NCBI GenBank assembly: GCA_965234725.1
Contig: CBDDUX010000027.1
Location: forward strand, 9,772 to 73,771
Source of the DNA: Thermoplasmatota archaeon
Lineage (GTDB): Archaea; Thermoplasmatota; Penumbrarchaeia; Penumbrarchaeales; Penumbrarchaeaceae
DNA length: 64,000 nucleotides
Direction of reading: 5' to 3'
Part shown: positions 1 to 64,000 of the stretch, piece after piece
Position numbering within the stretch: the stretch's first letter is position 1
Layout: each line of letters begins with the position of its first letter
The notes under the pieces: generated by a model
Databases searched by the model: none
Told to the model about the DNA's origin: nothing
What the model saw: the letters and a program-made list of their open reading frames with translations, nothing else
Made by a program: the position numbers and the translations under genes

Positions 1-1049
1 ATGTAGTAATATCCGATAGATGTCATCTGATAATGCCCTATCATAAGGTCCTTGATGGGATCCAGGAGATCGGCAGAAAAGAGGGTACCAAGGTAGGGAC
101 GACTGGACGCGGTATTGGACCCTGCTATCAGGACAAAGCGGGAAGGATCGGGATAAGGGCTGGAGATCTGCGTCATCCTGAGATCCTCAAACAAAAGATC
201 GAAGCAGCCGTTACCCATGCAAGTCTGATCATTGGCAAAATGTCCTCGGATGATGGTGTATTGGACCATGAAAGAATTTTTAAAGACATCATGGAGCTGA
301 GAGATGGTATCATGCCCCATCTCAGGGATGTACCTGCCACGATCTGTGACCTTCTGGACAATGAGGGAAACATACTACTGGAAGGCGCTCAGGGAGTATT
401 TCTGGATCTGGATAGGGGAACATATCCGTTCGTTACCTCCTCCTCCTGTACGGCAGGATACGGATGCGCTGGGACTGGTATTGGACCATTGGACATTGAA
501 AAGGTTGTGGGAATAGTAAAAGCCTACACGACCCGTGTGGGAGAGGGGCCGTTCCCGACCGAGCTGAACAACCAGATAGGCACTATTATACAGAAAAGAG
601 GCCATGAGGTAGGGACGACCACCGACAGGACAAGGAGGTGCGGTTGGCTGGACCTTGTGATGGTAAGATCATCGGTGAATTGGAACTCCATTACAGACCT
701 GGCACTTACAAAGGTTGATGTTCTCTCAGGTATCGATCCATTGATGGTCTGCACGGAATATAGGATCGATCAGGAGACCGCCGACCTATATGGGATAGGG
801 ACCACACTCAGACATTTCCCGTCCCATCTTGAACTACTTTCAAGGGCTACCCCGGTCTATGTAAAGATGAAAGGCTGGGAGGATATGGACCTGGAGGGGT
901 GGATGAAGGTCAAGGAATCCGGGGAACTGCCAAAACGTTTACAAGATTATATGGACCTCATCGAGAGGGAGGTCCTTTCAAAGATTGTCCTCCTTTCTTT
1001 TGGCAAGGACAGGGAGCATACAATGAACCTTACCGGAGACCCTATATGA
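1..1049 (+). CDS. purA: Adenylosuccinate synthetase, 5'-truncated by window edge (reading frame open to position 3; N-terminal ~100 aa missing)
   Basis: GTTGRGIGPCY motif and remaining PurA C-terminal half; no in-frame stop upstream of the first Met at 33; stop TGA 1047-1049 overlaps the next ATG. Confidence 0.85.
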   Translation, partial: VVISDRCHLIMPYHKVLDGIQEIGRKEGTKVGTTGRGIGPCYQDKAGRIGIRAGDLRHPEILKQKIEAAVTHASLIIGKMSSDDGVLDHERIFKDIMELRDGIMPHLRDVPATICDLLDNEGNILLEGAQGVFLDLDRGTYPFVTSSSCTAGYGCAGTGIGPLDIEKVVGIVKAYTTRVGEGPFPTELNNQIGTIIQKRGHEVGTTTDRTRRCGWLDLVMVRSSVNWNSITDLALTKVDVLSGIDPLMVCTEYRIDQETADLYGIGTTLRHFPSHLELLSRATPVYVKMKGWEDMDLEGWMKVKESGELPKRLQDYMDLIEREVLSKIVLLSFGKDREHTMNLTGDPI

Positions 1050-1714
1050 GGACCGGTCGAGACTTCAGAGAATTACAGGAACTTCTCATTGCAAAACTCA
1101 AGGTCGAAGGAGTGATACGTTCTCCTGAAGTCGAAGAAGCCATGATGGATATCCCACGTGAAGCCTTCATCCCTGGTGCATCTCCAAAAGAAACTTACGG
1201 CGATCGTCCCCAATTCATTGGAAATGGGCAAACAATTTCCGCCCCCCATATGGTTGCGATAATGGTCGAGGCACTTGACCTGAGAAGGGGACATCGGGTC
1301 CTTGAGATCGGTGGAGGATCCGGATACCATGCAGCTGTGATATCAAGGGTGATAGGACCCGACGGGAAAGTCTTCTCACTTGAGATCGTCCCCTCACTGG
1401 CGGAACGGGCCAGGAATGCTCTGGCCAGTATCAACTTGGAGAACATAACAATGATCACGGGGGATGGTTCCGAGGGGTATCCTTCGAGAGCTCCTTACGA
1501 TCGGATATACTACACCTGCGCAGCTCCTTATGTTCCTGAAGAGGTCCTGTCTCAGCTGAAGGATGATGGGTTCTTGCTTTCGGTGGAGGGGGAACCCAAT
1601 TCTACACAACGTTTGATCTCTTACAGAAGGGATCGTAAGGGTAATTTCAGGAAAAAGGTATTGACCTATTGCATCTTCGTACCACTTGTTGGGAAACGAG
1701 GTCACAGGTCATGA
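1046..1714 (+). CDS. pcm: Protein-L-isoaspartate O-methyltransferase
   Basis: Internal Met at 1046 gives a typical PIMT N-terminus (MRTGRDFRELQELLIAKL...EAMMDIPREAFIP) and the SAM-binding motif LEIGGGSGYHAAV; ATGA overlap with purA stop. Confidence 0.85.
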   Translation: MRTGRDFRELQELLIAKLKVEGVIRSPEVEEAMMDIPREAFIPGASPKETYGDRPQFIGNGQTISAPHMVAIMVEALDLRRGHRVLEIGGGSGYHAAVISRVIGPDGKVFSLEIVPSLAERARNALASINLENITMITGDGSEGYPSRAPYDRIYYTCAAPYVPEEVLSQLKDDGFLLSVEGEPNSTQRLISYRRDRKGNFRKKVLTYCIFVPLVGKRGHRS

Positions 1715-2295
1715 GTTCTGAGTTTGAATGACCTGCCATGACCTGGGATGTAAAGGGCCGAACCAGAATTGAGGGCTTCTGTCCTACTTTTTAAAAGCAT
1801 TATCGGGTCAGAGGCAAACTCATCTGGTAGATTGAGGAGATTATATCTGTTCATTTCGATCTCTCTGTCCTCCTCCCACCAGAAGAGGTCGCCGCAGATC
1901 ATTACACGACCCTCCTTGGTTTCGGTAATAAGTGAAGAATGGTCGTAAGTATGCCCTGGGGTGGGAATTATCCGAATATCTGTTCCTGGTATCCTTCCAT
2001 TATGAGGTATTATAGAAGTTTCCTGGTGGACATAGTTGATATCCACGATTTCAGCAAAGGGGAAGAGTGCAAGGTTCTTTATGTGGTCCAGATGCGTATG
2101 GGTAATGAAGATCGTATCAATTTCCTCAGGCCATATCGACTTTCTCTCCAGGATCTCTAGAAGTTTCGGATGGTTCCCCGGATCAACAAGGACCTTCTTC
2201 TTTCCTGTGTCAAGTACAACGGTGTTCGGGACCGCATCCCAGATAGATCCATCCTTTTTTGCCCAACCCTCGATAATATTCCTAACGGTGGACAT
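1702..2295 (-). CDS. Metallo-beta-lactamase fold hydrolase
   Basis: THTHLDH (HxHxDH) zinc-binding motif and downstream His/Asp ligands. Confidence 0.7.
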   Translation of the reverse strand: MSTVRNIIEGWAKKDGSIWDAVPNTVVLDTGKKKVLVDPGNHPKLLEILERKSIWPEEIDTIFITHTHLDHIKNLALFPFAEIVDINYVHQETSIIPHNGRIPGTDIRIIPTPGHTYDHSSLITETKEGRVMICGDLFWWEEDREIEMNRYNLLNLPDEFASDPIMLLKSRTEALNSGSALYIPGHGRSFKLRTHDL

Positions 2296-2354
2296 TGCCT
2301 TTCAAGTTGAGGTTCAATAGATAATGGTTCCCCTATTATTCGACCAATTTGAAC

Positions 2355-2984
2355 CTAACATTTAACCACGGTTGCTCTTTTCGATACTATACATTCCTGG
2401 TTTTTGACCTCCACATCAAGAACCGAGAAAATGGGGAATCCGAATTCCTCCGATAGGAGATCCATCCCATCTCCCATTTTATTAAAAAGAATGACCGCGC
2501 CAGCTATATTGATCCCAGTGGACCTCACACCTTTTACTAGGGACCTCAGGGTCCCTCCGGTTGAGAGTACATCATCAATTATGACCAAATTCCCTGCTGT
2601 TGTTGGCAGGTTTAAGAAAAGGTCTGAGGAGGAATAACCGGTCCTTTGGAGGACCTCTACCTCTCCCTGCATCCCATACCTTCTTTTCCTTGCGATACTG
2701 AATGGTATTTTTAGCCCCAGGGAGACCGCGGAGGTTATTGGTATGCCCATGGATTCCGCAGTGAGGAGAAGGTCGACCTTATCAATGGTTCCGATCAAAT
2801 CGCATACCAGTCCAGATAAATTCTCTAACATTCCTGGATCTATGCTCGGAATGCCATCGGACAGTGGATGGACGAAGTAACTGTATCCGTTCTTGTCGAT
2901 TATCGTTATATCATCGAATGAACGATAAAGTTCCAATAGACGACTATCCTCATTCATTATGGTCACCTCCAAGATCAGAGGCAA
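2355..2984 (-). CDS. Phosphoribosyltransferase-family protein with N-terminal extension (purine/hypoxanthine PRTase-like); alternative start at 2957
   Basis: PRPP-binding motif VIIDDVLSTGGTL; 35-nt overlap with the upstream gene disappears if the Met at 2957 is used. Confidence 0.65.
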   Translation of the reverse strand: MPLILEVTIMNEDSRLLELYRSFDDITIIDKNGYSYFVHPLSDGIPSIDPGMLENLSGLVCDLIGTIDKVDLLLTAESMGIPITSAVSLGLKIPFSIARKRRYGMQGEVEVLQRTGYSSSDLFLNLPTTAGNLVIIDDVLSTGGTLRSLVKGVRSTGINIAGAVILFNKMGDGMDLLSEEFGFPIFSVLDVEVKNQECIVSKRATVVKC

Positions 2985-4227
2985 GTCTGATCGCTTCCGT
3001 GATTATTCTCTCCTGTCTATCGATCTTTCTGTTATCCATTAGAATATGACCATTCACAATTGAATAACATACAGCGCTGCTCTGGACTGAATAGACGACA
3101 TTGGATTCCGGGGAATGACAGGGTACCATCGTTGGATCTTTCATATCAATCAGTATCAGATCGGCCAATTTGCCTTCTGAAAGTGTTCCGCCATTGATAC
3201 CCAGAGCTTCGTATCCGACCCTCGTTGCAGCATTGATTATTTCATGGGCGGAAATGGATGATGCACCAAATCGTTGTTTGCATAAAAGACCCATCATCTT
3301 CATAGTGGAAAACATGTCCAAGGAATTGTTGGAAGCAGAACCATCCGTTCCAAGTGCAACCCTTATGCCCCGTCTCACTATATCGGGATATTTCAACTGG
3401 CCCCCAACTGAGAGCTTCATATTGGATATTGGAGCATGAGCGATACCCACCCCATTTTCCGCGGCAAGGTCCATATCCACCTCTGTGAGGTGGACACAAT
3501 GAGCTCCGATCAGCTTGTTTTCAAGGAGACCACATTTTTTAAGGATCCCCATTGGGGTCCCACCGAACCTTTCACTACATTCCTTGACCTCATTTTCTGT
3601 TTCAGAAATGTGGGTATGTACTATCAGCTCCCTCTTTTCAGCCTCTTCTTTGCACCATCTCAATCCTTCCTCAGAGACAGTATATACAGCATGAGGGGAC
3701 ATGGAGTTTTTTACTCTTCCACAATTCAAGTTATCGATCGCTTCCAAAGATCTTCTGACGCCCTTGATTCCTTGCTCTCTTCTTTCTTCATCAAAGAGGT
3801 CAATAAATCCTTCACCAAGTACCGCTCTCAATCCCATGTCGCGAACAATATCAGCCACCTCTCCCTGTCTGAAATACATATCATTGAAGAGTGTGGTACC
3901 GGTCCTGATCATTTCCAGACAGGCAAGGGAAAGGCCGCTCCGGAGGTGATCCAGGGTCATCCTTGATTCCATGGGCCAGATCCTATTCTGAAGCCACTCC
4001 TTCAATTCCAAATCCTCTCCGATACCTTTCAAGAGGGTCATGGGTGCATGAGTGTGAGAATTGCATAGACCAGGCATTATCAACAGGTCTGAAGCATCTA
4101 TTGTTCTATCTGAATCCTCTCCTGAAACCCTTCCCTCATGGATCTCCTCAATTGAACCATCATCAAGGATGAATGTCCTTCTTCTTCCGTCCAGACAGTG
4201 GGCTCCTTCGATGACCATCCTTCCCAT
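2950..4227 (-). CDS. mtaD: Amidohydrolase-family deaminase: 5-methylthioadenosine / S-adenosylhomocysteine / 5'-deoxyadenosine deaminase
   Basis: HTHAPMT metal-binding start, HTHISE and GTDGSASNN motifs of the chlorohydrolase/MtaD subfamily. Confidence 0.75.
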   Translation of the reverse strand: MGRMVIEGAHCLDGRRRTFILDDGSIEEIHEGRVSGEDSDRTIDASDLLIMPGLCNSHTHAPMTLLKGIGEDLELKEWLQNRIWPMESRMTLDHLRSGLSLACLEMIRTGTTLFNDMYFRQGEVADIVRDMGLRAVLGEGFIDLFDEERREQGIKGVRRSLEAIDNLNCGRVKNSMSPHAVYTVSEEGLRWCKEEAEKRELIVHTHISETENEVKECSERFGGTPMGILKKCGLLENKLIGAHCVHLTEVDMDLAAENGVGIAHAPISNMKLSVGGQLKYPDIVRRGIRVALGTDGSASNNSLDMFSTMKMMGLLCKQRFGASSISAHEIINAATRVGYEALGINGGTLSEGKLADLILIDMKDPTMVPCHSPESNVVYSVQSSAVCYSIVNGHILMDNRKIDRQERIITEAIRLASDLGGDHNE

Positions 4228-4280
4228 GGGAGGTGAAGGGTGGGATCTATTGAAAAAACCTTCCTAAGTATTCTTTTTCC

Positions 4281-4985
4281 TCATATTTTATCTGGAAGGT
4301 TGGACAAGATCTCCAAGACCGATCCCCATCTTGACCTGGCATTCCCGAGTATGTCTTTGAAATCCAAGGGGGTTCGTTCTATCCCATTTGCATAATTATC
4401 AATTGTTAGAAGTGCTCCAACTCTGATCCCAAGTTCGGAACAAAGGGTAGCCTCAGGTCCCAGGTTCATTCCCACGATATCTCCCCAACCAGAAAGGAGC
4501 TTTACCTCTGCTTCGGTCTCCAGTCTTGGACCTCTGGTCTGGACATAGATGCAATCCTGCAAGAGGTCGTAATTGGATGATCTGCAGGCTTCCACCAGGG
4601 AGGATTGGATATCCTGGTCCAGACCAGGAGTTGTATGGAAGATGTCGCTATCATGGAAGGTAGTACCAGAGGAAAGGTCAATGTAATCAGAGGGGATCGC
4701 AAATCCAGGGACCCTGATATTCGATCTCAATGCACCTGTAGAGCAAATGGAAATGACCGAATCTATTCCGTTATCGAAAAGAGCCTGAACGTTCGCTTTG
4801 TGATCGATCTTGTGAGGAGGTATGGATGGGGGGATCCCATGCCGGGCGATCATTTTGATCTTTTTGTCTCCAACCTCAAGATCGATAATTGGGCTTGAAG
4901 TCCTTCCCCAAATGGTTTCAATGGACCCTTCGGGACGCAACGATCCAATATCTATGACTGATCCAGCAAGTATCCCCATGGTCAT
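4281..4985 (-). CDS. mtnP: 5'-methylthioadenosine (methylthioinosine) phosphorylase / purine nucleoside phosphorylase family
   Basis: PNP/MTAP family sequence pattern (IGGSG-like start, C-terminal phosphate/ribose-binding residues); adjacent to the deaminase. Confidence 0.7.
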   Translation of the reverse strand: MTMGILAGSVIDIGSLRPEGSIETIWGRTSSPIIDLEVGDKKIKMIARHGIPPSIPPHKIDHKANVQALFDNGIDSVISICSTGALRSNIRVPGFAIPSDYIDLSSGTTFHDSDIFHTTPGLDQDIQSSLVEACRSSNYDLLQDCIYVQTRGPRLETEAEVKLLSGWGDIVGMNLGPEATLCSELGIRVGALLTIDNYANGIERTPLDFKDILGNARSRWGSVLEILSNLPDKI

Positions 4986-5022
4986 GAAGGTCCATTGGTG
5001 GTATCGGGAATAACGATTTCGG

Positions 5023-8000
5023 TCAGGTCTGAACCATTCCCAGATTCTCCTCTAGCGGATAGAACCTTGCTGATTTATCATCCCTTTTGTAGTCGACAAT
5101 ACCGGCCCTGATCAGGTTCTTGACATGATAGTTAACTACCTGCCTGGATACCCCGATCAGCCTTCCTATCTGGTCCATGGTCACTCCAGGGTGTTCCAGT
5201 ATGATATTGAAGATCTCTTCCTGTTTGGAAACATTCTTCTTCAATTTGCTGATATTGATATTGGCTGGATAGTATCTCTTGTATATTCCATCGAACATGG
5301 ATTTTACGAATCCGTTTTGCTCGAGCACCCTAAGGTGGTATGCAAGGGTTCCATTGTTGAGGTCAAGGTTTCTTTTAATTGAGGAATAATGGTCCCCGGG
5401 GTTCGCAATGATGTAACCCCTGATCAGACCTCTTATCTCATGGTTCAGAATGTCCTTCTTGCTTAATTTCGAATAGAATGATATCCCGGCTGTGACCATG
5501 GTCACAAAACCGACCTCGGACCAAAGGAGTATGAAAATGGCTCCTATCGCAAGGCCTCCCAATCCACCGATCAGTAGCCATGGTGGGTTTGCCTCTCCTG
5601 GTTCATTGGGGGTCAGATAATTATCTGGGATGGGGTCATCATCATCATCTTTTTGATCATCATCTGCCGGTTCATCTCCATCGTCGATCACCGGAGGTTT
5701 GTAAGGCCAGACCAATTTCGTGAACTCGACCTGAGAATACTCGGATCCGTCATGTGCTCTTATAAAGATATACTGTCCTGACAATGGAACTGATAGTTCA
5801 TCTACCAGTATGGACCAGGACTTGAATCCCCAGGCATCCCTCCAATCTCCATCCCCTATCCTGTACTCTATCTTTCCTCCTGAATCATCAGGGTCCCTTA
5901 CCCTTCCTGAGATCATCCATCCCTGGTCTTCCTGATATTCCACATCATCCATGATTATCTTGGGGATATCGTTCACAGGTTCGATCCTGACCCTCAATCT
6001 GTCCGTTAGAATGGAGTCACCTGATACTATCTCCAGCCAAACGGTCACTTCACCGGAAATATCCTCGGTTGGAAGGAGGAAGAGATATCTGTTGGCTCCA
6101 TAATATGATATATAAGTTATCAAACGTGCGTCACTCGGGATCACCGATATCTCCACATTCGATAGATCCGAATCCGGATCGATTATCCATCCCTCAATAG
6201 GTATACGTGTTGGGAATTCCTGGTCCTCAACAAGGTTCACAAGACCAGGATTGGCTCCAATCCATGGGTCTGCATCCATGTTGATGACCTCAATTTCTCC
6301 AATTGTCCGTGTCCCATCACCTTGACCTGTTTGAGGATCAAATGCGATCACTTCGATCCTGGCGAAACCTCCGGAACCCATGATGGATGGATACAGTATC
6401 AGCTCATCCTCATCGATCCAGATATCCAAATCATCCCTCAACTCTGGCGGATCCGTACTAATGATCCCGACCTCGAAGGTCATGGGATCCCCGTCCGGAT
6501 CCTTGAAAATACCGTTCTCACCCGTCAGTTCGACCCTTCTTTCCTCTCCTTCGGATATTGTTATGGATCCTATTCCTCTCAAAAGTTGGGGATTGTCCTG
6601 AACCGGTAAGATAACAAGGTTGATCGGTTTGGAAAGTACCCGTGAATTCAGGTCGGATACACCGATCCTGAATGAAAAATTCCCGTTCAGGTCCGGGTAT
6701 TGTGATGCATGAGAAACTAGCAGATGGTTATTATCGATGAACAGCAGACCTCCCGGGATCTGAGAGATGGGGATTATCTCCAGCGAGAGCTTATCAGTTC
6801 CCAGAAGATCATCATCAACATGATCCAATATGTCGATCAATGTCTGTCCGAGAGATCCCTCCATTATAGTTATCTTCTCTGGAAGGCTGTCAAGTATCAC
6901 GGGAGGTGAATCATAGGTTACTGTAACCGGTCCAATTTCCAGGGCTCCGGATGAACCAGCCCTGACCATGAATGGAACAAAAGATTGATCGAAGTCATTT
7001 TGAGCTTTTTCCATGGCTTTCATGAAGTATGGTGAATCTGATATGTCAATAGAGATCCTGTAATCAATGGAAAGGTCCTTGAACGTGATGAAGCCAGGGC
7101 TGGAAACCATATAGAGGTCCAGGGCCTTGAAGGTATTTCCATAGATGTCGCTTTTCAATGTTCCTTGAATGTCATTCGGGAGCAATGTTTTCAGGTCCAA
7201 GGAAAAATGAGATGAGTTAGGAGCAATGTCAATACTACCACTGGATGATCCCATCGAGATATCGTTTATCGAATTCCAATCTGTCCCTGATGAGATCAAT
7301 CCATCATTGGATGTGAAACTGAATACATTTCCTGAACCCGTAGCGTCAAACTCTCCCAACAATGCTGGTCCATCAATGTCTTCCAGGAGTTCTATCAAAT
7401 ATCCTCTGTTATTTCCGGGAAGGATCTGGTAGAATCCACCCTTTGAACTTGTATAGAGGAATCCCTCGGGTCCGGTATATGCTCCACCATCCCCGTAGAA
7501 TTCTCTTGGGATCGATCTGGGGGAGGAAAAGGTATTGTTCAATCCGACCCAGGATAATGCGGGAGAGGTTCCGTTCCAGGAAATGACCGCCAGGTCCTTA
7601 TAGGGTCCTGAAGGGAAATAGAATTCCTCCCTGCCATCACCATCAAGGTCTATTGAGGTACCCTGTCCACTGATCGGAGCAAAGGAATCCAGGTCCAAGA
7701 AACCAGTTGAAGGTGATCCATTATTATCAACGGTAGTTGTAAGGATGGTGATATTGGAATCCTCATTTTCGGGGAAGAGGATGATGTCCGGAACTCCTCC
7801 GTTCAGGATCTTGGTTGTTCCGATCCCGATGATTCCGGGTGTGGAATCCAGTACGACCTGTTCGATCAGGGAGCCGCTTTCTCCAAGAGAGAATTCGCTC
7901 AATCCTCCACCGTTTGGTTTGAGGACATAGACTATATCCCTCAAAGTCTCCTCATCCTTGAGAACCTGGAAACCATTTCCCATTCTGGAAAGGTTATTGG

Positions 8001-8865
8001 CAAGCTCGATCTCTTTCAGGTCTTCCCAACCACTACCAGTTAGGAGGGATACTTTATCACCTGAGCTGGTTCCCTCGAAGTACTGTAAGACAATGCCTCC
8101 GGCAACCTTGCTATCTCCATCAAGTATCCTAACTGAAGGGTCTCCGGATACACCATCAAGTACCCGGGTTCTTGAGTAGTTCCCCTTACCATCGAAATGG
8201 ATGACATATATGGCAGAGTCCGGGAGATAATGGTATGTTATCTCTTCAATACCATCTCCATCGATATCTCCTATATCCATGGAATCAGCTCTCACATCAT
8301 CCGGAAGTATGTCCCATATCCTTCTGGCACCCTCAGGTCGTAATGTCGGAGGAAGATAGATATCCATGCTTGCATCACTGACCTCAGAATTCTCGGGAAG
8401 CAGAATAGTGATCGTCCTGGTTGAACCGGACATCAGCTCTCTTTCCACGTCAGATCCTGTAATAAAGGCTATCTGGCGGCCGAAATCCCCCTGAGCACCC
8501 CCGCCAAATGACCACTCCTTCCTGCCATCCATCCCAATATCTATTGAAACAGAGGACGGACCTTCCATTCCATCCACCGTGGAGACCATCAAGGTTGCCC
8601 CTATGACGGGTCCACCATCCGGGATGGGAATGGAGAGACTGGGATCGATACCTCCTCCCGATCCAAATTCAACGATAACTTTCTCGTGTTCGACGTTCCC
8701 CTTTCTGATCGATCCGGTCTCCTCCGCAAGTGTTAGAGGTGAGACTGATAATGAGATCGCAATGAAGATCAGGATCGCTTTACTGAGGACCCCAACATCC
8801 CGAAAATTTGAATTTCGGTGCGCTTCCCTTTTTTCTAAGTGTACAAAGGGCAAGCTCCCATTCAT
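5023..8865 (-). CDS. Giant surface protein (1280 aa): signal anchor, extracellular region with DGDG/FG-GAP-like Ca-binding repeats, one TM helix, cytoplasmic tandem winged-HTH domains
   Basis: N-terminal hydrophobic signal; DIDGDGIEEI and DLDGDGREEF motifs; TM WLLIGGLGGLAIGAIFILLW; C-terminal two wHTH units ending YKRYYP / SARFYPLE, paralogous to ORF 12156-12683. Confidence 0.75.
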   Translation of the reverse strand: MNGSLPFVHLEKREAHRNSNFRDVGVLSKAILIFIAISLSVSPLTLAEETGSIRKGNVEHEKVIVEFGSGGGIDPSLSIPIPDGGPVIGATLMVSTVDGMEGPSSVSIDIGMDGRKEWSFGGGAQGDFGRQIAFITGSDVERELMSGSTRTITILLPENSEVSDASMDIYLPPTLRPEGARRIWDILPDDVRADSMDIGDIDGDGIEEITYHYLPDSAIYVIHFDGKGNYSRTRVLDGVSGDPSVRILDGDSKVAGGIVLQYFEGTSSGDKVSLLTGSGWEDLKEIELANNLSRMGNGFQVLKDEETLRDIVYVLKPNGGGLSEFSLGESGSLIEQVVLDSTPGIIGIGTTKILNGGVPDIILFPENEDSNITILTTTVDNNGSPSTGFLDLDSFAPISGQGTSIDLDGDGREEFYFPSGPYKDLAVISWNGTSPALSWVGLNNTFSSPRSIPREFYGDGGAYTGPEGFLYTSSKGGFYQILPGNNRGYLIELLEDIDGPALLGEFDATGSGNVFSFTSNDGLISSGTDWNSINDISMGSSSGSIDIAPNSSHFSLDLKTLLPNDIQGTLKSDIYGNTFKALDLYMVSSPGFITFKDLSIDYRISIDISDSPYFMKAMEKAQNDFDQSFVPFMVRAGSSGALEIGPVTVTYDSPPVILDSLPEKITIMEGSLGQTLIDILDHVDDDLLGTDKLSLEIIPISQIPGGLLFIDNNHLLVSHASQYPDLNGNFSFRIGVSDLNSRVLSKPINLVILPVQDNPQLLRGIGSITISEGEERRVELTGENGIFKDPDGDPMTFEVGIISTDPPELRDDLDIWIDEDELILYPSIMGSGGFARIEVIAFDPQTGQGDGTRTIGEIEVINMDADPWIGANPGLVNLVEDQEFPTRIPIEGWIIDPDSDLSNVEISVIPSDARLITYISYYGANRYLFLLPTEDISGEVTVWLEIVSGDSILTDRLRVRIEPVNDIPKIIMDDVEYQEDQGWMISGRVRDPDDSGGKIEYRIGDGDWRDAWGFKSWSILVDELSVPLSGQYIFIRAHDGSEYSQVEFTKLVWPYKPPVIDDGDEPADDDQKDDDDDPIPDNYLTPNEPGEANPPWLLIGGLGGLAIGAIFILLWSEVGFVTMVTAGISFYSKLSKKDILNHEIRGLIRGYIIANPGDHYSSIKRNLDLNNGTLAYHLRVLEQNGFVKSMFDGIYKRYYPANINISKLKKNVSKQEEIFNIILEHPGVTMDQIGRLIGVSRQVVNYHVKNLIRAGIVDYKRDDKSARFYPLEENLGMVQT

Positions 8866-9060
8866 GGAAACTTATACTTTTTCCAAGATATTAATTATTA
8901 TCTGTACATATTTTTCAGCCAGAAGAAGGTCAAAGTTCAGAAAATACCAATCGGGAAAGAAATTAATCCTATCGAAATCAAGTTACCCAGCTCTTCCCGT
9001 TATTGATTTTGATAAGAAAACCTATAAGTAGAAAACCCGGGACTGAACTGTCACAGGCTA

Positions 9061-9768
9061 ATGGTGGGATCGATGGAAGAAGATTTCCTTAGGATCGGGA
9101 CAGGCATAGATGGTCTTGACGAAATGATAGAGGGAGGGTTCCCCTTTCCTTCTACTATCTTGCTGGCGGGAAACAGCGGATGCGGTAAAACCACTTTCTG
9201 CCTCCAATTCCTTTTTGAGGGTGCAAAAAGGGGTGAGAGAGGTCTTTATTTTACAACCCTTTCCGAACCGACGAACTGGATGCTCAGGTTCACCTCCCGT
9301 TTCAATTTCGTAGACAGAGAGGCTATTGGAAAGGACATCGTCTATTTCGACCTGGGACCATATTTCAAATCAAAATCTCCTGGAGATGATAAATATGAGA
9401 CCCTCATGAGGGTCATCGAGGAGAAGATCGTCGAGCTAATGCCTCAGAGGATAGTCATAGATCCTATCATCGCTGTCGGAGGGATCCTCAAGGAGCATTA
9501 TAGAGAGTTCGTTTTCGACCTATCCCAATCTCTGAAGAACTGGCAGGCGGTCACACTACTGACCGGTGAGGCCACTTTCGATCAACCTTATCCCATGGAG
9601 CCCGCGTATACTTCTGATGCAATCATTGTCCTATACAATGTAGAACATGAGGATGGAAGGAGAAGATACCTGGAGATATTGAAAATGAGGGGGACGGACC
9701 ATCTCACAGGGAAGCATATGGTTGATATGTCCTCAGATGGACTATCTGTTCAGATGGGGTTCAAATAG
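9061..9768 (+). CDS. KaiC/RecA-superfamily ATPase (single KaiC-like domain)
   Basis: Walker A GNSGCGKT, Walker B-like RIVIDPI, KaiC-like GIDGLD...GGFP opening. Confidence 0.75.
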   Translation: MVGSMEEDFLRIGTGIDGLDEMIEGGFPFPSTILLAGNSGCGKTTFCLQFLFEGAKRGERGLYFTTLSEPTNWMLRFTSRFNFVDREAIGKDIVYFDLGPYFKSKSPGDDKYETLMRVIEEKIVELMPQRIVIDPIIAVGGILKEHYREFVFDLSQSLKNWQAVTLLTGEATFDQPYPMEPAYTSDAIIVLYNVEHEDGRRRYLEILKMRGTDHLTGKHMVDMSSDGLSVQMGFK

Positions 9769-9770
9769 GG

Positions 9771-10382
9771 GTGATCATGATGGAACAAGCAAGTTCAAGG
9801 ATCATGGAATACATCGATCTCCTTAACATGTCATCAGAGTACTTGCTATCATTCTCACCCTTTTTCATCAATCATGTATCAGTTGACCTCATGACAGAAG
9901 TTCTATTAAATCGAAAGAGATCGGTGCTCTACATCTGTGTTGGAAGACCTCACCTTTTCGTCCAGAAGATATTGATGAACAGGGGAGTATCCACCAGGTC
10001 CATCCATTTCATGGATATGGTCCTTTATGTATGCAGGGAAATGAACAGGCAGAATCCATCAAAGATCTTCTTGGACGGGGAGGGTCAACCCCTGGAGATA
10101 CCCACCATCTTCAAACTATTCAGGGTCGATCAGGAGGTTGAACAACTCTCCATTGATGATGTCGACCTGTTGATCCTGGATAACCTTTCGGAACTCAGGA
10201 CCTACAACAACGATGAACAGATCAAGACCTTCCTTAAGCTGCTCCACAATATTTCAAGTTCCAAGGGAAAGGGACTGATCCTACTCCATCTGAATAACAG
10301 GCCAGGTGATGGTATCCCGGAACTTGTCAGGTCCATGGGGATAGAGGTCCTGGATATCCCAAACGATGCTTTCAGATCGTGA
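9771..10382 (+). CDS. Degenerate KaiC/RecA-like protein lacking a canonical Walker A (putative inactive partner)
   Basis: Starts 2 nt after the upstream KaiC-like gene; RecA-fold-like layout with LLILDNLSEL Walker B-like segment but no GxxGxGKT. Confidence 0.5.
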   Translation: MIMMEQASSRIMEYIDLLNMSSEYLLSFSPFFINHVSVDLMTEVLLNRKRSVLYICVGRPHLFVQKILMNRGVSTRSIHFMDMVLYVCREMNRQNPSKIFLDGEGQPLEIPTIFKLFRVDQEVEQLSIDDVDLLILDNLSELRTYNNDEQIKTFLKLLHNISSSKGKGLILLHLNNRPGDGIPELVRSMGIEVLDIPNDAFRS

Positions 10383-10471
10383 TATGGACCGCCGCTGTTC
10401 TATCTTAGACATACAAACCTTAAATATTCACTCTCACTCTTCCATGGAAAGACAGTATCTGGAGGGGGAAT

Positions 10472-11824
10472 ATGTTAAAACGGAACTCCGGCCACAGATC
10501 CTTCAGTCTATCCATCATGATCCTGCTGATGGTCCTTGTCCTGTTGATCAATGTCCCGGACACCGGATCACAGGGAACTGTAGAGATAGCTCTTGGAGAT
10601 CTCAAAGGCGAGACCAAAATTGACCTGGATAAGGACGGGATCTACGAATCCCTTATTATTGGTATCGAACTGATAGTTTACAAGGGTGGCAAGTACGGAC
10701 TCCATGGATCCATTGGGCAGGGTATAAGTGCCAATGTCGGCCCCGTAGACCTAGGGGTCGGTCCGCATACATTGGAACTATCGTTTTCCGGGGGTCCATT
10801 ATCAGTATCATCTTTATCCGGGCACCTTCTGGTGGATGTCGAGGCTTATTCGACAGATCCGGGTTCTGATACTGTGAAAAGGTCCTACAATACAGATGGT
10901 GACTATTCACCTGAGATGTTCGAGAGCCCCGACGAGGTCTCTTCCACAACAGTATCGATCTCTGGGAAGGAGGTCCTGATGAAGGGAAAGAAGATGGAGG
11001 TCAGGGTTAACATGACCTCACCCATGATATCCTTCTCCTATCCCGAGAGCCTCAGGGATGATACCCTTTCTTCGATCACATATCTGGAGGTCATTGCTTT
11101 CAACGACGTTGATAGTGACGGGAAATGGGACCCGAACAAGGATGATCTCAGATATTCTACGGATCTGTCCGATGTCGATTGGGAGATAAGTACGGATTTC
11201 AGCAGAGGATTCGATATCAAACTTTATGGCCTGCTCCAGCTCAGACTTGCCGGAACACCAACGACAGCAGCTTTTGCAAAGATGACATTCTCACTATCAT
11301 CTGACCATCTTGAAATCGACCCTCCATCACAGAAGTTCGATATCGACCTGGATCTATACCAACCACTGGACGCTGACAGGATCGCTGTTAGGCAGGAACT
11401 GGTCGATGAGACAGGAAAACTGAGTATCATCGAGGGGACCAGCATCGATGAAGATGATCATTCATTGATAGTGATGAAGGGGGATGACAGGCCATACGGG
11501 ACCTATTCCTGGACGGATGACATCGAGGTTGGAGGAGTGGAACTTTCCAATTCCTCTGTTGCCTCCTCATGGTATGAGATCGATGGTGGAAAGGCATCTG
11601 TTTGGTTCTCCTACCCCCTCAAAGGCAACATACAATTGATACATCATGATCCGACACTAAGCATGGACCCGGACCTTCCTCCCATATCCAGTGAGGATGA
11701 TTTCCTGTCAGACAGACCGGTTTTGATGCTCGGGGGAATTGCCCTTGGGATCCTTGTAGTAGGTGGGACCATTTTTTGGAGAAGGATGGGACGTTCCAGG
11801 GATCCTGGAAGAGGGGGTGATTGA
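10472..11824 (+). CDS. Secreted, C-terminally membrane-anchored hypothetical protein
   Basis: N-terminal signal (IMILLMVLVLLINVP), acidic extracellular region, C-terminal TM LMLGGIALGILVVGGTIFW plus basic tail. Confidence 0.6.
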   Translation: MLKRNSGHRSFSLSIMILLMVLVLLINVPDTGSQGTVEIALGDLKGETKIDLDKDGIYESLIIGIELIVYKGGKYGLHGSIGQGISANVGPVDLGVGPHTLELSFSGGPLSVSSLSGHLLVDVEAYSTDPGSDTVKRSYNTDGDYSPEMFESPDEVSSTTVSISGKEVLMKGKKMEVRVNMTSPMISFSYPESLRDDTLSSITYLEVIAFNDVDSDGKWDPNKDDLRYSTDLSDVDWEISTDFSRGFDIKLYGLLQLRLAGTPTTAAFAKMTFSLSSDHLEIDPPSQKFDIDLDLYQPLDADRIAVRQELVDETGKLSIIEGTSIDEDDHSLIVMKGDDRPYGTYSWTDDIEVGGVELSNSSVASSWYEIDGGKASVWFSYPLKGNIQLIHHDPTLSMDPDLPPISSEDDFLSDRPVLMLGGIALGILVVGGTIFWRRMGRSRDPGRGGD

Positions 11825-11851
11825 ATAGATCCTCTCGATATTGCAGCGGCC

Positions 11852-12139
11852 ATGAAGGACCTTTTTGTGGGAATACTGATAGTTCTTTCCGTTGTACTAG
11901 CATTGGTGGGTTATTTTTCATGGTCAAGGACCAGAAGTCCCAGGTTGGCCATGGTCACGGCCGCATTTTGTGTTTTCCTTTTAAAAGGACTCTTCCTTGC
12001 ATTCGGTCTGTATCTCACAGACTGGGTCAGTGTTCCCAAGGATTTCGCGGCTGCTTTCGATCTGATGCTTGTTTCAGACGTCCTCGTTCTCCTGCTGCTC
12101 TATGCCGCATTGTTCAGGAGAAAGAGCAGGATGGCTTGA
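11852..12139 (+). CDS. Small 3-TM membrane protein
   Basis: 95 aa with three hydrophobic helices; placed between the secreted protein and the wHTH regulator in the same orientation. Confidence 0.45.
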   Translation: MKDLFVGILIVLSVVLALVGYFSWSRTRSPRLAMVTAAFCVFLLKGLFLAFGLYLTDWVSVPKDFAAAFDLMLVSDVLVLLLLYAALFRRKSRMA

Positions 12140-12155
12140 CCGGGGTGCTGTCCGG

Positions 12156-12683
12156 ATGAAGGAGGACCCACTGGAACTTGACACCCGCAAGAGAATATAC
12201 TCTCTCGTCGAGTCAACTCCAGGGATACACTTCCGTGAGATATCAAGAAGATTGGACATACCCATGGGAGTCGTGGAATACCACCTTCACTACCTTTTGA
12301 AGAAGGATATGATCATTGCCAAGATGGAAGGGAGGTACAAGCGTTATTACACCGAGGGGAAGGTCGGTTCCAGAGATAAGAAGGTCCTGGCTTTTCTCAG
12401 GAAAGAGGTTCCTAGAAATATAATCATGCATCTCATGCTTGAACCTGGAACAAGACATAAGGACCTCAAGGTCAAGCTTGGGATCTCGGGTTCCACATTG
12501 ACATTTCACCTCAAGAAGATGATCAAGAAGGAGGTGGTAAAGGAAGAAGAGGTCGAAGGTGGGAAAGGCTACTTCGTAGTAGACCCTGAGGCTGTATCAA
12601 GGACCTTGATAGTGTTCAAGAGGTCCTTCATGGACGACCTGGTGGATTCTTTCACAGAGACCTGGTTGGAGATGGATTTGTAA
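12156..12683 (+). CDS. Transcriptional regulator with tandem winged-HTH domains (soluble paralog of the C-terminus of the 1280-aa protein)
   Basis: Start at Met 12156 (MKEDPLELD) directly after the upstream stop; two wHTH units with GRYKRYYT and KGYFVV wing motifs. Confidence 0.7.
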   Translation: MKEDPLELDTRKRIYSLVESTPGIHFREISRRLDIPMGVVEYHLHYLLKKDMIIAKMEGRYKRYYTEGKVGSRDKKVLAFLRKEVPRNIIMHLMLEPGTRHKDLKVKLGISGSTLTFHLKKMIKKEVVKEEEVEGGKGYFVVDPEAVSRTLIVFKRSFMDDLVDSFTETWLEMDL

Positions 12684-12857
12684 GATCCACCCCAATATTC
12701 CCACCTTCAAAAATCAATAACTGAATAATCCTTATACGAAATGTTTATAAACTGACCGATAAAAATTAATTATTTCAAGTGAAATTTATATACTGTTATC
12801 AATAATATTGTCAATGTTTTCGTCGAAACGGAAGATGAGGACACAAATGAATGGGGG

Positions 12858-14402
12858 TTGGATACTATGAAAAAGAACGAAAGAGATAGAAAGCGTCTAG
12901 CTTGGAAGGTAATATTTGGTTGTTCTGCAATAGGGATATTGTTGCTATTATCATTAATTCCATTTGAGATAATTGCAGTTCCACCGGGAAATGTGGATTC
13001 CGGCAATTATGTGGCAGACAATCATGACACACATGTTGCATACTACAATTTCAATGATATTTATACTGATGAAGAAGAAGAATATGTTTGGGACGATTCT
13101 GGAAGAGATAAAAAAGGTTTCCTAAAAAATGGAGTTAGTGCAACACCGGAGAAAGATGATAATATCGACGGTATTGATGCTGCTTTATCCTTTGATGGAA
13201 TAGATCAATATGTTCATGTGGATAGCAGTGGAGATTTCAACATTAGCGGTCGGTATTTTGTGATTTCAGCTTTGATTAAAGCAGATACATGTAATAATCC
13301 TGAGTTGACTATATGTAGTAGGGGGGATTATGGTAATACCGGTTTCATTTTTGGTCTTGAGTCTGGACTACTAACATTTAACGCATGGAATGTTGGACAT
13401 TACTACATTAAGAATACCGGGGGAAATGATCTTCGAGATGATGAGTGGCATTATGTTGCAGTAGAGTTTTTTCAGGGTACGGCACGATTGTATATTGATC
13501 CGTCTGCAGGTAGTTATGGTGAAGTTACATCAGACAATTACAATTTATATCCCGGAAATAGCACAAATCCTTTTTATATTGGGAAAGGTCAAAGTAATAG
13601 TGGTTATTTTAAGGGAGATATAGATTTCGTTTATTTCTATGCTCTCGAGAGTCCTTCTTTCCCTCTTACCCCCTCTCGAGATAGGATGTGGGGCATGGAG
13701 AATGTTGGTTATTGGCCAATGGATGAAGGATTGATAGAGAGTGTTCCTGAAGATCGGAATTTTATAAATGATATGGTAAGATCTGATTTCCATAGTTATG
13801 GTATCGCAGGTGACAACACAGGATTTGCCGGTTCAACTGGTTTCGGAAATAGTGCCCCTGGAACCCATTGTTTGCAGTTTGGTGGTTTGGGTAGCGGTGT
13901 AATGGTTGATGATGAAAATGATTATCTTGATTTCGCCTGTGATCCAGAGGAGGATGATATCTATATTGAATTCTGGGTAATGATCGAAGATTCAGAAGGA
14001 GATATGATGTTAATAGAGAAGTGGGATTGGCTTGAAGAGGACTCTGCAAACGGGTATAGAATATACGTTGATTACGATGGATTAACAGAGACATATGATT
14101 TCAAGTTTGAACTTGCCTGTGATGCTATAACAACACTTACATTATCAGGTTGTGATCCGAATTACTGGTACCATCTTTGGGCTTGGTCTGATGGAGGAAC
14201 TGGAATTATGAATATGTATTATGATGCCCATTTACATCTTTCAGACTCCAGTTCTACTACGAGTACTGATGGAATCGGAGAAACTGATAATAATCTATTT
14301 TTCGCAACAGGTCACCCTCATGATTATGATGAGGATGAGGTTGACTGGGAGCTTGTTGGAAAAATGGATGATGTGGTCATCGGAAGATGTTATCCCGTTT
14401 GA
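12858..14402 (+). CDS. Membrane-anchored LamG/concanavalin A-like lectin domain protein (AT-rich gene)
   Basis: N-terminal TM; LamG-like pattern (FDGIDQYVHVD...FNISGRYFVISALIK...WHYVAVEFFQGTARLYID...FYIGKG...FKGDIDFVYFY); low GC relative to flanks. Confidence 0.6.
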   Translation: MDTMKKNERDRKRLAWKVIFGCSAIGILLLLSLIPFEIIAVPPGNVDSGNYVADNHDTHVAYYNFNDIYTDEEEEYVWDDSGRDKKGFLKNGVSATPEKDDNIDGIDAALSFDGIDQYVHVDSSGDFNISGRYFVISALIKADTCNNPELTICSRGDYGNTGFIFGLESGLLTFNAWNVGHYYIKNTGGNDLRDDEWHYVAVEFFQGTARLYIDPSAGSYGEVTSDNYNLYPGNSTNPFYIGKGQSNSGYFKGDIDFVYFYALESPSFPLTPSRDRMWGMENVGYWPMDEGLIESVPEDRNFINDMVRSDFHSYGIAGDNTGFAGSTGFGNSAPGTHCLQFGGLGSGVMVDDENDYLDFACDPEEDDIYIEFWVMIEDSEGDMMLIEKWDWLEEDSANGYRIYVDYDGLTETYDFKFELACDAITTLTLSGCDPNYWYHLWAWSDGGTGIMNMYYDAHLHLSDSSSTTSTDGIGETDNNLFFATGHPHDYDEDEVDWELVGKMDDVVIGRCYPV

Positions 14403-14584
14403 ACTTTGTCTCAGAAATAGAACAAAATGAATCCTCATTTTATAGAGGATTCAATTCTCTTTTTTCATATAATGTATGTTATATGTTAATAATATGCCAT
14501 ATTATCTCATGCAATGAATAATATTATATATGTAATCTCATCATTATCTAAGTCAATATATAGGATAGGAAAGGAGAAGTCCAC

Positions 14585-17500
14585 ATGAAAAAGGTCACTA
14601 TACCATTACTTGTTTTGCTCTGGATATTATCCTTTAATAACTGTATTAATGGAAATGAGAATAGTAATATAGATAACTTAAAGGAGATTAATCTGGATTT
14701 TATAATAAATGGAGATACGATAATCGTTGACCAAGGAGGTTCCGGTGATTATACACGGATCCAAGATGCGATAAATCATAGCAAAGATGGAGACACAATT
14801 CATGTCTTTTCCGGAAATTATACAGAGTTATTGAATATAAATAGATCTATTACATTAATAGGAATCGGAGATCCTCTTCTCTATCATGTTGAGGAGGGTA
14901 CAACTAATATAATAATCACATCAAATGATGTAAATATAAAAAATATATCGATAGAAAATAAGAATGATGGGGAAAGTCCAAGATCGAATAATATTGTTAT
15001 CGAAAGTTCAAATGTTCTTATTGAAAATATTAATATACTTGGGGATAATGGGATAAAGTCTTTTAATCAAAAAGATACGACTATAACAAAATGCAATTTC
15101 AATTGTAGTGCCTATTCGATTCTATTTTCTAATTCAGAAGATATTTCAATCACACATAATACATTTTCTAATTATTTAGTTCTTAAAAGTGTCATTTACT
15201 TTATTACTTATGATTCAGGAGGTATATCAAGAGATATTTTTATTTCGAACAATACATTTTCTGGGAATTATCAACATTCATCATATTATCTTATAAGTAG
15301 AAATACTTTTGAAGATATATATAATTTAACAATCGCAAATCATTTATTTTCTAATTGTAATAAACCTCTGAGTATTGGAGGTAATAATCTAAGTATCATA
15401 AATAATATTTTTTATCAATGTAATGAAGCACTCGTTATTGGATCTGAAATATGTAATAATATCTTTAGAGATAATGTTGATTGTCGCATATCAGGTAGGA
15501 GTGAAACAAGATTCCATGATAATCTGTTTGAAAACAATACTGGTCAAATCGAAATTTCAGGGACAAGTCCTCGTTTATTCAACAATACGTTCAAGAATAA
15601 CAAGGTAGGACTATATATCGAAGGTGAGGAGAGGGAATGTGTTGTTAATAATAATTTTTTCTACAGGAACACGGTGGGTGTATCCATGGTTGGTGCACCC
15701 AATGCCGTTGTTTGGGGGAACAGATTCATTGATAATGATGTCCAGGCTCAATCTTCAAGCATATCCCACAGATGGTATGGAAGTTATCCAACAGGGGGCA
15801 ATTACTGGTCGGATTATAATGGAGACAAGGATGTGAAGATGGGTCCTCAACAAATGGATTCGGGATCTGATGGTTTCGGAGATACACCATATGTATTGGG
15901 AAATGTCAGAGATATCTATCCGATTTTCATTGATACCATAACTCCAGAAGCAGTAGCAGGACCTGATATGTCGATCGATCTCGGAGAAGCGTTTCACTTT
16001 GATGCGACCGATTCCACGGACGATCAGATGGTAATAGATTTCAAGTGGTCCTTCGAATACGACGGAGAAGAAGTGGTGAGGGACCTTGCCGAGTTCGATT
16101 TCCAGTTTGATATCGCGGGAGTCTATGATTCTGAACTGACAGTATCTGATTTCGCCGGAAATGAGGATACTGATTCATTCACTCTGACAGTGGAGGATAG
16201 GTCTCCTCCGGTGGTTGTAACACAGGGGAACCTCACAGTTAACCAGGGAGAGCTTGCTTATTTCTCAGCCTTGGGTACAACCGACCTCTCTCCGATTTCC
16301 GAATACAAATGGACCTTCCAGCATGAAGGGAAAGAAGAAGTTTTGAAAGGACCGGATGTATCCTTCAGGTTCACTGAGGTTGGAGTACATGAGATACAGT
16401 TGAAGGTGACCGATTCGGAGGGGAATATTGGTTATTCCTATTTCTACGTCACTGTGATCGACACCGAGGATCCTGTTGCGGTTCCAGGACCTGACATCGA
16501 ATTGGAAAACGGTGAGGTTGCCGATTTCTACGGGTCAGGAAGCACAGACAACGATGTGATCGATGTATATTTCTGGACCTTCAAGTATGGAGGAAGGACC
16601 GAGACATTGACGGGAGAAACCACTTCGTTCCTCTTCAACATACCCGGATACTACACCGTTTCTTTGACTGTCACAGATGCGAATGAGAACTCTCATTCGT
16701 CAACTTTGCAGGTAACAGTTCTGGATACAATCGATCCTGAAGCTGTAATTACGGGCAGGACCAAGCTTATGGAAGGAGATTCCCTTTCTCTTGACGGTCT
16801 CTCCTCAACTGACAACGGAAGGATTGTGAAGTATGTCTGGAACTTCACTGATGGAGAAGACAAGATAATCGAAGGTCCTTATCTCAACCACACTTTCGAG
16901 AGGCAGGGTTACATAGATGTCACATTGACAGTATTTGACCAGTGGGATAATTCCAATTCCAAAGTTGTAACTGTTGAGGTCCCGGATACAGAGAGACCGA
17001 AGGCCTCTGCCGGAGATGATATGACCGTGAAGAAAGGCACTACCATCACTCTTGACGGATCCTCATCCACGGATAATGGAGGGATCTCATCTTTCAAATG
17101 GAAATTCGATTACAATGGAGAGGACCAGGTATTGGATGGAAAGATAGTCACCTTCACATTTGATAAAGCGGGTGAATACGAGATAGAATTGACAGTAACA
17201 GATCATTTCCTGAACAGAGGAACAGACAAGATCACGATCAAGGTCTTGGACAACGGAACATTAAGTGGAATCGTCCAGGATGGAGATGGGAAGCCGATAC
17301 AAGGAGCTAAGGTTACTGTAACCGATTCCGATGGGAATGAATACACGGTAATCACAGGGACAGATGGTTCCTTCTTGGTTTCAGTACCAGAAGGACAGGT
17401 TACCTGGAAGATAGAAAAGAGCGGTTACCGATCATTGGAAGGGGCCTCAAGTATCGAGATAATGGAGGATACCGAGCTTTCAAGCTCCGATACAATGATG

Positions 17501-17695
17501 AAGAGATCCGAAAGTGATGGAGGGTCTCCGATCATCCCTATAATCGTTGCATTACTTGCTGTTATTATTCTTGCGGGAGCTATAATTGGATTTATCGTAG
17601 TTAAAAAGGGGTCTGGGAAGGAAAAAACCGTTGATCCCGTTGAGGAACAATCCATGGTGGAACCGGAAAATGAATTCGATGTCAATGATATCTGA
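14585..17695 (+). CDS. Giant surface protein: signal peptide, right-handed parallel beta-helix repeats, about six PKD-like domains, carboxypeptidase-regulatory-like domain, C-terminal TM anchor
   Basis: NosD/pectin-lyase-like repeats (NNIFRDNVDCRISG...HDNLFENNTGQIEISG...NNTFKNNKVGLYIEG); repeated ~85-aa PKD units (AVAGPD...KWSF...TVTD); GTLSGIVQDGDGKPIQGAKVTVTD; TM IIPIIVALLAVIILAGAIIGFIVV. Confidence 0.7.
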   Translation: MKKVTIPLLVLLWILSFNNCINGNENSNIDNLKEINLDFIINGDTIIVDQGGSGDYTRIQDAINHSKDGDTIHVFSGNYTELLNINRSITLIGIGDPLLYHVEEGTTNIIITSNDVNIKNISIENKNDGESPRSNNIVIESSNVLIENINILGDNGIKSFNQKDTTITKCNFNCSAYSILFSNSEDISITHNTFSNYLVLKSVIYFITYDSGGISRDIFISNNTFSGNYQHSSYYLISRNTFEDIYNLTIANHLFSNCNKPLSIGGNNLSIINNIFYQCNEALVIGSEICNNIFRDNVDCRISGRSETRFHDNLFENNTGQIEISGTSPRLFNNTFKNNKVGLYIEGEERECVVNNNFFYRNTVGVSMVGAPNAVVWGNRFIDNDVQAQSSSISHRWYGSYPTGGNYWSDYNGDKDVKMGPQQMDSGSDGFGDTPYVLGNVRDIYPIFIDTITPEAVAGPDMSIDLGEAFHFDATDSTDDQMVIDFKWSFEYDGEEVVRDLAEFDFQFDIAGVYDSELTVSDFAGNEDTDSFTLTVEDRSPPVVVTQGNLTVNQGELAYFSALGTTDLSPISEYKWTFQHEGKEEVLKGPDVSFRFTEVGVHEIQLKVTDSEGNIGYSYFYVTVIDTEDPVAVPGPDIELENGEVADFYGSGSTDNDVIDVYFWTFKYGGRTETLTGETTSFLFNIPGYYTVSLTVTDANENSHSSTLQVTVLDTIDPEAVITGRTKLMEGDSLSLDGLSSTDNGRIVKYVWNFTDGEDKIIEGPYLNHTFERQGYIDVTLTVFDQWDNSNSKVVTVEVPDTERPKASAGDDMTVKKGTTITLDGSSSTDNGGISSFKWKFDYNGEDQVLDGKIVTFTFDKAGEYEIELTVTDHFLNRGTDKITIKVLDNGTLSGIVQDGDGKPIQGAKVTVTDSDGNEYTVITGTDGSFLVSVPEGQVTWKIEKSGYRSLEGASSIEIMEDTELSSSDTMMKRSESDGGSPIIPIIVALLAVIILAGAIIGFIVVKKGSGKEKTVDPVEEQSMVEPENEFDVNDI

Positions 17696-17703
17696 GTTCT
17701 GGA

Positions 17704-18081
17704 CTATCCAATAGTATCCAAAGTCGATCTGTTGATCTCGAGTATATCATCTCTTGAGATGCCAACCATCTTCATGAACCTTGACCAGGTTTCATCGGTC
17801 CAGTAATCGGATAACAATGGATCTCTCCCCAAGCGGGAGATAAAATGACTGGCCATGTCCTTCCCTTCGGTACCTTCAATGGACCTGACCTGGAAAATGG
17901 ACCTGTATGTGGAAGGTCCGATGAAATGACCTATTAATTGGAACACTTCCACACCATCTCTGGATATTGCTATTTCCCAGGGGAATGGTGGGTCTGCTCT
18001 TCGGACCTTCATGGAAAGTCCTGCTTCTTTGTAAATATCAAGGACTATTTGACCAACCTCTGTAAGATTGATCCTGTCCAA
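17704..18081 (-). CDS. Hypothetical protein
   Basis: 125-aa ORF with coding-like composition, no recognisable motif. Confidence 0.35.
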   Translation of the reverse strand: MDRINLTEVGQIVLDIYKEAGLSMKVRRADPPFPWEIAISRDGVEVFQLIGHFIGPSTYRSIFQVRSIEGTEGKDMASHFISRLGRDPLLSDYWTDETWSRFMKMVGISRDDILEINRSTLDTIG

Positions 18082-18186
18082 CCCGTTCTTGGGATCGGAT
18101 ATCGTTCCTTTTCGGAGGGAAGCGTAAGATACGACCGGTCTTACATGGAGAGGTATGACCCAAAGGTCCAGGGTCCCGGTCAGGGT

Positions 18187-19083
18187 TCACCACCTCTCTC
18201 TGAGGTCAACCCCCACCGTATTCGATTGCAATTTTGGAATGGCTAGACTTTGTCTCTTATGGATGGAACCTCTGAGCTGATCTCTGATACGTCTGACAAT
18301 ATCCCTATCCACGGGTGGTTTGAAGTTGGCCCTTGCCAAATCCTCTTCCTTTGCAAGGTCATTATCAATGCTTTCTAAGATCATATCATCAGAAAGTCCC
18401 ATTAGCAGACCACTCAGGACCTGGTCGAGCAGTGGATACGGAATGCCCATCTCTCCTTCATCTGTCTGGTCCTTGATCAGACCGGCACTTGGAGGTCTTT
18501 CCAGGATCCTAGCTGGTACTCCCAGATCTTCAGAGAGAGCCCTTACCTGTGTCTTGAAAAGATCTCCTATGGGATAGATATCTGCTGCTCCATCCCCGTA
18601 TTTGGTGAAATATCCCATCAGAAGCTCGCTTTTGTTCGAGGTCCCTACGACCAGACCGTTGTTGTTATTGGCATAGGTATAGAGGATCAACATCCTGGCC
18701 CTTGCCATGAGATTGCCCTTTGCCATCCCAACAGATTCCAGAGGGACAGAGGATACTATGTCGGTAATATCGATCTCTTCCATTTTAACACCGCAGGAAT
18801 GTGAGGCCATCACCGCATAATCCCTGTCGGGGCCGGAAAGTGAGCCGTATGGTAGGAAGAATGCTTTGATCCTTTCCGGTCCAATGGACCTTTTCAAGAG
18901 TTCGAGGACAAGGGATGAATCAAGCCCTCCTGATAGGCCTATGACTGCATACTTGGCCCCGGCCTGTTCAAATTTGGACTCGATGAACTGGAGGATCATC
19001 TTTTCCGTGTAAGGGATCTCTTTCGGGACGAGCTTCAAAATACCCACCCGTTGCTGGAATGCCCTTTTAATATGAAAAATCAT
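18187..19083 (-). CDS. nadE: NH3-dependent NAD+ synthetase; six-frame ORF extends to 19224 but the conserved N-terminus begins at the Met at 19083
   Basis: PP-loop GLSGGLDSS, NadE-like YTEKMILQFIESKFEQAGAKYAVIGLSGG; the 19084-19224 extension carries a long imperfect hairpin and looks non-coding. Confidence 0.8.
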   Translation of the reverse strand: MIFHIKRAFQQRVGILKLVPKEIPYTEKMILQFIESKFEQAGAKYAVIGLSGGLDSSLVLELLKRSIGPERIKAFFLPYGSLSGPDRDYAVMASHSCGVKMEEIDITDIVSSVPLESVGMAKGNLMARARMLILYTYANNNNGLVVGTSNKSELLMGYFTKYGDGAADIYPIGDLFKTQVRALSEDLGVPARILERPPSAGLIKDQTDEGEMGIPYPLLDQVLSGLLMGLSDDMILESIDNDLAKEEDLARANFKPPVDRDIVRRIRDQLRGSIHKRQSLAIPKLQSNTVGVDLRERW

Positions 19084-19318
19084 CTGATATCCTTCAATAC
19101 TCCAATTCTCGGATTTATCGGAACATGGAAAAAGAATAATATTAACAAAAACCCTTAAGAGTGGATAATCATCAACATAGGATGAGAATTGCATGCGGGT
19201 TTTTTCGTAAGTCTCTCTCGTCAATTCGATGAAGGGACGAGACTTCGAAACCCAGCAAAACAGAGCGTCGATTTAACATCTCTGCTTTGCGGGTGTATGA
19301 AAATCAGAGGTTCTATAT

Positions 19319-19735
19319 TTGATCAATTTTCATACAAAAGTAGATTATAGTCGAATCACCATTCAAGCAGGGATAGGCGTGACCAGCTACACGATCGACA
19401 ATATTATCGCATCCACAAATCTGAACACCAAGCTCAGACTGAAGGAGATCTCCGAGAAACTGGACAACACCGAATATAATCCCGATAACTATCCAGGTGT
19501 CATCTGGAGGCCAAAGAACAGTCTCGGAGTTGTTGTCATCATGGAAGATGGCAGAATAATGTGTACCAATGTCCGTTCGGTTGAAGATGTTGAGAAGATC
19601 TTCGAGACCCTGATCAAGAGGATGGAAGAACTGGCACTTATCACACCAAGATTGGCCTGTCCCAAATGCGGAGCCGTAGTGGATTCCGAGGACGTTGTCT
19701 GTATCGAGTGTGGATATCTGCTCCAGGGCGGATGA
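19319..19735 (+). CDS. Single-repeat TATA-box-binding-protein (TBP) domain protein with C-terminal C4 zinc ribbon
   Basis: One TBP repeat (DNIIASTNLNTKLRLKEISEKLDNTEYNPDNYPGVIWRPKNSLGVVVIMEDGRIMCTNVRSVEDVEKI) aligning to the canonical repeat (NIVAS..L...L.L..I.....EYNPE.FPG.I.R....K...LIF.SGK.V.TGAKS..D); CPKCG...CIECG ribbon. Confidence 0.7.
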   Translation: MINFHTKVDYSRITIQAGIGVTSYTIDNIIASTNLNTKLRLKEISEKLDNTEYNPDNYPGVIWRPKNSLGVVVIMEDGRIMCTNVRSVEDVEKIFETLIKRMEELALITPRLACPKCGAVVDSEDVVCIECGYLLQGG

Positions 19736-19965
19736 ATATGAGAGAACCAAATGTGATAATGGCAAGCATAGGGGATGATCCCCTGACAGAACTTATGGAA
19801 TTGGATTCAATATATTGCTGGTCCAGAAGGATCCATTCCCTCACCTCATTGTTCCAGAAGAAAAAGAAGTCCATCGCACCTTATGTTCTCCTTTTTTTGA
19901 TCATGATCGCAGGTGCGGTCTCCATCGGAGCAGCCATTGCTCTGGCCTATATTTCATTGTCCTGA
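19732..19965 (+). CDS. Small membrane protein, translationally coupled (ATGA) to the TBP-like gene
   Basis: ATG at 19732 overlaps stop 19733-19735; 77 aa with K-rich linker and C-terminal TM (VLLFLIMIAGAVSIGAAIALAYI); ends exactly where the convergent gene ends. Confidence 0.4.
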   Translation: MNMREPNVIMASIGDDPLTELMELDSIYCWSRRIHSLTSLFQKKKKSIAPYVLLFLIMIAGAVSIGAAIALAYISLS

Positions 19966-21363
19966 TTACGGGATATCGATTATTGACCTTGCTGCCCTGG
20001 ATACATCTTCTCGATGCCCTTCTGGGCATGATATCATCATACACCAGGGGATCGGTGCTCTTCTCTGCAATGCCCTGGCAAGGGATGATATTGTTGACAG
20101 GACAGTTGGTCTGTCGCCCAGTACCTTGATATCGGTCCGTTTCAACCTCGGTTCCGAAAGGGTCAGGCTGGGATCCGGGACGTCAACTATAACCTGTCCA
20201 GAGGGAACCTTTGCCTTCCTCTCTAACTCATCTTCCAGTCTCTTTCTCTCTCTGTCCTTGGTTAAGGACCTGATTATCTCCCTGGTCCTTATGGAATCTT
20301 CATTATCCCATGAAATGGTCTCCGATTCCACCCTGAAAGCCGATTTATATAATCTTCTCAATCTCAGACGAGATGCCAGGTCACCGGCTTTACCACCCTG
20401 GTCCTTCATGAATCGCAATATCTCTCCGTCGGACATCTTCCATACGGTTTTCAAGGCTTCATCTGACAGCGCATCCCCAGCTCTACATAACATGGACTCA
20501 GCGATCCTGGCGGTCTTGTGAAAGTAGACTGAGCTGTACATCAATGATCTAGCCACAAGCATGCCTTCAAGGGCGGATATACCCCTCCTCTCTATCATGA
20601 ACTCACCATGGTAGAGAGTGGATGTGTTGACTATCCTGTCAAGGTCCACTATACCGTAGGCAACACCTGTGTAGTGCGAATCCCTTAGAAGAAAATCCAG
20701 CTGGTCCGAATCAAGAGCAGAGTGGATGATCTGGTAGAGGTAGTCCGAACCCGAAAAGAATGCCTGCCCATCCTGGACCTCGAACTTTTCAAGGTCCCCA
20801 TCATTATGATTGCCATCCTGGCAAATAAGGGAGGAAACCTCCTTTGGGTCCATGCAGTGGGATTCCAGTATCTCCGGGATGGAAGGTCCCCTTTCCACAG
20901 TGTCGGACCAATCCGAGGTCCAATCGTCCGAGGATCCCATTATAATGTCCCTGGTCAGGGCCATGTGCTCTTTACCCAATCTATCATGGAAGACCTTCTC
21001 CATGGTATGGGAGAATGGTCCGTGTCCCAGATCATGTAGAAGGCCAGCGGTCTGGACAAGCTTAACCTCTTCAGGGTCGATACCGATGGCCTCCCCCAGG
21101 AGTCCGGCGACATGCGAGACCCCAAGGGAATGTTCGAATCGTGTATGGTGGGCTCCGGGAAATACCAGGTAGGCTAGACCCAGCTGCCTGATCTGGTTCA
21201 ATCTGTTGAATTCAGGAGTTGTGGCCAGGTCCCTCAAAGGCCCCCAGAGCTTGATCGTTCCGTGGACAGGATCGTTGATGATCTTGAAATCTCCCATCTG
21301 TCGGGTGTATGCTTCATGGAGTGAAAAACCTTTCATCAAACCGATCTTTTGATCTGAGATCAC
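19966..21363 (-). CDS. HD-domain phosphohydrolase, dNTP triphosphohydrolase-like
   Basis: FEHSLGV...LLHDLGHGPFSH HD motif typical of dGTPase/SAMHD1-like enzymes. Confidence 0.7.
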   Translation of the reverse strand: MISDQKIGLMKGFSLHEAYTRQMGDFKIINDPVHGTIKLWGPLRDLATTPEFNRLNQIRQLGLAYLVFPGAHHTRFEHSLGVSHVAGLLGEAIGIDPEEVKLVQTAGLLHDLGHGPFSHTMEKVFHDRLGKEHMALTRDIIMGSSDDWTSDWSDTVERGPSIPEILESHCMDPKEVSSLICQDGNHNDGDLEKFEVQDGQAFFSGSDYLYQIIHSALDSDQLDFLLRDSHYTGVAYGIVDLDRIVNTSTLYHGEFMIERRGISALEGMLVARSLMYSSVYFHKTARIAESMLCRAGDALSDEALKTVWKMSDGEILRFMKDQGGKAGDLASRLRLRRLYKSAFRVESETISWDNEDSIRTREIIRSLTKDRERKRLEDELERKAKVPSGQVIVDVPDPSLTLSEPRLKRTDIKVLGDRPTVLSTISSLARALQRRAPIPWCMMISCPEGHREDVSRAARSIIDIP

Positions 21364-21429
21364 ATCAATGGATCTTGACCAAGTAAGACAATTTGTTTCC
21401 CTCGAAGCAAAACGATTATCAGAGACCGG

Positions 21430-22335
21430 ATGGATTACCTCACCATGATGGAACTCACAGGTGAGGAGATGGAGCTTCTCAGGTCCTATCTCTGGCAGGA
21501 TTCAGGTGGTGGAGACCTGACCTCTCAACTATTCTCTCAAGAATACGGTTCTGCTGTCATCATTACAGAAGATGATTGCATATTATCAGGCCTTGAAGCT
21601 GCCATTTTTCTATTCGAGGAGGAAGGGTGCACTATCGAGGAACTGGAAGATGTTTTCAACGAGGGGCTTAGCAAAGCCGGGTCAGAGATATTGAAGATAT
21701 CAGGTCCTGTCCCTGGGTTGCTTAAAGCCGAAAGGGTTGCCCTCAACGTGATATCCAGAATGTCGGGTATAGCAACCCTGGCAAGAAGCGCTTCAATGAA
21801 AGCAGAAGAAACATCACCCGGGACCAGAGTGGCAGGGACCAGAAAGACAACACCAGGGTTCCAGATATTCGAAAAACGAGCTCTGATGGATGGTGGGGCC
21901 CTCCCACACAGGAGGGACCTATCATCTCTTGCCATGCTGAAGGACAATCACATTTCCGCACTCGGAGGAGGTCCGGAAGCTGTCAAAGAGGGAGTCAGTC
22001 AGATAAGAGACCTCTACGGGCCCTATATCTTGATCGAAGTGGAAGCTGAAGATATCGAAACCGCCCTTTCCGGTTTGGAGTCTGGAGCCGATATCATCAT
22101 GTTTGACAACATGTCCCCGGATGAAATAAAGAAAGCATCCAAAACTGCCAGGGAAGCTGCAAAGAAGCTTGGAAAGGGGATAACCCTGGAAGCATCCGGA
22201 GGGATCAGGATCGATGACATCCCTGATTATGCCCCCTGGGTAGATGTGATATCCATGGGGTCTTTGACATATGGGGCTCCCATGAAGAGCTTTAAAATGG
22301 AATACTTAGGTCCTTACGATCCCGATAATAAATGA
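21430..22335 (+). CDS. nadC: Nicotinate-nucleotide pyrophosphorylase (quinolinate phosphoribosyltransferase)
   Basis: GTRKTTPG, LKDNHI, ILIEVE...MFDNM and EASGGI motifs of QAPRTase. Confidence 0.8.
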   Translation: MDYLTMMELTGEEMELLRSYLWQDSGGGDLTSQLFSQEYGSAVIITEDDCILSGLEAAIFLFEEEGCTIEELEDVFNEGLSKAGSEILKISGPVPGLLKAERVALNVISRMSGIATLARSASMKAEETSPGTRVAGTRKTTPGFQIFEKRALMDGGALPHRRDLSSLAMLKDNHISALGGGPEAVKEGVSQIRDLYGPYILIEVEAEDIETALSGLESGADIIMFDNMSPDEIKKASKTAREAAKKLGKGITLEASGGIRIDDIPDYAPWVDVISMGSLTYGAPMKSFKMEYLGPYDPDNK

Positions 22336-22434
22336 TCCCCATATATATTGAGATAAATTGGAACAGAAAGACAGATCCAGGGAAATTGAATTTCAACCCT
22401 TCTCCTTAGGAATATTTAGGTAAAAATTCCCTGT

Positions 22435-22830
22435 TTGGATTGGAAACCCCAAATAGACTCTGTCAGATCCTTAACTGGTGATGTGATGTGCCAGGAAGGA
22501 GAAGGGAATATCAAGGTCCGGAGGGTCGGGGAGATGTTCATGTCCCTTGAACTCTTCAATATTTACATCGATGGAAGGTCATGCGGAAGGATCCTTTCAG
22601 GGGATGAGAAGGTCTACAAAGTTAAGACAGGTAGACATCGTATCAGGATACAGATGGAATCTCCATTCTTAGGGTCCTTTCCCAGTAATACAATAGTAAT
22701 TGATGTGGAAGAGAAAAAGACAGTTGTGTTGGAGTGTGGCAGCACCTATAAGGGTGCCAGGGTCCTTGTCTCCAGATTCTATCTTTTCAACAGGAACAAT
22801 ACCTTTTATATCAGACAGGCCGAGATCTGA
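22435..22830 (+). CDS. Hypothetical small protein
   Basis: 131-aa ORF, no recognisable motif; start uncertain (alternative Met at ~22486). Confidence 0.3.
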   Translation: MDWKPQIDSVRSLTGDVMCQEGEGNIKVRRVGEMFMSLELFNIYIDGRSCGRILSGDEKVYKVKTGRHRIRIQMESPFLGSFPSNTIVIDVEEKKTVVLECGSTYKGARVLVSRFYLFNRNNTFYIRQAEI

Positions 22831-22930
22831 AAGACAATCCCATCAGACCGCCTTTACAATATTACCAATCACAAAACCCTTTTAATGATAGCGTATATCC
22901 GCATCATCCTTTCACCCGGGTGATGCGAAA

Positions 22931-25840
22931 ATGTCGGAATATGATCCCCATGCGATGGAGGCCAAATGGCAGAAGAGATGGGAACAGGAAGATATCTTTA
23001 CACCGGAGGGTCCGACCAGCGGTGATGATAAAAAATTCTTCCTGATCTTCGCCTATCCGGGTATTTCCGGATATCTGCATGTGGGACACATGAGGGGTTT
23101 CACCTATGCGGATGTGATAACCCGATACAAAAGGGTGACCGGCCACGATGTCCTGTTCCCAGTCGGGTTCCATGCCTCAGGTATCCCGGCAATTGCCCTT
23201 GCAAAGAAGATCGAGAGGAAGGACAAAAAGACAATGGACTATCTACTCAAGAACGGGTGTCCACCTGAAAGACTGAAGGAACTCCATGATGTTGACAAAC
23301 TGATAGATTTCTTCTCACATGTTTACATCGAAGAGTACTGGAAGAGGTTCGGTTTCGGTATGGACTTTTCCAGGTGTATGTCAACCGTATCTCCCGGATA
23401 TATGCGTTTCATCACATGGCAGTTCCATACGTTGAACGATCTGGGATATCTTATCACCAAACCGCATTATGCCCCTTACTGTCCAAATTGCGGACCTGTT
23501 GCAGTAGATTCGTCCATGACGGATATCTCACAAGGTGGTAGTGCCGAATCCCAGGAGTTCACGGTCCTGAAGTTCAGACTGGGTGATGGAAGGGTCCTAC
23601 CAGCTGCAACTCTGAGACCGGAGACGGTCTTCGGAGTTACCAACATGTGGCTGCATCCGGATGTGGAATACATCGAAGCAGGAGTTCTTGATGAGAAATG
23701 GGTGGTATCTCCGGAGGCTTTCGAGAAGCTCAAATACCAGATGGAGGGAAGGGGGGAGGTATTCGAGGTTTCAAGGATCAAAGGGTCAGAACTCATTGGA
23801 AAGGTATGTGCCACACCTGTCGGTGTGGAAGTGCCCATCCTTCCAGGAACATTTGTTGACCCTTCGGTTGCAACAGGTGTCGTGATGTCTGTCCCTGCCC
23901 ATGCACCTTTTGACTGGATCGCCCTGAAGGATGTTCAGAATGAGCTGAGGGAAGGAAAGAACGAAATGGGTCTTGATAGGGAAAAAGTGTTGGAACTGAC
24001 CCCGATCACCCTGATCCAGGCAAGGAAGGAGTTTACCGAGGATCCGGCTGGACAGATCTGCATGGAGATGAAGATCGCAGACCAGAACGATTCGGCGAAA
24101 CTGGAGGAAGCGACCAAGTCCATCTACAAGGAGGAGTTCCATTCCGGGACATTGATGGAGATATGCGGCGAATACTCCGGTCTTAAGGTCTCCCAGATAA
24201 AGGATACTCTCAGGGTTGACTTCATTGAAAAGGGTCTTGCCGATGTATTCCATGAGTTCTCGGAACCCGTGATCTGCAGATGCGGGGGGAATGTCCTGAT
24301 CAAGAGGATCCCTGATCAGTGGTTCATCAATTACTCGAAAAAGGAATGGACCGAACAGGCCAAGGAACATGCGTTAAGGATGAACATCTCTCCCGAAGAA
24401 TATCAAAGGGATCTTCCCGCTGTCCTGGATTGGTTCGGAGATAGGGCATGTATCAGGAGAGGCTCGTGGCTTGGAACCCAGTTCCCGTACAAGAAGGATT
24501 GGACGATAGAACCCATATCAGATTCCACACTCTATCCGACCTATTACACCATTTCCGGATATGTGAATGACGGCTCATTAAAAGTGGAATGGATGGATGA
24601 TGCATTTTTCAATTATATTTTCAGAGGGAAGGGTGAGATCTCGGATTTCCCGGAGGAAAGAAGAGAGATAGTATCCCGTTGCAGGAAGGATTTCCTTTAC
24701 TGGTATCCTCTTGATATCAACCTGGGAGGCAAAGAGCACAAGACAGTCCATTTCCCGGTTTTCCTCATGAACCATGTTGCGATCCTGAACCAGGAGCACT
24801 GGCCCAGGGGTATTTATGTACACTGGTGGGTAACAATGTCAGGTGGGGACAAGATATCCAAGACAAAAGGCGGGGCGGAACCGATCCCGGAAGCCATCGA
24901 AAAGTATGGAGTGGACGCCATGAGGTTATATTACTGCCATGTGGGGTCCTCCGCAATGGATGTGGAATGGGTCGAAGAGACAGTATCCCATTACAAGACA
25001 AGGATGAAGAAGGTCTTCGAGCAGATGGATGAACTCTTTGAAATGGAACAGGATATTGAGACGGATGTTGATCCATGGTTAGTGTCGATGATGGCAAGGA
25101 GACTCACATCACTGAACGATGCAATGGAGATCGGAGGATTCAGGGAAGCCTCCAATATCATATATTTCACAGTCCCAGGGGACATGAAATGGTACCTGAA
25201 GAGGGGTGGAAAGAACAGGACCCTCCTCCGAGAGATGATAGGTGTGTGGGCAAGGATGTTGCAGCCTTTCACACCTCATCTGGCTGAGGAGATATGGGAG
25301 CGGATAGGTGGAAGTGGTTACATCTCCCTTGCTTCCTGGCCGACCATTGAAAATGAACGGGTGGACGAGGGATCCCTGAAGAGAGAGGAATATGTGATCA
25401 AGCTCCTGGAGGACCTCAAGAGTATTAAGAAGATGAACGGAATTGAACCGAAAAGGATCCTTCTCTATACTGCCGCTGACTGGAAATGGGGCATCCTTGA
25501 CTCATTGATAGAACAGGTCGAAAAAGGAGATGGAAGGATTGATCCCGGAGAGATCATCAAACCCCTGATGTCCAGACCGGATCTGAACCCTTACAAGAAG
25601 GCGATCCCCAAGATGGTGGGCCGTCTGTCGAAAGATGTAGTCAAGCTAGGTCCGGAAGAAAAGGAGAAATTCCTGATACTGAGGGACGAATATGAATTGC
25701 TCCACACACTTGCCGATTTCCTTTCATCTGAGATGGGTTGTGTTCTGAAGGTTTTCAGAGAGGACGATCCCGAGAAGGAGGACCCGATCGGTAAGGCACA
25801 GGTATCCACTCCTCTGAAACCAGGGATATTCATGGAATGA
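22931..25840 (+). CDS. leuS: Leucyl-tRNA synthetase, archaeal/eukaryal type
   Basis: HIGH motif (HVGHMRG), KMSKS motif (KISKTKG), 969 aa with archaeal-type editing and C-terminal domains. Confidence 0.9.
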   Translation: MSEYDPHAMEAKWQKRWEQEDIFTPEGPTSGDDKKFFLIFAYPGISGYLHVGHMRGFTYADVITRYKRVTGHDVLFPVGFHASGIPAIALAKKIERKDKKTMDYLLKNGCPPERLKELHDVDKLIDFFSHVYIEEYWKRFGFGMDFSRCMSTVSPGYMRFITWQFHTLNDLGYLITKPHYAPYCPNCGPVAVDSSMTDISQGGSAESQEFTVLKFRLGDGRVLPAATLRPETVFGVTNMWLHPDVEYIEAGVLDEKWVVSPEAFEKLKYQMEGRGEVFEVSRIKGSELIGKVCATPVGVEVPILPGTFVDPSVATGVVMSVPAHAPFDWIALKDVQNELREGKNEMGLDREKVLELTPITLIQARKEFTEDPAGQICMEMKIADQNDSAKLEEATKSIYKEEFHSGTLMEICGEYSGLKVSQIKDTLRVDFIEKGLADVFHEFSEPVICRCGGNVLIKRIPDQWFINYSKKEWTEQAKEHALRMNISPEEYQRDLPAVLDWFGDRACIRRGSWLGTQFPYKKDWTIEPISDSTLYPTYYTISGYVNDGSLKVEWMDDAFFNYIFRGKGEISDFPEERREIVSRCRKDFLYWYPLDINLGGKEHKTVHFPVFLMNHVAILNQEHWPRGIYVHWWVTMSGGDKISKTKGGAEPIPEAIEKYGVDAMRLYYCHVGSSAMDVEWVEETVSHYKTRMKKVFEQMDELFEMEQDIETDVDPWLVSMMARRLTSLNDAMEIGGFREASNIIYFTVPGDMKWYLKRGGKNRTLLREMIGVWARMLQPFTPHLAEEIWERIGGSGYISLASWPTIENERVDEGSLKREEYVIKLLEDLKSIKKMNGIEPKRILLYTAADWKWGILDSLIEQVEKGDGRIDPGEIIKPLMSRPDLNPYKKAIPKMVGRLSKDVVKLGPEEKEKFLILRDEYELLHTLADFLSSEMGCVLKVFREDDPEKEDPIGKAQVSTPLKPGIFME

Positions 25841-26082
25841 TATCCTTTGGTCTTTGGGATGGATATCTCGCAAAATTGGAGTAGGATGTCAGAACAAAAG
25901 TATGTTTTGTAGGGGATGGGGTCGAAAAAATATTCAAAACTGTTACAATATCAATAATGAGAATCTCTTTAGATTCTTTCAAGAGAGATTAAACTGAGTG
26001 AAAAAGTAAGGACTATGGCTCTGGGTCCACTTTTATTTTCGACAGATTTAAAATCTTTTAGATCAATATATTCCATGGAATC

Positions 26083-29000
26083 TTGGGAGGCTCCGAAATG
26101 CAAAAGAAAGTGGTATTTCTATTATCTTTATTATTGCTAATGGGAACTTATTCATTCTTTCCATTAGATTTTCAAATTAATGCAGGATCTGAAAGGAAAA
26201 CAAGGGGGTTTGTTGATTTCGAGATGGACCTGAACATCTCCGATGCTTCGTTGGCAACGTACATCGGCGAGGCTGCAGGTGATGGTTCAGGGTGGTCTGT
26301 CTCTGGAGCGGGAGATGTGAACGGGGACGGATACGATGACATCCTCATCGGAGCATATAATAATGATGAGGGTGGGTCAAATGCGGGCCAGATATATCTT
26401 GTCCTGGGCCGGTCAACTGGTTGGAGCATGGACATGAACCTATCCTCAGCGGATGCATCGTTCATCGGCGAGGCTGCAGATGATTGGGCAGGGAGATCGA
26501 TCTCAGGAGCGGGGGATGTGAACGGTGACGGATACGACGACATCCTCATCGGAGCATATAAGAACGATGAGGGGGGGTCAAATGCGGGCCAGACATATTT
26601 TGTCTTGGGCCGGTCAACTGGTTGGAGCATGGATATGGACCTGGCCTCATCGGATGCATCGTTCATCGGCGAGGCTGCAGGTGATTTTTCAGGGGGTTCG
26701 GTCTCAGGAGCGGGAGATGTGAACGATGACGGATACGATGATATCCTGATCGGAGCTTTTGGCAATGATGAGGGTGGGTCAAATGCGGGCCAGACATATC
26801 TTGTCCTGGGCCGATCAACCGGTTGGAGCATGGATATGGACCTGGCCTCATCGGACGCGTCGTTCATCAGCGAGGCTGCAGGTGATAGTTCAGGGGGTTC
26901 GGTCTCAGGAGCGGGAGATGTGAACGGGGACGGATACGACGACATCCTCGTAGGAGCTATTAATAACGATGAGGGTGGGTCAAATGCGGGCCAGACATAT
27001 CTTGTCCTGGGTCGGTCGACGGGGTGGAGCATGGATATGGACCTATCCTCAGCGGATGCGTCGTTCATCGGCGAGGCTGCAAGTGATAATTCAGGGCTAT
27101 CTGTCTCCGGCGCGGGAGATGTGAACGGGGACGGATACGATGATACCCTGATCGGAGCTTTTGGCAATGATGAGGGTGGGTCAAGTGCTGGCCAGACATA
27201 TCTTGTCCTGGGCCGGTCAACCGGTTGGAGCATGGATATGGACCTGGCCTCATCGGACGCGTCGTTCATCGGCGAGGCTGCAGGTGATGGTTCAGGGTGG
27301 TCTGTCTCTGGAGCTGGTGACGTGAACGGTGACGGATACGACGACATCCTCGTAGGAGCTAATAATAACGATGAGGGTGGGTCAAATGCGGGCCAGACAT
27401 ATCTTGTCCTGGGTCGGTCGACGGGGTGGAGCATGGATATGGACCTATCCTCAGCGGATGCATCGTTCATCGGCGAGGCTGCAGGTGATGGTTCAGGGGG
27501 TTCGGTCTCAGGAGCGGGAGATGTGAACGGGGACGGATACGACGACATCCTCGTAGGAGCTAATAATAACGATGAGGGCGGGTATGATGCGGGCCAGACA
27601 TACCTGATATCAGGCCTTGGTTATTCCGAACCATTAGAGGTCTATTCGGTCGATCTCTACTCCGACTCAGGATTCTCAACACCCGCGACAGTTGCTGATA
27701 TCGGGAGCACCATATACATCGAGGTTAAAGGTCTCGACAGCAATGCCTCCCATCAAGATACTGCCATTGTAAATATCACATTCAGGCCAGGGTCAGTTGG
27801 TTTGATAAGAGTTGCTTATATCGAAACGGGAAACAACACTGGAATATACAGGGGATTTTTCATCATTCCTCCAGGAACGATTTACCTCGATACCTTGAAC
27901 TTCTCATCAAGAAAGGATCCCACAAAGTTTGCACACCTTTTCATTGATAACCCATTCAGGCCCACATCAATAAGCTCATTGAAGACCTACTATGATTCAG
28001 CATGTACAATTGAAGCGGACAAAGCAGACCTTGAAGATACCTTCTACATTGAGGTTATCGGAACCGATGCAAATCCGGTTTCTCGGAACTTTGCTCTGGT
28101 GAACATCTCCTCCACATACAGCATGCCACTCCGGATCCCAATTTTGCTCAATGAGACAGGGATCAATACGGGAGCATACCGCGGAGAATTTCAGGTACCT
28201 GAAACATTCGTGTGGTTCGAAAATATTGAGGTCGTTTCCTGCAGGGACCCAAGTTTTTACAGGAATATCAATGTCGACAAACCCTTCAGCCCCACAAGAA
28301 TAGACTCCGTAAAAACATACTGGGATTCCACCCATAGTAAAGAGATCAACAAGATACAACGGGAGGAAACATTGCATATCGAGGTGATAGGACAGGATGA
28401 GAATCCTCTGACAAGGGACTATGCTTTTGTCAATCTTACTTTTGAGAAAACAATACAACCCCCAATTTTAATGCTGCTCAAAGAAACTGGTTTACACACA
28501 GGCAACTATCGGAATGAATTTTTTATTCCAAACTCAACCGAGATGTTCGATAATATCTCTGTGATCTCAGCAAAGGACCCAACAAAGAATGCGAAGGTTA
28601 TGGTATGTGAACTGGTGGAGATAGGACCAACAGAACCAATAAGAATTGCAAATGAGGACGAAGAATATTCTGTTCAATATTCGAATATAGGTTTGGCAGA
28701 TTTTTCAAGCTGGACATTTGAGATCATCGGAGATTGGTTATCATTCGATACAGGTACTCTAATATTATCTGGTACTCCAGAAAACGAAGATGTGGGAATC
28801 ACGTCTGTAGCATTGAACCTAAGTGACGATATCGGTCATTTCTCTTCGCAAAAGTTCTTGATATCTGTTGAGAATGCCAATCCGATCTTGACTGGGGAGA
28901 ATCTTCTTGAGATTAACCAGGGAAAATACTATGAAGTGGACTACGACTGTAATGATGATGGACAAGGCAATGTAACCTACCATCTTTCATCGAATGCTGA

Positions 29001-30585
29001 ATGGCTCACAATGGATTATCTATCGGGTATTATGAACGGAACACCTACAAATGATGATGTGGGAATTGTAACAGTCACTGTATCTGTGCATGACGGAAAT
29101 GAAGGCTGGGATTCAAGACAGTTCGATATCAAGGTAATCAATGTTAACGACCCTCCAATAATAATCACAAATGACACCCTGTCAGTCTATCAAAACGATC
29201 CATTCCTCAAGAATTATCAAGCTCTTGAAATCGATTCCGGAGATGAGATCAAATGGAAACTCCATACCGATGCTGGCTTCCTTTCAATCGATTATGAAAT
29301 GGGAACACTGTCCGGAAATCCAGGACCAATGGATGTTGGGTCCTACTTCGTAAACGTTTCAGTCTGGGACCTTTCGGATGAGTTCGATTTCCATAACTTC
29401 ACATTGGAGGTTCTGAACGTCAATGATGGACCAGCATGGGTAGAATTTCCTGAAAATATTGATATCGTGCATGGAAAAACATATCTTTTCGACGTGAACG
29501 CAACAGATTATGATGGAGATACAACATATTATTCCGTTTCATCAACACCGGATTCTGATATTACAATTGATGAAGATACTGGACAAATAAACTGGACAGC
29601 TGACATCCATATTTTCGAAAAAGCTCCTTTCAAACTTGAAGTAATTGTATCAGCCTGGGACGGAATTGTATTTGCCAACAGGACCTTTACTATCACGGTA
29701 TTAGCTTCTCTACCCCCGGAGGTGGAGTTAATTGGTCCAGGGGATGGTGAAAAAGGGGCTTCTACCGGTGCAATTCTCAGCTGGGAAGGTACAGATCCCG
29801 AAGGAGAATCAATTACTTACGACATATATCTTCACCAAACAGAGGTATTTGTCCAGGGATATCGAGAAGAAGCCATCTATGAAGAAGAATACGAGGGTAC
29901 AAACATCACGCTCTCAGATCTGGATCCAGGAAAAACATACTTCTGGACAGTTATCCCAAATGACGGTTGTTCTAACGGTTTGTGCACTTCAGGAGTTATA
30001 TCTTTCAGGGTTAACTACAAACCCACATTCAAGACCATCGAGGACCAGAAGATCTCAGCTGGAACTAATTTTAAATTCAAGATCTCCTGCACTGACCAGG
30101 ATTCGGAGGACCTTCCCAATTTGAGATATTCATTGATTGATGCTCCAGAAGGAATGACCCTTAACGCAGAAACTGGCATGATAAGATGGACCCCTAAGGG
30201 TGATCAGGCAATAATTCACACGGTTTCTGTTCAGATCTCGGATGGGATCGAAACGAATCAGGCAACATTCAGAGTGGAAGTAACCCAGGCAGAGAGTTCC
30301 TCATCTTCATTGTTCCTGATAATTATCATTGCGGTAATAGTCGTCATCTTGCTTGCTCTTGGAATCTTCTTCTTTATAAAGAAGAAAAAGCAAATGGATG
30401 AAGCTGCTATCAAACGCGGTGAAGAAGAAAGAGCTGCTCTTGAGAAAGAGAAAGAAGACAATACTCCATCATACGAGGACCTCTACGGCGTTCCTGCTCC
30501 TGAAAAGAATGAAGATGGTATGACAACTTCAGAATTGAAAGACTATATTCACGAACAGATCGAAGATCTAAAAGGACAAGAATGA
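26083..30585 (+). CDS. Giant (1500-aa) surface protein: signal peptide, 7-blade FG-GAP (integrin-alpha-like) beta-propeller, multiple Ig/cadherin-like and FN3 domains, C-terminal TM anchor and acidic cytoplasmic tail
   Basis: Seven ~67-aa repeats with Ca-binding DVNGDGYDD and FG/GAP signatures; FN3-like segment (PPEVELIGPGDGE...TYFWTVIPNDG); He_PIG/cadherin-like segments; TM LFLIIIIAVIVVILLALGIFFFI. Confidence 0.8.
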   Translation: MGGSEMQKKVVFLLSLLLLMGTYSFFPLDFQINAGSERKTRGFVDFEMDLNISDASLATYIGEAAGDGSGWSVSGAGDVNGDGYDDILIGAYNNDEGGSNAGQIYLVLGRSTGWSMDMNLSSADASFIGEAADDWAGRSISGAGDVNGDGYDDILIGAYKNDEGGSNAGQTYFVLGRSTGWSMDMDLASSDASFIGEAAGDFSGGSVSGAGDVNDDGYDDILIGAFGNDEGGSNAGQTYLVLGRSTGWSMDMDLASSDASFISEAAGDSSGGSVSGAGDVNGDGYDDILVGAINNDEGGSNAGQTYLVLGRSTGWSMDMDLSSADASFIGEAASDNSGLSVSGAGDVNGDGYDDTLIGAFGNDEGGSSAGQTYLVLGRSTGWSMDMDLASSDASFIGEAAGDGSGWSVSGAGDVNGDGYDDILVGANNNDEGGSNAGQTYLVLGRSTGWSMDMDLSSADASFIGEAAGDGSGGSVSGAGDVNGDGYDDILVGANNNDEGGYDAGQTYLISGLGYSEPLEVYSVDLYSDSGFSTPATVADIGSTIYIEVKGLDSNASHQDTAIVNITFRPGSVGLIRVAYIETGNNTGIYRGFFIIPPGTIYLDTLNFSSRKDPTKFAHLFIDNPFRPTSISSLKTYYDSACTIEADKADLEDTFYIEVIGTDANPVSRNFALVNISSTYSMPLRIPILLNETGINTGAYRGEFQVPETFVWFENIEVVSCRDPSFYRNINVDKPFSPTRIDSVKTYWDSTHSKEINKIQREETLHIEVIGQDENPLTRDYAFVNLTFEKTIQPPILMLLKETGLHTGNYRNEFFIPNSTEMFDNISVISAKDPTKNAKVMVCELVEIGPTEPIRIANEDEEYSVQYSNIGLADFSSWTFEIIGDWLSFDTGTLILSGTPENEDVGITSVALNLSDDIGHFSSQKFLISVENANPILTGENLLEINQGKYYEVDYDCNDDGQGNVTYHLSSNAEWLTMDYLSGIMNGTPTNDDVGIVTVTVSVHDGNEGWDSRQFDIKVINVNDPPIIITNDTLSVYQNDPFLKNYQALEIDSGDEIKWKLHTDAGFLSIDYEMGTLSGNPGPMDVGSYFVNVSVWDLSDEFDFHNFTLEVLNVNDGPAWVEFPENIDIVHGKTYLFDVNATDYDGDTTYYSVSSTPDSDITIDEDTGQINWTADIHIFEKAPFKLEVIVSAWDGIVFANRTFTITVLASLPPEVELIGPGDGEKGASTGAILSWEGTDPEGESITYDIYLHQTEVFVQGYREEAIYEEEYEGTNITLSDLDPGKTYFWTVIPNDGCSNGLCTSGVISFRVNYKPTFKTIEDQKISAGTNFKFKISCTDQDSEDLPNLRYSLIDAPEGMTLNAETGMIRWTPKGDQAIIHTVSVQISDGIETNQATFRVEVTQAESSSSSLFLIIIIAVIVVILLALGIFFFIKKKKQMDEAAIKRGEEERAALEKEKEDNTPSYEDLYGVPAPEKNEDGMTTSELKDYIHEQIEDLKGQE
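26242..27647 (+). repeat. Seven tandem ~201-bp (first unit 210-bp) near-identical DNA repeats, in-frame, encoding the FG-GAP blades
   Basis: Units start at about 26242, 26452, 26653, 26854, 27055, 27256, 27457; long stretches identical between units (e.g. gatgcatcgttcatcggcgaggctgcaggtgat...gtgaacggggacggatacga). Confidence 0.85.
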
Positions 30586-30753
30586 GGTGTTGAATTCCTG
30601 CTCGATTTTGCCTCTTCGTGCTAGAATTGCTCCTCTCATTTGCCAATATCGTTCCGATGGAAAGGACTTGAAGTGATTTCCTTCTTCCTCTCTCGAAAAG
30701 AACTGGCAACATTAGTAAATCTCAATAAATATATTAATTACTGAAGCCATGTT

Positions 30754-30981
30754 ATGTATGGTGGAAAATCAATGATATTCAAGATTGTTCTTGAACCTTC
30801 CGAAGACGGTGGTTTTACTGTGTTTGTACCTTCCCTTCCGGGATGTATTTCCGAAGGAGAAAACAGGGAGGAAGCTTTGGAAAATATCAAAGAAGCAATC
30901 GAATTATATCTTGAGCCTATAGAAGATGATATGATACAGTTCGAATCAAGTGGTGGAGAATTGGCTGAATTGACGATTTGA
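30754..30981 (+). CDS. hicB: HicB-family antitoxin (minimal, RNase-H-like fold only; start may be Met at 30772)
   Basis: UPF0150/HicB signature FTVFVPSLPGCISEGENREEALENIKEAIELYLE. Confidence 0.75.
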   Translation: MYGGKSMIFKIVLEPSEDGGFTVFVPSLPGCISEGENREEALENIKEAIELYLEPIEDDMIQFESSGGELAELTI

Positions 30982-30991
30982 GGTTATTCTC

Positions 30992-31222
30992 ATGTCAAAA
31001 GTTCCCTCCATCAATTATGAGAAGGTGGTAAAAGCACTTCAAAGATCAGGTTTCATTGTTGTTAGACAGAAAGGAAGTCATATTAGGATGCAAAAGAGGA
31101 TCGCTGAAGAGACTATCAAAATTACGATCCCAGCTCATAAACCAATAAAGAGGAGCACACTTTCATATATCATTAAAAGTGCTGGCCTATCTGTTGAGGA
31201 TTTTCTAACATTATTACAATAG
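30992..31222 (+). CDS. hicA: HicA-family mRNA interferase toxin
   Basis: YcfA/HicA pattern KALQRSGFIVVRQKGSHIRM...STLSYIIKSAGLSVEDF, with catalytic His in GSH. Confidence 0.75.
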   Translation: MSKVPSINYEKVVKALQRSGFIVVRQKGSHIRMQKRIAEETIKITIPAHKPIKRSTLSYIIKSAGLSVEDFLTLLQ

Positions 31223-31423
31223 AACCATGTTGTTGAAAAATCTTCCATTTGATCTTTTGGATGACCTTTCTTTTCCTGAGTTGGATACTTTTTAATTTCG
31301 ATCATTGAACTGAAGGAGGATATTTTAACTTCAGTCATCCATTTTTCAACTCTTTGAATTGTATTCTATTCTAATTTTAAGGTCCTAGGGAAATAATTTG
31401 AACTTTCATATCAATGCCTATTC

Positions 31424-32209
31424 ATGGAGCTTGTCAGAAAGGAAAGCAGAGAGGAGATCCAGTTCCTCAGAGAGGCCTATCTTGATTCCCTTCCTGAACC
31501 CACTGAGCTCTACCTGGAAATGCTGATGAAGAATGCAATTTCCTATCTGATCAAAATGGATGGAAAGGAAGCAGGGTATGCAATTGCAGGAGAGGATAGA
31601 GTCCTTTATGAATTCTATGTGGTACCTGATCATATTCCAAAGACAGGTGAGATCTTTTCCAAGGTGTTGAAGGACCTTTCCATAAAGAAAGCCTTCTGCC
31701 AGTCTTTTGATAAACTGTATTACTCGATGTGTAAGAACCATTCTCAGAGAAAGAGTATCGTTGGACACCAGTTCAGAGAGATTCGGAAACCTGAAGGTAA
31801 GAGGTCTGAACTAAAACTAAATGAGAGAACTGCGGGTCTGAAAGATCTTGATACGATCAGAAGATACAGAGAGGAGATATTCGATGACAGCGAGGTAGAA
31901 GATATCCCCTTCTATATCAACAAAGGATCAATCATAATCTTTGAAGAGAAAGATTGTGGATTTGCAGGTTACGGCCTGCTGAACAGGACCCTGCCTTCAA
32001 GGAACTGGTTCGATGTGGGAATGTATGTCCACCCGGATAAAAGGAAGAGTGGTTATGGGACATATATAATTCAGAGGATGATCGAAACGGCCAGATCCAA
32101 CGGATGGAGACCTATTGCAGGATGTGGCTCATATAACAAGGCTTCAAAAAGGACCCTGGAAAAGGCAGGTTTCATCTCAAGATATGTTCTAATGGAGTTC
32201 GAATTCTGA
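31424..32209 (+). CDS. GNAT-family N-acetyltransferase (two GNAT-like halves)
   Basis: C-terminal acetyl-CoA-binding motif VHPDKRKSGYGTYIIQRMIE...NKASKRTLEKAGF. Confidence 0.65.
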   Translation: MELVRKESREEIQFLREAYLDSLPEPTELYLEMLMKNAISYLIKMDGKEAGYAIAGEDRVLYEFYVVPDHIPKTGEIFSKVLKDLSIKKAFCQSFDKLYYSMCKNHSQRKSIVGHQFREIRKPEGKRSELKLNERTAGLKDLDTIRRYREEIFDDSEVEDIPFYINKGSIIIFEEKDCGFAGYGLLNRTLPSRNWFDVGMYVHPDKRKSGYGTYIIQRMIETARSNGWRPIAGCGSYNKASKRTLEKAGFISRYVLMEFEF

Positions 32210-32212
32210 ATT

Positions 32213-35200
32213 TCATTCCTTTTTCCTGATAGTATCAAAAATTCTCTTCCGTAGTTCGGGAACGAATATCACCATCCCGAGCAATATCAGCAACGGTATT
32301 GAAAATACAAAGATGATGAATATAAGACCAGAGGACCCTTCTTCAACCACAACTCTGAATTCCACAGGTTCGGTCTGGATCGAATTGTCGGACCCATCAA
32401 ATACTAGGAACCTTACCTTGATCCGACCCTCGACCACTCCCTCATCCAAAAGGATCGAATATGAACCGTTCTCATTGAGGTCCAGGGTCCTGTTCAAAAC
32501 TTCTCCATCACTCTTCTCGATCGATACTATGACCTGGACGATATCCCTGTTGTCCTCTCCCAGAAGGAAGAATTTGACTTTTCCTCCTTCCCTTTCAATA
32601 CTTGATGATAATATCGAGGGAGGGGTCCCGTCCAGGATATCCATGGTTCTTTCCATTACAGCATGATTTCCCGATAGGTCCTCTGCGGTTGCGTACAGTG
32701 AGATCCTCAGGGCTTCAGGGGGGATTAAGATGTTATAAAGAGATCCATTTGGAACAGCTCTTATCCTTTGACCTTCATCAAAAGAATATTCCAATCCTGT
32801 ATCTAAGACATCACGATTGTCACTGGCAAGGACCTCCACTGTCAGATATGTTGAGGTCCTGGGTTCTTCAAATGAAAGGTCGATAACAGGTTCTGTTCCA
32901 TCTTGAATATCAAGAGACCGTTCAAGATGTCCCATGTTACCAGAGGAGTCGAACAGTATCGCTCTGAAATGGAGTTCAAATGCATCAAGGGGGACCAATG
33001 GAATTGTCAATTCCTCGGGAGGACCACTGATATTTGTCCTAGGACCATTGTCGAACCACCATTCAAGGAAACCCCCTTGGATATTCCTGTTATCTGAATA
33101 TGCAAAGATCAATGAAAATGGGTTCCCGGTGATGGGATCATCCTCTGTCAGGTACAGTATGACAGGAGAGGTCCTGTCTATCACCTCATATTCTCCTTCC
33201 AGCTCTCCATCGTTCCCTTCTTGATCCGTTATAAGAAGCAGGAAGGAGACGGTCAAAGAACTTTCCTTTACCTCTACAGGGAAAATCAGTAGATCGTCGA
33301 ATGGTCCTAGTATATGCTTCACCTGATCTAGATCATCATTCAAGTAAACGTTGAGAATGGCTTCCTTCACTCCAATGTTATCACTGATCTTGAGGATGAG
33401 GGAGAATTCCTCACCAGTCACTGGGATTTGTACACTCTGGTCTTTTCCCGAGGGTGGGATCGTATCCTCCACAACCATGTGGATCCAATCTCCGATAAGA
33501 ATGTTTGAAGAGATATCCGATACCCTCACCCTAAAACTGAATGAGTAGGCATCCTCCGCAATGAGTATCAATACAGAACTGTCGAGATCTAATGTCTCCA
33601 GTTGATCTGAAATGATAGAAATTACATTCTCATCCCTTCCATTGGTGTAGTGGTCAATGAAGAAGTGTTCCAGGCCGGTATTGTCATGCAGACCAATTCG
33701 GACGAACATCTCCTTTCCGGTTACAGCTTTTGAGGGGGATACTTCGATAATTTCAGGGTACTTGAAGTCCAATACATCATAGGATCGATCCACGGTCAAG
33801 AGGTTGTTCGAGAAATCGATTATGGAAAAAGAGGTCCTCAGGGAAGTGCTCCTTCCATTTACCAGAACCTCCAGCTTGAATATCCCATCAATATCCGGTG
33901 ATGCTTCCTTCTCATCCGTTATACTGACCAGTTCTCCATTTCTGTCGAACTGGGAGATCTGATAAGAAACGGATATTCCGAAAATACTCCGGTTGTCGAT
34001 GACCCGGAACGTCGATATGAACTTCTCGAAGGTTATCGGTAAGGCATCGGTGAGATCGATAAGGACCGGTGGTTCCGTATCAGGGGGTGGAGGGTCCTTA
34101 ACCAGCGGCCCCGGATCACCGGGTCCGAAGGGGAGATCGGTGTCTCCTATGCCGTCCCCGTCGACATCCTCTCCATTATAGTGATCCCAAAGGTTTCCGT
34201 AAGAATAATTGCCTACCACAATATTCTTTCTCATTGACCTTGAGGAGAAGGACCATTTGATCTCAACCGGGTCCTGATCCTTTTGAACGATATTGGTGGA
34301 ATAGAAGTGATTATCAGCAAGGAGGATCTCATTGGAATTCTCGATGGATACCGGAGGACCGGTACCTTGGAGAACATTAGATGTGATCCGGAGATATCCA
34401 ACTTCAATAAGTGAGATCTGGCCGTTTTCGTTCTCTGAGATAAGATTACCGTGGATCGATGTACCGCTTGTTGGACCCGACATCTCTATCCCGTATTCCC
34501 CATTTGACCGAATAATGTTTCCTGAGACCTCATTTCGTCCAAGGTTGCAGAAGATGATCACTCCGTCGAGATGATTGCCAACAATGGTATTATTGTCTAT
34601 CAAGTTCAATGATCCACCGCTGATAACTACCCCATAACCTGATGAATTCCTGATCGAATTGAACAAAATCGTGTTTCCTGACGATCTGTAACAGAAGATC
34701 CCAGTATCCAGCGTACGTTCGAGATGATTGTCCTTGATAACATTTCCATTCCCGGTGGTCCCAACATATATGCCCGGCCCTCCAACATGGACGAATGAGT
34801 TGTTCTCAAGGAGGATACCGCCTGTACCTGATCCAAGATAGATACCCCGGTCACCTCCAATCAGGATGTTGTCCCGGACCTGTATGGATGAAACGATCTG
34901 CAGCTCCATCTGGTAGATGAGATTATCTGTCAATGTGTTGGCCCTGATGATCACTTCATCCCCTGAGAGCTCCTCACCCAGGATCCCTCCCCACGGTGAT
35001 CCGGAGATCAGGTTTCCCGTGACCTTAACACCTGTTGCACTGGAGAGCCATATATTGAATCCCCTGTTCCCCTCTATCTGATTATCCGAGAGGTTAATCT
35101 CAGGATCATTCAGGTCTTTGGCCTTGATCCCCTCATTTGTATTGTGAGCTATCGTGTTCCCGGTAATGTTCAGATCCCTGTCAATATCGGACAGAATGAG

Positions 35201-35965
35201 GCCCTGTTTATGGTTTTCAAAGAGACTGTTCCCTTTCAGAGTGACATTCCCATCAGTCCTTGAAATGGATGCTCCCACTCCACCATTTCCAGATATACTG
35301 CAGGTGTCAAAAAGCAGGTCCGTGGAGTCGGAAATGAAAACCCCGACATCTGTGTGGGTGGAGAACTCGCTCCTGAATATGCTCGAATCGGATGAATGTT
35401 CCATTTTCAATCCATTTGTACCATTGTTGAAATGACAGTACGATATTGCAAGTCCATTGGTGTTCTCAACTGATATCGACGTTGCAAGAACCTCGACAAC
35501 ACACCTGGAAAGCGATACATCAGAACATCGGGATATTTGGATCCCGTCCGAGGTACCCTGACAGGTCATATCGATCAGTTCAGCATTGGTGACATTGTAC
35601 AAGAGGACAGTAGGATCTGAATGATCCCCATCAGAGGTGAAGGTGCAATTCTCGATCCGGAAATGTGATGTTGTGTTCGATATCATTATACAGGTCCCGT
35701 TTGACACGGTCATATCATGACCTGAGATGATGTAAGGGTCGTTTGAAGAACCATTGCCTGAAATTACTCCGTTCGAAAAGTTGAATCCGGATCCGTTCGA
35801 TATCATTATAGTAGAATTGAAGAAGGCCCCATTACCTGTTACATCCGAGGGATAATAATTGCAGGGTCCTTTTGCCGCTGTTGTTCCTTCCATGGAGTTC
35901 AAAGCTGGTATGATAAGGATCAGGCAAACCAATGGTGCAAACCTAAACCAGGCCGATGCCAGCAT
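32213..35965 (-). CDS. Giant (1250-aa) surface protein with signal peptide, right-handed parallel beta-helix repeats and C-terminal TM anchor
   Basis: N-terminal signal (LVCLILIIPALNS); many NosD/pectin-lyase-type repeat units (NxxIxxNxxxGI); C-terminal TM LIFIIFVFSIPLLILLGMVIFV plus basic tail. Confidence 0.7.
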   Translation of the reverse strand: MLASAWFRFAPLVCLILIIPALNSMEGTTAAKGPCNYYPSDVTGNGAFFNSTIMISNGSGFNFSNGVISGNGSSNDPYIISGHDMTVSNGTCIMISNTTSHFRIENCTFTSDGDHSDPTVLLYNVTNAELIDMTCQGTSDGIQISRCSDVSLSRCVVEVLATSISVENTNGLAISYCHFNNGTNGLKMEHSSDSSIFRSEFSTHTDVGVFISDSTDLLFDTCSISGNGGVGASISRTDGNVTLKGNSLFENHKQGLILSDIDRDLNITGNTIAHNTNEGIKAKDLNDPEINLSDNQIEGNRGFNIWLSSATGVKVTGNLISGSPWGGILGEELSGDEVIIRANTLTDNLIYQMELQIVSSIQVRDNILIGGDRGIYLGSGTGGILLENNSFVHVGGPGIYVGTTGNGNVIKDNHLERTLDTGIFCYRSSGNTILFNSIRNSSGYGVVISGGSLNLIDNNTIVGNHLDGVIIFCNLGRNEVSGNIIRSNGEYGIEMSGPTSGTSIHGNLISENENGQISLIEVGYLRITSNVLQGTGPPVSIENSNEILLADNHFYSTNIVQKDQDPVEIKWSFSSRSMRKNIVVGNYSYGNLWDHYNGEDVDGDGIGDTDLPFGPGDPGPLVKDPPPPDTEPPVLIDLTDALPITFEKFISTFRVIDNRSIFGISVSYQISQFDRNGELVSITDEKEASPDIDGIFKLEVLVNGRSTSLRTSFSIIDFSNNLLTVDRSYDVLDFKYPEIIEVSPSKAVTGKEMFVRIGLHDNTGLEHFFIDHYTNGRDENVISIISDQLETLDLDSSVLILIAEDAYSFSFRVRVSDISSNILIGDWIHMVVEDTIPPSGKDQSVQIPVTGEEFSLILKISDNIGVKEAILNVYLNDDLDQVKHILGPFDDLLIFPVEVKESSLTVSFLLLITDQEGNDGELEGEYEVIDRTSPVILYLTEDDPITGNPFSLIFAYSDNRNIQGGFLEWWFDNGPRTNISGPPEELTIPLVPLDAFELHFRAILFDSSGNMGHLERSLDIQDGTEPVIDLSFEEPRTSTYLTVEVLASDNRDVLDTGLEYSFDEGQRIRAVPNGSLYNILIPPEALRISLYATAEDLSGNHAVMERTMDILDGTPPSILSSSIEREGGKVKFFLLGEDNRDIVQVIVSIEKSDGEVLNRTLDLNENGSYSILLDEGVVEGRIKVRFLVFDGSDNSIQTEPVEFRVVVEEGSSGLIFIIFVFSIPLLILLGMVIFVPELRKRIFDTIRKKE

Positions 35966-36161
35966 ATGGTCATGATATGTCCGGTCTATTCTAATTAAAG
36001 TTTCCAGGCCAGGAGTTACTCATTTTGTGATTTTAACCCAAGGATTATATTACATCCACTCCTGTGATGTGAATTGTTTATCTATCGGATGGATCTCACG
36101 ATATACCCTTCCATTGAATAAAATTATATAAGGGGTATATAGTTTTATCTCAGGGAGAGAA

Positions 36162-37097
36162 ATGTCAGCTATCAGACCTGTGTCTATCCTTCTGATCTTA
36201 ATGACGATCTTATTTTCTTCCACGGCCTTTCAGGCAGATTGCAGTAACCAATCCGATCTTCAAGTGAATTCAGTTCAGGATACCGGAGAGCCTGAAGTGA
36301 CCTTGAGCCTTCAAAATGATGAATTGGTAGCAAATGTGGATCCAGAGAGTGATGGTATGGTCGCACTCTTGGGAACGGTCAACTGCAAATTTCCGGATTA
36401 CACTCCAAACAACATTCAATGTACGGTATTCATCCGTGCTGAGACCGGAGATTGGATGTCTTCAGTTCCACCCGAGCTGTATTTTTCAAAAGGTATTACC
36501 TCACAACAATTCGTTATTCACATCTTAGTGCCCCTCGGATCATTGGTCACAGATAGTAGATCATTCATGATCTCTGGGTATTGGGCATATACCCCCGGAT
36601 ATCAGGAAGGATCGGTTGAAACCAGCTACTTCAGGGTGAACATCCAGCCATATTCATATCTCCAGTTCGAAGAGCCGAATTGGAACATTTCAATTCCTTC
36701 AGGTGATTCCAAGACCATTACTACATCAATAACCAATCTCGGCAATACCAGGGCTGAAGTTACAATGGGTGCTGATTCCGGAGAAGAAGGAATAATGGTT
36801 GAACTTCCTGAGACCAAGATATCAGTACCCTCGAACCAGGCGGTAGAAATCGTATTCGTAGTGAAGGAAACCAAGGGTTTGAAGGGTATTCATTCGATCA
36901 CTTTATGGGCTGAGGATAGGGAAACATCCAGACAGGGGCGGATTACACAGGAATACTCGGTCCAATCGACCAAGGAACCTACCACTTTGAGTAACATACC
37001 TCTCCTTGTCCCGGGTCTGGTCACAGTATTCATTATTGTGATATTTACGATCATTATCTTCCTTGCGAAAGGTTGGATCGATCGGAGAAGAGGATGA
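36162..37097 (+). CDS. Secreted, C-terminally membrane-anchored hypothetical protein
   Basis: Signal peptide (VSILLILMTILFSS), C-terminal TM (VTVFIIVIFTIIIFLA) plus RRRG tail. Confidence 0.55.
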   Translation: MSAIRPVSILLILMTILFSSTAFQADCSNQSDLQVNSVQDTGEPEVTLSLQNDELVANVDPESDGMVALLGTVNCKFPDYTPNNIQCTVFIRAETGDWMSSVPPELYFSKGITSQQFVIHILVPLGSLVTDSRSFMISGYWAYTPGYQEGSVETSYFRVNIQPYSYLQFEEPNWNISIPSGDSKTITTSITNLGNTRAEVTMGADSGEEGIMVELPETKISVPSNQAVEIVFVVKETKGLKGIHSITLWAEDRETSRQGRITQEYSVQSTKEPTTLSNIPLLVPGLVTVFIIVIFTIIIFLAKGWIDRRRG

Positions 37098-37182
37098 TCT
37101 CCAGCGATCCTTCCTAATAATATGGTTCAAGATCGCTGATAATTTTATGAATATACATATTGAAAACTATTGGAATTTCAGG

Positions 37183-37671
37183 TCAGGACCTCTGTTCCTC
37201 CAGTTTCTTTCTCGTATATTCGAGGAGGCCCCCAGCGTCCCTTATGGCCAGTATCTGGTCGGGAAGTTTCGGGAAGTAGAACTCCTCCTCATCTATCCTT
37301 ATCCAACCCTCCTCGATATTAAGGTCCAGATCCGCTCCTTCTCTATATGCCTCCACAGCCTCCGGGCATTCCAGGAGGATCAGACCCTGATTGATCGCAG
37401 CCCTGTAGAATATCCTTGCGAAGGACCTTCCAATGATGGCTTTGATACCGATGGACCTTAGACCAACAACCGGCTGCTCTCTTGAGGAACCACAGCCGAA
37501 ATTCTCACCAACAAGCAGTATGTCCCCTTCTTTCGCTTTTCCGGCGAAATCGGGGTCCAGGTCCTCCAGCAGATGGGGAATGATCTCAGAAGCGGTTGAA
37601 CACGTATAGGTGTACTTTCCCGGAAAGAGCATGTCGGTGTTGACGGAATCCCCGTATCTCCATGTCGTCAT
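37183..37671 (-). CDS. leuD: 3-isopropylmalate/homoaconitate dehydratase small subunit (LeuD family)
   Basis: GDSVNTDMLFP and GENFGCGSSREQ motifs of the aconitase swivel domain. Confidence 0.8.
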   Translation of the reverse strand: MTTWRYGDSVNTDMLFPGKYTYTCSTASEIIPHLLEDLDPDFAGKAKEGDILLVGENFGCGSSREQPVVGLRSIGIKAIIGRSFARIFYRAAINQGLILLECPEAVEAYREGADLDLNIEEGWIRIDEEEFYFPKLPDQILAIRDAGGLLEYTRKKLEEQRS

Positions 37672-38934
37672 TCAGATCACCTCTCTGGGATCAGTTAGCT
37701 TTCCATGAAGGGCGGTTGCTGCTACTGTTGCTGGACTGGCAAGATATATCTCGGATTCCTTGCATCCCATCCTTCCCTTGAAATTCCGATTTGCCGTGGA
37801 CAGGGTCCTCTCTCCCGGTGCCATCACTCCCTGGTGGGCCCCTAGGCAGGGTCCGCATCCGGGAGGAAGCACCATGCCTCCAGCTTCGATCAAGGTGTCA
37901 AGTGTTCCATCTCCCAGAGCCTTTCTCAGCTCTGTCCTGGAGGCAGGGGCGATTATAAGCCGTGTCGTCTTGGATACCTGATTACCATCAAGGATCGATG
38001 CGGCCACTTTCAGGTCCTCGTACCTTCCGTTGGTGCAGGTCCCGATGAAGCATTGATCGAACTCCAGACCTTCAAGCTCAGTTACTTCATGGTAATTATC
38101 CACCTGATGAGGGGAAGCTATCCCTGGAACTATTTCTTCCAGATCGTATTCATGTTCCGAGTGGTATTGCGCATCCTCGTCGGCCCATAACTGATTGTAA
38201 TCATCATCCTTGACCCCGGTCTTTCGGAGATACTGGCTGGTCCTGTCATCTACCGGAAATGCTGCGGATTTACCGTCCATCTCCACACCCATGTTACAGA
38301 TGGTGAACCTGTCACCTATCGTCAGATCGGCAACATCGCCGTGGAACTCCACTGACCGATAGGACGCTCCAGAAGCGGAAATATCTCCAATGATCTTCAA
38401 GATAAGGTCCTTGGCGAACACTCCTTTATTCAAACTTCCAGAAAGTGTCATCTTGATGGATTGGGGCACCTTCAACCACATCTCTCCCCTTAATAGTAGA
38501 GCGGCTGCTTCGGTCCTGTCAATTCCCGTTGAAAATGTACCTACCGCTCCATAGGAGCATGTGTGGGAATCCGATCCCACAATGACCTCTCCTGGAAGTG
38601 CCAGACCCTTCTCCACCACTACCTGGTGGCATACACCCTCCCCTGCATCGAAGAAATTGGTGATCTTGAACCTCTTCACAAATTCCCTTATCTTCTTGTG
38701 GTTGGAGGCGGTCTTCTCATTGGCTGCCGGGATGACATGGTCCAGAACTATAATTGGCATTTCAGGATCGAACACTCCGTATCTGTCCAGGTCCGGTCCT
38801 ATCTTTCCGATTATGGCTGCTGTGTTATCATGTGTCAGCAATCGGTCAGGCGAAAGTGTCACGATCTGTCCAGGAACCACATGGTCCAGCCCTGCCTTTC
38901 TTGCAAGTACCTTCTGAGCGAATGTTTCTCCCAT
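37672..38934 (-). CDS. leuC: 3-isopropylmalate/homoaconitate dehydratase large subunit (LeuC family, archaeal type)
   Basis: GSDSHTCSYGAVG, IGTCTNGRYED and PGCGPCLG Fe-S cluster-binding motifs; 1-nt spacing to leuD. Confidence 0.8.
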   Translation of the reverse strand: MGETFAQKVLARKAGLDHVVPGQIVTLSPDRLLTHDNTAAIIGKIGPDLDRYGVFDPEMPIIVLDHVIPAANEKTASNHKKIREFVKRFKITNFFDAGEGVCHQVVVEKGLALPGEVIVGSDSHTCSYGAVGTFSTGIDRTEAAALLLRGEMWLKVPQSIKMTLSGSLNKGVFAKDLILKIIGDISASGASYRSVEFHGDVADLTIGDRFTICNMGVEMDGKSAAFPVDDRTSQYLRKTGVKDDDYNQLWADEDAQYHSEHEYDLEEIVPGIASPHQVDNYHEVTELEGLEFDQCFIGTCTNGRYEDLKVAASILDGNQVSKTTRLIIAPASRTELRKALGDGTLDTLIEAGGMVLPPGCGPCLGAHQGVMAPGERTLSTANRNFKGRMGCKESEIYLASPATVAATALHGKLTDPREVI

Positions 38935-38940
38935 TATTGA

Positions 38941-40764
38941 TCACTCCTCACAGGTTCTGACCAGTAGCCCGCCTTTGCGATATATCTTCAGCTGGACACT
39001 GGAAAAGGGCGTCACCCTGAAATCGATATTCCGGGTGATATTCTTTGCACTACCGCTGATGAGGTCTACCTCGATCTCATCGCGGTCCATAATCATATCA
39101 TCTGTTGGTTCGTAGGTCATTATCGGCATTCCTGTATTGATCGCGTTTCTCTCATAGATCGCTCCGAATGACTCGGCTAGTATCAGGCTGATACCAAGGG
39201 ACCGGAAGCAGTCCACCGCCTGCTGCCTGGAACTTCCGGCTCCGAAGTTCTTGCCTGTGACAATTATATCATTTTCCTCTACCTTGGAAGAAAAATCCTC
39301 ATATCCTTCGAGGTTGCCAAATGCATACTGTCCCATTTCATCCATATCCGTAACCGTCAGATGCCTGTTATGATATATCATATCCGTGTCTATGTTGTCC
39401 TTCCGGATCAACCAGACCCTTCCTCTGACAATGGTCTTCATCGGGCCATCATTCCCAATACATTCCACTTCAGTGGGAATATCAATTTTTGATGGTTGGA
39501 AAATGGCCGGTTCATTCGGGATATCGTTTTTGGCTGTTATGGAACCTGCCAGTGCGGAAGCGGCAACGGTCTCTGAGGAAGCAAGGTAGACCTCACCCTT
39601 TCCCTGTTTCCCTCTGAAATTCCTGTTTCCTGTGGATATCGTTACCTCTCCAGGACCATTCTGGCCGATCTGCCCCGCAGCACATCCCGCACACCCAGCG
39701 TTCCCAACGAGTGCTCCGGCATCCATCAGGTCCTTGATTATACCCCTGTCAAGACACTTTTCCCAGATCGCTCTGGTAGCCGGTACCACCTTCAGTACAA
39801 CTCCAGGAGCCACTTTTCTCCCCTTCAGCACCTCTGCAGCTGCCCGGATATCCTCGTATCTTCCATTTGTGCATGAACCGATGAATGCCGAATCGATCCT
39901 GGTACCTTTGACCTCTTCTATCTCCACAACATCTTCCGGATGTCCCGGTCTTGATATCATCTGTCCCAGGCCGCTGAGGTCGATCTCTATCTCCTTTTCA
40001 TATTGAGCATCTTCATCGGGGGTAAGACCGATCAGATCGATGTGGTCCATATTCAATTCATCGAGGATGGTCTCGTTGGGAGGGAAGAGTATGATGATCC
40101 CACCCATTTCCGTACACATGGATGCAATGGTGATCCTTCCGAATAAACGAAGGTTTTCAACATATTTCCCTCTGATCTCCGCGGCGTATCCCAGAAGACC
40201 GTTCGCTCCGAGTTCCTTGAGCATCTTGAGGGCCACGTCCTTGGGTGTAGCATCCGGTGAGGGCATGCCATTTAGAGTGATCCTCAGACTTCTTGGGACC
40301 TTGAACCAGACCTTACCTTCGGAAAAAGCGGCAGCTATGTCGACATCACCCATCCCCTGGCCGAAAGCTCCTATTGCACCCATAATATTTGCATGAGAAT
40401 CCGTGGAAACGAAGACCTCTCCTGGTCTAATAAGGCCCTCGTCCATGGCAATATGGGTGCCAATGCCCATGTCGATGTCATAAACCTTCACTCCTCTCTG
40501 TCTAGCAAAGGTCCTGCATATCTGCTGATTGGCAGCGTATTTCTGGTCAGATCCTCCGGGATTGCAATCGAAAGTGAAGAATGTCCTGTCAGGATCATCA
40601 AGGACCAGACCATTGGACTCCAGGTTCTTGACGACGTTCGCTCCTCCAAAATCCCTGGCTACCCTTGAATCCACAAATACATCAACTATGTCGCCAGACT
40701 TCACTTCCTTTCCTGCCTTTACCCTGAGTATCTTCTGAAGGATTGTGGAACCCATTTCAAACAC
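38941..40764 (-). CDS. Aconitase-family dehydratase with large and small subunits fused in one 607-aa polypeptide (LeuC-like N-terminus plus LeuD-like C-terminus)
   Basis: N-terminal part has STDSHANIMGAIGAFG, IGSCTNGRYED and AGCAGCAAG cluster motifs; C-terminal 170 aa align with LeuD (NIDTDMIYHNRHL...GKNFGAGSSRQQA). Confidence 0.7.
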   Translation of the reverse strand: MFEMGSTILQKILRVKAGKEVKSGDIVDVFVDSRVARDFGGANVVKNLESNGLVLDDPDRTFFTFDCNPGGSDQKYAANQQICRTFARQRGVKVYDIDMGIGTHIAMDEGLIRPGEVFVSTDSHANIMGAIGAFGQGMGDVDIAAAFSEGKVWFKVPRSLRITLNGMPSPDATPKDVALKMLKELGANGLLGYAAEIRGKYVENLRLFGRITIASMCTEMGGIIILFPPNETILDELNMDHIDLIGLTPDEDAQYEKEIEIDLSGLGQMISRPGHPEDVVEIEEVKGTRIDSAFIGSCTNGRYEDIRAAAEVLKGRKVAPGVVLKVVPATRAIWEKCLDRGIIKDLMDAGALVGNAGCAGCAAGQIGQNGPGEVTISTGNRNFRGKQGKGEVYLASSETVAASALAGSITAKNDIPNEPAIFQPSKIDIPTEVECIGNDGPMKTIVRGRVWLIRKDNIDTDMIYHNRHLTVTDMDEMGQYAFGNLEGYEDFSSKVEENDIIVTGKNFGAGSSRQQAVDCFRSLGISLILAESFGAIYERNAINTGMPIMTYEPTDDMIMDRDEIEVDLISGSAKNITRNIDFRVTPFSSVQLKIYRKGGLLVRTCEE

Positions 40765-40765
40765 C

Positions 40766-41413
40766 TCACTCTATGAGACCATCCTTGTTCTTCATAACAA
40801 TGGGATTGAACGTGGCGAAGTCGGCTTGATGGATCAGGATGGTCTCTATCACCTGGGGTCTTCCCTCTCCTTCCTTTGCGTGGCAAGCTATCATGTTAAT
40901 ATATTCCTCGGGAAGTCCAACCTCTGAGGCCAGTATCGCACCGGAGATCGGATGTCTAGCACACATCCCGGACCTGGATCTCCTCCATCCACCTTCACCA
41001 TTCCTCTCTATCTCAAGGAGTTTTCCCACATCATGTAGAAGGCCACCTGCAACAAGCCTGGCCATATCTATCTTGTATGGCATTGTAACATAGGTCTCCC
41101 TTTGTGCCAGAGCCAGGCCTATCGCCCCCTCTGTGACAGCTATCGTATGCTCAATGAAACTGATGCCATGGGTCTCGGTCAGAAGAGTGAAAGGCATCTC
41201 CATGAGGTCCGATACGCTTTTCCAACCTCCTCTTTCACATCCCAATGACCAGGCCCTTACAATTTTGTCCCTTATTGCTTCATCCTCTATCATGTCCAGC
41301 TGCGGACCAAATAGACCTTTGATCTCTTCTTCATGTATCAGGAAGATCACCCCAAGCCGTTGCTTCAATGAGGTAATCCACCCATTGGATTTCAATACTA
41401 CCATTGAGTCCAA
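40766..41413 (-). CDS. HD-domain metal-dependent phosphohydrolase
   Basis: HAIAV...GLLHDVGK HD motif; 1-nt gap to the downstream aconitase-family gene. Confidence 0.6.
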   Translation of the reverse strand: MDSMVVLKSNGWITSLKQRLGVIFLIHEEEIKGLFGPQLDMIEDEAIRDKIVRAWSLGCERGGWKSVSDLMEMPFTLLTETHGISFIEHTIAVTEGAIGLALAQRETYVTMPYKIDMARLVAGGLLHDVGKLLEIERNGEGGWRRSRSGMCARHPISGAILASEVGLPEEYINMIACHAKEGEGRPQVIETILIHQADFATFNPIVMKNKDGLIE

Positions 41414-41554
41414 TGGATTTTCAAGTCACCATAAATTATATATATACCCTATTTTTCGACCGGCATTTTCCCGTTCAGTTTAAAAAACATCTTTTTTTTC
41501 CATATTTACGGGGTGTGACCGAAGTGTTATCAACCCTGTTTGGGTGCGTTGTTA

Positions 41555-41613
41555 GCGGAGGGGTTTGCCCATTGTCCAAAACCCCTCCGCCCGGTCCCCC
41601 CTGGAGGGGGACC
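41555..41613 (+). promoter_or_regulatory. Two adjacent perfect GC-rich hairpins in a divergent intergenic region
   Basis: GCGGAGGGGTTT-(12-nt loop)-AAACCCCTCCGC at 41555-41590 and GGTCCCCC-CTGGA-GGGGGACC at 41593-41613, followed by T-rich ATGATTTCATTTCTC. Confidence 0.4.
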
Positions 41614-41706
41614 ATGATTTCATTTCTCGATTGTATGTGATCGATTAATGATTTTCATTGGATGGTCCGACCTATCCCTTTTATACCCTCACAAGAATAA
41701 GGATGC

Positions 41707-44409
41707 ATGGAGTCGAGGAAGGGAACCTCTCTGTTTATTGTGGTATTACTATTGTCCTTTCCAATATTTCTTGATCAATTTCAGGGAAAGACCTCTGATA
41801 ATCGTACCATCGAAACAGGGTATCATTCCAGTTATGAGATCGCATCCCTTTTGGAACAAGCTGCTCAGGGTCATCCGGATGTGGCAGAATATCAAACCGC
41901 TCAGGACCTTCTTGGAACAAGGGAGATCTTGGGAGATCGGGTAATACCTATATTATTCATCGGGGACAGATATGAGGAAAGACCATGGGTCATGCTTATA
42001 GGTGCTCATCATGGAGATGAACCGGATTCAGCTGAAGCGGTCCTTGCATTCTCCCTGCACCTTCTCGATTCATATGGATCACAGGACAGTAGAGCAATCG
42101 GAATGGTGGAAAATATCAACATTGCAATCCTTCCTGTTGTAAATCCATATGGCCTTGACATGCTTTCAAGGTTTGATGAGAACGGTGAAGACCCCAACAG
42201 GGACTATCCATTCGAGTATGCTGGAGTAAGCAGCAGCACTGATGGTATCCCTTTGACAACTGCCGGAGCATCTACCATTCATCATCTGGCCTCGATGTAT
42301 CCCTTCTCAATAGCCATCTCCTTCCATTCAGGTTCCAAGGGGATATTCTACACCTGGGGCGCTCCAAATGTCGGAACGGAGACACCGGATGATGTTTCTT
42401 TTTCAATTATCGGTGAGGAGCTATCAAGGGCATCCGGTCAGAACCTGCAACATGGGTCTGCCAACGATTTCGGTTATGTGGCCAACCTGGAAGGCGCCTT
42501 TGACGACCATCTTTACGGTTCCATGTTCCTTGCGGACCATCTGTATTCCCCTTCTCTTCAGCTTCCTTGGTCCACCTTCGCCGCCACTGTTGAACTGGAA
42601 TCCGTGAAAGGATATCATGAGGATAATCTGGGAGATACGGAAGGACTCTGGGATAGTCCGATTTCGGATGATGGTACTGTTCCCAGGGGGGTCAGGATGT
42701 GCTATTCAGCCTGTTTGATGGCATGTCCCAGACTTGAAGTGGAGAACTCCTATGATGAGGGAACACTCATGATCAATGCAACTATAGCAGGTGCGGTAGA
42801 TCTTGAGGAGATAGAGCTTCTTGTAGATGGAGTAGAGGTCGTATCATCCTGGAGAAAGGATGATTACCTTCCCGTATGGGAAATGGAGGTCCGGATAGAG
42901 GGTGAACTCCTGCCGGGTTATCATACTGCATCTCTTGCTGCGATTCCGGATGGGAGCTGGAATGATCTGAACGAGAATGGATATCCACTGATATCACCCC
43001 AATCACTGATCTCAAGGAGCAGGGATGATGAGGTACTTGAATGGCATTCTGTCTTTGAGATAATGAACGGTTCAGTGAAAAAGTCTGATATCAATGGGTC
43101 GATCGTCTTCAGTGATGATGAACTTGTATTCGAGGTTTCGGAGGATGGGTACCTTGAGATCAGCCTGGATTGGGGTGAAGATGTCCCAATAGAGCTGGTA
43201 ATAATAATGGAGGTCCAGGAATGGATGACGGTAAAGAGGTATTCTATCCAGAATATCGCAAAGGGAAACTTGTTCCTTCCATTCGATCTTGTTCCACTTG
43301 TAGGGATGGGAAATATCATCGTCAATCTGTCATTTCCCGGAGGAGATATCATTGAGGAAAGGAAAGCAACTATACTTCCAGGTGTCGAGATACTCTCCGT
43401 TGATCCGGTCCCCGGGATAATTGACAGGTGGAATGTAATGGTGGGTGTTTCCGGAGGATTAAGTCCCACGCCTATCATTTGGGGGGTGTCCAGGGAAATG
43501 GAGGAATCCTGGGATGCTCATGGATGGTCCATTCCTCCTCAGGTTGAGATATCCCCTGGTTACGGACCTATGATCATTGAGGTGGACCTTTCGGGGTTCC
43601 ATGGCATACATTATTTCCGAGCGATTTCAGCTGATGCGTTGGAGCATTATCCATACCGTATGGATAAATACACTACCCTTTACCCTGAGGGCGGTCTCAT
43701 CGTACCTGAGATACCATACAGTATCACCGGAGATCGGATTATACTGGGTCCCGGTCTGGTCGTTTCCAGGATGGATGGTCTCAGGTCCCTCGATCCCTAT
43801 TCGAATGGTATAGTGTATGAGGTCAGTCTATCCGGACCCGATGGGAACACTACATTGGTAAGACTCCAATGGAAGCAAGTATCATGGCTGGATGAAAAGG
43901 AACTGGAGCAGTTGGAGATCATTGCATCGTTGCAGGGATTCCGGATGAATGATATTTCCGGAGCTTTCTTCGGAGAAATGGAGGCTCCTGTCAAGGAAGG
44001 GGAGTACCGTTTGTTCATGAAAGTTTCAGGAACTGTAGAGATCGGGAGTGGTGAATATGAGGATTTCAATTTGGACGATCCAACAGGGTCGTTTATCATT
44101 GAGGAGGGAGTAGAAGATGAGGATGATGATGGAAATGGCTTTCCCTGGGTCCTTTTCATATTCTTAGTGATGGTTGCGTGTGCAATACTGATAGTCACCT
44201 ACTTCAGATACGATTCACATAGAGATGAACCGGAACCGGAAGAAGAGGATGTTCCACTGACAAGAAGGGAATCATATTCTTCGGTCCAAAGGAGAAGAAG
44301 GGTAACAAGAGAAGTCCCTCCCACTTCAAATAGGAACCTTCGGGCGGTCGAAGGGATTTCCGGAAGAAGTTCGGGAAGGCCACCCTGGAAGCAGGACCCT
44401 TTTAAGTAA
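41707..44409 (+). CDS. Membrane-anchored surface protein with M14 zinc carboxypeptidase domain (signal peptide, C-terminal TM, Arg-rich tail)
   Basis: M14 motifs: HHGDEPDS (HxxE zinc ligands), NPYG, NRDYPF, SFHSGS...YTWG; C-terminal TM FPWVLFIFLVMVACAILIV. Confidence 0.65.
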   Translation: MESRKGTSLFIVVLLLSFPIFLDQFQGKTSDNRTIETGYHSSYEIASLLEQAAQGHPDVAEYQTAQDLLGTREILGDRVIPILFIGDRYEERPWVMLIGAHHGDEPDSAEAVLAFSLHLLDSYGSQDSRAIGMVENINIAILPVVNPYGLDMLSRFDENGEDPNRDYPFEYAGVSSSTDGIPLTTAGASTIHHLASMYPFSIAISFHSGSKGIFYTWGAPNVGTETPDDVSFSIIGEELSRASGQNLQHGSANDFGYVANLEGAFDDHLYGSMFLADHLYSPSLQLPWSTFAATVELESVKGYHEDNLGDTEGLWDSPISDDGTVPRGVRMCYSACLMACPRLEVENSYDEGTLMINATIAGAVDLEEIELLVDGVEVVSSWRKDDYLPVWEMEVRIEGELLPGYHTASLAAIPDGSWNDLNENGYPLISPQSLISRSRDDEVLEWHSVFEIMNGSVKKSDINGSIVFSDDELVFEVSEDGYLEISLDWGEDVPIELVIIMEVQEWMTVKRYSIQNIAKGNLFLPFDLVPLVGMGNIIVNLSFPGGDIIEERKATILPGVEILSVDPVPGIIDRWNVMVGVSGGLSPTPIIWGVSREMEESWDAHGWSIPPQVEISPGYGPMIIEVDLSGFHGIHYFRAISADALEHYPYRMDKYTTLYPEGGLIVPEIPYSITGDRIILGPGLVVSRMDGLRSLDPYSNGIVYEVSLSGPDGNTTLVRLQWKQVSWLDEKELEQLEIIASLQGFRMNDISGAFFGEMEAPVKEGEYRLFMKVSGTVEIGSGEYEDFNLDDPTGSFIIEEGVEDEDDDGNGFPWVLFIFLVMVACAILIVTYFRYDSHRDEPEPEEEDVPLTRRESYSSVQRRRRVTREVPPTSNRNLRAVEGISGRSSGRPPWKQDPFK

Positions 44410-44435
44410 ATCCTCGGACATTGGAGGTCGATAAC

Positions 44436-45101
44436 ATGGTAAGACTTTCACCATCAATTCTATCTGCAAATCAGTACAAACTTCAGATGGAGATCGAACA
44501 GGCTGTGAAGGCAGGCGTGGACATGCTACATGTTGATGTCATGGACGGTCACTTCGTCCCCAACATCACATTCGGACTGCCTCTTGTCAAGTGGCTCAGG
44601 AAAGAGACCGATCTGGAACTTGATGTCCATTTGATGATCTCCGATCCGGATCTCTATGCCCCACAATTCGCTGAAGCGGGTGCGGATATTGTAACCGTAC
44701 ATGTGGAAGCCACTAATCATCTTGACAGGGTCCTCCAGTCGATAGAGGGATCCGGAGCCAAACCAGGGGTGACCCTTAATCCGGGAACCTCCCTCACTTC
44801 CCTCGAATGGGTCCTTGAAAAGGTCTATCTTGTTCTGATAATGAGCGTCAATCCCGGATTCGGTGGTCAGTCATTCATACCTTCTTCCATAAACAGGATC
44901 GAGAAGCTCAAGGAAATGATATCTGAAAAGGGGACCTCCACTTTGATAGAGGTCGATGGCGGGATATCCTCCAAGACCATAGGACCCGTTGTCAAGGCCG
45001 GTGCAAATATTACTGTTGCTGGATCCGAGATCTTCTCCGCCAATAACAGGGATATCAGCGGCAACATCAAAAGGTTGATGGAAGCCTCGGAAGGTCTATG
45101 A
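44436..45101 (+). CDS. rpe: Ribulose-phosphate 3-epimerase
   Basis: Rpe pattern SILSAN...LHVDVMDGHFVPNITFG...HLMI...VHVE...MSVNPGFGGQ...VDGGI; the ORF's first Met is at 44421, preferred start MVRLSPSIL at 44436. Confidence 0.85.
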   Translation: MVRLSPSILSANQYKLQMEIEQAVKAGVDMLHVDVMDGHFVPNITFGLPLVKWLRKETDLELDVHLMISDPDLYAPQFAEAGADIVTVHVEATNHLDRVLQSIEGSGAKPGVTLNPGTSLTSLEWVLEKVYLVLIMSVNPGFGGQSFIPSSINRIEKLKEMISEKGTSTLIEVDGGISSKTIGPVVKAGANITVAGSEIFSANNRDISGNIKRLMEASEGL

Positions 45102-45104
45102 CAT

Positions 45105-46718
45105 TCAGGCAAGATCGAACCCGTAGGCGTTGAATAGAGGGACGGTTGCACCTTCGATCACAGTTGTAGAGATCAGTGATCCGGAGGAACCATCCACCAC
45201 TGCAAGGTACATCATTGAAGGGTCCTTTCTATCGACGCTGCTTGATATGAACAAATCCTGGACATGTGCTCTTTCAACACCCAGCATGTTCATGAAAAGG
45301 ACCGAACCGATATCACAGCAAGCAGTCCCCCTCCTTATGATGTCAAGGCTGTAGGAGTTGGAATAACCATCACCTCTGAAGAATTGGTCGGAAAGGTCAG
45401 TATCCTCAATGACCTTCTCATTCTCCTCGAGTGTGATCATTTCCCTTGTCGGGTCCGGATGGATCGGACTGCTCCCTGTACTTTCTCCAATAAGATAGAA
45501 CCGTCTTTGGTCCACCAGCAAACCACCTTCCACTCCGACCTCGAATTGCAATGTCTTTGAGATGCCATCGACTTGATCGGTGGAAAGTGTGATGTTCCAT
45601 ACCCATGAAGGTTCAACACCGTCCATCCTGTAATAGTCCGCCTCTATCAGGGAGAGGCCCTCCCATCCATTCCTGTTGACATATTCCTTGAGGTTTGATC
45701 CCTGTTCAAGACAGGTCTGAAGTGCTTCTTCAAGTACGGACCTGAACTTGGTTTCAGACCCTTCCCGGGGCAAAAGCAAGCTACCGGAAGATGAGGTGGG
45801 TGGGGATGGTCCGTAGGGGTAATAGATCATAAATGGAAGGACCTCTCCTGTACCCATCGACCAGGATAGGAGTTCATCGATCATGATGACCTCCACCTGG
45901 GCCAGTCCATCATCGGTCCAGAACTGACCTGAAAGTTGCAATATAGTGGAAATGGGCCATGAGCTTCCCTCTTGGAATGAAAGCTCAAGGACAACGGAAC
46001 CCGGCTCAGAGATCTCGGAACGCCCCTGGATGTAAAGGATCCTTCCTTCCAATTCATCCTCGATCGAGGTGACCTCCCAGTTAAGTGTGATCTCTTCCCT
46101 GTTAATCCCCGCTTCCCGTAGATCAACAGGGATCGAGACATTCCCCTTAGAGGAAGTATTGAACCGACCATCCGTCGGGATCAGGGCCTTCCATATTAGG
46201 TCCATCCTGAGGCCCATGAACTGCTCCACCCTGCTTTCTATGTCGGATGATGATCCGAACCCTTTGGGACGTGAAAAACTAACCTGGGAGGATACCTCCT
46301 CAACCGAGGGAAGTCCGATATCGTCCATATTCGTTTTCCTTGTGTTGCTCATCTCTCCCTGAAAGGAGAGGTCCTGTGTATCGTTCCTAGAGTGGAGAAG
46401 TGAATAGGACCCGGAAAGCGACTTGGTGAGCGATCTCTGGGAGATTGTCCTGATAATAGTTCCCTCTTGGAGGAAGGACCCCTTCTCCGTTCCCATATCA
46501 ACATCTACGGTCATATTATAGATAGAAGTAAAGGAGGACCCTTCCCTGAGGTTATCTACCTCGAACGATCCTTCCAAAAGATCATTTGAGTTGTTGGTAT
46601 TATGGTCATCCAGTAGGGGGAGACGGACACCATTGTTCACTAGCCCGTATCCAATATTCAGGACCATCGCCGAAGCGATCAGGGCGAACAACAGTTTCCT
46701 TCTGGGTTCCATGTTCAT
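45105..46718 (-). CDS. Secreted hypothetical protein
   Basis: N-terminal signal peptide (LLFALIASAMVLNIGYG); 537 aa, no recognisable motif. Confidence 0.5.
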   Translation of the reverse strand: MNMEPRRKLLFALIASAMVLNIGYGLVNNGVRLPLLDDHNTNNSNDLLEGSFEVDNLREGSSFTSIYNMTVDVDMGTEKGSFLQEGTIIRTISQRSLTKSLSGSYSLLHSRNDTQDLSFQGEMSNTRKTNMDDIGLPSVEEVSSQVSFSRPKGFGSSSDIESRVEQFMGLRMDLIWKALIPTDGRFNTSSKGNVSIPVDLREAGINREEITLNWEVTSIEDELEGRILYIQGRSEISEPGSVVLELSFQEGSSWPISTILQLSGQFWTDDGLAQVEVIMIDELLSWSMGTGEVLPFMIYYPYGPSPPTSSSGSLLLPREGSETKFRSVLEEALQTCLEQGSNLKEYVNRNGWEGLSLIEADYYRMDGVEPSWVWNITLSTDQVDGISKTLQFEVGVEGGLLVDQRRFYLIGESTGSSPIHPDPTREMITLEENEKVIEDTDLSDQFFRGDGYSNSYSLDIIRRGTACCDIGSVLFMNMLGVERAHVQDLFISSSVDRKDPSMMYLAVVDGSSGSLISTTVIEGATVPLFNAYGFDLA

Positions 46719-46731
46719 TCACAACCATTAA

Positions 46732-48534
46732 TCAGGCACCATTGAATATTTTAGAAAGCTGACTGCCCTCGACAGATGTAACATAAAGCATCTGTCCAGT
46801 ATTTGCATCCACCGCAGCGGAGAATGTGCTTCCCGATTCCCAGACGTTGTCGTTCTGAATACCGAAAGCGGAATCAGCTGTGGGTGTGGATATGCCTGTT
46901 AACTGTTCAATGAGGATCAAACCAGGATTCTGATCCTGATTGACAGCAATTACACCGTATGAGTATCTGGCCCCTTCCTTGATCCTTCCGTTCTCAAAGG
47001 CATTGGCCTTCACATCCGGATCCAGTTTCATGACCTTTTCGGAATGGGTGAGGGTCAATATCCTTGAATTGAGATGGAGGTTATCCTTCATCACACCGCT
47101 CCCCCATCTCGTTCTCAATCGGCCGAAACGATCGTCGCCTTCATCCCTGGAAATGAACTTTGACACCGTAGTTCCCTGTCTGCTCTTGTCATCAGACCTG
47201 GCAACTTGGATCCTGTATCCCCAATCTGGCCAGTCATCATTAGTCTCATAATATTCTATCATCTCATCCAGGTCATAAGCATAGGAGAATGTTAGATTCC
47301 ACCATTGTGTGGTATTCCTTCCCAGCAGGTCTTCTTTGGAAATATTGTAAACAGAATCTTGTATCATTACCTTACCCTTCGACTCGAACTCTGTCAGGTA
47401 AGAATTGAATTCTGGAGAGCTCTCTTTGGCAAATTCTATTGCATCTTCCTGTGTCCATCCGTTGAACGAGGACCTGTCAAGGTCAGATCCATCTGCTGGT
47501 CCGTATTCCCAGGATTCATATTCTCCGGCCGGGTGTGCGATGCTGTAATCCTCATGTCCGGAGCTTTCCCCCCAGGGAATCGGATTTTCCCCGGTTTGCA
47601 GGCCGAGGTCTCCATCTTTGATCTCTCTTCTGGTCTCCAATATCAGGTAGAATTCACCATCGTCCCAGTATGCACTGGTATTGGTCCTTGTTGTTCCCTT
47701 GAGGGGGAAGGGGGAATCTTCAGAGATATAGAAATGCCTCTCGAAGAATAAGAAGTTCCAGATGTTGGATGTTACATTGATCTTGAAAGTATCATGGTCC
47801 TTAACCTTGTAAGCTCCATCCACCGTCCAGTTGTATATCCTGTCGTCCTCTTCATAGACCGGATCCCCTACATATGCGCCTTGGGAACTTAGTCTCAGGG
47901 TCCTGCCGTCTCCGTAAATTGACTCATCTATTGTCTCGATCGGTTCATAGCTTGGAACCGGGTAGGTCTTGAGGTCGGCATTGTATTCAACATTGGCAGG
48001 AACGTCGCCAAAGGCGGTTCCAAGGTTCTCGATGGCTATCATGCCGGAATTCACCGCTTTCAAAGCGTGCTTGTCAAAAAGGTTATTGAACTCAGCCCTT
48101 TCGACATCAAGGTTGCCGGGTATGGTCACCGGATCGGCGTCAGAACTCTCGATCTTCACCCTGAAGCTGGCTTTGGTCTCATATCCGAACCTGACAGCTT
48201 TCCTCTGTATACCGAATCCATCTTCTATGGTTGTGATCTCATCAACGTATTGAAGAAAACTGCCTTCTCCGGAGAAGGTATATCTCTCCCATTCACCGGA
48301 AGAATAATTCTCCGAATACATCTGTGCGAACAGTTCGTAATCGTAAAGGACCTGGTCGTTGATCTTTATATCAGGAACGATCAAGGATTCAATATCCGAG
48401 ACGATCTCCGTACCTCCATCTTGTGGGTCCCCGTTGGAACCATTTCCAAGATCATTCTGAGGCTCTGTTATAAAATAACCCCCCATACTCAACATAAGGG
48501 CCGTGATGGAAAGGGTCAGTAGAATTGGTCTCAT
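46732..48534 (-). CDS. Secreted hypothetical protein (ORF open to 48642; likely start at Met MRPILLTLSITALMLSMGG)
   Basis: Signal peptide immediately after the internal Met; Trp/Tyr-rich extracellular protein. Confidence 0.5.
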   Translation of the reverse strand: MRPILLTLSITALMLSMGGYFITEPQNDLGNGSNGDPQDGGTEIVSDIESLIVPDIKINDQVLYDYELFAQMYSENYSSGEWERYTFSGEGSFLQYVDEITTIEDGFGIQRKAVRFGYETKASFRVKIESSDADPVTIPGNLDVERAEFNNLFDKHALKAVNSGMIAIENLGTAFGDVPANVEYNADLKTYPVPSYEPIETIDESIYGDGRTLRLSSQGAYVGDPVYEEDDRIYNWTVDGAYKVKDHDTFKINVTSNIWNFLFFERHFYISEDSPFPLKGTTRTNTSAYWDDGEFYLILETRREIKDGDLGLQTGENPIPWGESSGHEDYSIAHPAGEYESWEYGPADGSDLDRSSFNGWTQEDAIEFAKESSPEFNSYLTEFESKGKVMIQDSVYNISKEDLLGRNTTQWWNLTFSYAYDLDEMIEYYETNDDWPDWGYRIQVARSDDKSRQGTTVSKFISRDEGDDRFGRLRTRWGSGVMKDNLHLNSRILTLTHSEKVMKLDPDVKANAFENGRIKEGARYSYGVIAVNQDQNPGLILIEQLTGISTPTADSAFGIQNDNVWESGSTFSAAVDANTGQMLYVTSVEGSQLSKIFNGA

Positions 48535-48681
48535 ATTTTTCACCCGTACAAATACAAATGTGGCACTAGCATCTCCCTTTATGCCCTTCCTATTTAGGGA
48601 TGGATATATTAAGGTTCTGGAAATAGAGATAAAGGATAACAAATAATAACATACGAATCAAAGATGCGGAGTGGATCATAA

Positions 48682-49605
48682 ATGATTGAAAAAGAATTCG
48701 ACCTGGTTATTATCGGAGGGGGCCCAGCTGGATTCACAGCAGGTATCTATGCGGGAAGGGCAGGACTGAAAACTGTGATCCTGGAGAAGCAGATGGCAGG
48801 CGGTCAGGTGATAATATCCCCCTTGATCGAGAACTGGCCCGGAGATAAGGAGATCTCCGGACCCGACCTTTCTATGAGGATGAGGGAGCATGCTGAAACC
48901 TACGTTGCAATAATGGAGTATTCTGAGGTCACGGCCATTAGAAAGGATGGTATGTTCTCTCTCGAAACACCTGAGGGCAATATCAAAGGAAAGGCAGTGG
49001 TCCTTGCCACTGGCGCAGAGCACAAGCAGCTTGGAGTAACCGGAGAGAAGGAACTGGGAGGAAAGGGAGTGAGCTATTGCGCCACCTGCGATGGGTTCTT
49101 TTTCAAGGGTAAGGATGTCGTGGTGGTAGGTGGAGGGTCAACGGCCCTCCTCTATGCTATCTATCTTCACAATATCGAATGCAGGGTCAAACTAGTTCAT
49201 CGCAGGGGTGAGTTCAGAGGTGAGAAGGCACTCCAGAACCAGGTAAAGGACCTGGGGATCGAAATGATAATGGATACGGTTGTGGAAGGGTTCAAAGGTA
49301 CCGAGATGCTCGAGACTGTGGTTCTCAAGAACGTAAGGTCCGGTGAAGTCAAGGAGATACCTGTTTCCGGTGCTTTTATTGCAATCGGGGAGGTTCCTCA
49401 AACCCATCTTGGAGTCTCTTTAGGAGTGGAAATTAATGAGGAAGGTTTCATAGAAGTTGACAGGAACATGCGGACCAACGTTCCAGGATTCTATTCAGCT
49501 GGAGATATCACCGGTGGACTCAAACAGATAGTGACTGCGACAAGTGAGGGTGCAATAGCGGCAACATCCGCATTCGAGGACCTTATGGAACCTATCTGGT
49601 TATAG
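48682..49605 (+). CDS. trxB: Thioredoxin-disulfide reductase
   Basis: FAD motif VIIGGGPAG, redox-active CATC, NAD(P)-binding VVVVGGGSTA. Confidence 0.85.
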   Translation: MIEKEFDLVIIGGGPAGFTAGIYAGRAGLKTVILEKQMAGGQVIISPLIENWPGDKEISGPDLSMRMREHAETYVAIMEYSEVTAIRKDGMFSLETPEGNIKGKAVVLATGAEHKQLGVTGEKELGGKGVSYCATCDGFFFKGKDVVVVGGGSTALLYAIYLHNIECRVKLVHRRGEFRGEKALQNQVKDLGIEMIMDTVVEGFKGTEMLETVVLKNVRSGEVKEIPVSGAFIAIGEVPQTHLGVSLGVEINEEGFIEVDRNMRTNVPGFYSAGDITGGLKQIVTATSEGAIAATSAFEDLMEPIWL

Positions 49606-49615
49606 GAAAATGCTC

Positions 49616-49972
49616 TCAATCATCTCCCTCATCATCGTCCTTGTCATCCGTTACTTTCTCACCCTCTACCATCAGGCCTCCGAATGCCATCCGTTCAATG
49701 GTCTGGGCTACCCATAATCTCTGGGTATGATAATCCACATCATCTCTCAGATGGAGTTCCGAATCTATTTGAACCCTAGCAAGATGGATCCTGGACTCCT
49801 TTAGGAGGGGATCCTCAATAATCCCTCCGATCAATTTGTACATTTCCTTTGGTCTCTCCAGACACTGGGCAATGTCTTCCATGAATTTTGGAACCTTTTT
49901 TGGGGTCTGTCCCCCATAGAGGACATCAAGGGTTCTTGATTTCTTTTCATCTATTCTCGATGATGGGACCAT
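49616..49972 (-). CDS. Hypothetical protein with acidic C-terminal tail
   Basis: 118-aa ORF ending DDKDDDEGDD; no recognisable motif. Confidence 0.35.
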   Translation of the reverse strand: MVPSSRIDEKKSRTLDVLYGGQTPKKVPKFMEDIAQCLERPKEMYKLIGGIIEDPLLKESRIHLARVQIDSELHLRDDVDYHTQRLWVAQTIERMAFGGLMVEGEKVTDDKDDDEGDD

Positions 49973-50067
49973 CCTGTAACCTCTCGGCTTTATACGGTGG
50001 TCGATATTTTACCCTTGTCCTGCGTTGCTCCAGCAAACTGTAAATCAATAGATGACATTTCGGCAGT

Positions 50068-50712
50068 ATGCCCCATTTCATCATGGACCGTTACAAGGTG
50101 GATGTTGGAAAGATCGTTTGCGTGGTAAGTGATAACGGAGATGGTGTGTGTGATTTCTATCTCAAACCTCAGGGTTCTATCTCATCCGATGGATCGGATA
50201 CCGTGATCCCCGATGGAGAAGATCGTCTGGCCTTCTCAATGATGCTTGGTATCGCCATCGGAGAGAGAACGATAGGAGATCCCCGAACCTTGATGAGGTC
50301 CATACTTGGAATGGGAGTGATGATAGACCATCATCTGACAAAGGATAACAGGACCGAAATGTTAAAGCACCTCAGGGATCCAGTAATATCAGGAAGGGAC
50401 GGTTTTTGTACCATTTCTGAATTCTTACCAATGAAGAAGATCGGTGACCCTTATGGATTGGAGGCATATCTCCAGGTCAACGAGGAGGAGAAACTGGAGA
50501 TGTCAACCCGGGATATGATAACAACGATAGAGGACGCATTGGGTTCGATCGGCAGGCATATCACCCTGTTCCCCGGAGATCTGGTCGGTATATGGCTAGA
50601 TGGTATCGATCGCCCTTCATTCCCCGGTGACCTGATCGAAGGAGGGATATCCGGCCTATCCACTATCACTGCGAGGATCGTTGAAAAGGAGGCCGGTCCA
50701 CCAAACCCTTGA
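50068..50712 (+). CDS. Fumarylacetoacetate hydrolase (FAH)-family protein (tentative)
   Basis: C-terminal FAH-like pattern LQVNEEEKLEMSTRDMITTIEDALGSIGRHITLFPGDLVGIWLDGIDRPSFPGDLIEGGISGL (cf. L.VNGe..Q.g.t.dMi....li..lS....L.PGDli.TGTP.GvG). Confidence 0.45.
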   Translation: MPHFIMDRYKVDVGKIVCVVSDNGDGVCDFYLKPQGSISSDGSDTVIPDGEDRLAFSMMLGIAIGERTIGDPRTLMRSILGMGVMIDHHLTKDNRTEMLKHLRDPVISGRDGFCTISEFLPMKKIGDPYGLEAYLQVNEEEKLEMSTRDMITTIEDALGSIGRHITLFPGDLVGIWLDGIDRPSFPGDLIEGGISGLSTITARIVEKEAGPPNP

Positions 50713-50999
50713 AATCTCTCAAGGGTCAAGGGATCATGAGAAAATTGTGGATGAGAAAAGCGAAATCCATTTATATCAAATTACCAGATTTTCCAATGGA
50801 GGATCCATATATTCCTGAAAGAGGATGGAATTTGTATAGTTTAGTAGCATTTTTAAGGAAGATCCGATCATTACTCTATAATTCGTTGGGAATACTTTCT
50901 TTAATTATAAAGAGTAAAAATGTTATTTTTTCCACTGGAAAAGTATCATAAATATTAAATATTCCCTGTGTATATGGTGAATTTGCCCAGTAAAGGTCG

Positions 51000-51851
51000 C
51001 CTACCAACGGTCCACTTTGTCCGGATCGGTAGCGATCCCTGGCGCCACAAAGGGGATCTGAATGAACTTTCTCACGAAAGTCCGTTCAGTTTGGAAGTAT
51101 AGTTCGGTTAGGGATTTGGGATTTCGGTCCTTTATCTTCTTCCTAAACTATCATTGGACCTGCCCCTTGTCCTGATCCGCACCTCCCAACAAGAAACCAC
51201 CTTCGGGTCGTTGAAAGAAAGGTTATGCGGAAATGGTCCCTTCGGGGACCTTAAAAGGAGAAGGGACCTATCATACTTCGGTATGGCAGAAGGACAGGCA
51301 AGTCCAACCCTCCAAGACAGAACCCCTTTCCAAAGGAACCTTCCCCGGAAGGAACCCAAGGAGAGGAAAGATGTCATGGGAACCAGAAACCCCCTCTCCC
51401 TCTTTCGGGAGGAAGAGATGGGAAGAAAGGAACCCATTGGAGGTTTCCGATCCCAAGGGCCTTCGTCCTCGGATGAAGGAACAAAGGAGAAGAATGCCCG
51501 GGAAACAACCCAAATTTCCCAAAACCTTCTTCGGAAGGTCAAAGAAATAAAGGATGGATCCCACCCTATCGGAAAAGGCCGGCAACCATCTCCGGATGGA
51601 GGCCGATCTGGAACGAATAGGACTGGCACATTGGACGCGCTAGGACCTCATCCCTCGGGATAAAGGTCCGATACCCTTCGTAAAGGTTCCGGGTCCCCCT
51701 GGAGCCTTGAAAGAGGGTGATGGCCTCAAGGCTCAGTGGACTTCCTGGTCGTCGGTTCCCGACGATTTCCCGGGTTCCTCACGGAACCATGTCAGCGCCA
51801 AGGGACTGGGTTGGCAGGAGAAGGTAAAACTTCTCCTGCCATTACTTTTCC
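51000..51851 (+). ncRNA. Candidate large structured non-coding RNA or ORF-less element, family not identified
   Basis: About 0.9 kb without a credible ORF; purine-rich plus strand; at least 10 perfect hairpins, six with UUCG loops (e.g. GGTCCC-TTCG-GGGACC 51235-51250; CCTTC-TTCG-GAAGG 51525-51538; GAGCCTTGA...TCAAGGCTC 51702-51734; GGTTCC-TCAC-GGAACC); terminator-like GGCAGGAGAA-GGTAAAAC-TTCTCCTGCC 51813-51840 followed by ATTACTTTTCC; weak resemblance to RNase P CR motifs (GAAAGTCCG, GAAAGG..TGCGGAAA, ACAGAACCC) not confirmable by eye. Confidence 0.3.
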
Positions 51852-52040
51852 ATGAAAACTATTATTCAATCAGTAATTCATGGGAAAGTCCGCTAAATGA
51901 AATATTTCATCGACGGTTTAATTTAGCTGGACCTTGAAATTACGCTGTATTTTGATATTGACGTGAGTAATTTACAAGTGGAATCATTGTTCCATGAAAA
52001 CTATTATTCAATCAGTAATTCATGGGAAAGTCCGCTAAAT
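51848..52040. repeat. 51-bp perfect direct repeat (two copies, 51848-51898 and 51990-52040) separated by 91 bp
   Basis: TTCCATGAAAACTATTATTCAATCAGTAATTCATGGGAAAGTCCGCTAAAT is identical in both copies; a degenerate third GAAAGTCCG-containing copy lies at 51060-51090. Confidence 0.85.
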
Positions 52041-52145
52041 CCAATCTCACCATGACCATGGATCCCATTATTGCCCTATTGCAGGTTCTGTATACTGTGG
52101 AGAGTCTTTTTATATGTCCACTTGGTTGACCGGCCAGGTGCCAAG

Positions 52146-53309
52146 ATGTTCTCCAAGCGGATCCGCAACGTCCAGCCCTCAGGTACCGTGATGCTCTCGA
52201 ACAAGGTCAAGCGATTGAAGGATCAGGGCCTCGATATTCTTTCTTTCACCCTCGGAGAACCTGATTTTACAACGCCTCCCAACATCATTGAAGCGGCAAA
52301 GAAAGCGCTGGACGATGGATTGACCCATTACACATCCTCCTTCGGGATATCGGAACTCAGGGAGGAGGTAGCAAGATCGGTCAAGGAAAAGAATGGTATT
52401 GATTGTGATTCGGATAATGTTATAATCCTTCCAACCAAGCTAGCCCTGTATATCGCCATCCAGACATTTGTCAATCCTGGAGAACAGGTGATCTACCCCA
52501 ATCCGGGATGGGTATCATACGGCCCGATGATAACGCTTGCAAAAGGAACCCCTGTACCTGTCAGGATGCAGTATGACAATGGGTGGTACTGGGACCCAAA
52601 CGATATCAAAAGCCACATCACAGAGAAGACAAAGGCCATAATAATGAACACCCCCTCCAATCCCACAGGCTCCCTCGTATCCAGAGATATACAGAAGGAG
52701 CTCCTGGAGATCGCAGAGGAAAAGGATATTCTGATAATCTCGGATGAGGTATACGAGAATCTTGTCTATGAAGATGAACACCACTCGATTGCATCCCTCC
52801 CAAACGCAATGGATAGGATCGTTACAGTCTCCGGATTCTCCAAGAGCTATGCAATGACAGGATGGAGAATAGGCTGGTTAGTAGCTACGAAAGAGACGGT
52901 AAAGATGGTCAACAAATTCCAACAGCATTCATTGACCTGCCTCCCTCAATTCATTCAGATGGGAGCCCTGGCCGCTCTCAAGAACGGTGGTCAATGTGTG
53001 GAGGAGATGCGGCAGGAATTCAAATGCAGAAGGGACCTGTTGATACCGTTGTTGAACGAAATAGACGGAATTTCGTGCGAGGTACCAAAAGGAGCCTTTT
53101 ATGCATTCTTCAAGATGGACGTTGGATTCAAATCTATGGACCTTGCTGAAATGCTATTATACAAAGCCCATGTGGCCCTTACCCCTGGTTCAGCTTTCGG
53201 ATCTGCTGGTGACGGCTTCCTCAGGATGTCCTATGCGGCATCCAGAGAAGACCTGATAGAAGGGGCAAAGAGGATCGGTGAGTTCACAAGGTCCCTCAGT
53301 AAAAAATAG
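52146..53309 (+). CDS. aspC: Pyridoxal-phosphate-dependent aminotransferase class I (aspartate aminotransferase-like)
   Basis: Start at Met 52146 (MFSKRIRNVQPSGT); N-P-x-NPTG motif (NTPSNPTGS) and PLP-lysine region SGFSKSYAMTGWRIGW. Confidence 0.8.
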   Translation: MFSKRIRNVQPSGTVMLSNKVKRLKDQGLDILSFTLGEPDFTTPPNIIEAAKKALDDGLTHYTSSFGISELREEVARSVKEKNGIDCDSDNVIILPTKLALYIAIQTFVNPGEQVIYPNPGWVSYGPMITLAKGTPVPVRMQYDNGWYWDPNDIKSHITEKTKAIIMNTPSNPTGSLVSRDIQKELLEIAEEKDILIISDEVYENLVYEDEHHSIASLPNAMDRIVTVSGFSKSYAMTGWRIGWLVATKETVKMVNKFQQHSLTCLPQFIQMGALAALKNGGQCVEEMRQEFKCRRDLLIPLLNEIDGISCEVPKGAFYAFFKMDVGFKSMDLAEMLLYKAHVALTPGSAFGSAGDGFLRMSYAASREDLIEGAKRIGEFTRSLSKK

Positions 53310-53313
53310 ATGT

Positions 53314-56300
53314 TCATTTCTCAATTTCTTCAGCTGTCAGGACTATCCTTCGATCTGACATGTTTTGACCATCATCCATGTTCCATTGGAGCCCTCTCAA
53401 ATCGTTATTTGCATCATTGATACGGGGTCCTCTTCTTCTAATAAGTAGAATAATGATCGCAATGGCCACTATGATCCCTGTTATGGTGACGGTGATCATC
53501 CAGATATATGGCGGACCGTTTACCCTAACCACTGAAGACCTGCTGGCTAGGTTTCCCGCACCGTCCATGACCTCAACGGTTATCGTATGGATTCCAGGTT
53601 GGAGATCTGCTGTGAAAAGAGGATCCTCCGACCAGTCCCTTAAAACCTCACCATCAACAAGAAATCTGTAATAGAGGGCCGAACCATCCTTTGATGATGA
53701 TGAATCCATGGTAATGGTCCCACTGTCCGTCAGGGACCAGGAAAGCCCTGGCTTCGGGTCAACACGGTCGATCATGATAATTGCAGTTCTCTCATCCTCC
53801 TCATTTCCTGCTTCGTCAATACTTTGATAAAAAAGCTCCAAGATCCCCTCTTCGATCGAGGGATAGAAAAGACCGGTGTATTCTATGCGATCTTTATCAT
53901 CGTCAGACCATCTGAAGTATGTTCTTGCACGTTCTCCACCTTCAAGTGAGATCGAGGGCATGGAGGTGTACCAATCCCCTTCCCTGGCCCCTGCTATCGT
54001 GAGGATGGTTTCAGGAACGGTCGTATCCACTTTCAAATTGAGGACTATTGTGTCACTTTCAAGACCGGCCAGGTCCGTTGCCTTTGCCTCGATCTGATGC
54101 TCTCCTTCGGCTACTTCCATTGACCCTTTCCATTCATCCCATCCTTCTCCATCGATGTTTGCAAGGATAGTGGCACTGCTTTGGTCGGTCCATTGGAAGG
54201 AGAGTTCCGGAACGGTCACATACCATTCATTCGAACCATCTGGTAGAGGGGGGTTCAACCTGTAGGATATTGAAGGACGGCGTGTATCGATCCTCAATTG
54301 TACCTTCTTTGTAGCTTCCATATTTCCTGATCGGTCCGTGGACCGATACTCCAACCAGTATTCGCCATCATCAAGAAAGAGCTCTCCCTGGGCCTCAGAA
54401 AAAACATCTCTGGGGGGTGTCCGGTACTCGATCAGCGAACCCGGCTCCGAAGAGAAGAATACAGCTTTGGGAGTGGTCACATACCATCCGTCTGCACCAT
54501 CGGGTTCTGGAGGGTCAAGATCAAGCTGTGTCGAGGGAGAGGATATATCGACTTTGAAATTTAGATCCGATGTATTTGAAGACCTTCCGGATAGGTCCTT
54601 GACCCATATCGAGATCGAATGCTCACCCTCAGGGACGTAGAATGGAGATGAATAGGTAGATGTCATTCCGTCCATATCATAATAGATCGTTTCCTCAGAA
54701 CCTGGATCGATATTGTCCCCTGTAACTGAGATCATCGGTTCGGTGATGTACCATCCGTTCATACCGTCCGGCTCTGGTGGATTTATATTGTATAAGAAGG
54801 TCGGATCAATTGTGTCGATCTTTATGGATATATGCCGTTCGATCTCAAGGTTGCCGGCTTCATCTTCCGAGAAGAAATGGATCTGGTTATCACCATCTTC
54901 CAACTCCGGTAGAGTGAAATTCATTTCAGGGTCCATTTCTTCCTGGGGGCCCATTCCAATCCTGAAATGGACTGTACCTTTCTCGTTGGGAACAAGTCGG
55001 ATAACAGGATTCGTTCTAAACCATCCATTCTCTCCATCGGGTTCTGGTGGATAGGTCGATAGTTCCGTGATCGGAGGTATCACATCAGAGATCCTTATGA
55101 ACCCGCTGTAGGGGACCATATCATGTCTTGTGACTGTAAGATTGATATCACAGAACCAATCCAATACCAGATCGAATACAGCCCTTCCTTCAACATCCGT
55201 TGGAGTCCTCTGGAACACTCCCCTTTCAAAGTTCTGTAACGAAACATTGGCATTCTCTATGGGAGCACCTTGTTCATCAGTGACAATGACAACAATGTGG
55301 GGGTCCAGGTCATCCTCATGTTCGACGGAACAAACAAGTTCTCCACCGGGCTCTGTCCAAAGGTCGATAGCAGGTTCACCCAATAGGGTGAACTCAAGCC
55401 AGCAGAGGGAGACCTCCGGATTGTTCTCCTTTGCAAAACTGCTTCCCCATACCTCTGCATAATGTGTCTTCGCCTGGGTATGAATATCTCCGAGCATATG
55501 ATTCCCAGAACCACCGATCTGTCGTGCAATATCCTCGATCAAACCATTGTCATAAGGCAGGTATCTATCTGCATTTATGATCCCAACGGAAACCCTGGAA
55601 GATCCCACATATCCAACTGCACCACCATTTGTATTCTCGGTGAATGCTTCTCCAAGACAGTTCTCCCAATTGTTGTAGGGGCAGCCAGAGGAATCATCGA
55701 ACCATGTTGTGAGGCATGCAAGGGCTGAAATGAAAGGGAGTTCAACAGAATTGTCCAGGGACCTGGCATCGCGGTCCCTGTATACGATCCCTGAACCATA
55801 ATCGTCACACCATTCCAGGGGACCGCCATGGTCAACGAACTGAACAAATGACGCTCCAGCACGCATGTTCTCATCCACGGCTGACCATGAAAGCGTATCC
55901 TGATCCTCATAGAGCTTGACAGTTTCTCCATAGGTCTCGGAGATATATTTATCGTTCAGATAATCAGAGAACTGACCTCCATCTCCCTCATTGTGGGTGT
56001 TCGCACCTATCAGAACGGTCCTGTCTGACCACGAAGAAATACCCGCTCCCATCTCATATTCGATTATCTGGTCCACCTTCTTTGACCAGATGTCAGGGTC
56101 GTCAATGGCCAATCGGGATAGGGCAACATCAGGAATGATATCCTCCATGTCGCCAACCTCTGCGAAGAGACCATCACCATCAAGATCCCATGTCCCATCA
56201 AGACACTGGAAGAATGAATCCGCAGGGATCCAACCATCATCCCAATCAGTGGGGTCAGAATCCATCACTCTCTTTACCGGGATCGTTGTCCAATCCCCGG

Positions 56301-57207
56301 CGAGCAGTACGTATCTCAATTTACCCCAGCCATTTTTCACATCTTTGATGTATTCTCTCAACAGGTCCGCCTCGTCTGCTGAACCACTGTAGTTGCCCAG
56401 TATCGAATCGATCTCCACAACGGATGTCGCAAGACCTTTCCTATTCCTCCAATCGGATAGTTTCCTCAGAGGTTCCACATTTGTTGTATCCGTGATTATC
56501 AGATATTCGGGTAACACATCGATCCCATCGAATACTGTCAGTGTCCCTGGCACCTGCGATGCATCTCCCAGGACCCTTGTTGATGTTGGTTCTGTCATAG
56601 AAGATGACATTTCCATCTCCAGGGTTCCTGAAGTGATAATGATCATACCCCCTTCTGGATCCAGGGAGAAAGGTGTGAACCAAAGCGAATAGACACGGAG
56701 CAATATTCCATCGGAATGTCTGTATCCGATCGGTTCAAGAAGGATACTGTCGTCTGGATAGTTCCGATCATCCTGCCATGGAACGAATGGTTCGGAACTA
56801 TCCCAATGGCCTGTTGGATTTGGAATGTTCATCAATCCGGATGGAACTGGAGTTTTCTTACTACCCGTCTCGATCAAATGAATTGATAGGATGTCTGTTT
56901 TGGAGGCGACTGTCGTTGCAAACCATGGTATCAAGGGGGAGCCCGGGGTTGGATCAACTACTTCAGTGAACATTGTTCCATCGGAAAGACCGACCGAGAT
57001 CCCACCCGGGGATCGGATCTCCAATATCCCTGGATCCAAACCTCCATCATCAGCTATGAGGAGGTTGGGATCATATGTAAATTGGATCAAAAGGTCTCCA
57101 TTGTCCCTGGACCGGTCCATTGAACCTTCAGGTCCTGGAGGTGGAACTGCCGTCAATACAATAAGAAGAACAATGGTCAGTAAGAACGATGACAGCCTTT
57201 GTGGCAT
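53314..57207 (-). CDS. Giant (1297-aa) surface protein with peptidase-C25 (gingipain-like) domain, four ~100-aa Ig-like repeats, C-terminal TM anchor
   Basis: C25-like YVLLAGDWTTIPV...DSFFQCLDGTWDLDGDGLFAEVGD...IPDVALSRL; four repeats beginning PPEPDGxNGWY; signal peptide; TM IWMITVTITGIIVAIAIIILLI. Confidence 0.6.
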   Translation of the reverse strand: MPQRLSSFLLTIVLLIVLTAVPPPGPEGSMDRSRDNGDLLIQFTYDPNLLIADDGGLDPGILEIRSPGGISVGLSDGTMFTEVVDPTPGSPLIPWFATTVASKTDILSIHLIETGSKKTPVPSGLMNIPNPTGHWDSSEPFVPWQDDRNYPDDSILLEPIGYRHSDGILLRVYSLWFTPFSLDPEGGMIIITSGTLEMEMSSSMTEPTSTRVLGDASQVPGTLTVFDGIDVLPEYLIITDTTNVEPLRKLSDWRNRKGLATSVVEIDSILGNYSGSADEADLLREYIKDVKNGWGKLRYVLLAGDWTTIPVKRVMDSDPTDWDDGWIPADSFFQCLDGTWDLDGDGLFAEVGDMEDIIPDVALSRLAIDDPDIWSKKVDQIIEYEMGAGISSWSDRTVLIGANTHNEGDGGQFSDYLNDKYISETYGETVKLYEDQDTLSWSAVDENMRAGASFVQFVDHGGPLEWCDDYGSGIVYRDRDARSLDNSVELPFISALACLTTWFDDSSGCPYNNWENCLGEAFTENTNGGAVGYVGSSRVSVGIINADRYLPYDNGLIEDIARQIGGSGNHMLGDIHTQAKTHYAEVWGSSFAKENNPEVSLCWLEFTLLGEPAIDLWTEPGGELVCSVEHEDDLDPHIVVIVTDEQGAPIENANVSLQNFERGVFQRTPTDVEGRAVFDLVLDWFCDINLTVTRHDMVPYSGFIRISDVIPPITELSTYPPEPDGENGWFRTNPVIRLVPNEKGTVHFRIGMGPQEEMDPEMNFTLPELEDGDNQIHFFSEDEAGNLEIERHISIKIDTIDPTFLYNINPPEPDGMNGWYITEPMISVTGDNIDPGSEETIYYDMDGMTSTYSSPFYVPEGEHSISIWVKDLSGRSSNTSDLNFKVDISSPSTQLDLDPPEPDGADGWYVTTPKAVFFSSEPGSLIEYRTPPRDVFSEAQGELFLDDGEYWLEYRSTDRSGNMEATKKVQLRIDTRRPSISYRLNPPLPDGSNEWYVTVPELSFQWTDQSSATILANIDGEGWDEWKGSMEVAEGEHQIEAKATDLAGLESDTIVLNLKVDTTVPETILTIAGAREGDWYTSMPSISLEGGERARTYFRWSDDDKDRIEYTGLFYPSIEEGILELFYQSIDEAGNEEDERTAIIMIDRVDPKPGLSWSLTDSGTITMDSSSSKDGSALYYRFLVDGEVLRDWSEDPLFTADLQPGIHTITVEVMDGAGNLASRSSVVRVNGPPYIWMITVTITGIIVAIAIIILLIRRRGPRINDANNDLRGLQWNMDDGQNMSDRRIVLTAEEIEK

Positions 57208-57269
57208 CGATCGAACCTATTATTGCCAGGTTATTAAAGATTAGCGGTAATGGACGGTATTGGTAGCAG

Positions 57270-59330
57270 TCATATGTCGTATGGATCTCCACCAAAGGAT
57301 TCAGCCGGACATGGTCCCAAACATGCACCGCAGTGGTTGCATGTTGATCCATCGATCTTAATTCGTCCGTACCCATCCGATGCAATAGAACCTGTCTGGC
57401 ACCTTCCTGCACAGATCATACATCCGATACATCCTTCCGAACGCTTGAGGACTGAGAAGAGGCCATCTCTCAATCTCTCAATGCTTTTCTTGTCCGGTCC
57501 CCTGATGACCAAGGTCCCATCCGGATAAGCTTCGATACCTGCCCTCTTCATCTTCCATTCGGTTGGTCTGACTTCAAATCCCCCCGTTCCCTCGATATCA
57601 TTGACCACCCCGAGGATGTTGGACATCATTCTAAATCTGCTGTGATCGATATTCTCTGAGAGTATGCCCTCTTGAGATATTCCATCCACACATGATCCGA
57701 ATCCTTCAACCATTTCCAGAAGGGCTTCGGAACCCTTATCCACCCTCGAACCACTTTTTATCAGAATATCGGTCATACCCAGTACATCGGCCAGATGCCT
57801 CATGTGAGGTGGTGGTCTCTTGAATCTGTGGAACCCATATTCGATCCATTCCCCGGGTTTTCCATCGTTCAACCTCTTGAATTCCAGATATTCTGCAAAC
57901 CTTGAGGTATCAACCTCTGTTGAGTCGACAAGAGAGGATTCTGACAAATCGCAGGACGGACATAACCAGCATCCTATCCTCTGGAATCCTTTTGCATAAA
58001 GGGGATTGTAATCCGCTCCTTTTTCAAAGATGTATAGCCAGATATCAAGGGCTGTCCAGTCCTGAACAGGGGATGCCCCCTTCTGGAGAGGTACCCATGG
58101 ATTGGACCATACAGCTCCTTTTCTTTCCCTTGAGTCAGATTCAAACCTTCTCTGTCCTATGAATGCGAGGACCCCCTGTGGGAAATTTTCTCTTATCAGG
58201 GTGGTGGTTGGACCAAGTTTGCATGTCTTGCAGCACCACCTGAAATCCCTTCCGGGAGGTCCGAACCTTGGGAGGTTTTCATAAAAGCCCGAAACTGGGT
58301 GTCCTTCATGGAGTTCCAGCCCAAGGGTACCGATCAATCGGTGTACATGCTCCACGGTCTCAGGAAATTCGATCCCTGTATCTATGAACATGATTTGTGG
58401 TCTGATCCCTGCATCCAGAACGAGGAGAAGCGTAGCAAGGGAATCCTTTCCTCCGGAATATGAGACGGCGACAGGCAATTGGGATCGTGATGAGACCTTC
58501 TTGATGAAATTGACAGCAGTATTTACACGGGACCTTATCAGTGATGAATTAATTTCCACTGTTCTTTCCCAGATCTCCTTCCAATCACGTTCTGATCCGT
58601 TTATATCCAGATCGCTGGAGATGATCAATTCTTCCGACCATCGTATCTTGACTCCCATACCCTTTGTTCCAACCATATCAGATGAGGATTTCCTTGAATT
58701 TCCTGATCCGATGATCCTCTTCTCTGTGTCCAATACAAGGACCTCATCACCGCTTTCGATATCATTCGAACATTCAATGATCCCTGGAGAAAGGAGATTC
58801 TTCCCCTCCAGGATGAATGGGACCGCAGATGGATCACATATCACATAACCCTTGGATGGAGGGAATCCATTGTTCAGAAGTCTTTGACCGGCTTCTTTTC
58901 TGATGATAAGGGAGGACAATCTCTTAAAAGGTGAGAACTGGATCGACCCGATCACGGCTCCTTTGGAGATGACCTCCTCCAATCTGTCCGGAGCCGGACA
59001 GGGATTCAAGAGTACAGGTCCCGATCCTATTGAAAGGGCTTTTCCAGCTCCAGGTCCCCATTGTCTTTCTGCCAGCGAAAATATCTCTTCGATGTCGTGT
59101 GGAAATGCTGGTCTGACGTCTCCCGGAGGAGTATACTTCACTGCTTGGGTCCTCTTACCACAGCCGGGACATGGATCCCTGCTCATGATTGGAACGTCGC
59201 AGTCCATACACCAGTGAAGGTCCATTCTTCCATGTCTGACGATCGGCATTTCGTTCTTTCCCAAGCTGGATTCGTTTATAGCCTTTATGGTTGTGGTCCA
59301 TTTCGGTAGTCGCTCCTTTCCTGAGAACAA
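57270..59330 (-). CDS. PAPS-reductase-family PP-loop protein fused to an N-terminal Zn-ribbon, a PUA-like domain and a C-terminal 2x[4Fe-4S] ferredoxin domain
   Basis: PP-loop VAVSYSGGKDSLATLLLV (CysH/PAPS reductase family); N-terminal CMDCD...CPGCG; PUA-like GYVICDPSAVPFILEGKNLLSPGI; C-terminal CIGCMICAGRC...CNHCGACLGPCP. Confidence 0.65.
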   Translation of the reverse strand: MFSGKERLPKWTTTIKAINESSLGKNEMPIVRHGRMDLHWCMDCDVPIMSRDPCPGCGKRTQAVKYTPPGDVRPAFPHDIEEIFSLAERQWGPGAGKALSIGSGPVLLNPCPAPDRLEEVISKGAVIGSIQFSPFKRLSSLIIRKEAGQRLLNNGFPPSKGYVICDPSAVPFILEGKNLLSPGIIECSNDIESGDEVLVLDTEKRIIGSGNSRKSSSDMVGTKGMGVKIRWSEELIISSDLDINGSERDWKEIWERTVEINSSLIRSRVNTAVNFIKKVSSRSQLPVAVSYSGGKDSLATLLLVLDAGIRPQIMFIDTGIEFPETVEHVHRLIGTLGLELHEGHPVSGFYENLPRFGPPGRDFRWCCKTCKLGPTTTLIRENFPQGVLAFIGQRRFESDSRERKGAVWSNPWVPLQKGASPVQDWTALDIWLYIFEKGADYNPLYAKGFQRIGCWLCPSCDLSESSLVDSTEVDTSRFAEYLEFKRLNDGKPGEWIEYGFHRFKRPPPHMRHLADVLGMTDILIKSGSRVDKGSEALLEMVEGFGSCVDGISQEGILSENIDHSRFRMMSNILGVVNDIEGTGGFEVRPTEWKMKRAGIEAYPDGTLVIRGPDKKSIERLRDGLFSVLKRSEGCIGCMICAGRCQTGSIASDGYGRIKIDGSTCNHCGACLGPCPAESFGGDPYDI

Positions 59331-59362
59331 TACTCCATTATCGGATTCCCAAGTTCTAACCT

Positions 59363-61450
59363 TTACAAGGTATCGAACATTGATAGACCGGAAGCGTCTT
59401 CTTTCTCCATATCTGAATGGTAGGTCGACCTTTCTGACAATTCCTCACATGTTGGAGATTCTTCATCCCTTTTCACATGGTAAAGAGGACTGAGGATCTC
59501 CAATCCCTCCTCATGGAAGATAATTAGCATGGATTCCATTATCGATGACCTAATGAAGAGCATGTTCTGGGCGTCGTTAACATAAGACCTCATTCGGTAT
59601 TCCACAGCATGATTGTGAAAAGCTTTTACCAGGACCTTTGGAATGGGATCCTTGAGGACCCCCGGAGATGTCAGGGCTGCTCTCTTCATCAAGGACCTCA
59701 CGGTTTTGGGATGGATATCGTAACCCAATGTCACATCGACCACAACCGCATACCCATCCTTTGCGGATTTTGTGAAATTGGTTATCTGGGTGGATAGAAT
59801 GTTGTTATTTGGGATCTCCAGGATCCTACCTTCAAGGTCCTTGATCCTTGTGAACATTATACCAAGGTTCTCCACATATCCGATGGTGCCTCCTGTTACC
59901 TCCACCCTGTCACCGACAGTGAATGGCCTTATGGAAACCAGGACAAGCCCTGAAAGCATATTCCCTATGGATCCGGTAGCAGCAAAGGAAACAACAAGAC
60001 CCACGATCATTGAAATGACTAGGATAAACGTCTGCCCGATGTCACCCAATCCACCAATGGACAGGATGGTGAACATGAAGATCAATCCGATGATGAAATA
60101 GACCAACCCCATGGTTCCTTTCCGTGACATCTCCATTACCTGTGGGCCCAACTTGGTCGATCTGTTGGAGAACTCGTTGAAGAAAATATCAATGAACTTC
60201 TTCGAAAGGATCCCCACAACGACAAGTGCCAGAAGGAAGAAGATCTTCCCAGCATTATCAGACAGGAAGTCAGCCACTCTTTCGAATATCGATTGGCTGA
60301 GTCCGAATGCGGAAAGGATAAGCAGGACCACCATTGTAACTGCTATCAAGATGATCAGGTACCTTGAGATTATCTCCAGCATGGAGATAAGCTGGTGAGG
60401 GATGATGGTCCCCCCCTTCTCACTTTTCCTTTTCTTTATATATTCCCATAATGTCTGATCAGCATTCAGCAGGACCCTTAGTATGAAAAGGACGAAGAGA
60501 ACCCCAGCGATGGAAGCGCCTAACTTTGGCATCCAGGACCAGATATGGTCATTCACTTGAGATGAGAACATGGCAACCTGTCTTCCTATTACCAGGACGG
60601 CCCCCAGTATGGATATCCTTCCGATGAATTTGCGAAGGGACAGGAACCATTGACTTTCAAGCCATTTGTATTCCTTTCTTTTCAGGAAATTTAAACTCCA
60701 GATGAATATGGAATAAGCAAGCAGTATCAGTATCAGGACCCCTAACAGGATCAATATGTTCTGCCAATTTTCAAGGAAGAATTCAGTGATATCCTCCTGG
60801 GTGATAAGAGGCCTCTCACTGGAAAGGTCGACTTGCATTTCCCTTTCGACCTGTTCGGCCCATCCAAGGGTGATACTATTGTTGATCCTTTCTTTCCCAT
60901 CGTAGGTCACCACCAACCTGTATTTCCCTGAAGGGACGGAAAGGTAGAAGTCACCATTCCTATCAGTTCTTGTGGTGTTGGTCCAGTAGGGATATGTTTG
61001 GGTCAGGCAAACCTTTGCCTTTTCAAGGCCATCTCCCACGTCATCCACAACTTTCCCTTTAAGTACGGATTTTTGCGGTTCCTTGGGATCGATCTCGAAA
61101 TCATATTGATTTGCTCTCTCCTCTGATACGAAAATATCGAGCTGTCCGACCAGGATCCCTTGCGGAGTGTGCACATGGATCGTGAAATTCCCGGGTGGGA
61201 GGATGAATCTGTAGCTCCCGTTCTTATCGGTCCTTTGTTCCTTGGCGATGAAGAATTCCCTGTCAACCATTACTGAGTAGTTCATCAATCCCTCAAGTGT
61301 CCTGTTGTTCCTGATGGTTCCCTTGACAACGAAGGTGATCTCGATCGGTTCCGAACCTGAAACGTCATGGACAAAGGGTGAAATTGAGGTGAAAACCAGA
61401 AGAAAAAGAGTTGCTATTATGTAACAAGATCTTTGCCAGCTTCCTTTCAA
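59363..61450 (-). CDS. MscS-family mechanosensitive channel with large N-terminal extracellular carboxypeptidase-regulatory-like region
   Basis: MscS TM3/beta-domain signature (IGNMLSGLVLVSIRPFTVGDRVEVTGGTIGYVENLGIMFTRIKDLEGRILEIPNNNI); signal peptide plus bacterial-Ig/CarbReg-like N-terminus; multiple TM helices. Confidence 0.75.
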   Translation of the reverse strand: MKGSWQRSCYIIATLFLLVFTSISPFVHDVSGSEPIEITFVVKGTIRNNRTLEGLMNYSVMVDREFFIAKEQRTDKNGSYRFILPPGNFTIHVHTPQGILVGQLDIFVSEERANQYDFEIDPKEPQKSVLKGKVVDDVGDGLEKAKVCLTQTYPYWTNTTRTDRNGDFYLSVPSGKYRLVVTYDGKERINNSITLGWAEQVEREMQVDLSSERPLITQEDITEFFLENWQNILILLGVLILILLAYSIFIWSLNFLKRKEYKWLESQWFLSLRKFIGRISILGAVLVIGRQVAMFSSQVNDHIWSWMPKLGASIAGVLFVLFILRVLLNADQTLWEYIKKRKSEKGGTIIPHQLISMLEIISRYLIILIAVTMVVLLILSAFGLSQSIFERVADFLSDNAGKIFFLLALVVVGILSKKFIDIFFNEFSNRSTKLGPQVMEMSRKGTMGLVYFIIGLIFMFTILSIGGLGDIGQTFILVISMIVGLVVSFAATGSIGNMLSGLVLVSIRPFTVGDRVEVTGGTIGYVENLGIMFTRIKDLEGRILEIPNNNILSTQITNFTKSAKDGYAVVVDVTLGYDIHPKTVRSLMKRAALTSPGVLKDPIPKVLVKAFHNHAVEYRMRSYVNDAQNMLFIRSSIMESMLIIFHEEGLEILSPLYHVKRDEESPTCEELSERSTYHSDMEKEDASGLSMFDTL

Positions 61451-61510
61451 GTCTGTCCCCCATTACCTGATTTGGAAGGCAACTATATAATAAAACCCTT
61501 GGGGAATGGT

Positions 61511-62392
61511 TCATTCTTCCCTTTTAATGGTGAATATGAAAACCGAAAGGACAATGATCCCGATGAAAAGAAGGATGGAGATACCAAGCATGATGTAAAG
61601 GACCGTATCGTCTCCGTTATCCGATCCCTCTCCATTTTTCGGTGTATCATCCGTATCATCTGGAAGGTCCGTGCCATCATCGATTATCCCTTCGGATTCA
61701 AGGAACTCGAATATGGCCCCTATCAATTCGAACTTGATATCCTTCTCATCTTCTGTGAATATACCTTCCCTATCTACTCCTCTTGCAATTACGAGGACCT
61801 TTGTGTCAGCTAGAAGCTTGAACAATTCCACTGGATCCATTAGATCAGAGATATTTGTCAGACCTGTCAGGTTAAGAATATCATCCACACCCTCAAGTTT
61901 CTCAAGGTCCTCCAAACTGCTAATATTCTGAAGTCCATCCAATGGGGTGGATCCTGACAGGTTCAAACCGAACAGACCAGCAAAGAGAGCTAGGACCGAG
62001 CCGGGGTTCTCATTCATTGGGATATTCAATCCGACCTTCATTTTCCAGGATGTCCATTTATCCTTTCCTTCCCCAGTTGGGACCAGAGAGATCCCATTTC
62101 CGAATAGCATCATGTCAACTGGTTCGATCCAAAATCCAAGGAACTCTCTTGCCGTGGAGTTGGAATATCCGAGCGTTACGTTGACATGGTCCGTCCATAA
62201 AGGAGCGGTTCCTTCCACCTGGAACAGGAAGAAGAACATACCTGTCCTGTTCTCGATCTTCACTTCCACATCTTCTATACGGACCCCCTCGTATCCCTGC
62301 CCTTTCACTGGAGGAGTCACTGAGAGGAAATTGAGGGCCAGGACCAGCGATACAAAAACCACAAACACTCTCATCGGATTATTGAATTTCAT
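61511..62392 (-). CDS. Secreted, C-terminally membrane-anchored hypothetical protein
   Basis: Signal peptide (VFVVFVSLVLALNFLSV), C-terminal TM (ILLFIGIIVLSVFIFTI). Confidence 0.5.
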   Translation of the reverse strand: MKFNNPMRVFVVFVSLVLALNFLSVTPPVKGQGYEGVRIEDVEVKIENRTGMFFFLFQVEGTAPLWTDHVNVTLGYSNSTAREFLGFWIEPVDMMLFGNGISLVPTGEGKDKWTSWKMKVGLNIPMNENPGSVLALFAGLFGLNLSGSTPLDGLQNISSLEDLEKLEGVDDILNLTGLTNISDLMDPVELFKLLADTKVLVIARGVDREGIFTEDEKDIKFELIGAIFEFLESEGIIDDGTDLPDDTDDTPKNGEGSDNGDDTVLYIMLGISILLFIGIIVLSVFIFTIKREE

Positions 62393-63161
62393 CGAACTCC
62401 CTCTTTCTGATCTCCTGTACCAGGACCTCGGACATGGGTTCCAGATTCACGATATCTTCCATATTGTACTTCAAGAGGAGTTTAAGGGCATTCCGGTTAG
62501 AATCCCTCTCGTATGTCCTCCAGAGCCTTACCGCATCTTCTCCGGACATCCCCATAACATCATCCGGTCTTTTAATTCCCATTTGGATCTCGATATTCTT
62601 AAGTCCACCACTTAATCCACACCTTCTTGCAAGGAATCTAAGGTCCAGATGTGGTATGCTCGGAACCGAACCTGGAAACTGATGCTCTATCATGGGAATA
62701 TCAAATGATGCACCGTTGAAGGTAACTATCATTGTTGCCCCTGAAAGGATATCCTTGATCCTATCCCTTGAGAGGTCCTTTCCCCTCACAGCTGTTCTGT
62801 ATTCCTTGCCGTCATAGACCCCAACTACGGTTATCGGACAGTATCTTCTGGTTCCGGTGGTCTCTATATCAAGATAGACTGCTCCCTCCCTGAAGGTGTT
62901 CCAGAGCCTCCAGGAATCACTTCCCTGGAAGAGTTTGGAGAAATGGAATAGATCCCTTTCATTCAATCTTGAAATGGTATTCCTGATGATGTTGTCCATT
63001 TCCTTTTTTCTGTCCTCGGAAATTGGACCCGCATTCTTCACCCCCAGAAAAGTGTCCCAATCCGGAATGCCGCTTTTCCAGATCCTTCTCTCCGTTGCGG
63101 AACCCACACCTGGAAGGAAGATGAAACTTCTTTTTAGGTCCGGGACTGACCCATCATTCAC
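62379..63161 (-). CDS. RNase-H-like fold 3'-5' exonuclease (YprB/PF13482-like) with N-terminal helix-hairpin-helix
   Basis: LPGVG HhH motif; YLDIETTG exonuclease motif I; FNGASFDIPM and YNMEDIVNL motifs. Confidence 0.55.
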   Translation of the reverse strand: MNDGSVPDLKRSFIFLPGVGSATERRIWKSGIPDWDTFLGVKNAGPISEDRKKEMDNIIRNTISRLNERDLFHFSKLFQGSDSWRLWNTFREGAVYLDIETTGTRRYCPITVVGVYDGKEYRTAVRGKDLSRDRIKDILSGATMIVTFNGASFDIPMIEHQFPGSVPSIPHLDLRFLARRCGLSGGLKNIEIQMGIKRPDDVMGMSGEDAVRLWRTYERDSNRNALKLLLKYNMEDIVNLEPMSEVLVQEIRKREFDEIQ

Positions 63162-63163
63162 AA

Positions 63164-63751
63164 TTACACCTCGGGAGTGTATCTTCTGGAAAGGTCATTT
63201 TCGATCCCCATAATATCCATGACCCGACCAGCGATCGCCTTTTGCAGATCGGCACCAGTTGGGTCCTTAATACCATAGAAAGGAGGGGATGCAGGCAGGA
63301 TGACAACTCCCCAGGAGGATAATTCGTAGGCTGCTTTCAAGATGGGAGTTGACAGTGGTGTCTCCCTAAGTACAATGATGAGGTTCCTTCTTTCCTTCAA
63401 GGCTACAGAGGCACACCTTGTCGTAAGATTATCAGCTATCCCCGAATGGACCTTTGCCATTGTTGAAGAGGTGCAGGGACATATCACCATCCATTTGAAA
63501 TCATTTGATCCTGAAGCAAGTTCATGGTCAATTTGTGAGCTATGAACGGTAAGGTCAGATAGGTCATCCAGATCTTCTATGCCCAATCCTTTTTCCATAT
63601 TCAATATCCTGATGGATCCATCATTGAATATCAGATCGACTTGGAGCTGACCTGCGGATCTAAGTTTATGTAGACCTCTCAACAGTTCCAGACCGTATCC
63701 GGCGCCTGAGGCTCCAGTAAGGGCGACCACTATCCTTTCTTTCATGGACAT
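63164..63751 (-). CDS. ubiX: Flavin prenyltransferase UbiX/PAD1 family
   Basis: VALTGASGAGYGLELL FMN-binding start and ICPCTSSTMAKV motif. Confidence 0.8.
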   Translation of the reverse strand: MSMKERIVVALTGASGAGYGLELLRGLHKLRSAGQLQVDLIFNDGSIRILNMEKGLGIEDLDDLSDLTVHSSQIDHELASGSNDFKWMVICPCTSSTMAKVHSGIADNLTTRCASVALKERRNLIIVLRETPLSTPILKAAYELSSWGVVILPASPPFYGIKDPTGADLQKAIAGRVMDIMGIENDLSRRYTPEV

Positions 63752-64000
63752 GTATCAGACTGGAGGTATCTATGGTTTATTATCATGTGTAAAATTCAAA
63801 GTAACCAGCCGATCATCCCTCAACATGGTCATAGACAAAACCCTTGTAAGATCGGCTATGGATAGGGGGGGTTTGTGCGTTCGAAGTTCGATACATTTGA
63901 TCGGACTTCGATCTAAAATGAAATGAAGGACCTGTTGAATGCAGGTCCTTTTTCAACTCCATTACTCCTCATCTTTCTTTTCCCCGATCTTTGGAAGAGC

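Follow-up and report, generated by a model that had tools for sequence, protein, structure and literature searches.

ToxR and CadC are type II membrane proteins with an N-terminal, OmpR-type domain of the winged helix-turn-helix (wHTH) class inside the cell; their sensor, at the C-terminal end in the periplasm, is modest in size. The RsgI anti-sigma factors of Clostridium thermocellum form a family of many paralogs in which a conserved cytoplasmic module is joined through one transmembrane (TM) helix to differing extracellular binding modules; the cytoplasmic domain is N-terminal, and the proteins work by keeping hold of a sigma factor and presumably signal contact with various external polymers. 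In Bacillus subtilis, the ArsR-family repressor SdpR is sequestered by the membrane protein SdpI. The archaeal ArnR has an N-terminal HTH and C-terminal TM helices, without an exported ectodomain. ArnR and ArnR1, which activate the archaellum operon of Sulfolobus acidocaldarius as membrane-bound one-component regulators (PMC5007285, citing Lassak et al. 2013), are the precedent for membrane-bound archaeal transcription factors; the same source places the sensory domain of ArnR near the membrane anchor and mentions a HAMP domain (PMC5007285). In archaea, KaiC-like ATPases and inactivated KaiC proteins ("iKaiC") have been proposed to act as hubs of signalling (Makarova, Galperin & Koonin 2017, cited in PMC5847659).

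The locus studied here lies in a window of 64,000 nucleotides (the whole stretch of DNA that was analysed) from the genome of an uncultured Thermoplasmatota archaeon. The six open reading frames of a preliminary description, and their spacing, were reproduced from the window sequence, with 2-8, 89, 27 and 16 nt between successive plus-strand genes. The features are as follows.

5023..8865, minus strand: giant protein gene, 1280-aa type I membrane protein, member of a large Thermoplasmatota family with a tethered tandem wHTH
8725..8865, minus strand: signal peptide (or signal anchor) at aa 1-47 of the giant protein, with a basic n-region, a hydrophobic core at aa 24-42 and TLA/EE after it (from hydropathy and flanking charges)
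5524..5580, minus strand: TM helix of the giant protein (aa 1096-1114), with an acidic stretch on its N-terminal side and the basic SKLSKKD on its C-terminal side
5257..5439, minus strand: tail wHTH 1 (aa 1143-1203), PF24266 HTH_HVO_0163_N, 62.1 bits (cut-off 31)
5065..5223, minus strand: tail wHTH 2 (aa 1215-1267), ArsR/MarR-like (HTH_24, MarR_2)
8898..8907, minus strand: promoter-proximal element GTACAGATAA, about 33-42 nt 5' of the giant gene's ATG and followed by an A/T-rich, TATA-like stretch
9061..9768, plus strand: KaiC-like ATPase gene, single-domain, 235 aa
9771..10382, plus strand: gene of the degenerate KaiC/FlaH-fold partner (iKaiC), probable ATG start at 9777, giving 201 aa
10472..11824, plus strand: "mid" gene, 450-aa type I membrane protein, fold unassigned
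11852..12139, plus strand: 3-TM protein gene, 95 aa, remotely DUF7471-like
12156..12683, plus strand: soluble tandem-wHTH regulator gene, 175 aa, PF24266 and HTH_24

We lean towards reading this locus as three separable units that have come to stand side by side in one lineage: the giant protein would be a one-component regulator, tethered to the membrane and autonomous, and its neighbours would be a soluble paralog under membrane control and a lineage-specific KaiC/inactive-KaiC pair. That the regulators of the locus bind DNA at a target site and respond to a sensed signal is what we infer. The analogy to ToxR and CadC drawn in the preliminary description holds functionally, in that a single-pass protein links its extracytoplasmic part straight to a winged-helix domain in the cytoplasm, with no phosphorelay, but its orientation in the membrane is the opposite and its DNA-binding domain belongs to another type: the giant protein is predicted to be type I and to have a cleavable signal peptide, two ArsR/MarR-type wHTH domains in tandem at the C-terminus and an adhesin-like ectodomain. 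With ArnR and ArnR1 it shares the character of a membrane-anchored archaeal transcription factor, putative in its case, whose paralogs have the DNA-binding domain in common and differ in the sensory part; unlike in ArnR, a signal peptide comes first, followed by an ectodomain that can reach about 1400 aa, one TM helix and the C-terminal tandem wHTH. The family resembles RsgI in its many paralogs per genome, with a constant cytoplasmic module, one TM helix and differing extracellular modules, but this module is itself putatively DNA-binding and the lineage is archaeal.

The giant protein and the tethered family

The proposed layout of the giant protein (signal segment, large ectodomain, one TM helix and two C-terminal wHTH domains) is borne out by hydropathy and Pfam matches. 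Because an acidic stretch precedes the TM helix and a basic one follows it, the C-terminus is cytoplasmic by the positive-inside rule; the N-out/C-in topology is thus supported, with the wHTH tail predicted to be cytoplasmic and not outside the cell, and so is the layout of a membrane-tethered regulator. A short linker of about 20 aa, hydrophobic in part, joins the TM helix to wHTH 1, and for this reason access of the tail to DNA may be restricted. The ectodomain is acidic. Of the FG-GAP-like Ca-binding repeats reported in it, two DxDGDG motifs are present (aa 200 and 406), but the FG-GAP_3 match is sub-threshold (14.4 bits vs 26.9).

A phmmer search with the tail against 1.84 billion representatives returned 6270 matches at E<=1e-3, of which 2146 reach E<=1e-10, and the architecture was judged on the best 150 50%-identity cluster representatives of the 6270. 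In 136 of these 150, whose lengths run from 238 to 1568 aa, the tandem wHTH forms the very C-terminus, and a TM helix lies 140-245 aa before the end. The ectodomains of the 46 members scanned contain PKD, CARDB, DUF11, NEW3, NosD/beta-helix, Big and FG-GAP domains; Cache, PAS and PBP domains were not among the 25 most frequent of the 72 families matched in these members. Such ectodomains are adhesin-type and not classical ligand sensors, an observation that counts against a regulatory role. Alignment of the giant protein with five family loci is limited to the tail. The tail is near-invariant, and the ectodomains swap freely among many paralogs. The tail is in part a generic segment, kept behind a TM helix but joined to diverse ectodomains and found in unrelated gene contexts. 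All 80 genome loci of tethered genes are from Thermoplasmatota, with several paralogs per genome (up to 4 in the genome sample), and no gene family recurs beside distant tethered genes apart from orthologous groups. In the searchable literature we found neither a fusion of HVO_0163-type tandem wHTH to exported ectodomains nor its expansion in Thermoplasmatota.

Function of the tandem-wHTH tail

Like the HVO_0163-type proteins, the giant tail and the soluble regulator (78 bits) both exceed the cut-off of PF24266, a family for which, as for PF24283, no function is described. PDB entry 5duk matches wHTH 1 (E 5e-10), and HTH_24 matches aa 1215-1257 at 47.3 bits (cut-off 21.9). In the structural model of the tail, the single wHTH domains align with ArsR and MarR at 1.4 A. 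The tail has a net charge of +8 in the window protein, the two wHTH regions have +5 and +3 family-wide, and family ectodomains carry about -7 per 100 aa.

According to the reading that we favour, a Sec-type signal peptide exports the large acidic, adhesin-like ectodomain, one TM helix anchors the protein, and the basic tandem ArsR/MarR-like tail remains in the cytoplasm near the membrane. Engagement of an external surface or polymer by the ectodomain might then change the oligomeric state, which in turn could alter how the tail binds DNA at the membrane. In such a scheme, wHTH 1 may serve a common function and wHTH 2 may give specificity; the recognition helix of wHTH 2 is the more variable of the two among paralogs.

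Alternatively, the tail could be a cytoplasmic docking domain of surface or adhesin proteins and no transcription factor, bound to a common partner for sorting, anchoring, turnover or signalling, which could be the soluble paralog or a KaiC-like ATPase. We deem this unlikely, yet deserving of weight. The whole-tail fold matches include ESCRT-II and ScpB, non-DNA-binding proteins whose tandem winged-helix domains bind proteins, in a model whose inter-domain geometry is uncertain (pTM 0.51); furthermore, the ectodomains resemble adhesins or S-layer proteins, the tail is membrane-proximal, and other giant surface proteins are abundant in the window and in related genomes. Across unrelated paralogs, wHTH 1 is more than 90% conserved family-wide, including its "recognition" helix NGTLAYHL; in the giant tail its wing reads YKRYYP. 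A recognition helix so nearly invariant is uncommon among regulators whose regulons differ, and a shared protein partner fits it equally well. Against docking, both domains score above the Pfam cut-offs as ArsR/MarR/HTH_24-type DNA-binding wHTH, the tail is basic with a K-R wing conserved in the family, and the stand-alone paralog is sized and laid out like an ordinary archaeal regulator. Moreover, the other giant surface proteins of the same window have no such tail, so that it is not required for surface display.

Separability of the neighbouring genes

The signal peptide and C-terminal TM helix claimed for the mid protein are present; its ectodomain is acidic, a short basic tail follows the TM helix, and neither Pfam nor PDB sequences gave a match. 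Hydropathy likewise finds the three hydrophobic segments of the 95-aa protein, which resembles the DUF7471 small membrane proteins (PF24283) remotely: DUF7471 is matched by 5 of 8 members of its family (best E 1.4e-3), over nearly the whole protein. The soluble protein is indeed a paralog of the giant tail (30% identity, E 1e-15, with the wings YKRYYP and YKRYYT) and has a conserved C-terminal helical extension, SFxDDLVDSFxExW. A 3-TM, DUF7471-like protein is encoded immediately 5' of the soluble regulator at 58 of 67 metagenomic loci, and a small protein occupies this place at all seven distant loci examined; in L090 the two genes overlap, and the neighbour gene there carries a weak precomputed DUF7471 match. 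Homologs of mid lie upstream of the pair in three clades only. Over long distances, only the two genes for the 3-TM protein and the soluble tandem-wHTH regulator stay together as a conserved unit. SdpR-SdpI offers a working analogy, a small polytopic membrane protein being encoded with an ArsR-like regulator, and the 3-TM protein may hold or release the soluble regulator as a membrane-controlled transcription switch. Unlike SdpR, however, the regulator has two wHTH domains and a C-terminal extension, and its membrane partner, with 3 TM helices, is no relative of SdpI. An NCBIfam SdpR match (E 5e-4) is weak, and membership was rejected at 19.9 bits, far under the cut-off of 100. A literature search returned nothing on DUF7471 or DUF7343 and a single mention of HVO_0163.

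Divergent from the giant gene stands the pair of KaiC-like ATPase and degenerate KaiC-fold partner. The ATPase assignment is confirmed by PF06745 (E 5e-40) and an intact Walker A, GNSGCGKT; NCBIfam KaiC-type matches fall below the equivalog cut-offs. The partner had been described as KaiC-like without Walker A. Its AlphaFold (AF2) model (pLDDT 84.5, pTM 0.85) supports the fold, with TM scores of 0.53-0.59 to FlaH (4yds), KaiC and PH0284 and a Foldseek match to RadA, but similarity to KaiC is absent from the sequence: Pfam gave no match and hhalign profile-profile comparison showed no similarity to KaiC. The label therefore rests on the fold, with VGRPH at the P-loop position; a Walker-B-like LILDNLSEL is also present. 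As in the proposed hubs, a single-domain KaiC-like ATPase adjoins a degenerate KaiC-fold protein near wHTH and membrane proteins; unlike in them, the partner is invisible to sequence profiles, its 30 homologs fall within one clade, and the link to a tethered regulator is lineage-specific. Around 59 distant tethered genes (898 kb) we detected five KaiC-like genes, each no more than 2.5 kb away from the tethered gene. Three of the five directly adjoin it and are co-directional; these three are 92-96% identical to each other, their tethered partners 44-69%. An association at 5 of 59 distant loci, probably through three independent events, is suggestive, and the ATPase and its catalytically dead partner could be optional cytoplasmic modulators, in keeping with the published hub idea.

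In the preliminary description, all six genes formed one co-evolving, self-contained envelope-sensing and transcription-control module in which the giant protein acts together with the KaiC pair, the secreted protein, the 3-TM peptide and the soluble paralog. This is improbable and already largely refuted by separability. The tight divergent arrangement does recur in about ten species-level relatives (L001/L016, L004, L009, L010, L013-L015, L019), and the giant tail and soluble protein are paralogous. However, the whole arrangement survives only within a single narrow clade of Thermoplasmatota, in which tail identity is at least about 81%, and flanking housekeeping genes are syntenic in the same genomes, so that the shared order reflects recent common ancestry. 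Even in that clade, blocks are lost independently: the KaiC pair is missing in L012 and L029, the three downstream genes in L023 and both in L020 and L028, and L091 retains the three downstream genes at the syntenic site without giant and KaiC genes. Furthermore, a KaiC-like gene is present at only 1 of 78 soluble-regulator loci, and the downstream genes are never near distant tethered paralogs. The neighbouring genes are separable units beside the giant gene in one lineage, and no single conserved machine.

Possible processing of the giant protein, and its upstream element

Quite improbable, in our view, is regulated intramembrane proteolysis with a logic resembling Notch or RsgI/RseA-type systems, in which the giant protein would be an inactive precursor and ectodomain engagement would trigger cleavage in or near the TM helix, freeing the tandem-wHTH fragment as a soluble regulator: the type I layout with a large modular ectodomain and compact C-terminal effector, the glycine-rich TM helix (LLIGGLGGLAIGAIF), which could allow unwinding, and the free paralog of equal size agree with it, but no protease gene was found at this locus or recurrently beside family members, and short database matches (162 and 130 aa) are most simply truncated gene calls.

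With one mismatch allowed, GTACAGATAA is not more frequent in the window than expected by chance. One exact copy occurs at the equivalent site in L001-L004, L009, L010, L013-L017, L019, L023 and L029 (at -47 to -38 in L001), and the element is kept in these relatives of the window although coding identity drops to 41%.

Architecture of the giant protein

Our ORF map of the window reproduced the six genes of the preliminary description with their coordinates and spacing, the gaps between the plus-strand genes being 2-8, 89, 27, and 16 nt.

5023-8865, minus strand: giant ORF, 1280 aa
9061-9768, plus strand: single-domain KaiC-like ATPase (PF06745, E 5e-40)
9771-10382, plus strand: partner of the ATPase, KaiC/FlaH-type fold according to an AlphaFold model
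10472-11824, plus strand: type-I membrane protein of 450 aa (here termed mid)
11852-12139, plus strand: small protein of 95 aa with three TM segments, remotely DUF7471-like
12156-12683, plus strand: soluble regulator with tandem wHTH (PF24266 and HTH_24)

The giant protein features a basic N-terminus with a hydrophobic core (aa 24-42) and a 'TLA/EE' site, an ectodomain of ~1050 aa which is very acidic (net charge of ~-10.6 per 100 aa), and one TM helix (aa 1096-1114) preceded by a poly-Asp stretch and followed by 'SKLSKKD'. Since the N-terminus is signal-like and the TM helix has acidic residues before it and basic residues after it, the topology is N-out, C-in, as had been proposed. The C-terminal tail, with a net charge of +8, contains PF24266 (HTH_HVO_0163_N) at aa 1143-1203 (62.1 bits, cut-off 31) and HTH_24/MarR_2 at aa 1215-1267 (47.3 bits for HTH_24, cut-off 21.9). 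The weakest part of the preliminary description concerns the FG-GAP-like Ca-binding repeats of the ectodomain, for which we found two DxDGDG motifs and a sub-threshold match to FG-GAP_3 (14.4 bits, cut-off 26.9); four orthologs of the giant (P0008 to P0011) have precomputed PF13517 or PF01839 matches, graded weak or faint at three orthologous loci. Only 11 full-length homologs of the giant were found, at 41 to 100% identity, and the named ones are from Thermoplasmatota metagenome-assembled genomes (MAGs).

The soluble regulator likewise carries PF24266 (78.0 bits, cut-off 31) followed by a second wHTH (HTH_24, 43.9 bits, cut-off 21.9), and shares 30% identity with the giant's tail (E 1e-15). 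The AlphaFold (AF2) model of the tail, calculated from 17 sequences, consists of two well-formed wHTH units (pLDDT of 86.6); the linker between them is flexible, and how they are oriented relative to each other is uncertain (pTM of 0.51). Taken singly, the domains can be fitted to ArsR, MarR, and SlyA at 1.4 A, and in sequence wHTH 1 matches a 77-aa 'putative DNA binding protein' (PDB entry 5duk, E 5e-10). Structural matches to the whole tail have low TM scores and comprise the DNA-binding tandem winged-helix proteins PF0095, RPC34, and TFIIIC as well as the protein-binding ESCRT-II and ScpB. The tail and the soluble regulator have an ArsR-like fold and are not classical metal sensors; the NCBIfam model HTH_metalloreg for ArsR/SmtB metalloregulators scores 23.2 and 35.6 bits on them, below its cut-off of 55, and cysteine is absent from both the giant and the soluble regulator.

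A Thermoplasmatota family of membrane-tethered tandem-wHTH proteins

When the tail (aa 1120-1280) served as phmmer query, 6270 of 1.84 billion cluster representatives matched it at E<=1e-3; the number fell to 2146 at E<=1e-10 and to 99 at E<=1e-30. Among the best 150 matches, 136 are proteins of 238 to 1568 aa with the tandem wHTH at the extreme C-terminus and a TM helix 140 to 245 aa from the end, and an N-terminal hydrophobic segment is present in 79 of the 113 that start with Met. The tail consensus 'RGxIxGYIxANPGxHY..NGTLAYHL..LE.EG.IKS..DG.YKRFYP' is strongly conserved, the recognition helix of wHTH 1 being more than 90% conserved across the family and that of wHTH 2 more variable. The ectodomains vary between paralogs, and in the proteins of five loci that were aligned with the giant the alignment is confined to the tail. 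PKD, CARDB, DUF11, NEW3, NosD/beta-helix, Big, and FG-GAP domains were identified in the ectodomains of the 46 members scanned; these modules are of the surface or adhesin type and not those of classical small-ligand sensors.

When we scanned one genome per species for the motif GYIxANPGxH, 107 loci were confirmed and 80 retained, all 80 of which belong to Thermoplasmatota (Thermoplasmata, Methanomassiliicoccales, and related MAGs). The tethered family is thus restricted to this phylum within the genome scan, with up to four loci per genome in the sample and at times two genes within 10 kb. When the ORFs lying up to 6 kb from 59 distant members were clustered all against all, no neighbor family recurred beyond the synteny of orthologous groups, and the tethered proteins therefore look self-contained. 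Nor did we find a protease gene linked to the window's locus or recurring beside family members. Within a single clade, the Methanomassiliicoccales orthologs of ~770 aa (L073 to L086, e.g., L086:7683-13160) adjoin genes for a helicase of ~1800 aa, judged Lhr-like from its sequence, and for an unidentified ORF of ~420 aa, a synteny which does not extend to the family as a whole.

The tail of the giant probably binds DNA at the membrane. The main alternative, a protein-docking role for the tail common to surface proteins, is favored by the invariance of wHTH 1 and the adhesin-like nature of the ectodomains; against docking stand the ArsR/MarR signatures in the tail, its basic charge, and the existence of a stand-alone paralog. 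The ectodomain of the giant may sense contact or polymers.

Transcription factors tethered to the membrane have been described in bacteria (ToxR, CadC) and, in rare cases, in archaea (ArnR). ToxR and CadC have an N-terminal cytoplasmic OmpR-type wHTH, one TM helix, and a C-terminal periplasmic sensor, in a type II topology. In the giant, by contrast, the order of domains and the topology are reversed, and an OmpR-type (Trans_reg_C) match is missing. ToxR and CadC are nevertheless among the functionally closest systems, as are ArnR/ArnR1 (PMC5007285), while RsgI is the closest with respect to multi-paralog logic. ArnR differs from the giant in that the latter lacks a HAMP match and has its HTH at the C-terminal end, behind an exported ectodomain. 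Because topology and domain types differ, the giant is a member of none of these groups, and by sequence it belongs with the PF24266-type tandem wHTH proteins. Anti-phage defence was considered and rejected: PADLOC returned only the wHTH portions of Csa3, CasR, and CARF models and one weak mad8 match (to the KaiC-like ATPase).

We regard the family-level finding as the most interesting result of this analysis: at least about 136 clusters at 50% identity share tandem wHTH tails in a reversed topology, their adhesin-like ectodomains being exchanged freely, and we found no literature on tethered wHTH proteins in Thermoplasmatota. Members of this phylum are abundant in sediments, oceans, and guts and few of them are cultured; the family would therefore represent a substantial unstudied piece of the signalling or surface biology of the phylum. 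The short, highly conserved tail, which can be expressed in soluble form, provides an experimental handle together with the conserved promoter element described below.

Separable gene blocks

Orthologous loci were fetched and all of them scanned with HMMs for each gene. The complete six-gene arrangement occurs in about ten relatives with a tail identity of at least about 81%. The same relatives also keep the flanking housekeeping genes, namely, PNP/MTAP, PRTase, metallo-beta-lactamase, PCMT, and adenylosuccinate synthase on one side and NAD synthase, TBP, and an HD protein on the other, so that gene order is weak evidence of function. Within the clade the arrangement resolves into three separable blocks. 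The KaiC pair, i.e., the ATPase and its partner, is missing in L012 and L002/L029; it is kept in L023, where the three downstream genes are missing; and L020 and L028 lack both. At L091, whose soluble regulator is 61% identical to that of the window, mid, the small protein, and the regulator lie at the syntenic NAD-synthase/TBP/HD site with neither the giant gene nor a KaiC gene. The gene order in the window hence over-states functional linkage, which corrects the first reading: its observation is confirmed and its interpretation partly supported, since the tethered-regulator layout, the paralogy between tail and soluble regulator, and the KaiC pair hold on the basis of domain matches, topology, sequence identity, and the predicted partner fold, whereas the self-contained six-gene module does not, as its blocks come apart within the clade and the housekeeping flanks are syntenic too. 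The closest relative (L009:3652-10450; MAG MFD03804.bin.2.29, contig of 430 kb) has three genes that are split or truncated, with a giant of 971 aa and with mid and the partner each in two ORFs, which may reflect sequencing indels or real decay.

The pairing of the small-protein and soluble-regulator genes is conserved. The small 3-TM gene lies directly upstream of the regulator gene in all seven distant loci looked up (32 to 61% identity); at one of them, L090, they overlap, and a weak precomputed DUF7471 match is recorded for the small protein. A metagenome scan for the soluble regulator yielded 78 loci, 67 of them with room upstream, and a small gene is directly upstream and co-directional in 58 of these 67, while a KaiC-like gene was found at 1 of the 78. 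Homologs of mid are clade-limited (7 of 37 loci by HMM), and mid itself has no match in Pfam, NCBIfam, or PDB sequences. The robust unit is therefore the DUF7471-like protein together with the HVO_0163-like regulator, whose identity amounts to 75 to 87% where that of the giant is only 41 to 61%. On the window's small protein, DUF7471 (PF24283) scores 13.5 bits against a cut-off of 27; it matches five of eight members of the small-protein family (best E 1.4e-3), with almost the whole profile covered. PF24266 and DUF7471, both of undescribed function, are now joined by a robust genomic partnership. Our literature search found no functional study of PF24266-type tandem wHTH proteins, DUF7471, or DUF7343 and a single mention of HVO_0163.

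The 3-TM protein may control the soluble regulator. The latter has a conserved C-terminal extension, 'SFxDDLVDSFxExW', which is absent from the giant's tail. The family form of this extension (aa 140-175 of the 12156-12683 product) reads 'DPExVARxLIxYKxSFxDDLVDSFxETW', with L151, D160, F166, and W170 invariant. It is missing from the tethered tails and might provide the surface for dimerization or for contact with the 3-TM partner. An origin of the TM and juxtamembrane segment of the tethered proteins from the C-terminus of the 3-TM protein was rejected (hhalign probability of 1.6%, with the wrong region aligned). Distant copies of the pair often adjoin genes for large PKD/CARDB/FG-GAP surface proteins without a wHTH tail (L005:4346-7117, L008:1408-5625 and 8862-12317, L089:2821-5793), which hints that the soluble regulator may control surface-protein genes.

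The KaiC-like ATPase has an intact Walker A motif ('GNSGCGKT') and scores 137.7 bits with PF06745 (cut-off 26.6). Since its scores do not reach the equivalog cut-offs that NCBIfam sets for ArlH and for true clock KaiC, it is deemed KaiC-like and neither KaiC nor ArlH proper. Its partner, described previously as a Walker-A-less KaiC-like protein, is not recovered as such by sequence profile: it matches zero Pfam families, comparison with KaiC alignments by hhalign yields a probability of 0.3%, and the sole sequence signal is a weak FlaH match (E 0.006 over 46 residues). The description appears to hold at the fold level, because the AlphaFold model of the partner (26-sequence alignment, pLDDT of 84.5, pTM of 0.85) finds as best solved structures FlaH/ArlH (4yds, E 1e-4), KaiC (moderate TM scores of 0.55 to 0.59), PH0284, and RadA, and 'VGRPH' occupies the P-loop position; a Walker-B-like 'LILDNxSEL' is conserved. 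All 30 homologs of the partner are in the same narrow clade as those of the giant. Inactivated KaiC ('iKaiC') domains have featured in the literature (Makarova et al. 2017, cited by PMC5847659). The active and inactive KaiC proteins might modulate the giant's tail.

Only five KaiC-like genes were found near distant tethered genes in 898 kb (59 genes), all within 2.5 kb and perhaps reflecting three independent events. In L044, L047, and L055 the KaiC-like gene is immediately downstream of the tethered gene and co-directional, and these ATPases are 92 to 96% identical to each other while their tethered proteins are 44 to 69% identical. A KaiC link to tethered genes beyond the window's clade is thus suggestive and concerns a minority of loci. 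The tethered paralogs at these three loci (L044:4838-9374, L047:2-4419, L055:200-4933) are 1190 to 1307 aa long, with an ectodomain unrelated to that of the window, and the KaiC-like gene follows after 0 to 60 nt. A second module occurs ~4 kb downstream of the giant gene in most relatives within the window's clade (L001:17980-23810, L002:17975-23801, L004:19471-23858), at a position that would lie to the left of the window. Its members are a KaiC-like ATPase of 227 to 230 aa, an uncharacterized protein of 250 to 310 aa, which by hhalign resembles neither KaiC nor the window's partner, and a secreted giant of ~1750 aa without a wHTH tail.

Promoter region, proposed role, and neighboring surface-protein genes

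The divergent intergenic region can be aligned across orthologous loci, although coding identity is down to 41% in places. It contains a single-copy element, GTACAGATAA, at 8898-8907 on the minus strand, about 33 to 42 nt upstream of the giant's ATG, of which no second copy was found elsewhere in the locus. The element, which in L001 is located at -47 to -38, is followed by an A/T-rich, TATA-like stretch, and it is kept even where the KaiC pair is missing. It is a candidate BRE or operator. Operator-like repeats in the same region are only short (8 to 17 nt) and lie in A/T-rich DNA, and an Rfam scan of 4500-13500 found no RNA elements.

Taking these results together, we tentatively suggest, as a possibility that we hold with some doubt, an undescribed class of type-I, signal-peptide-dependent one-component regulators extending across the Thermoplasmatota. 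Swappable adhesin-type ectodomains (PKD, CARDB, beta-helix, FG-GAP) would report contact with surfaces, polymers, or other cells directly to a near-invariant cytoplasmic tandem-wHTH DNA-binding tail, KaiC/inactive-KaiC pairs would be optional cytoplasmic modulators, and the same switch would exist in its split, ancestral form as the soluble paralog and its 3-TM partner. If so, these uncultured archaea might use the tethered family as one of their chief means of signalling from envelope to genome.

The window is rich in further genes for very large exported proteins (26083-30585, 32213-35965, 41707-44409, 53314-57207, and 59363-61450). The products include an FG-GAP/He_PIG protein of 1500 aa, a beta-helix/NosD protein of 1250 aa, an M14 peptidase of 900 aa, and a 1297-aa C25 peptidase with Ig-like domains, in addition to an MscS-type channel with fused CarboxypepD_reg domains. 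The wHTH tail is missing from all of them. Next to the soluble regulator, the stretch 12700-17700 has a low GC content (33 to 41%, versus about 47% elsewhere) and contains genes for a LamG-domain protein of 514 aa (12858-14402) and a NosD/beta-helix and PKD protein of 1036 aa (14585-17695). The relatives L001, L004, L010, L012, L013, and L019 lack this stretch and have homologs of the genes from 17.7 kb of the window onward directly after the soluble regulator; L009 alone has part of it. Surface-protein genes seem to have been inserted here recently.
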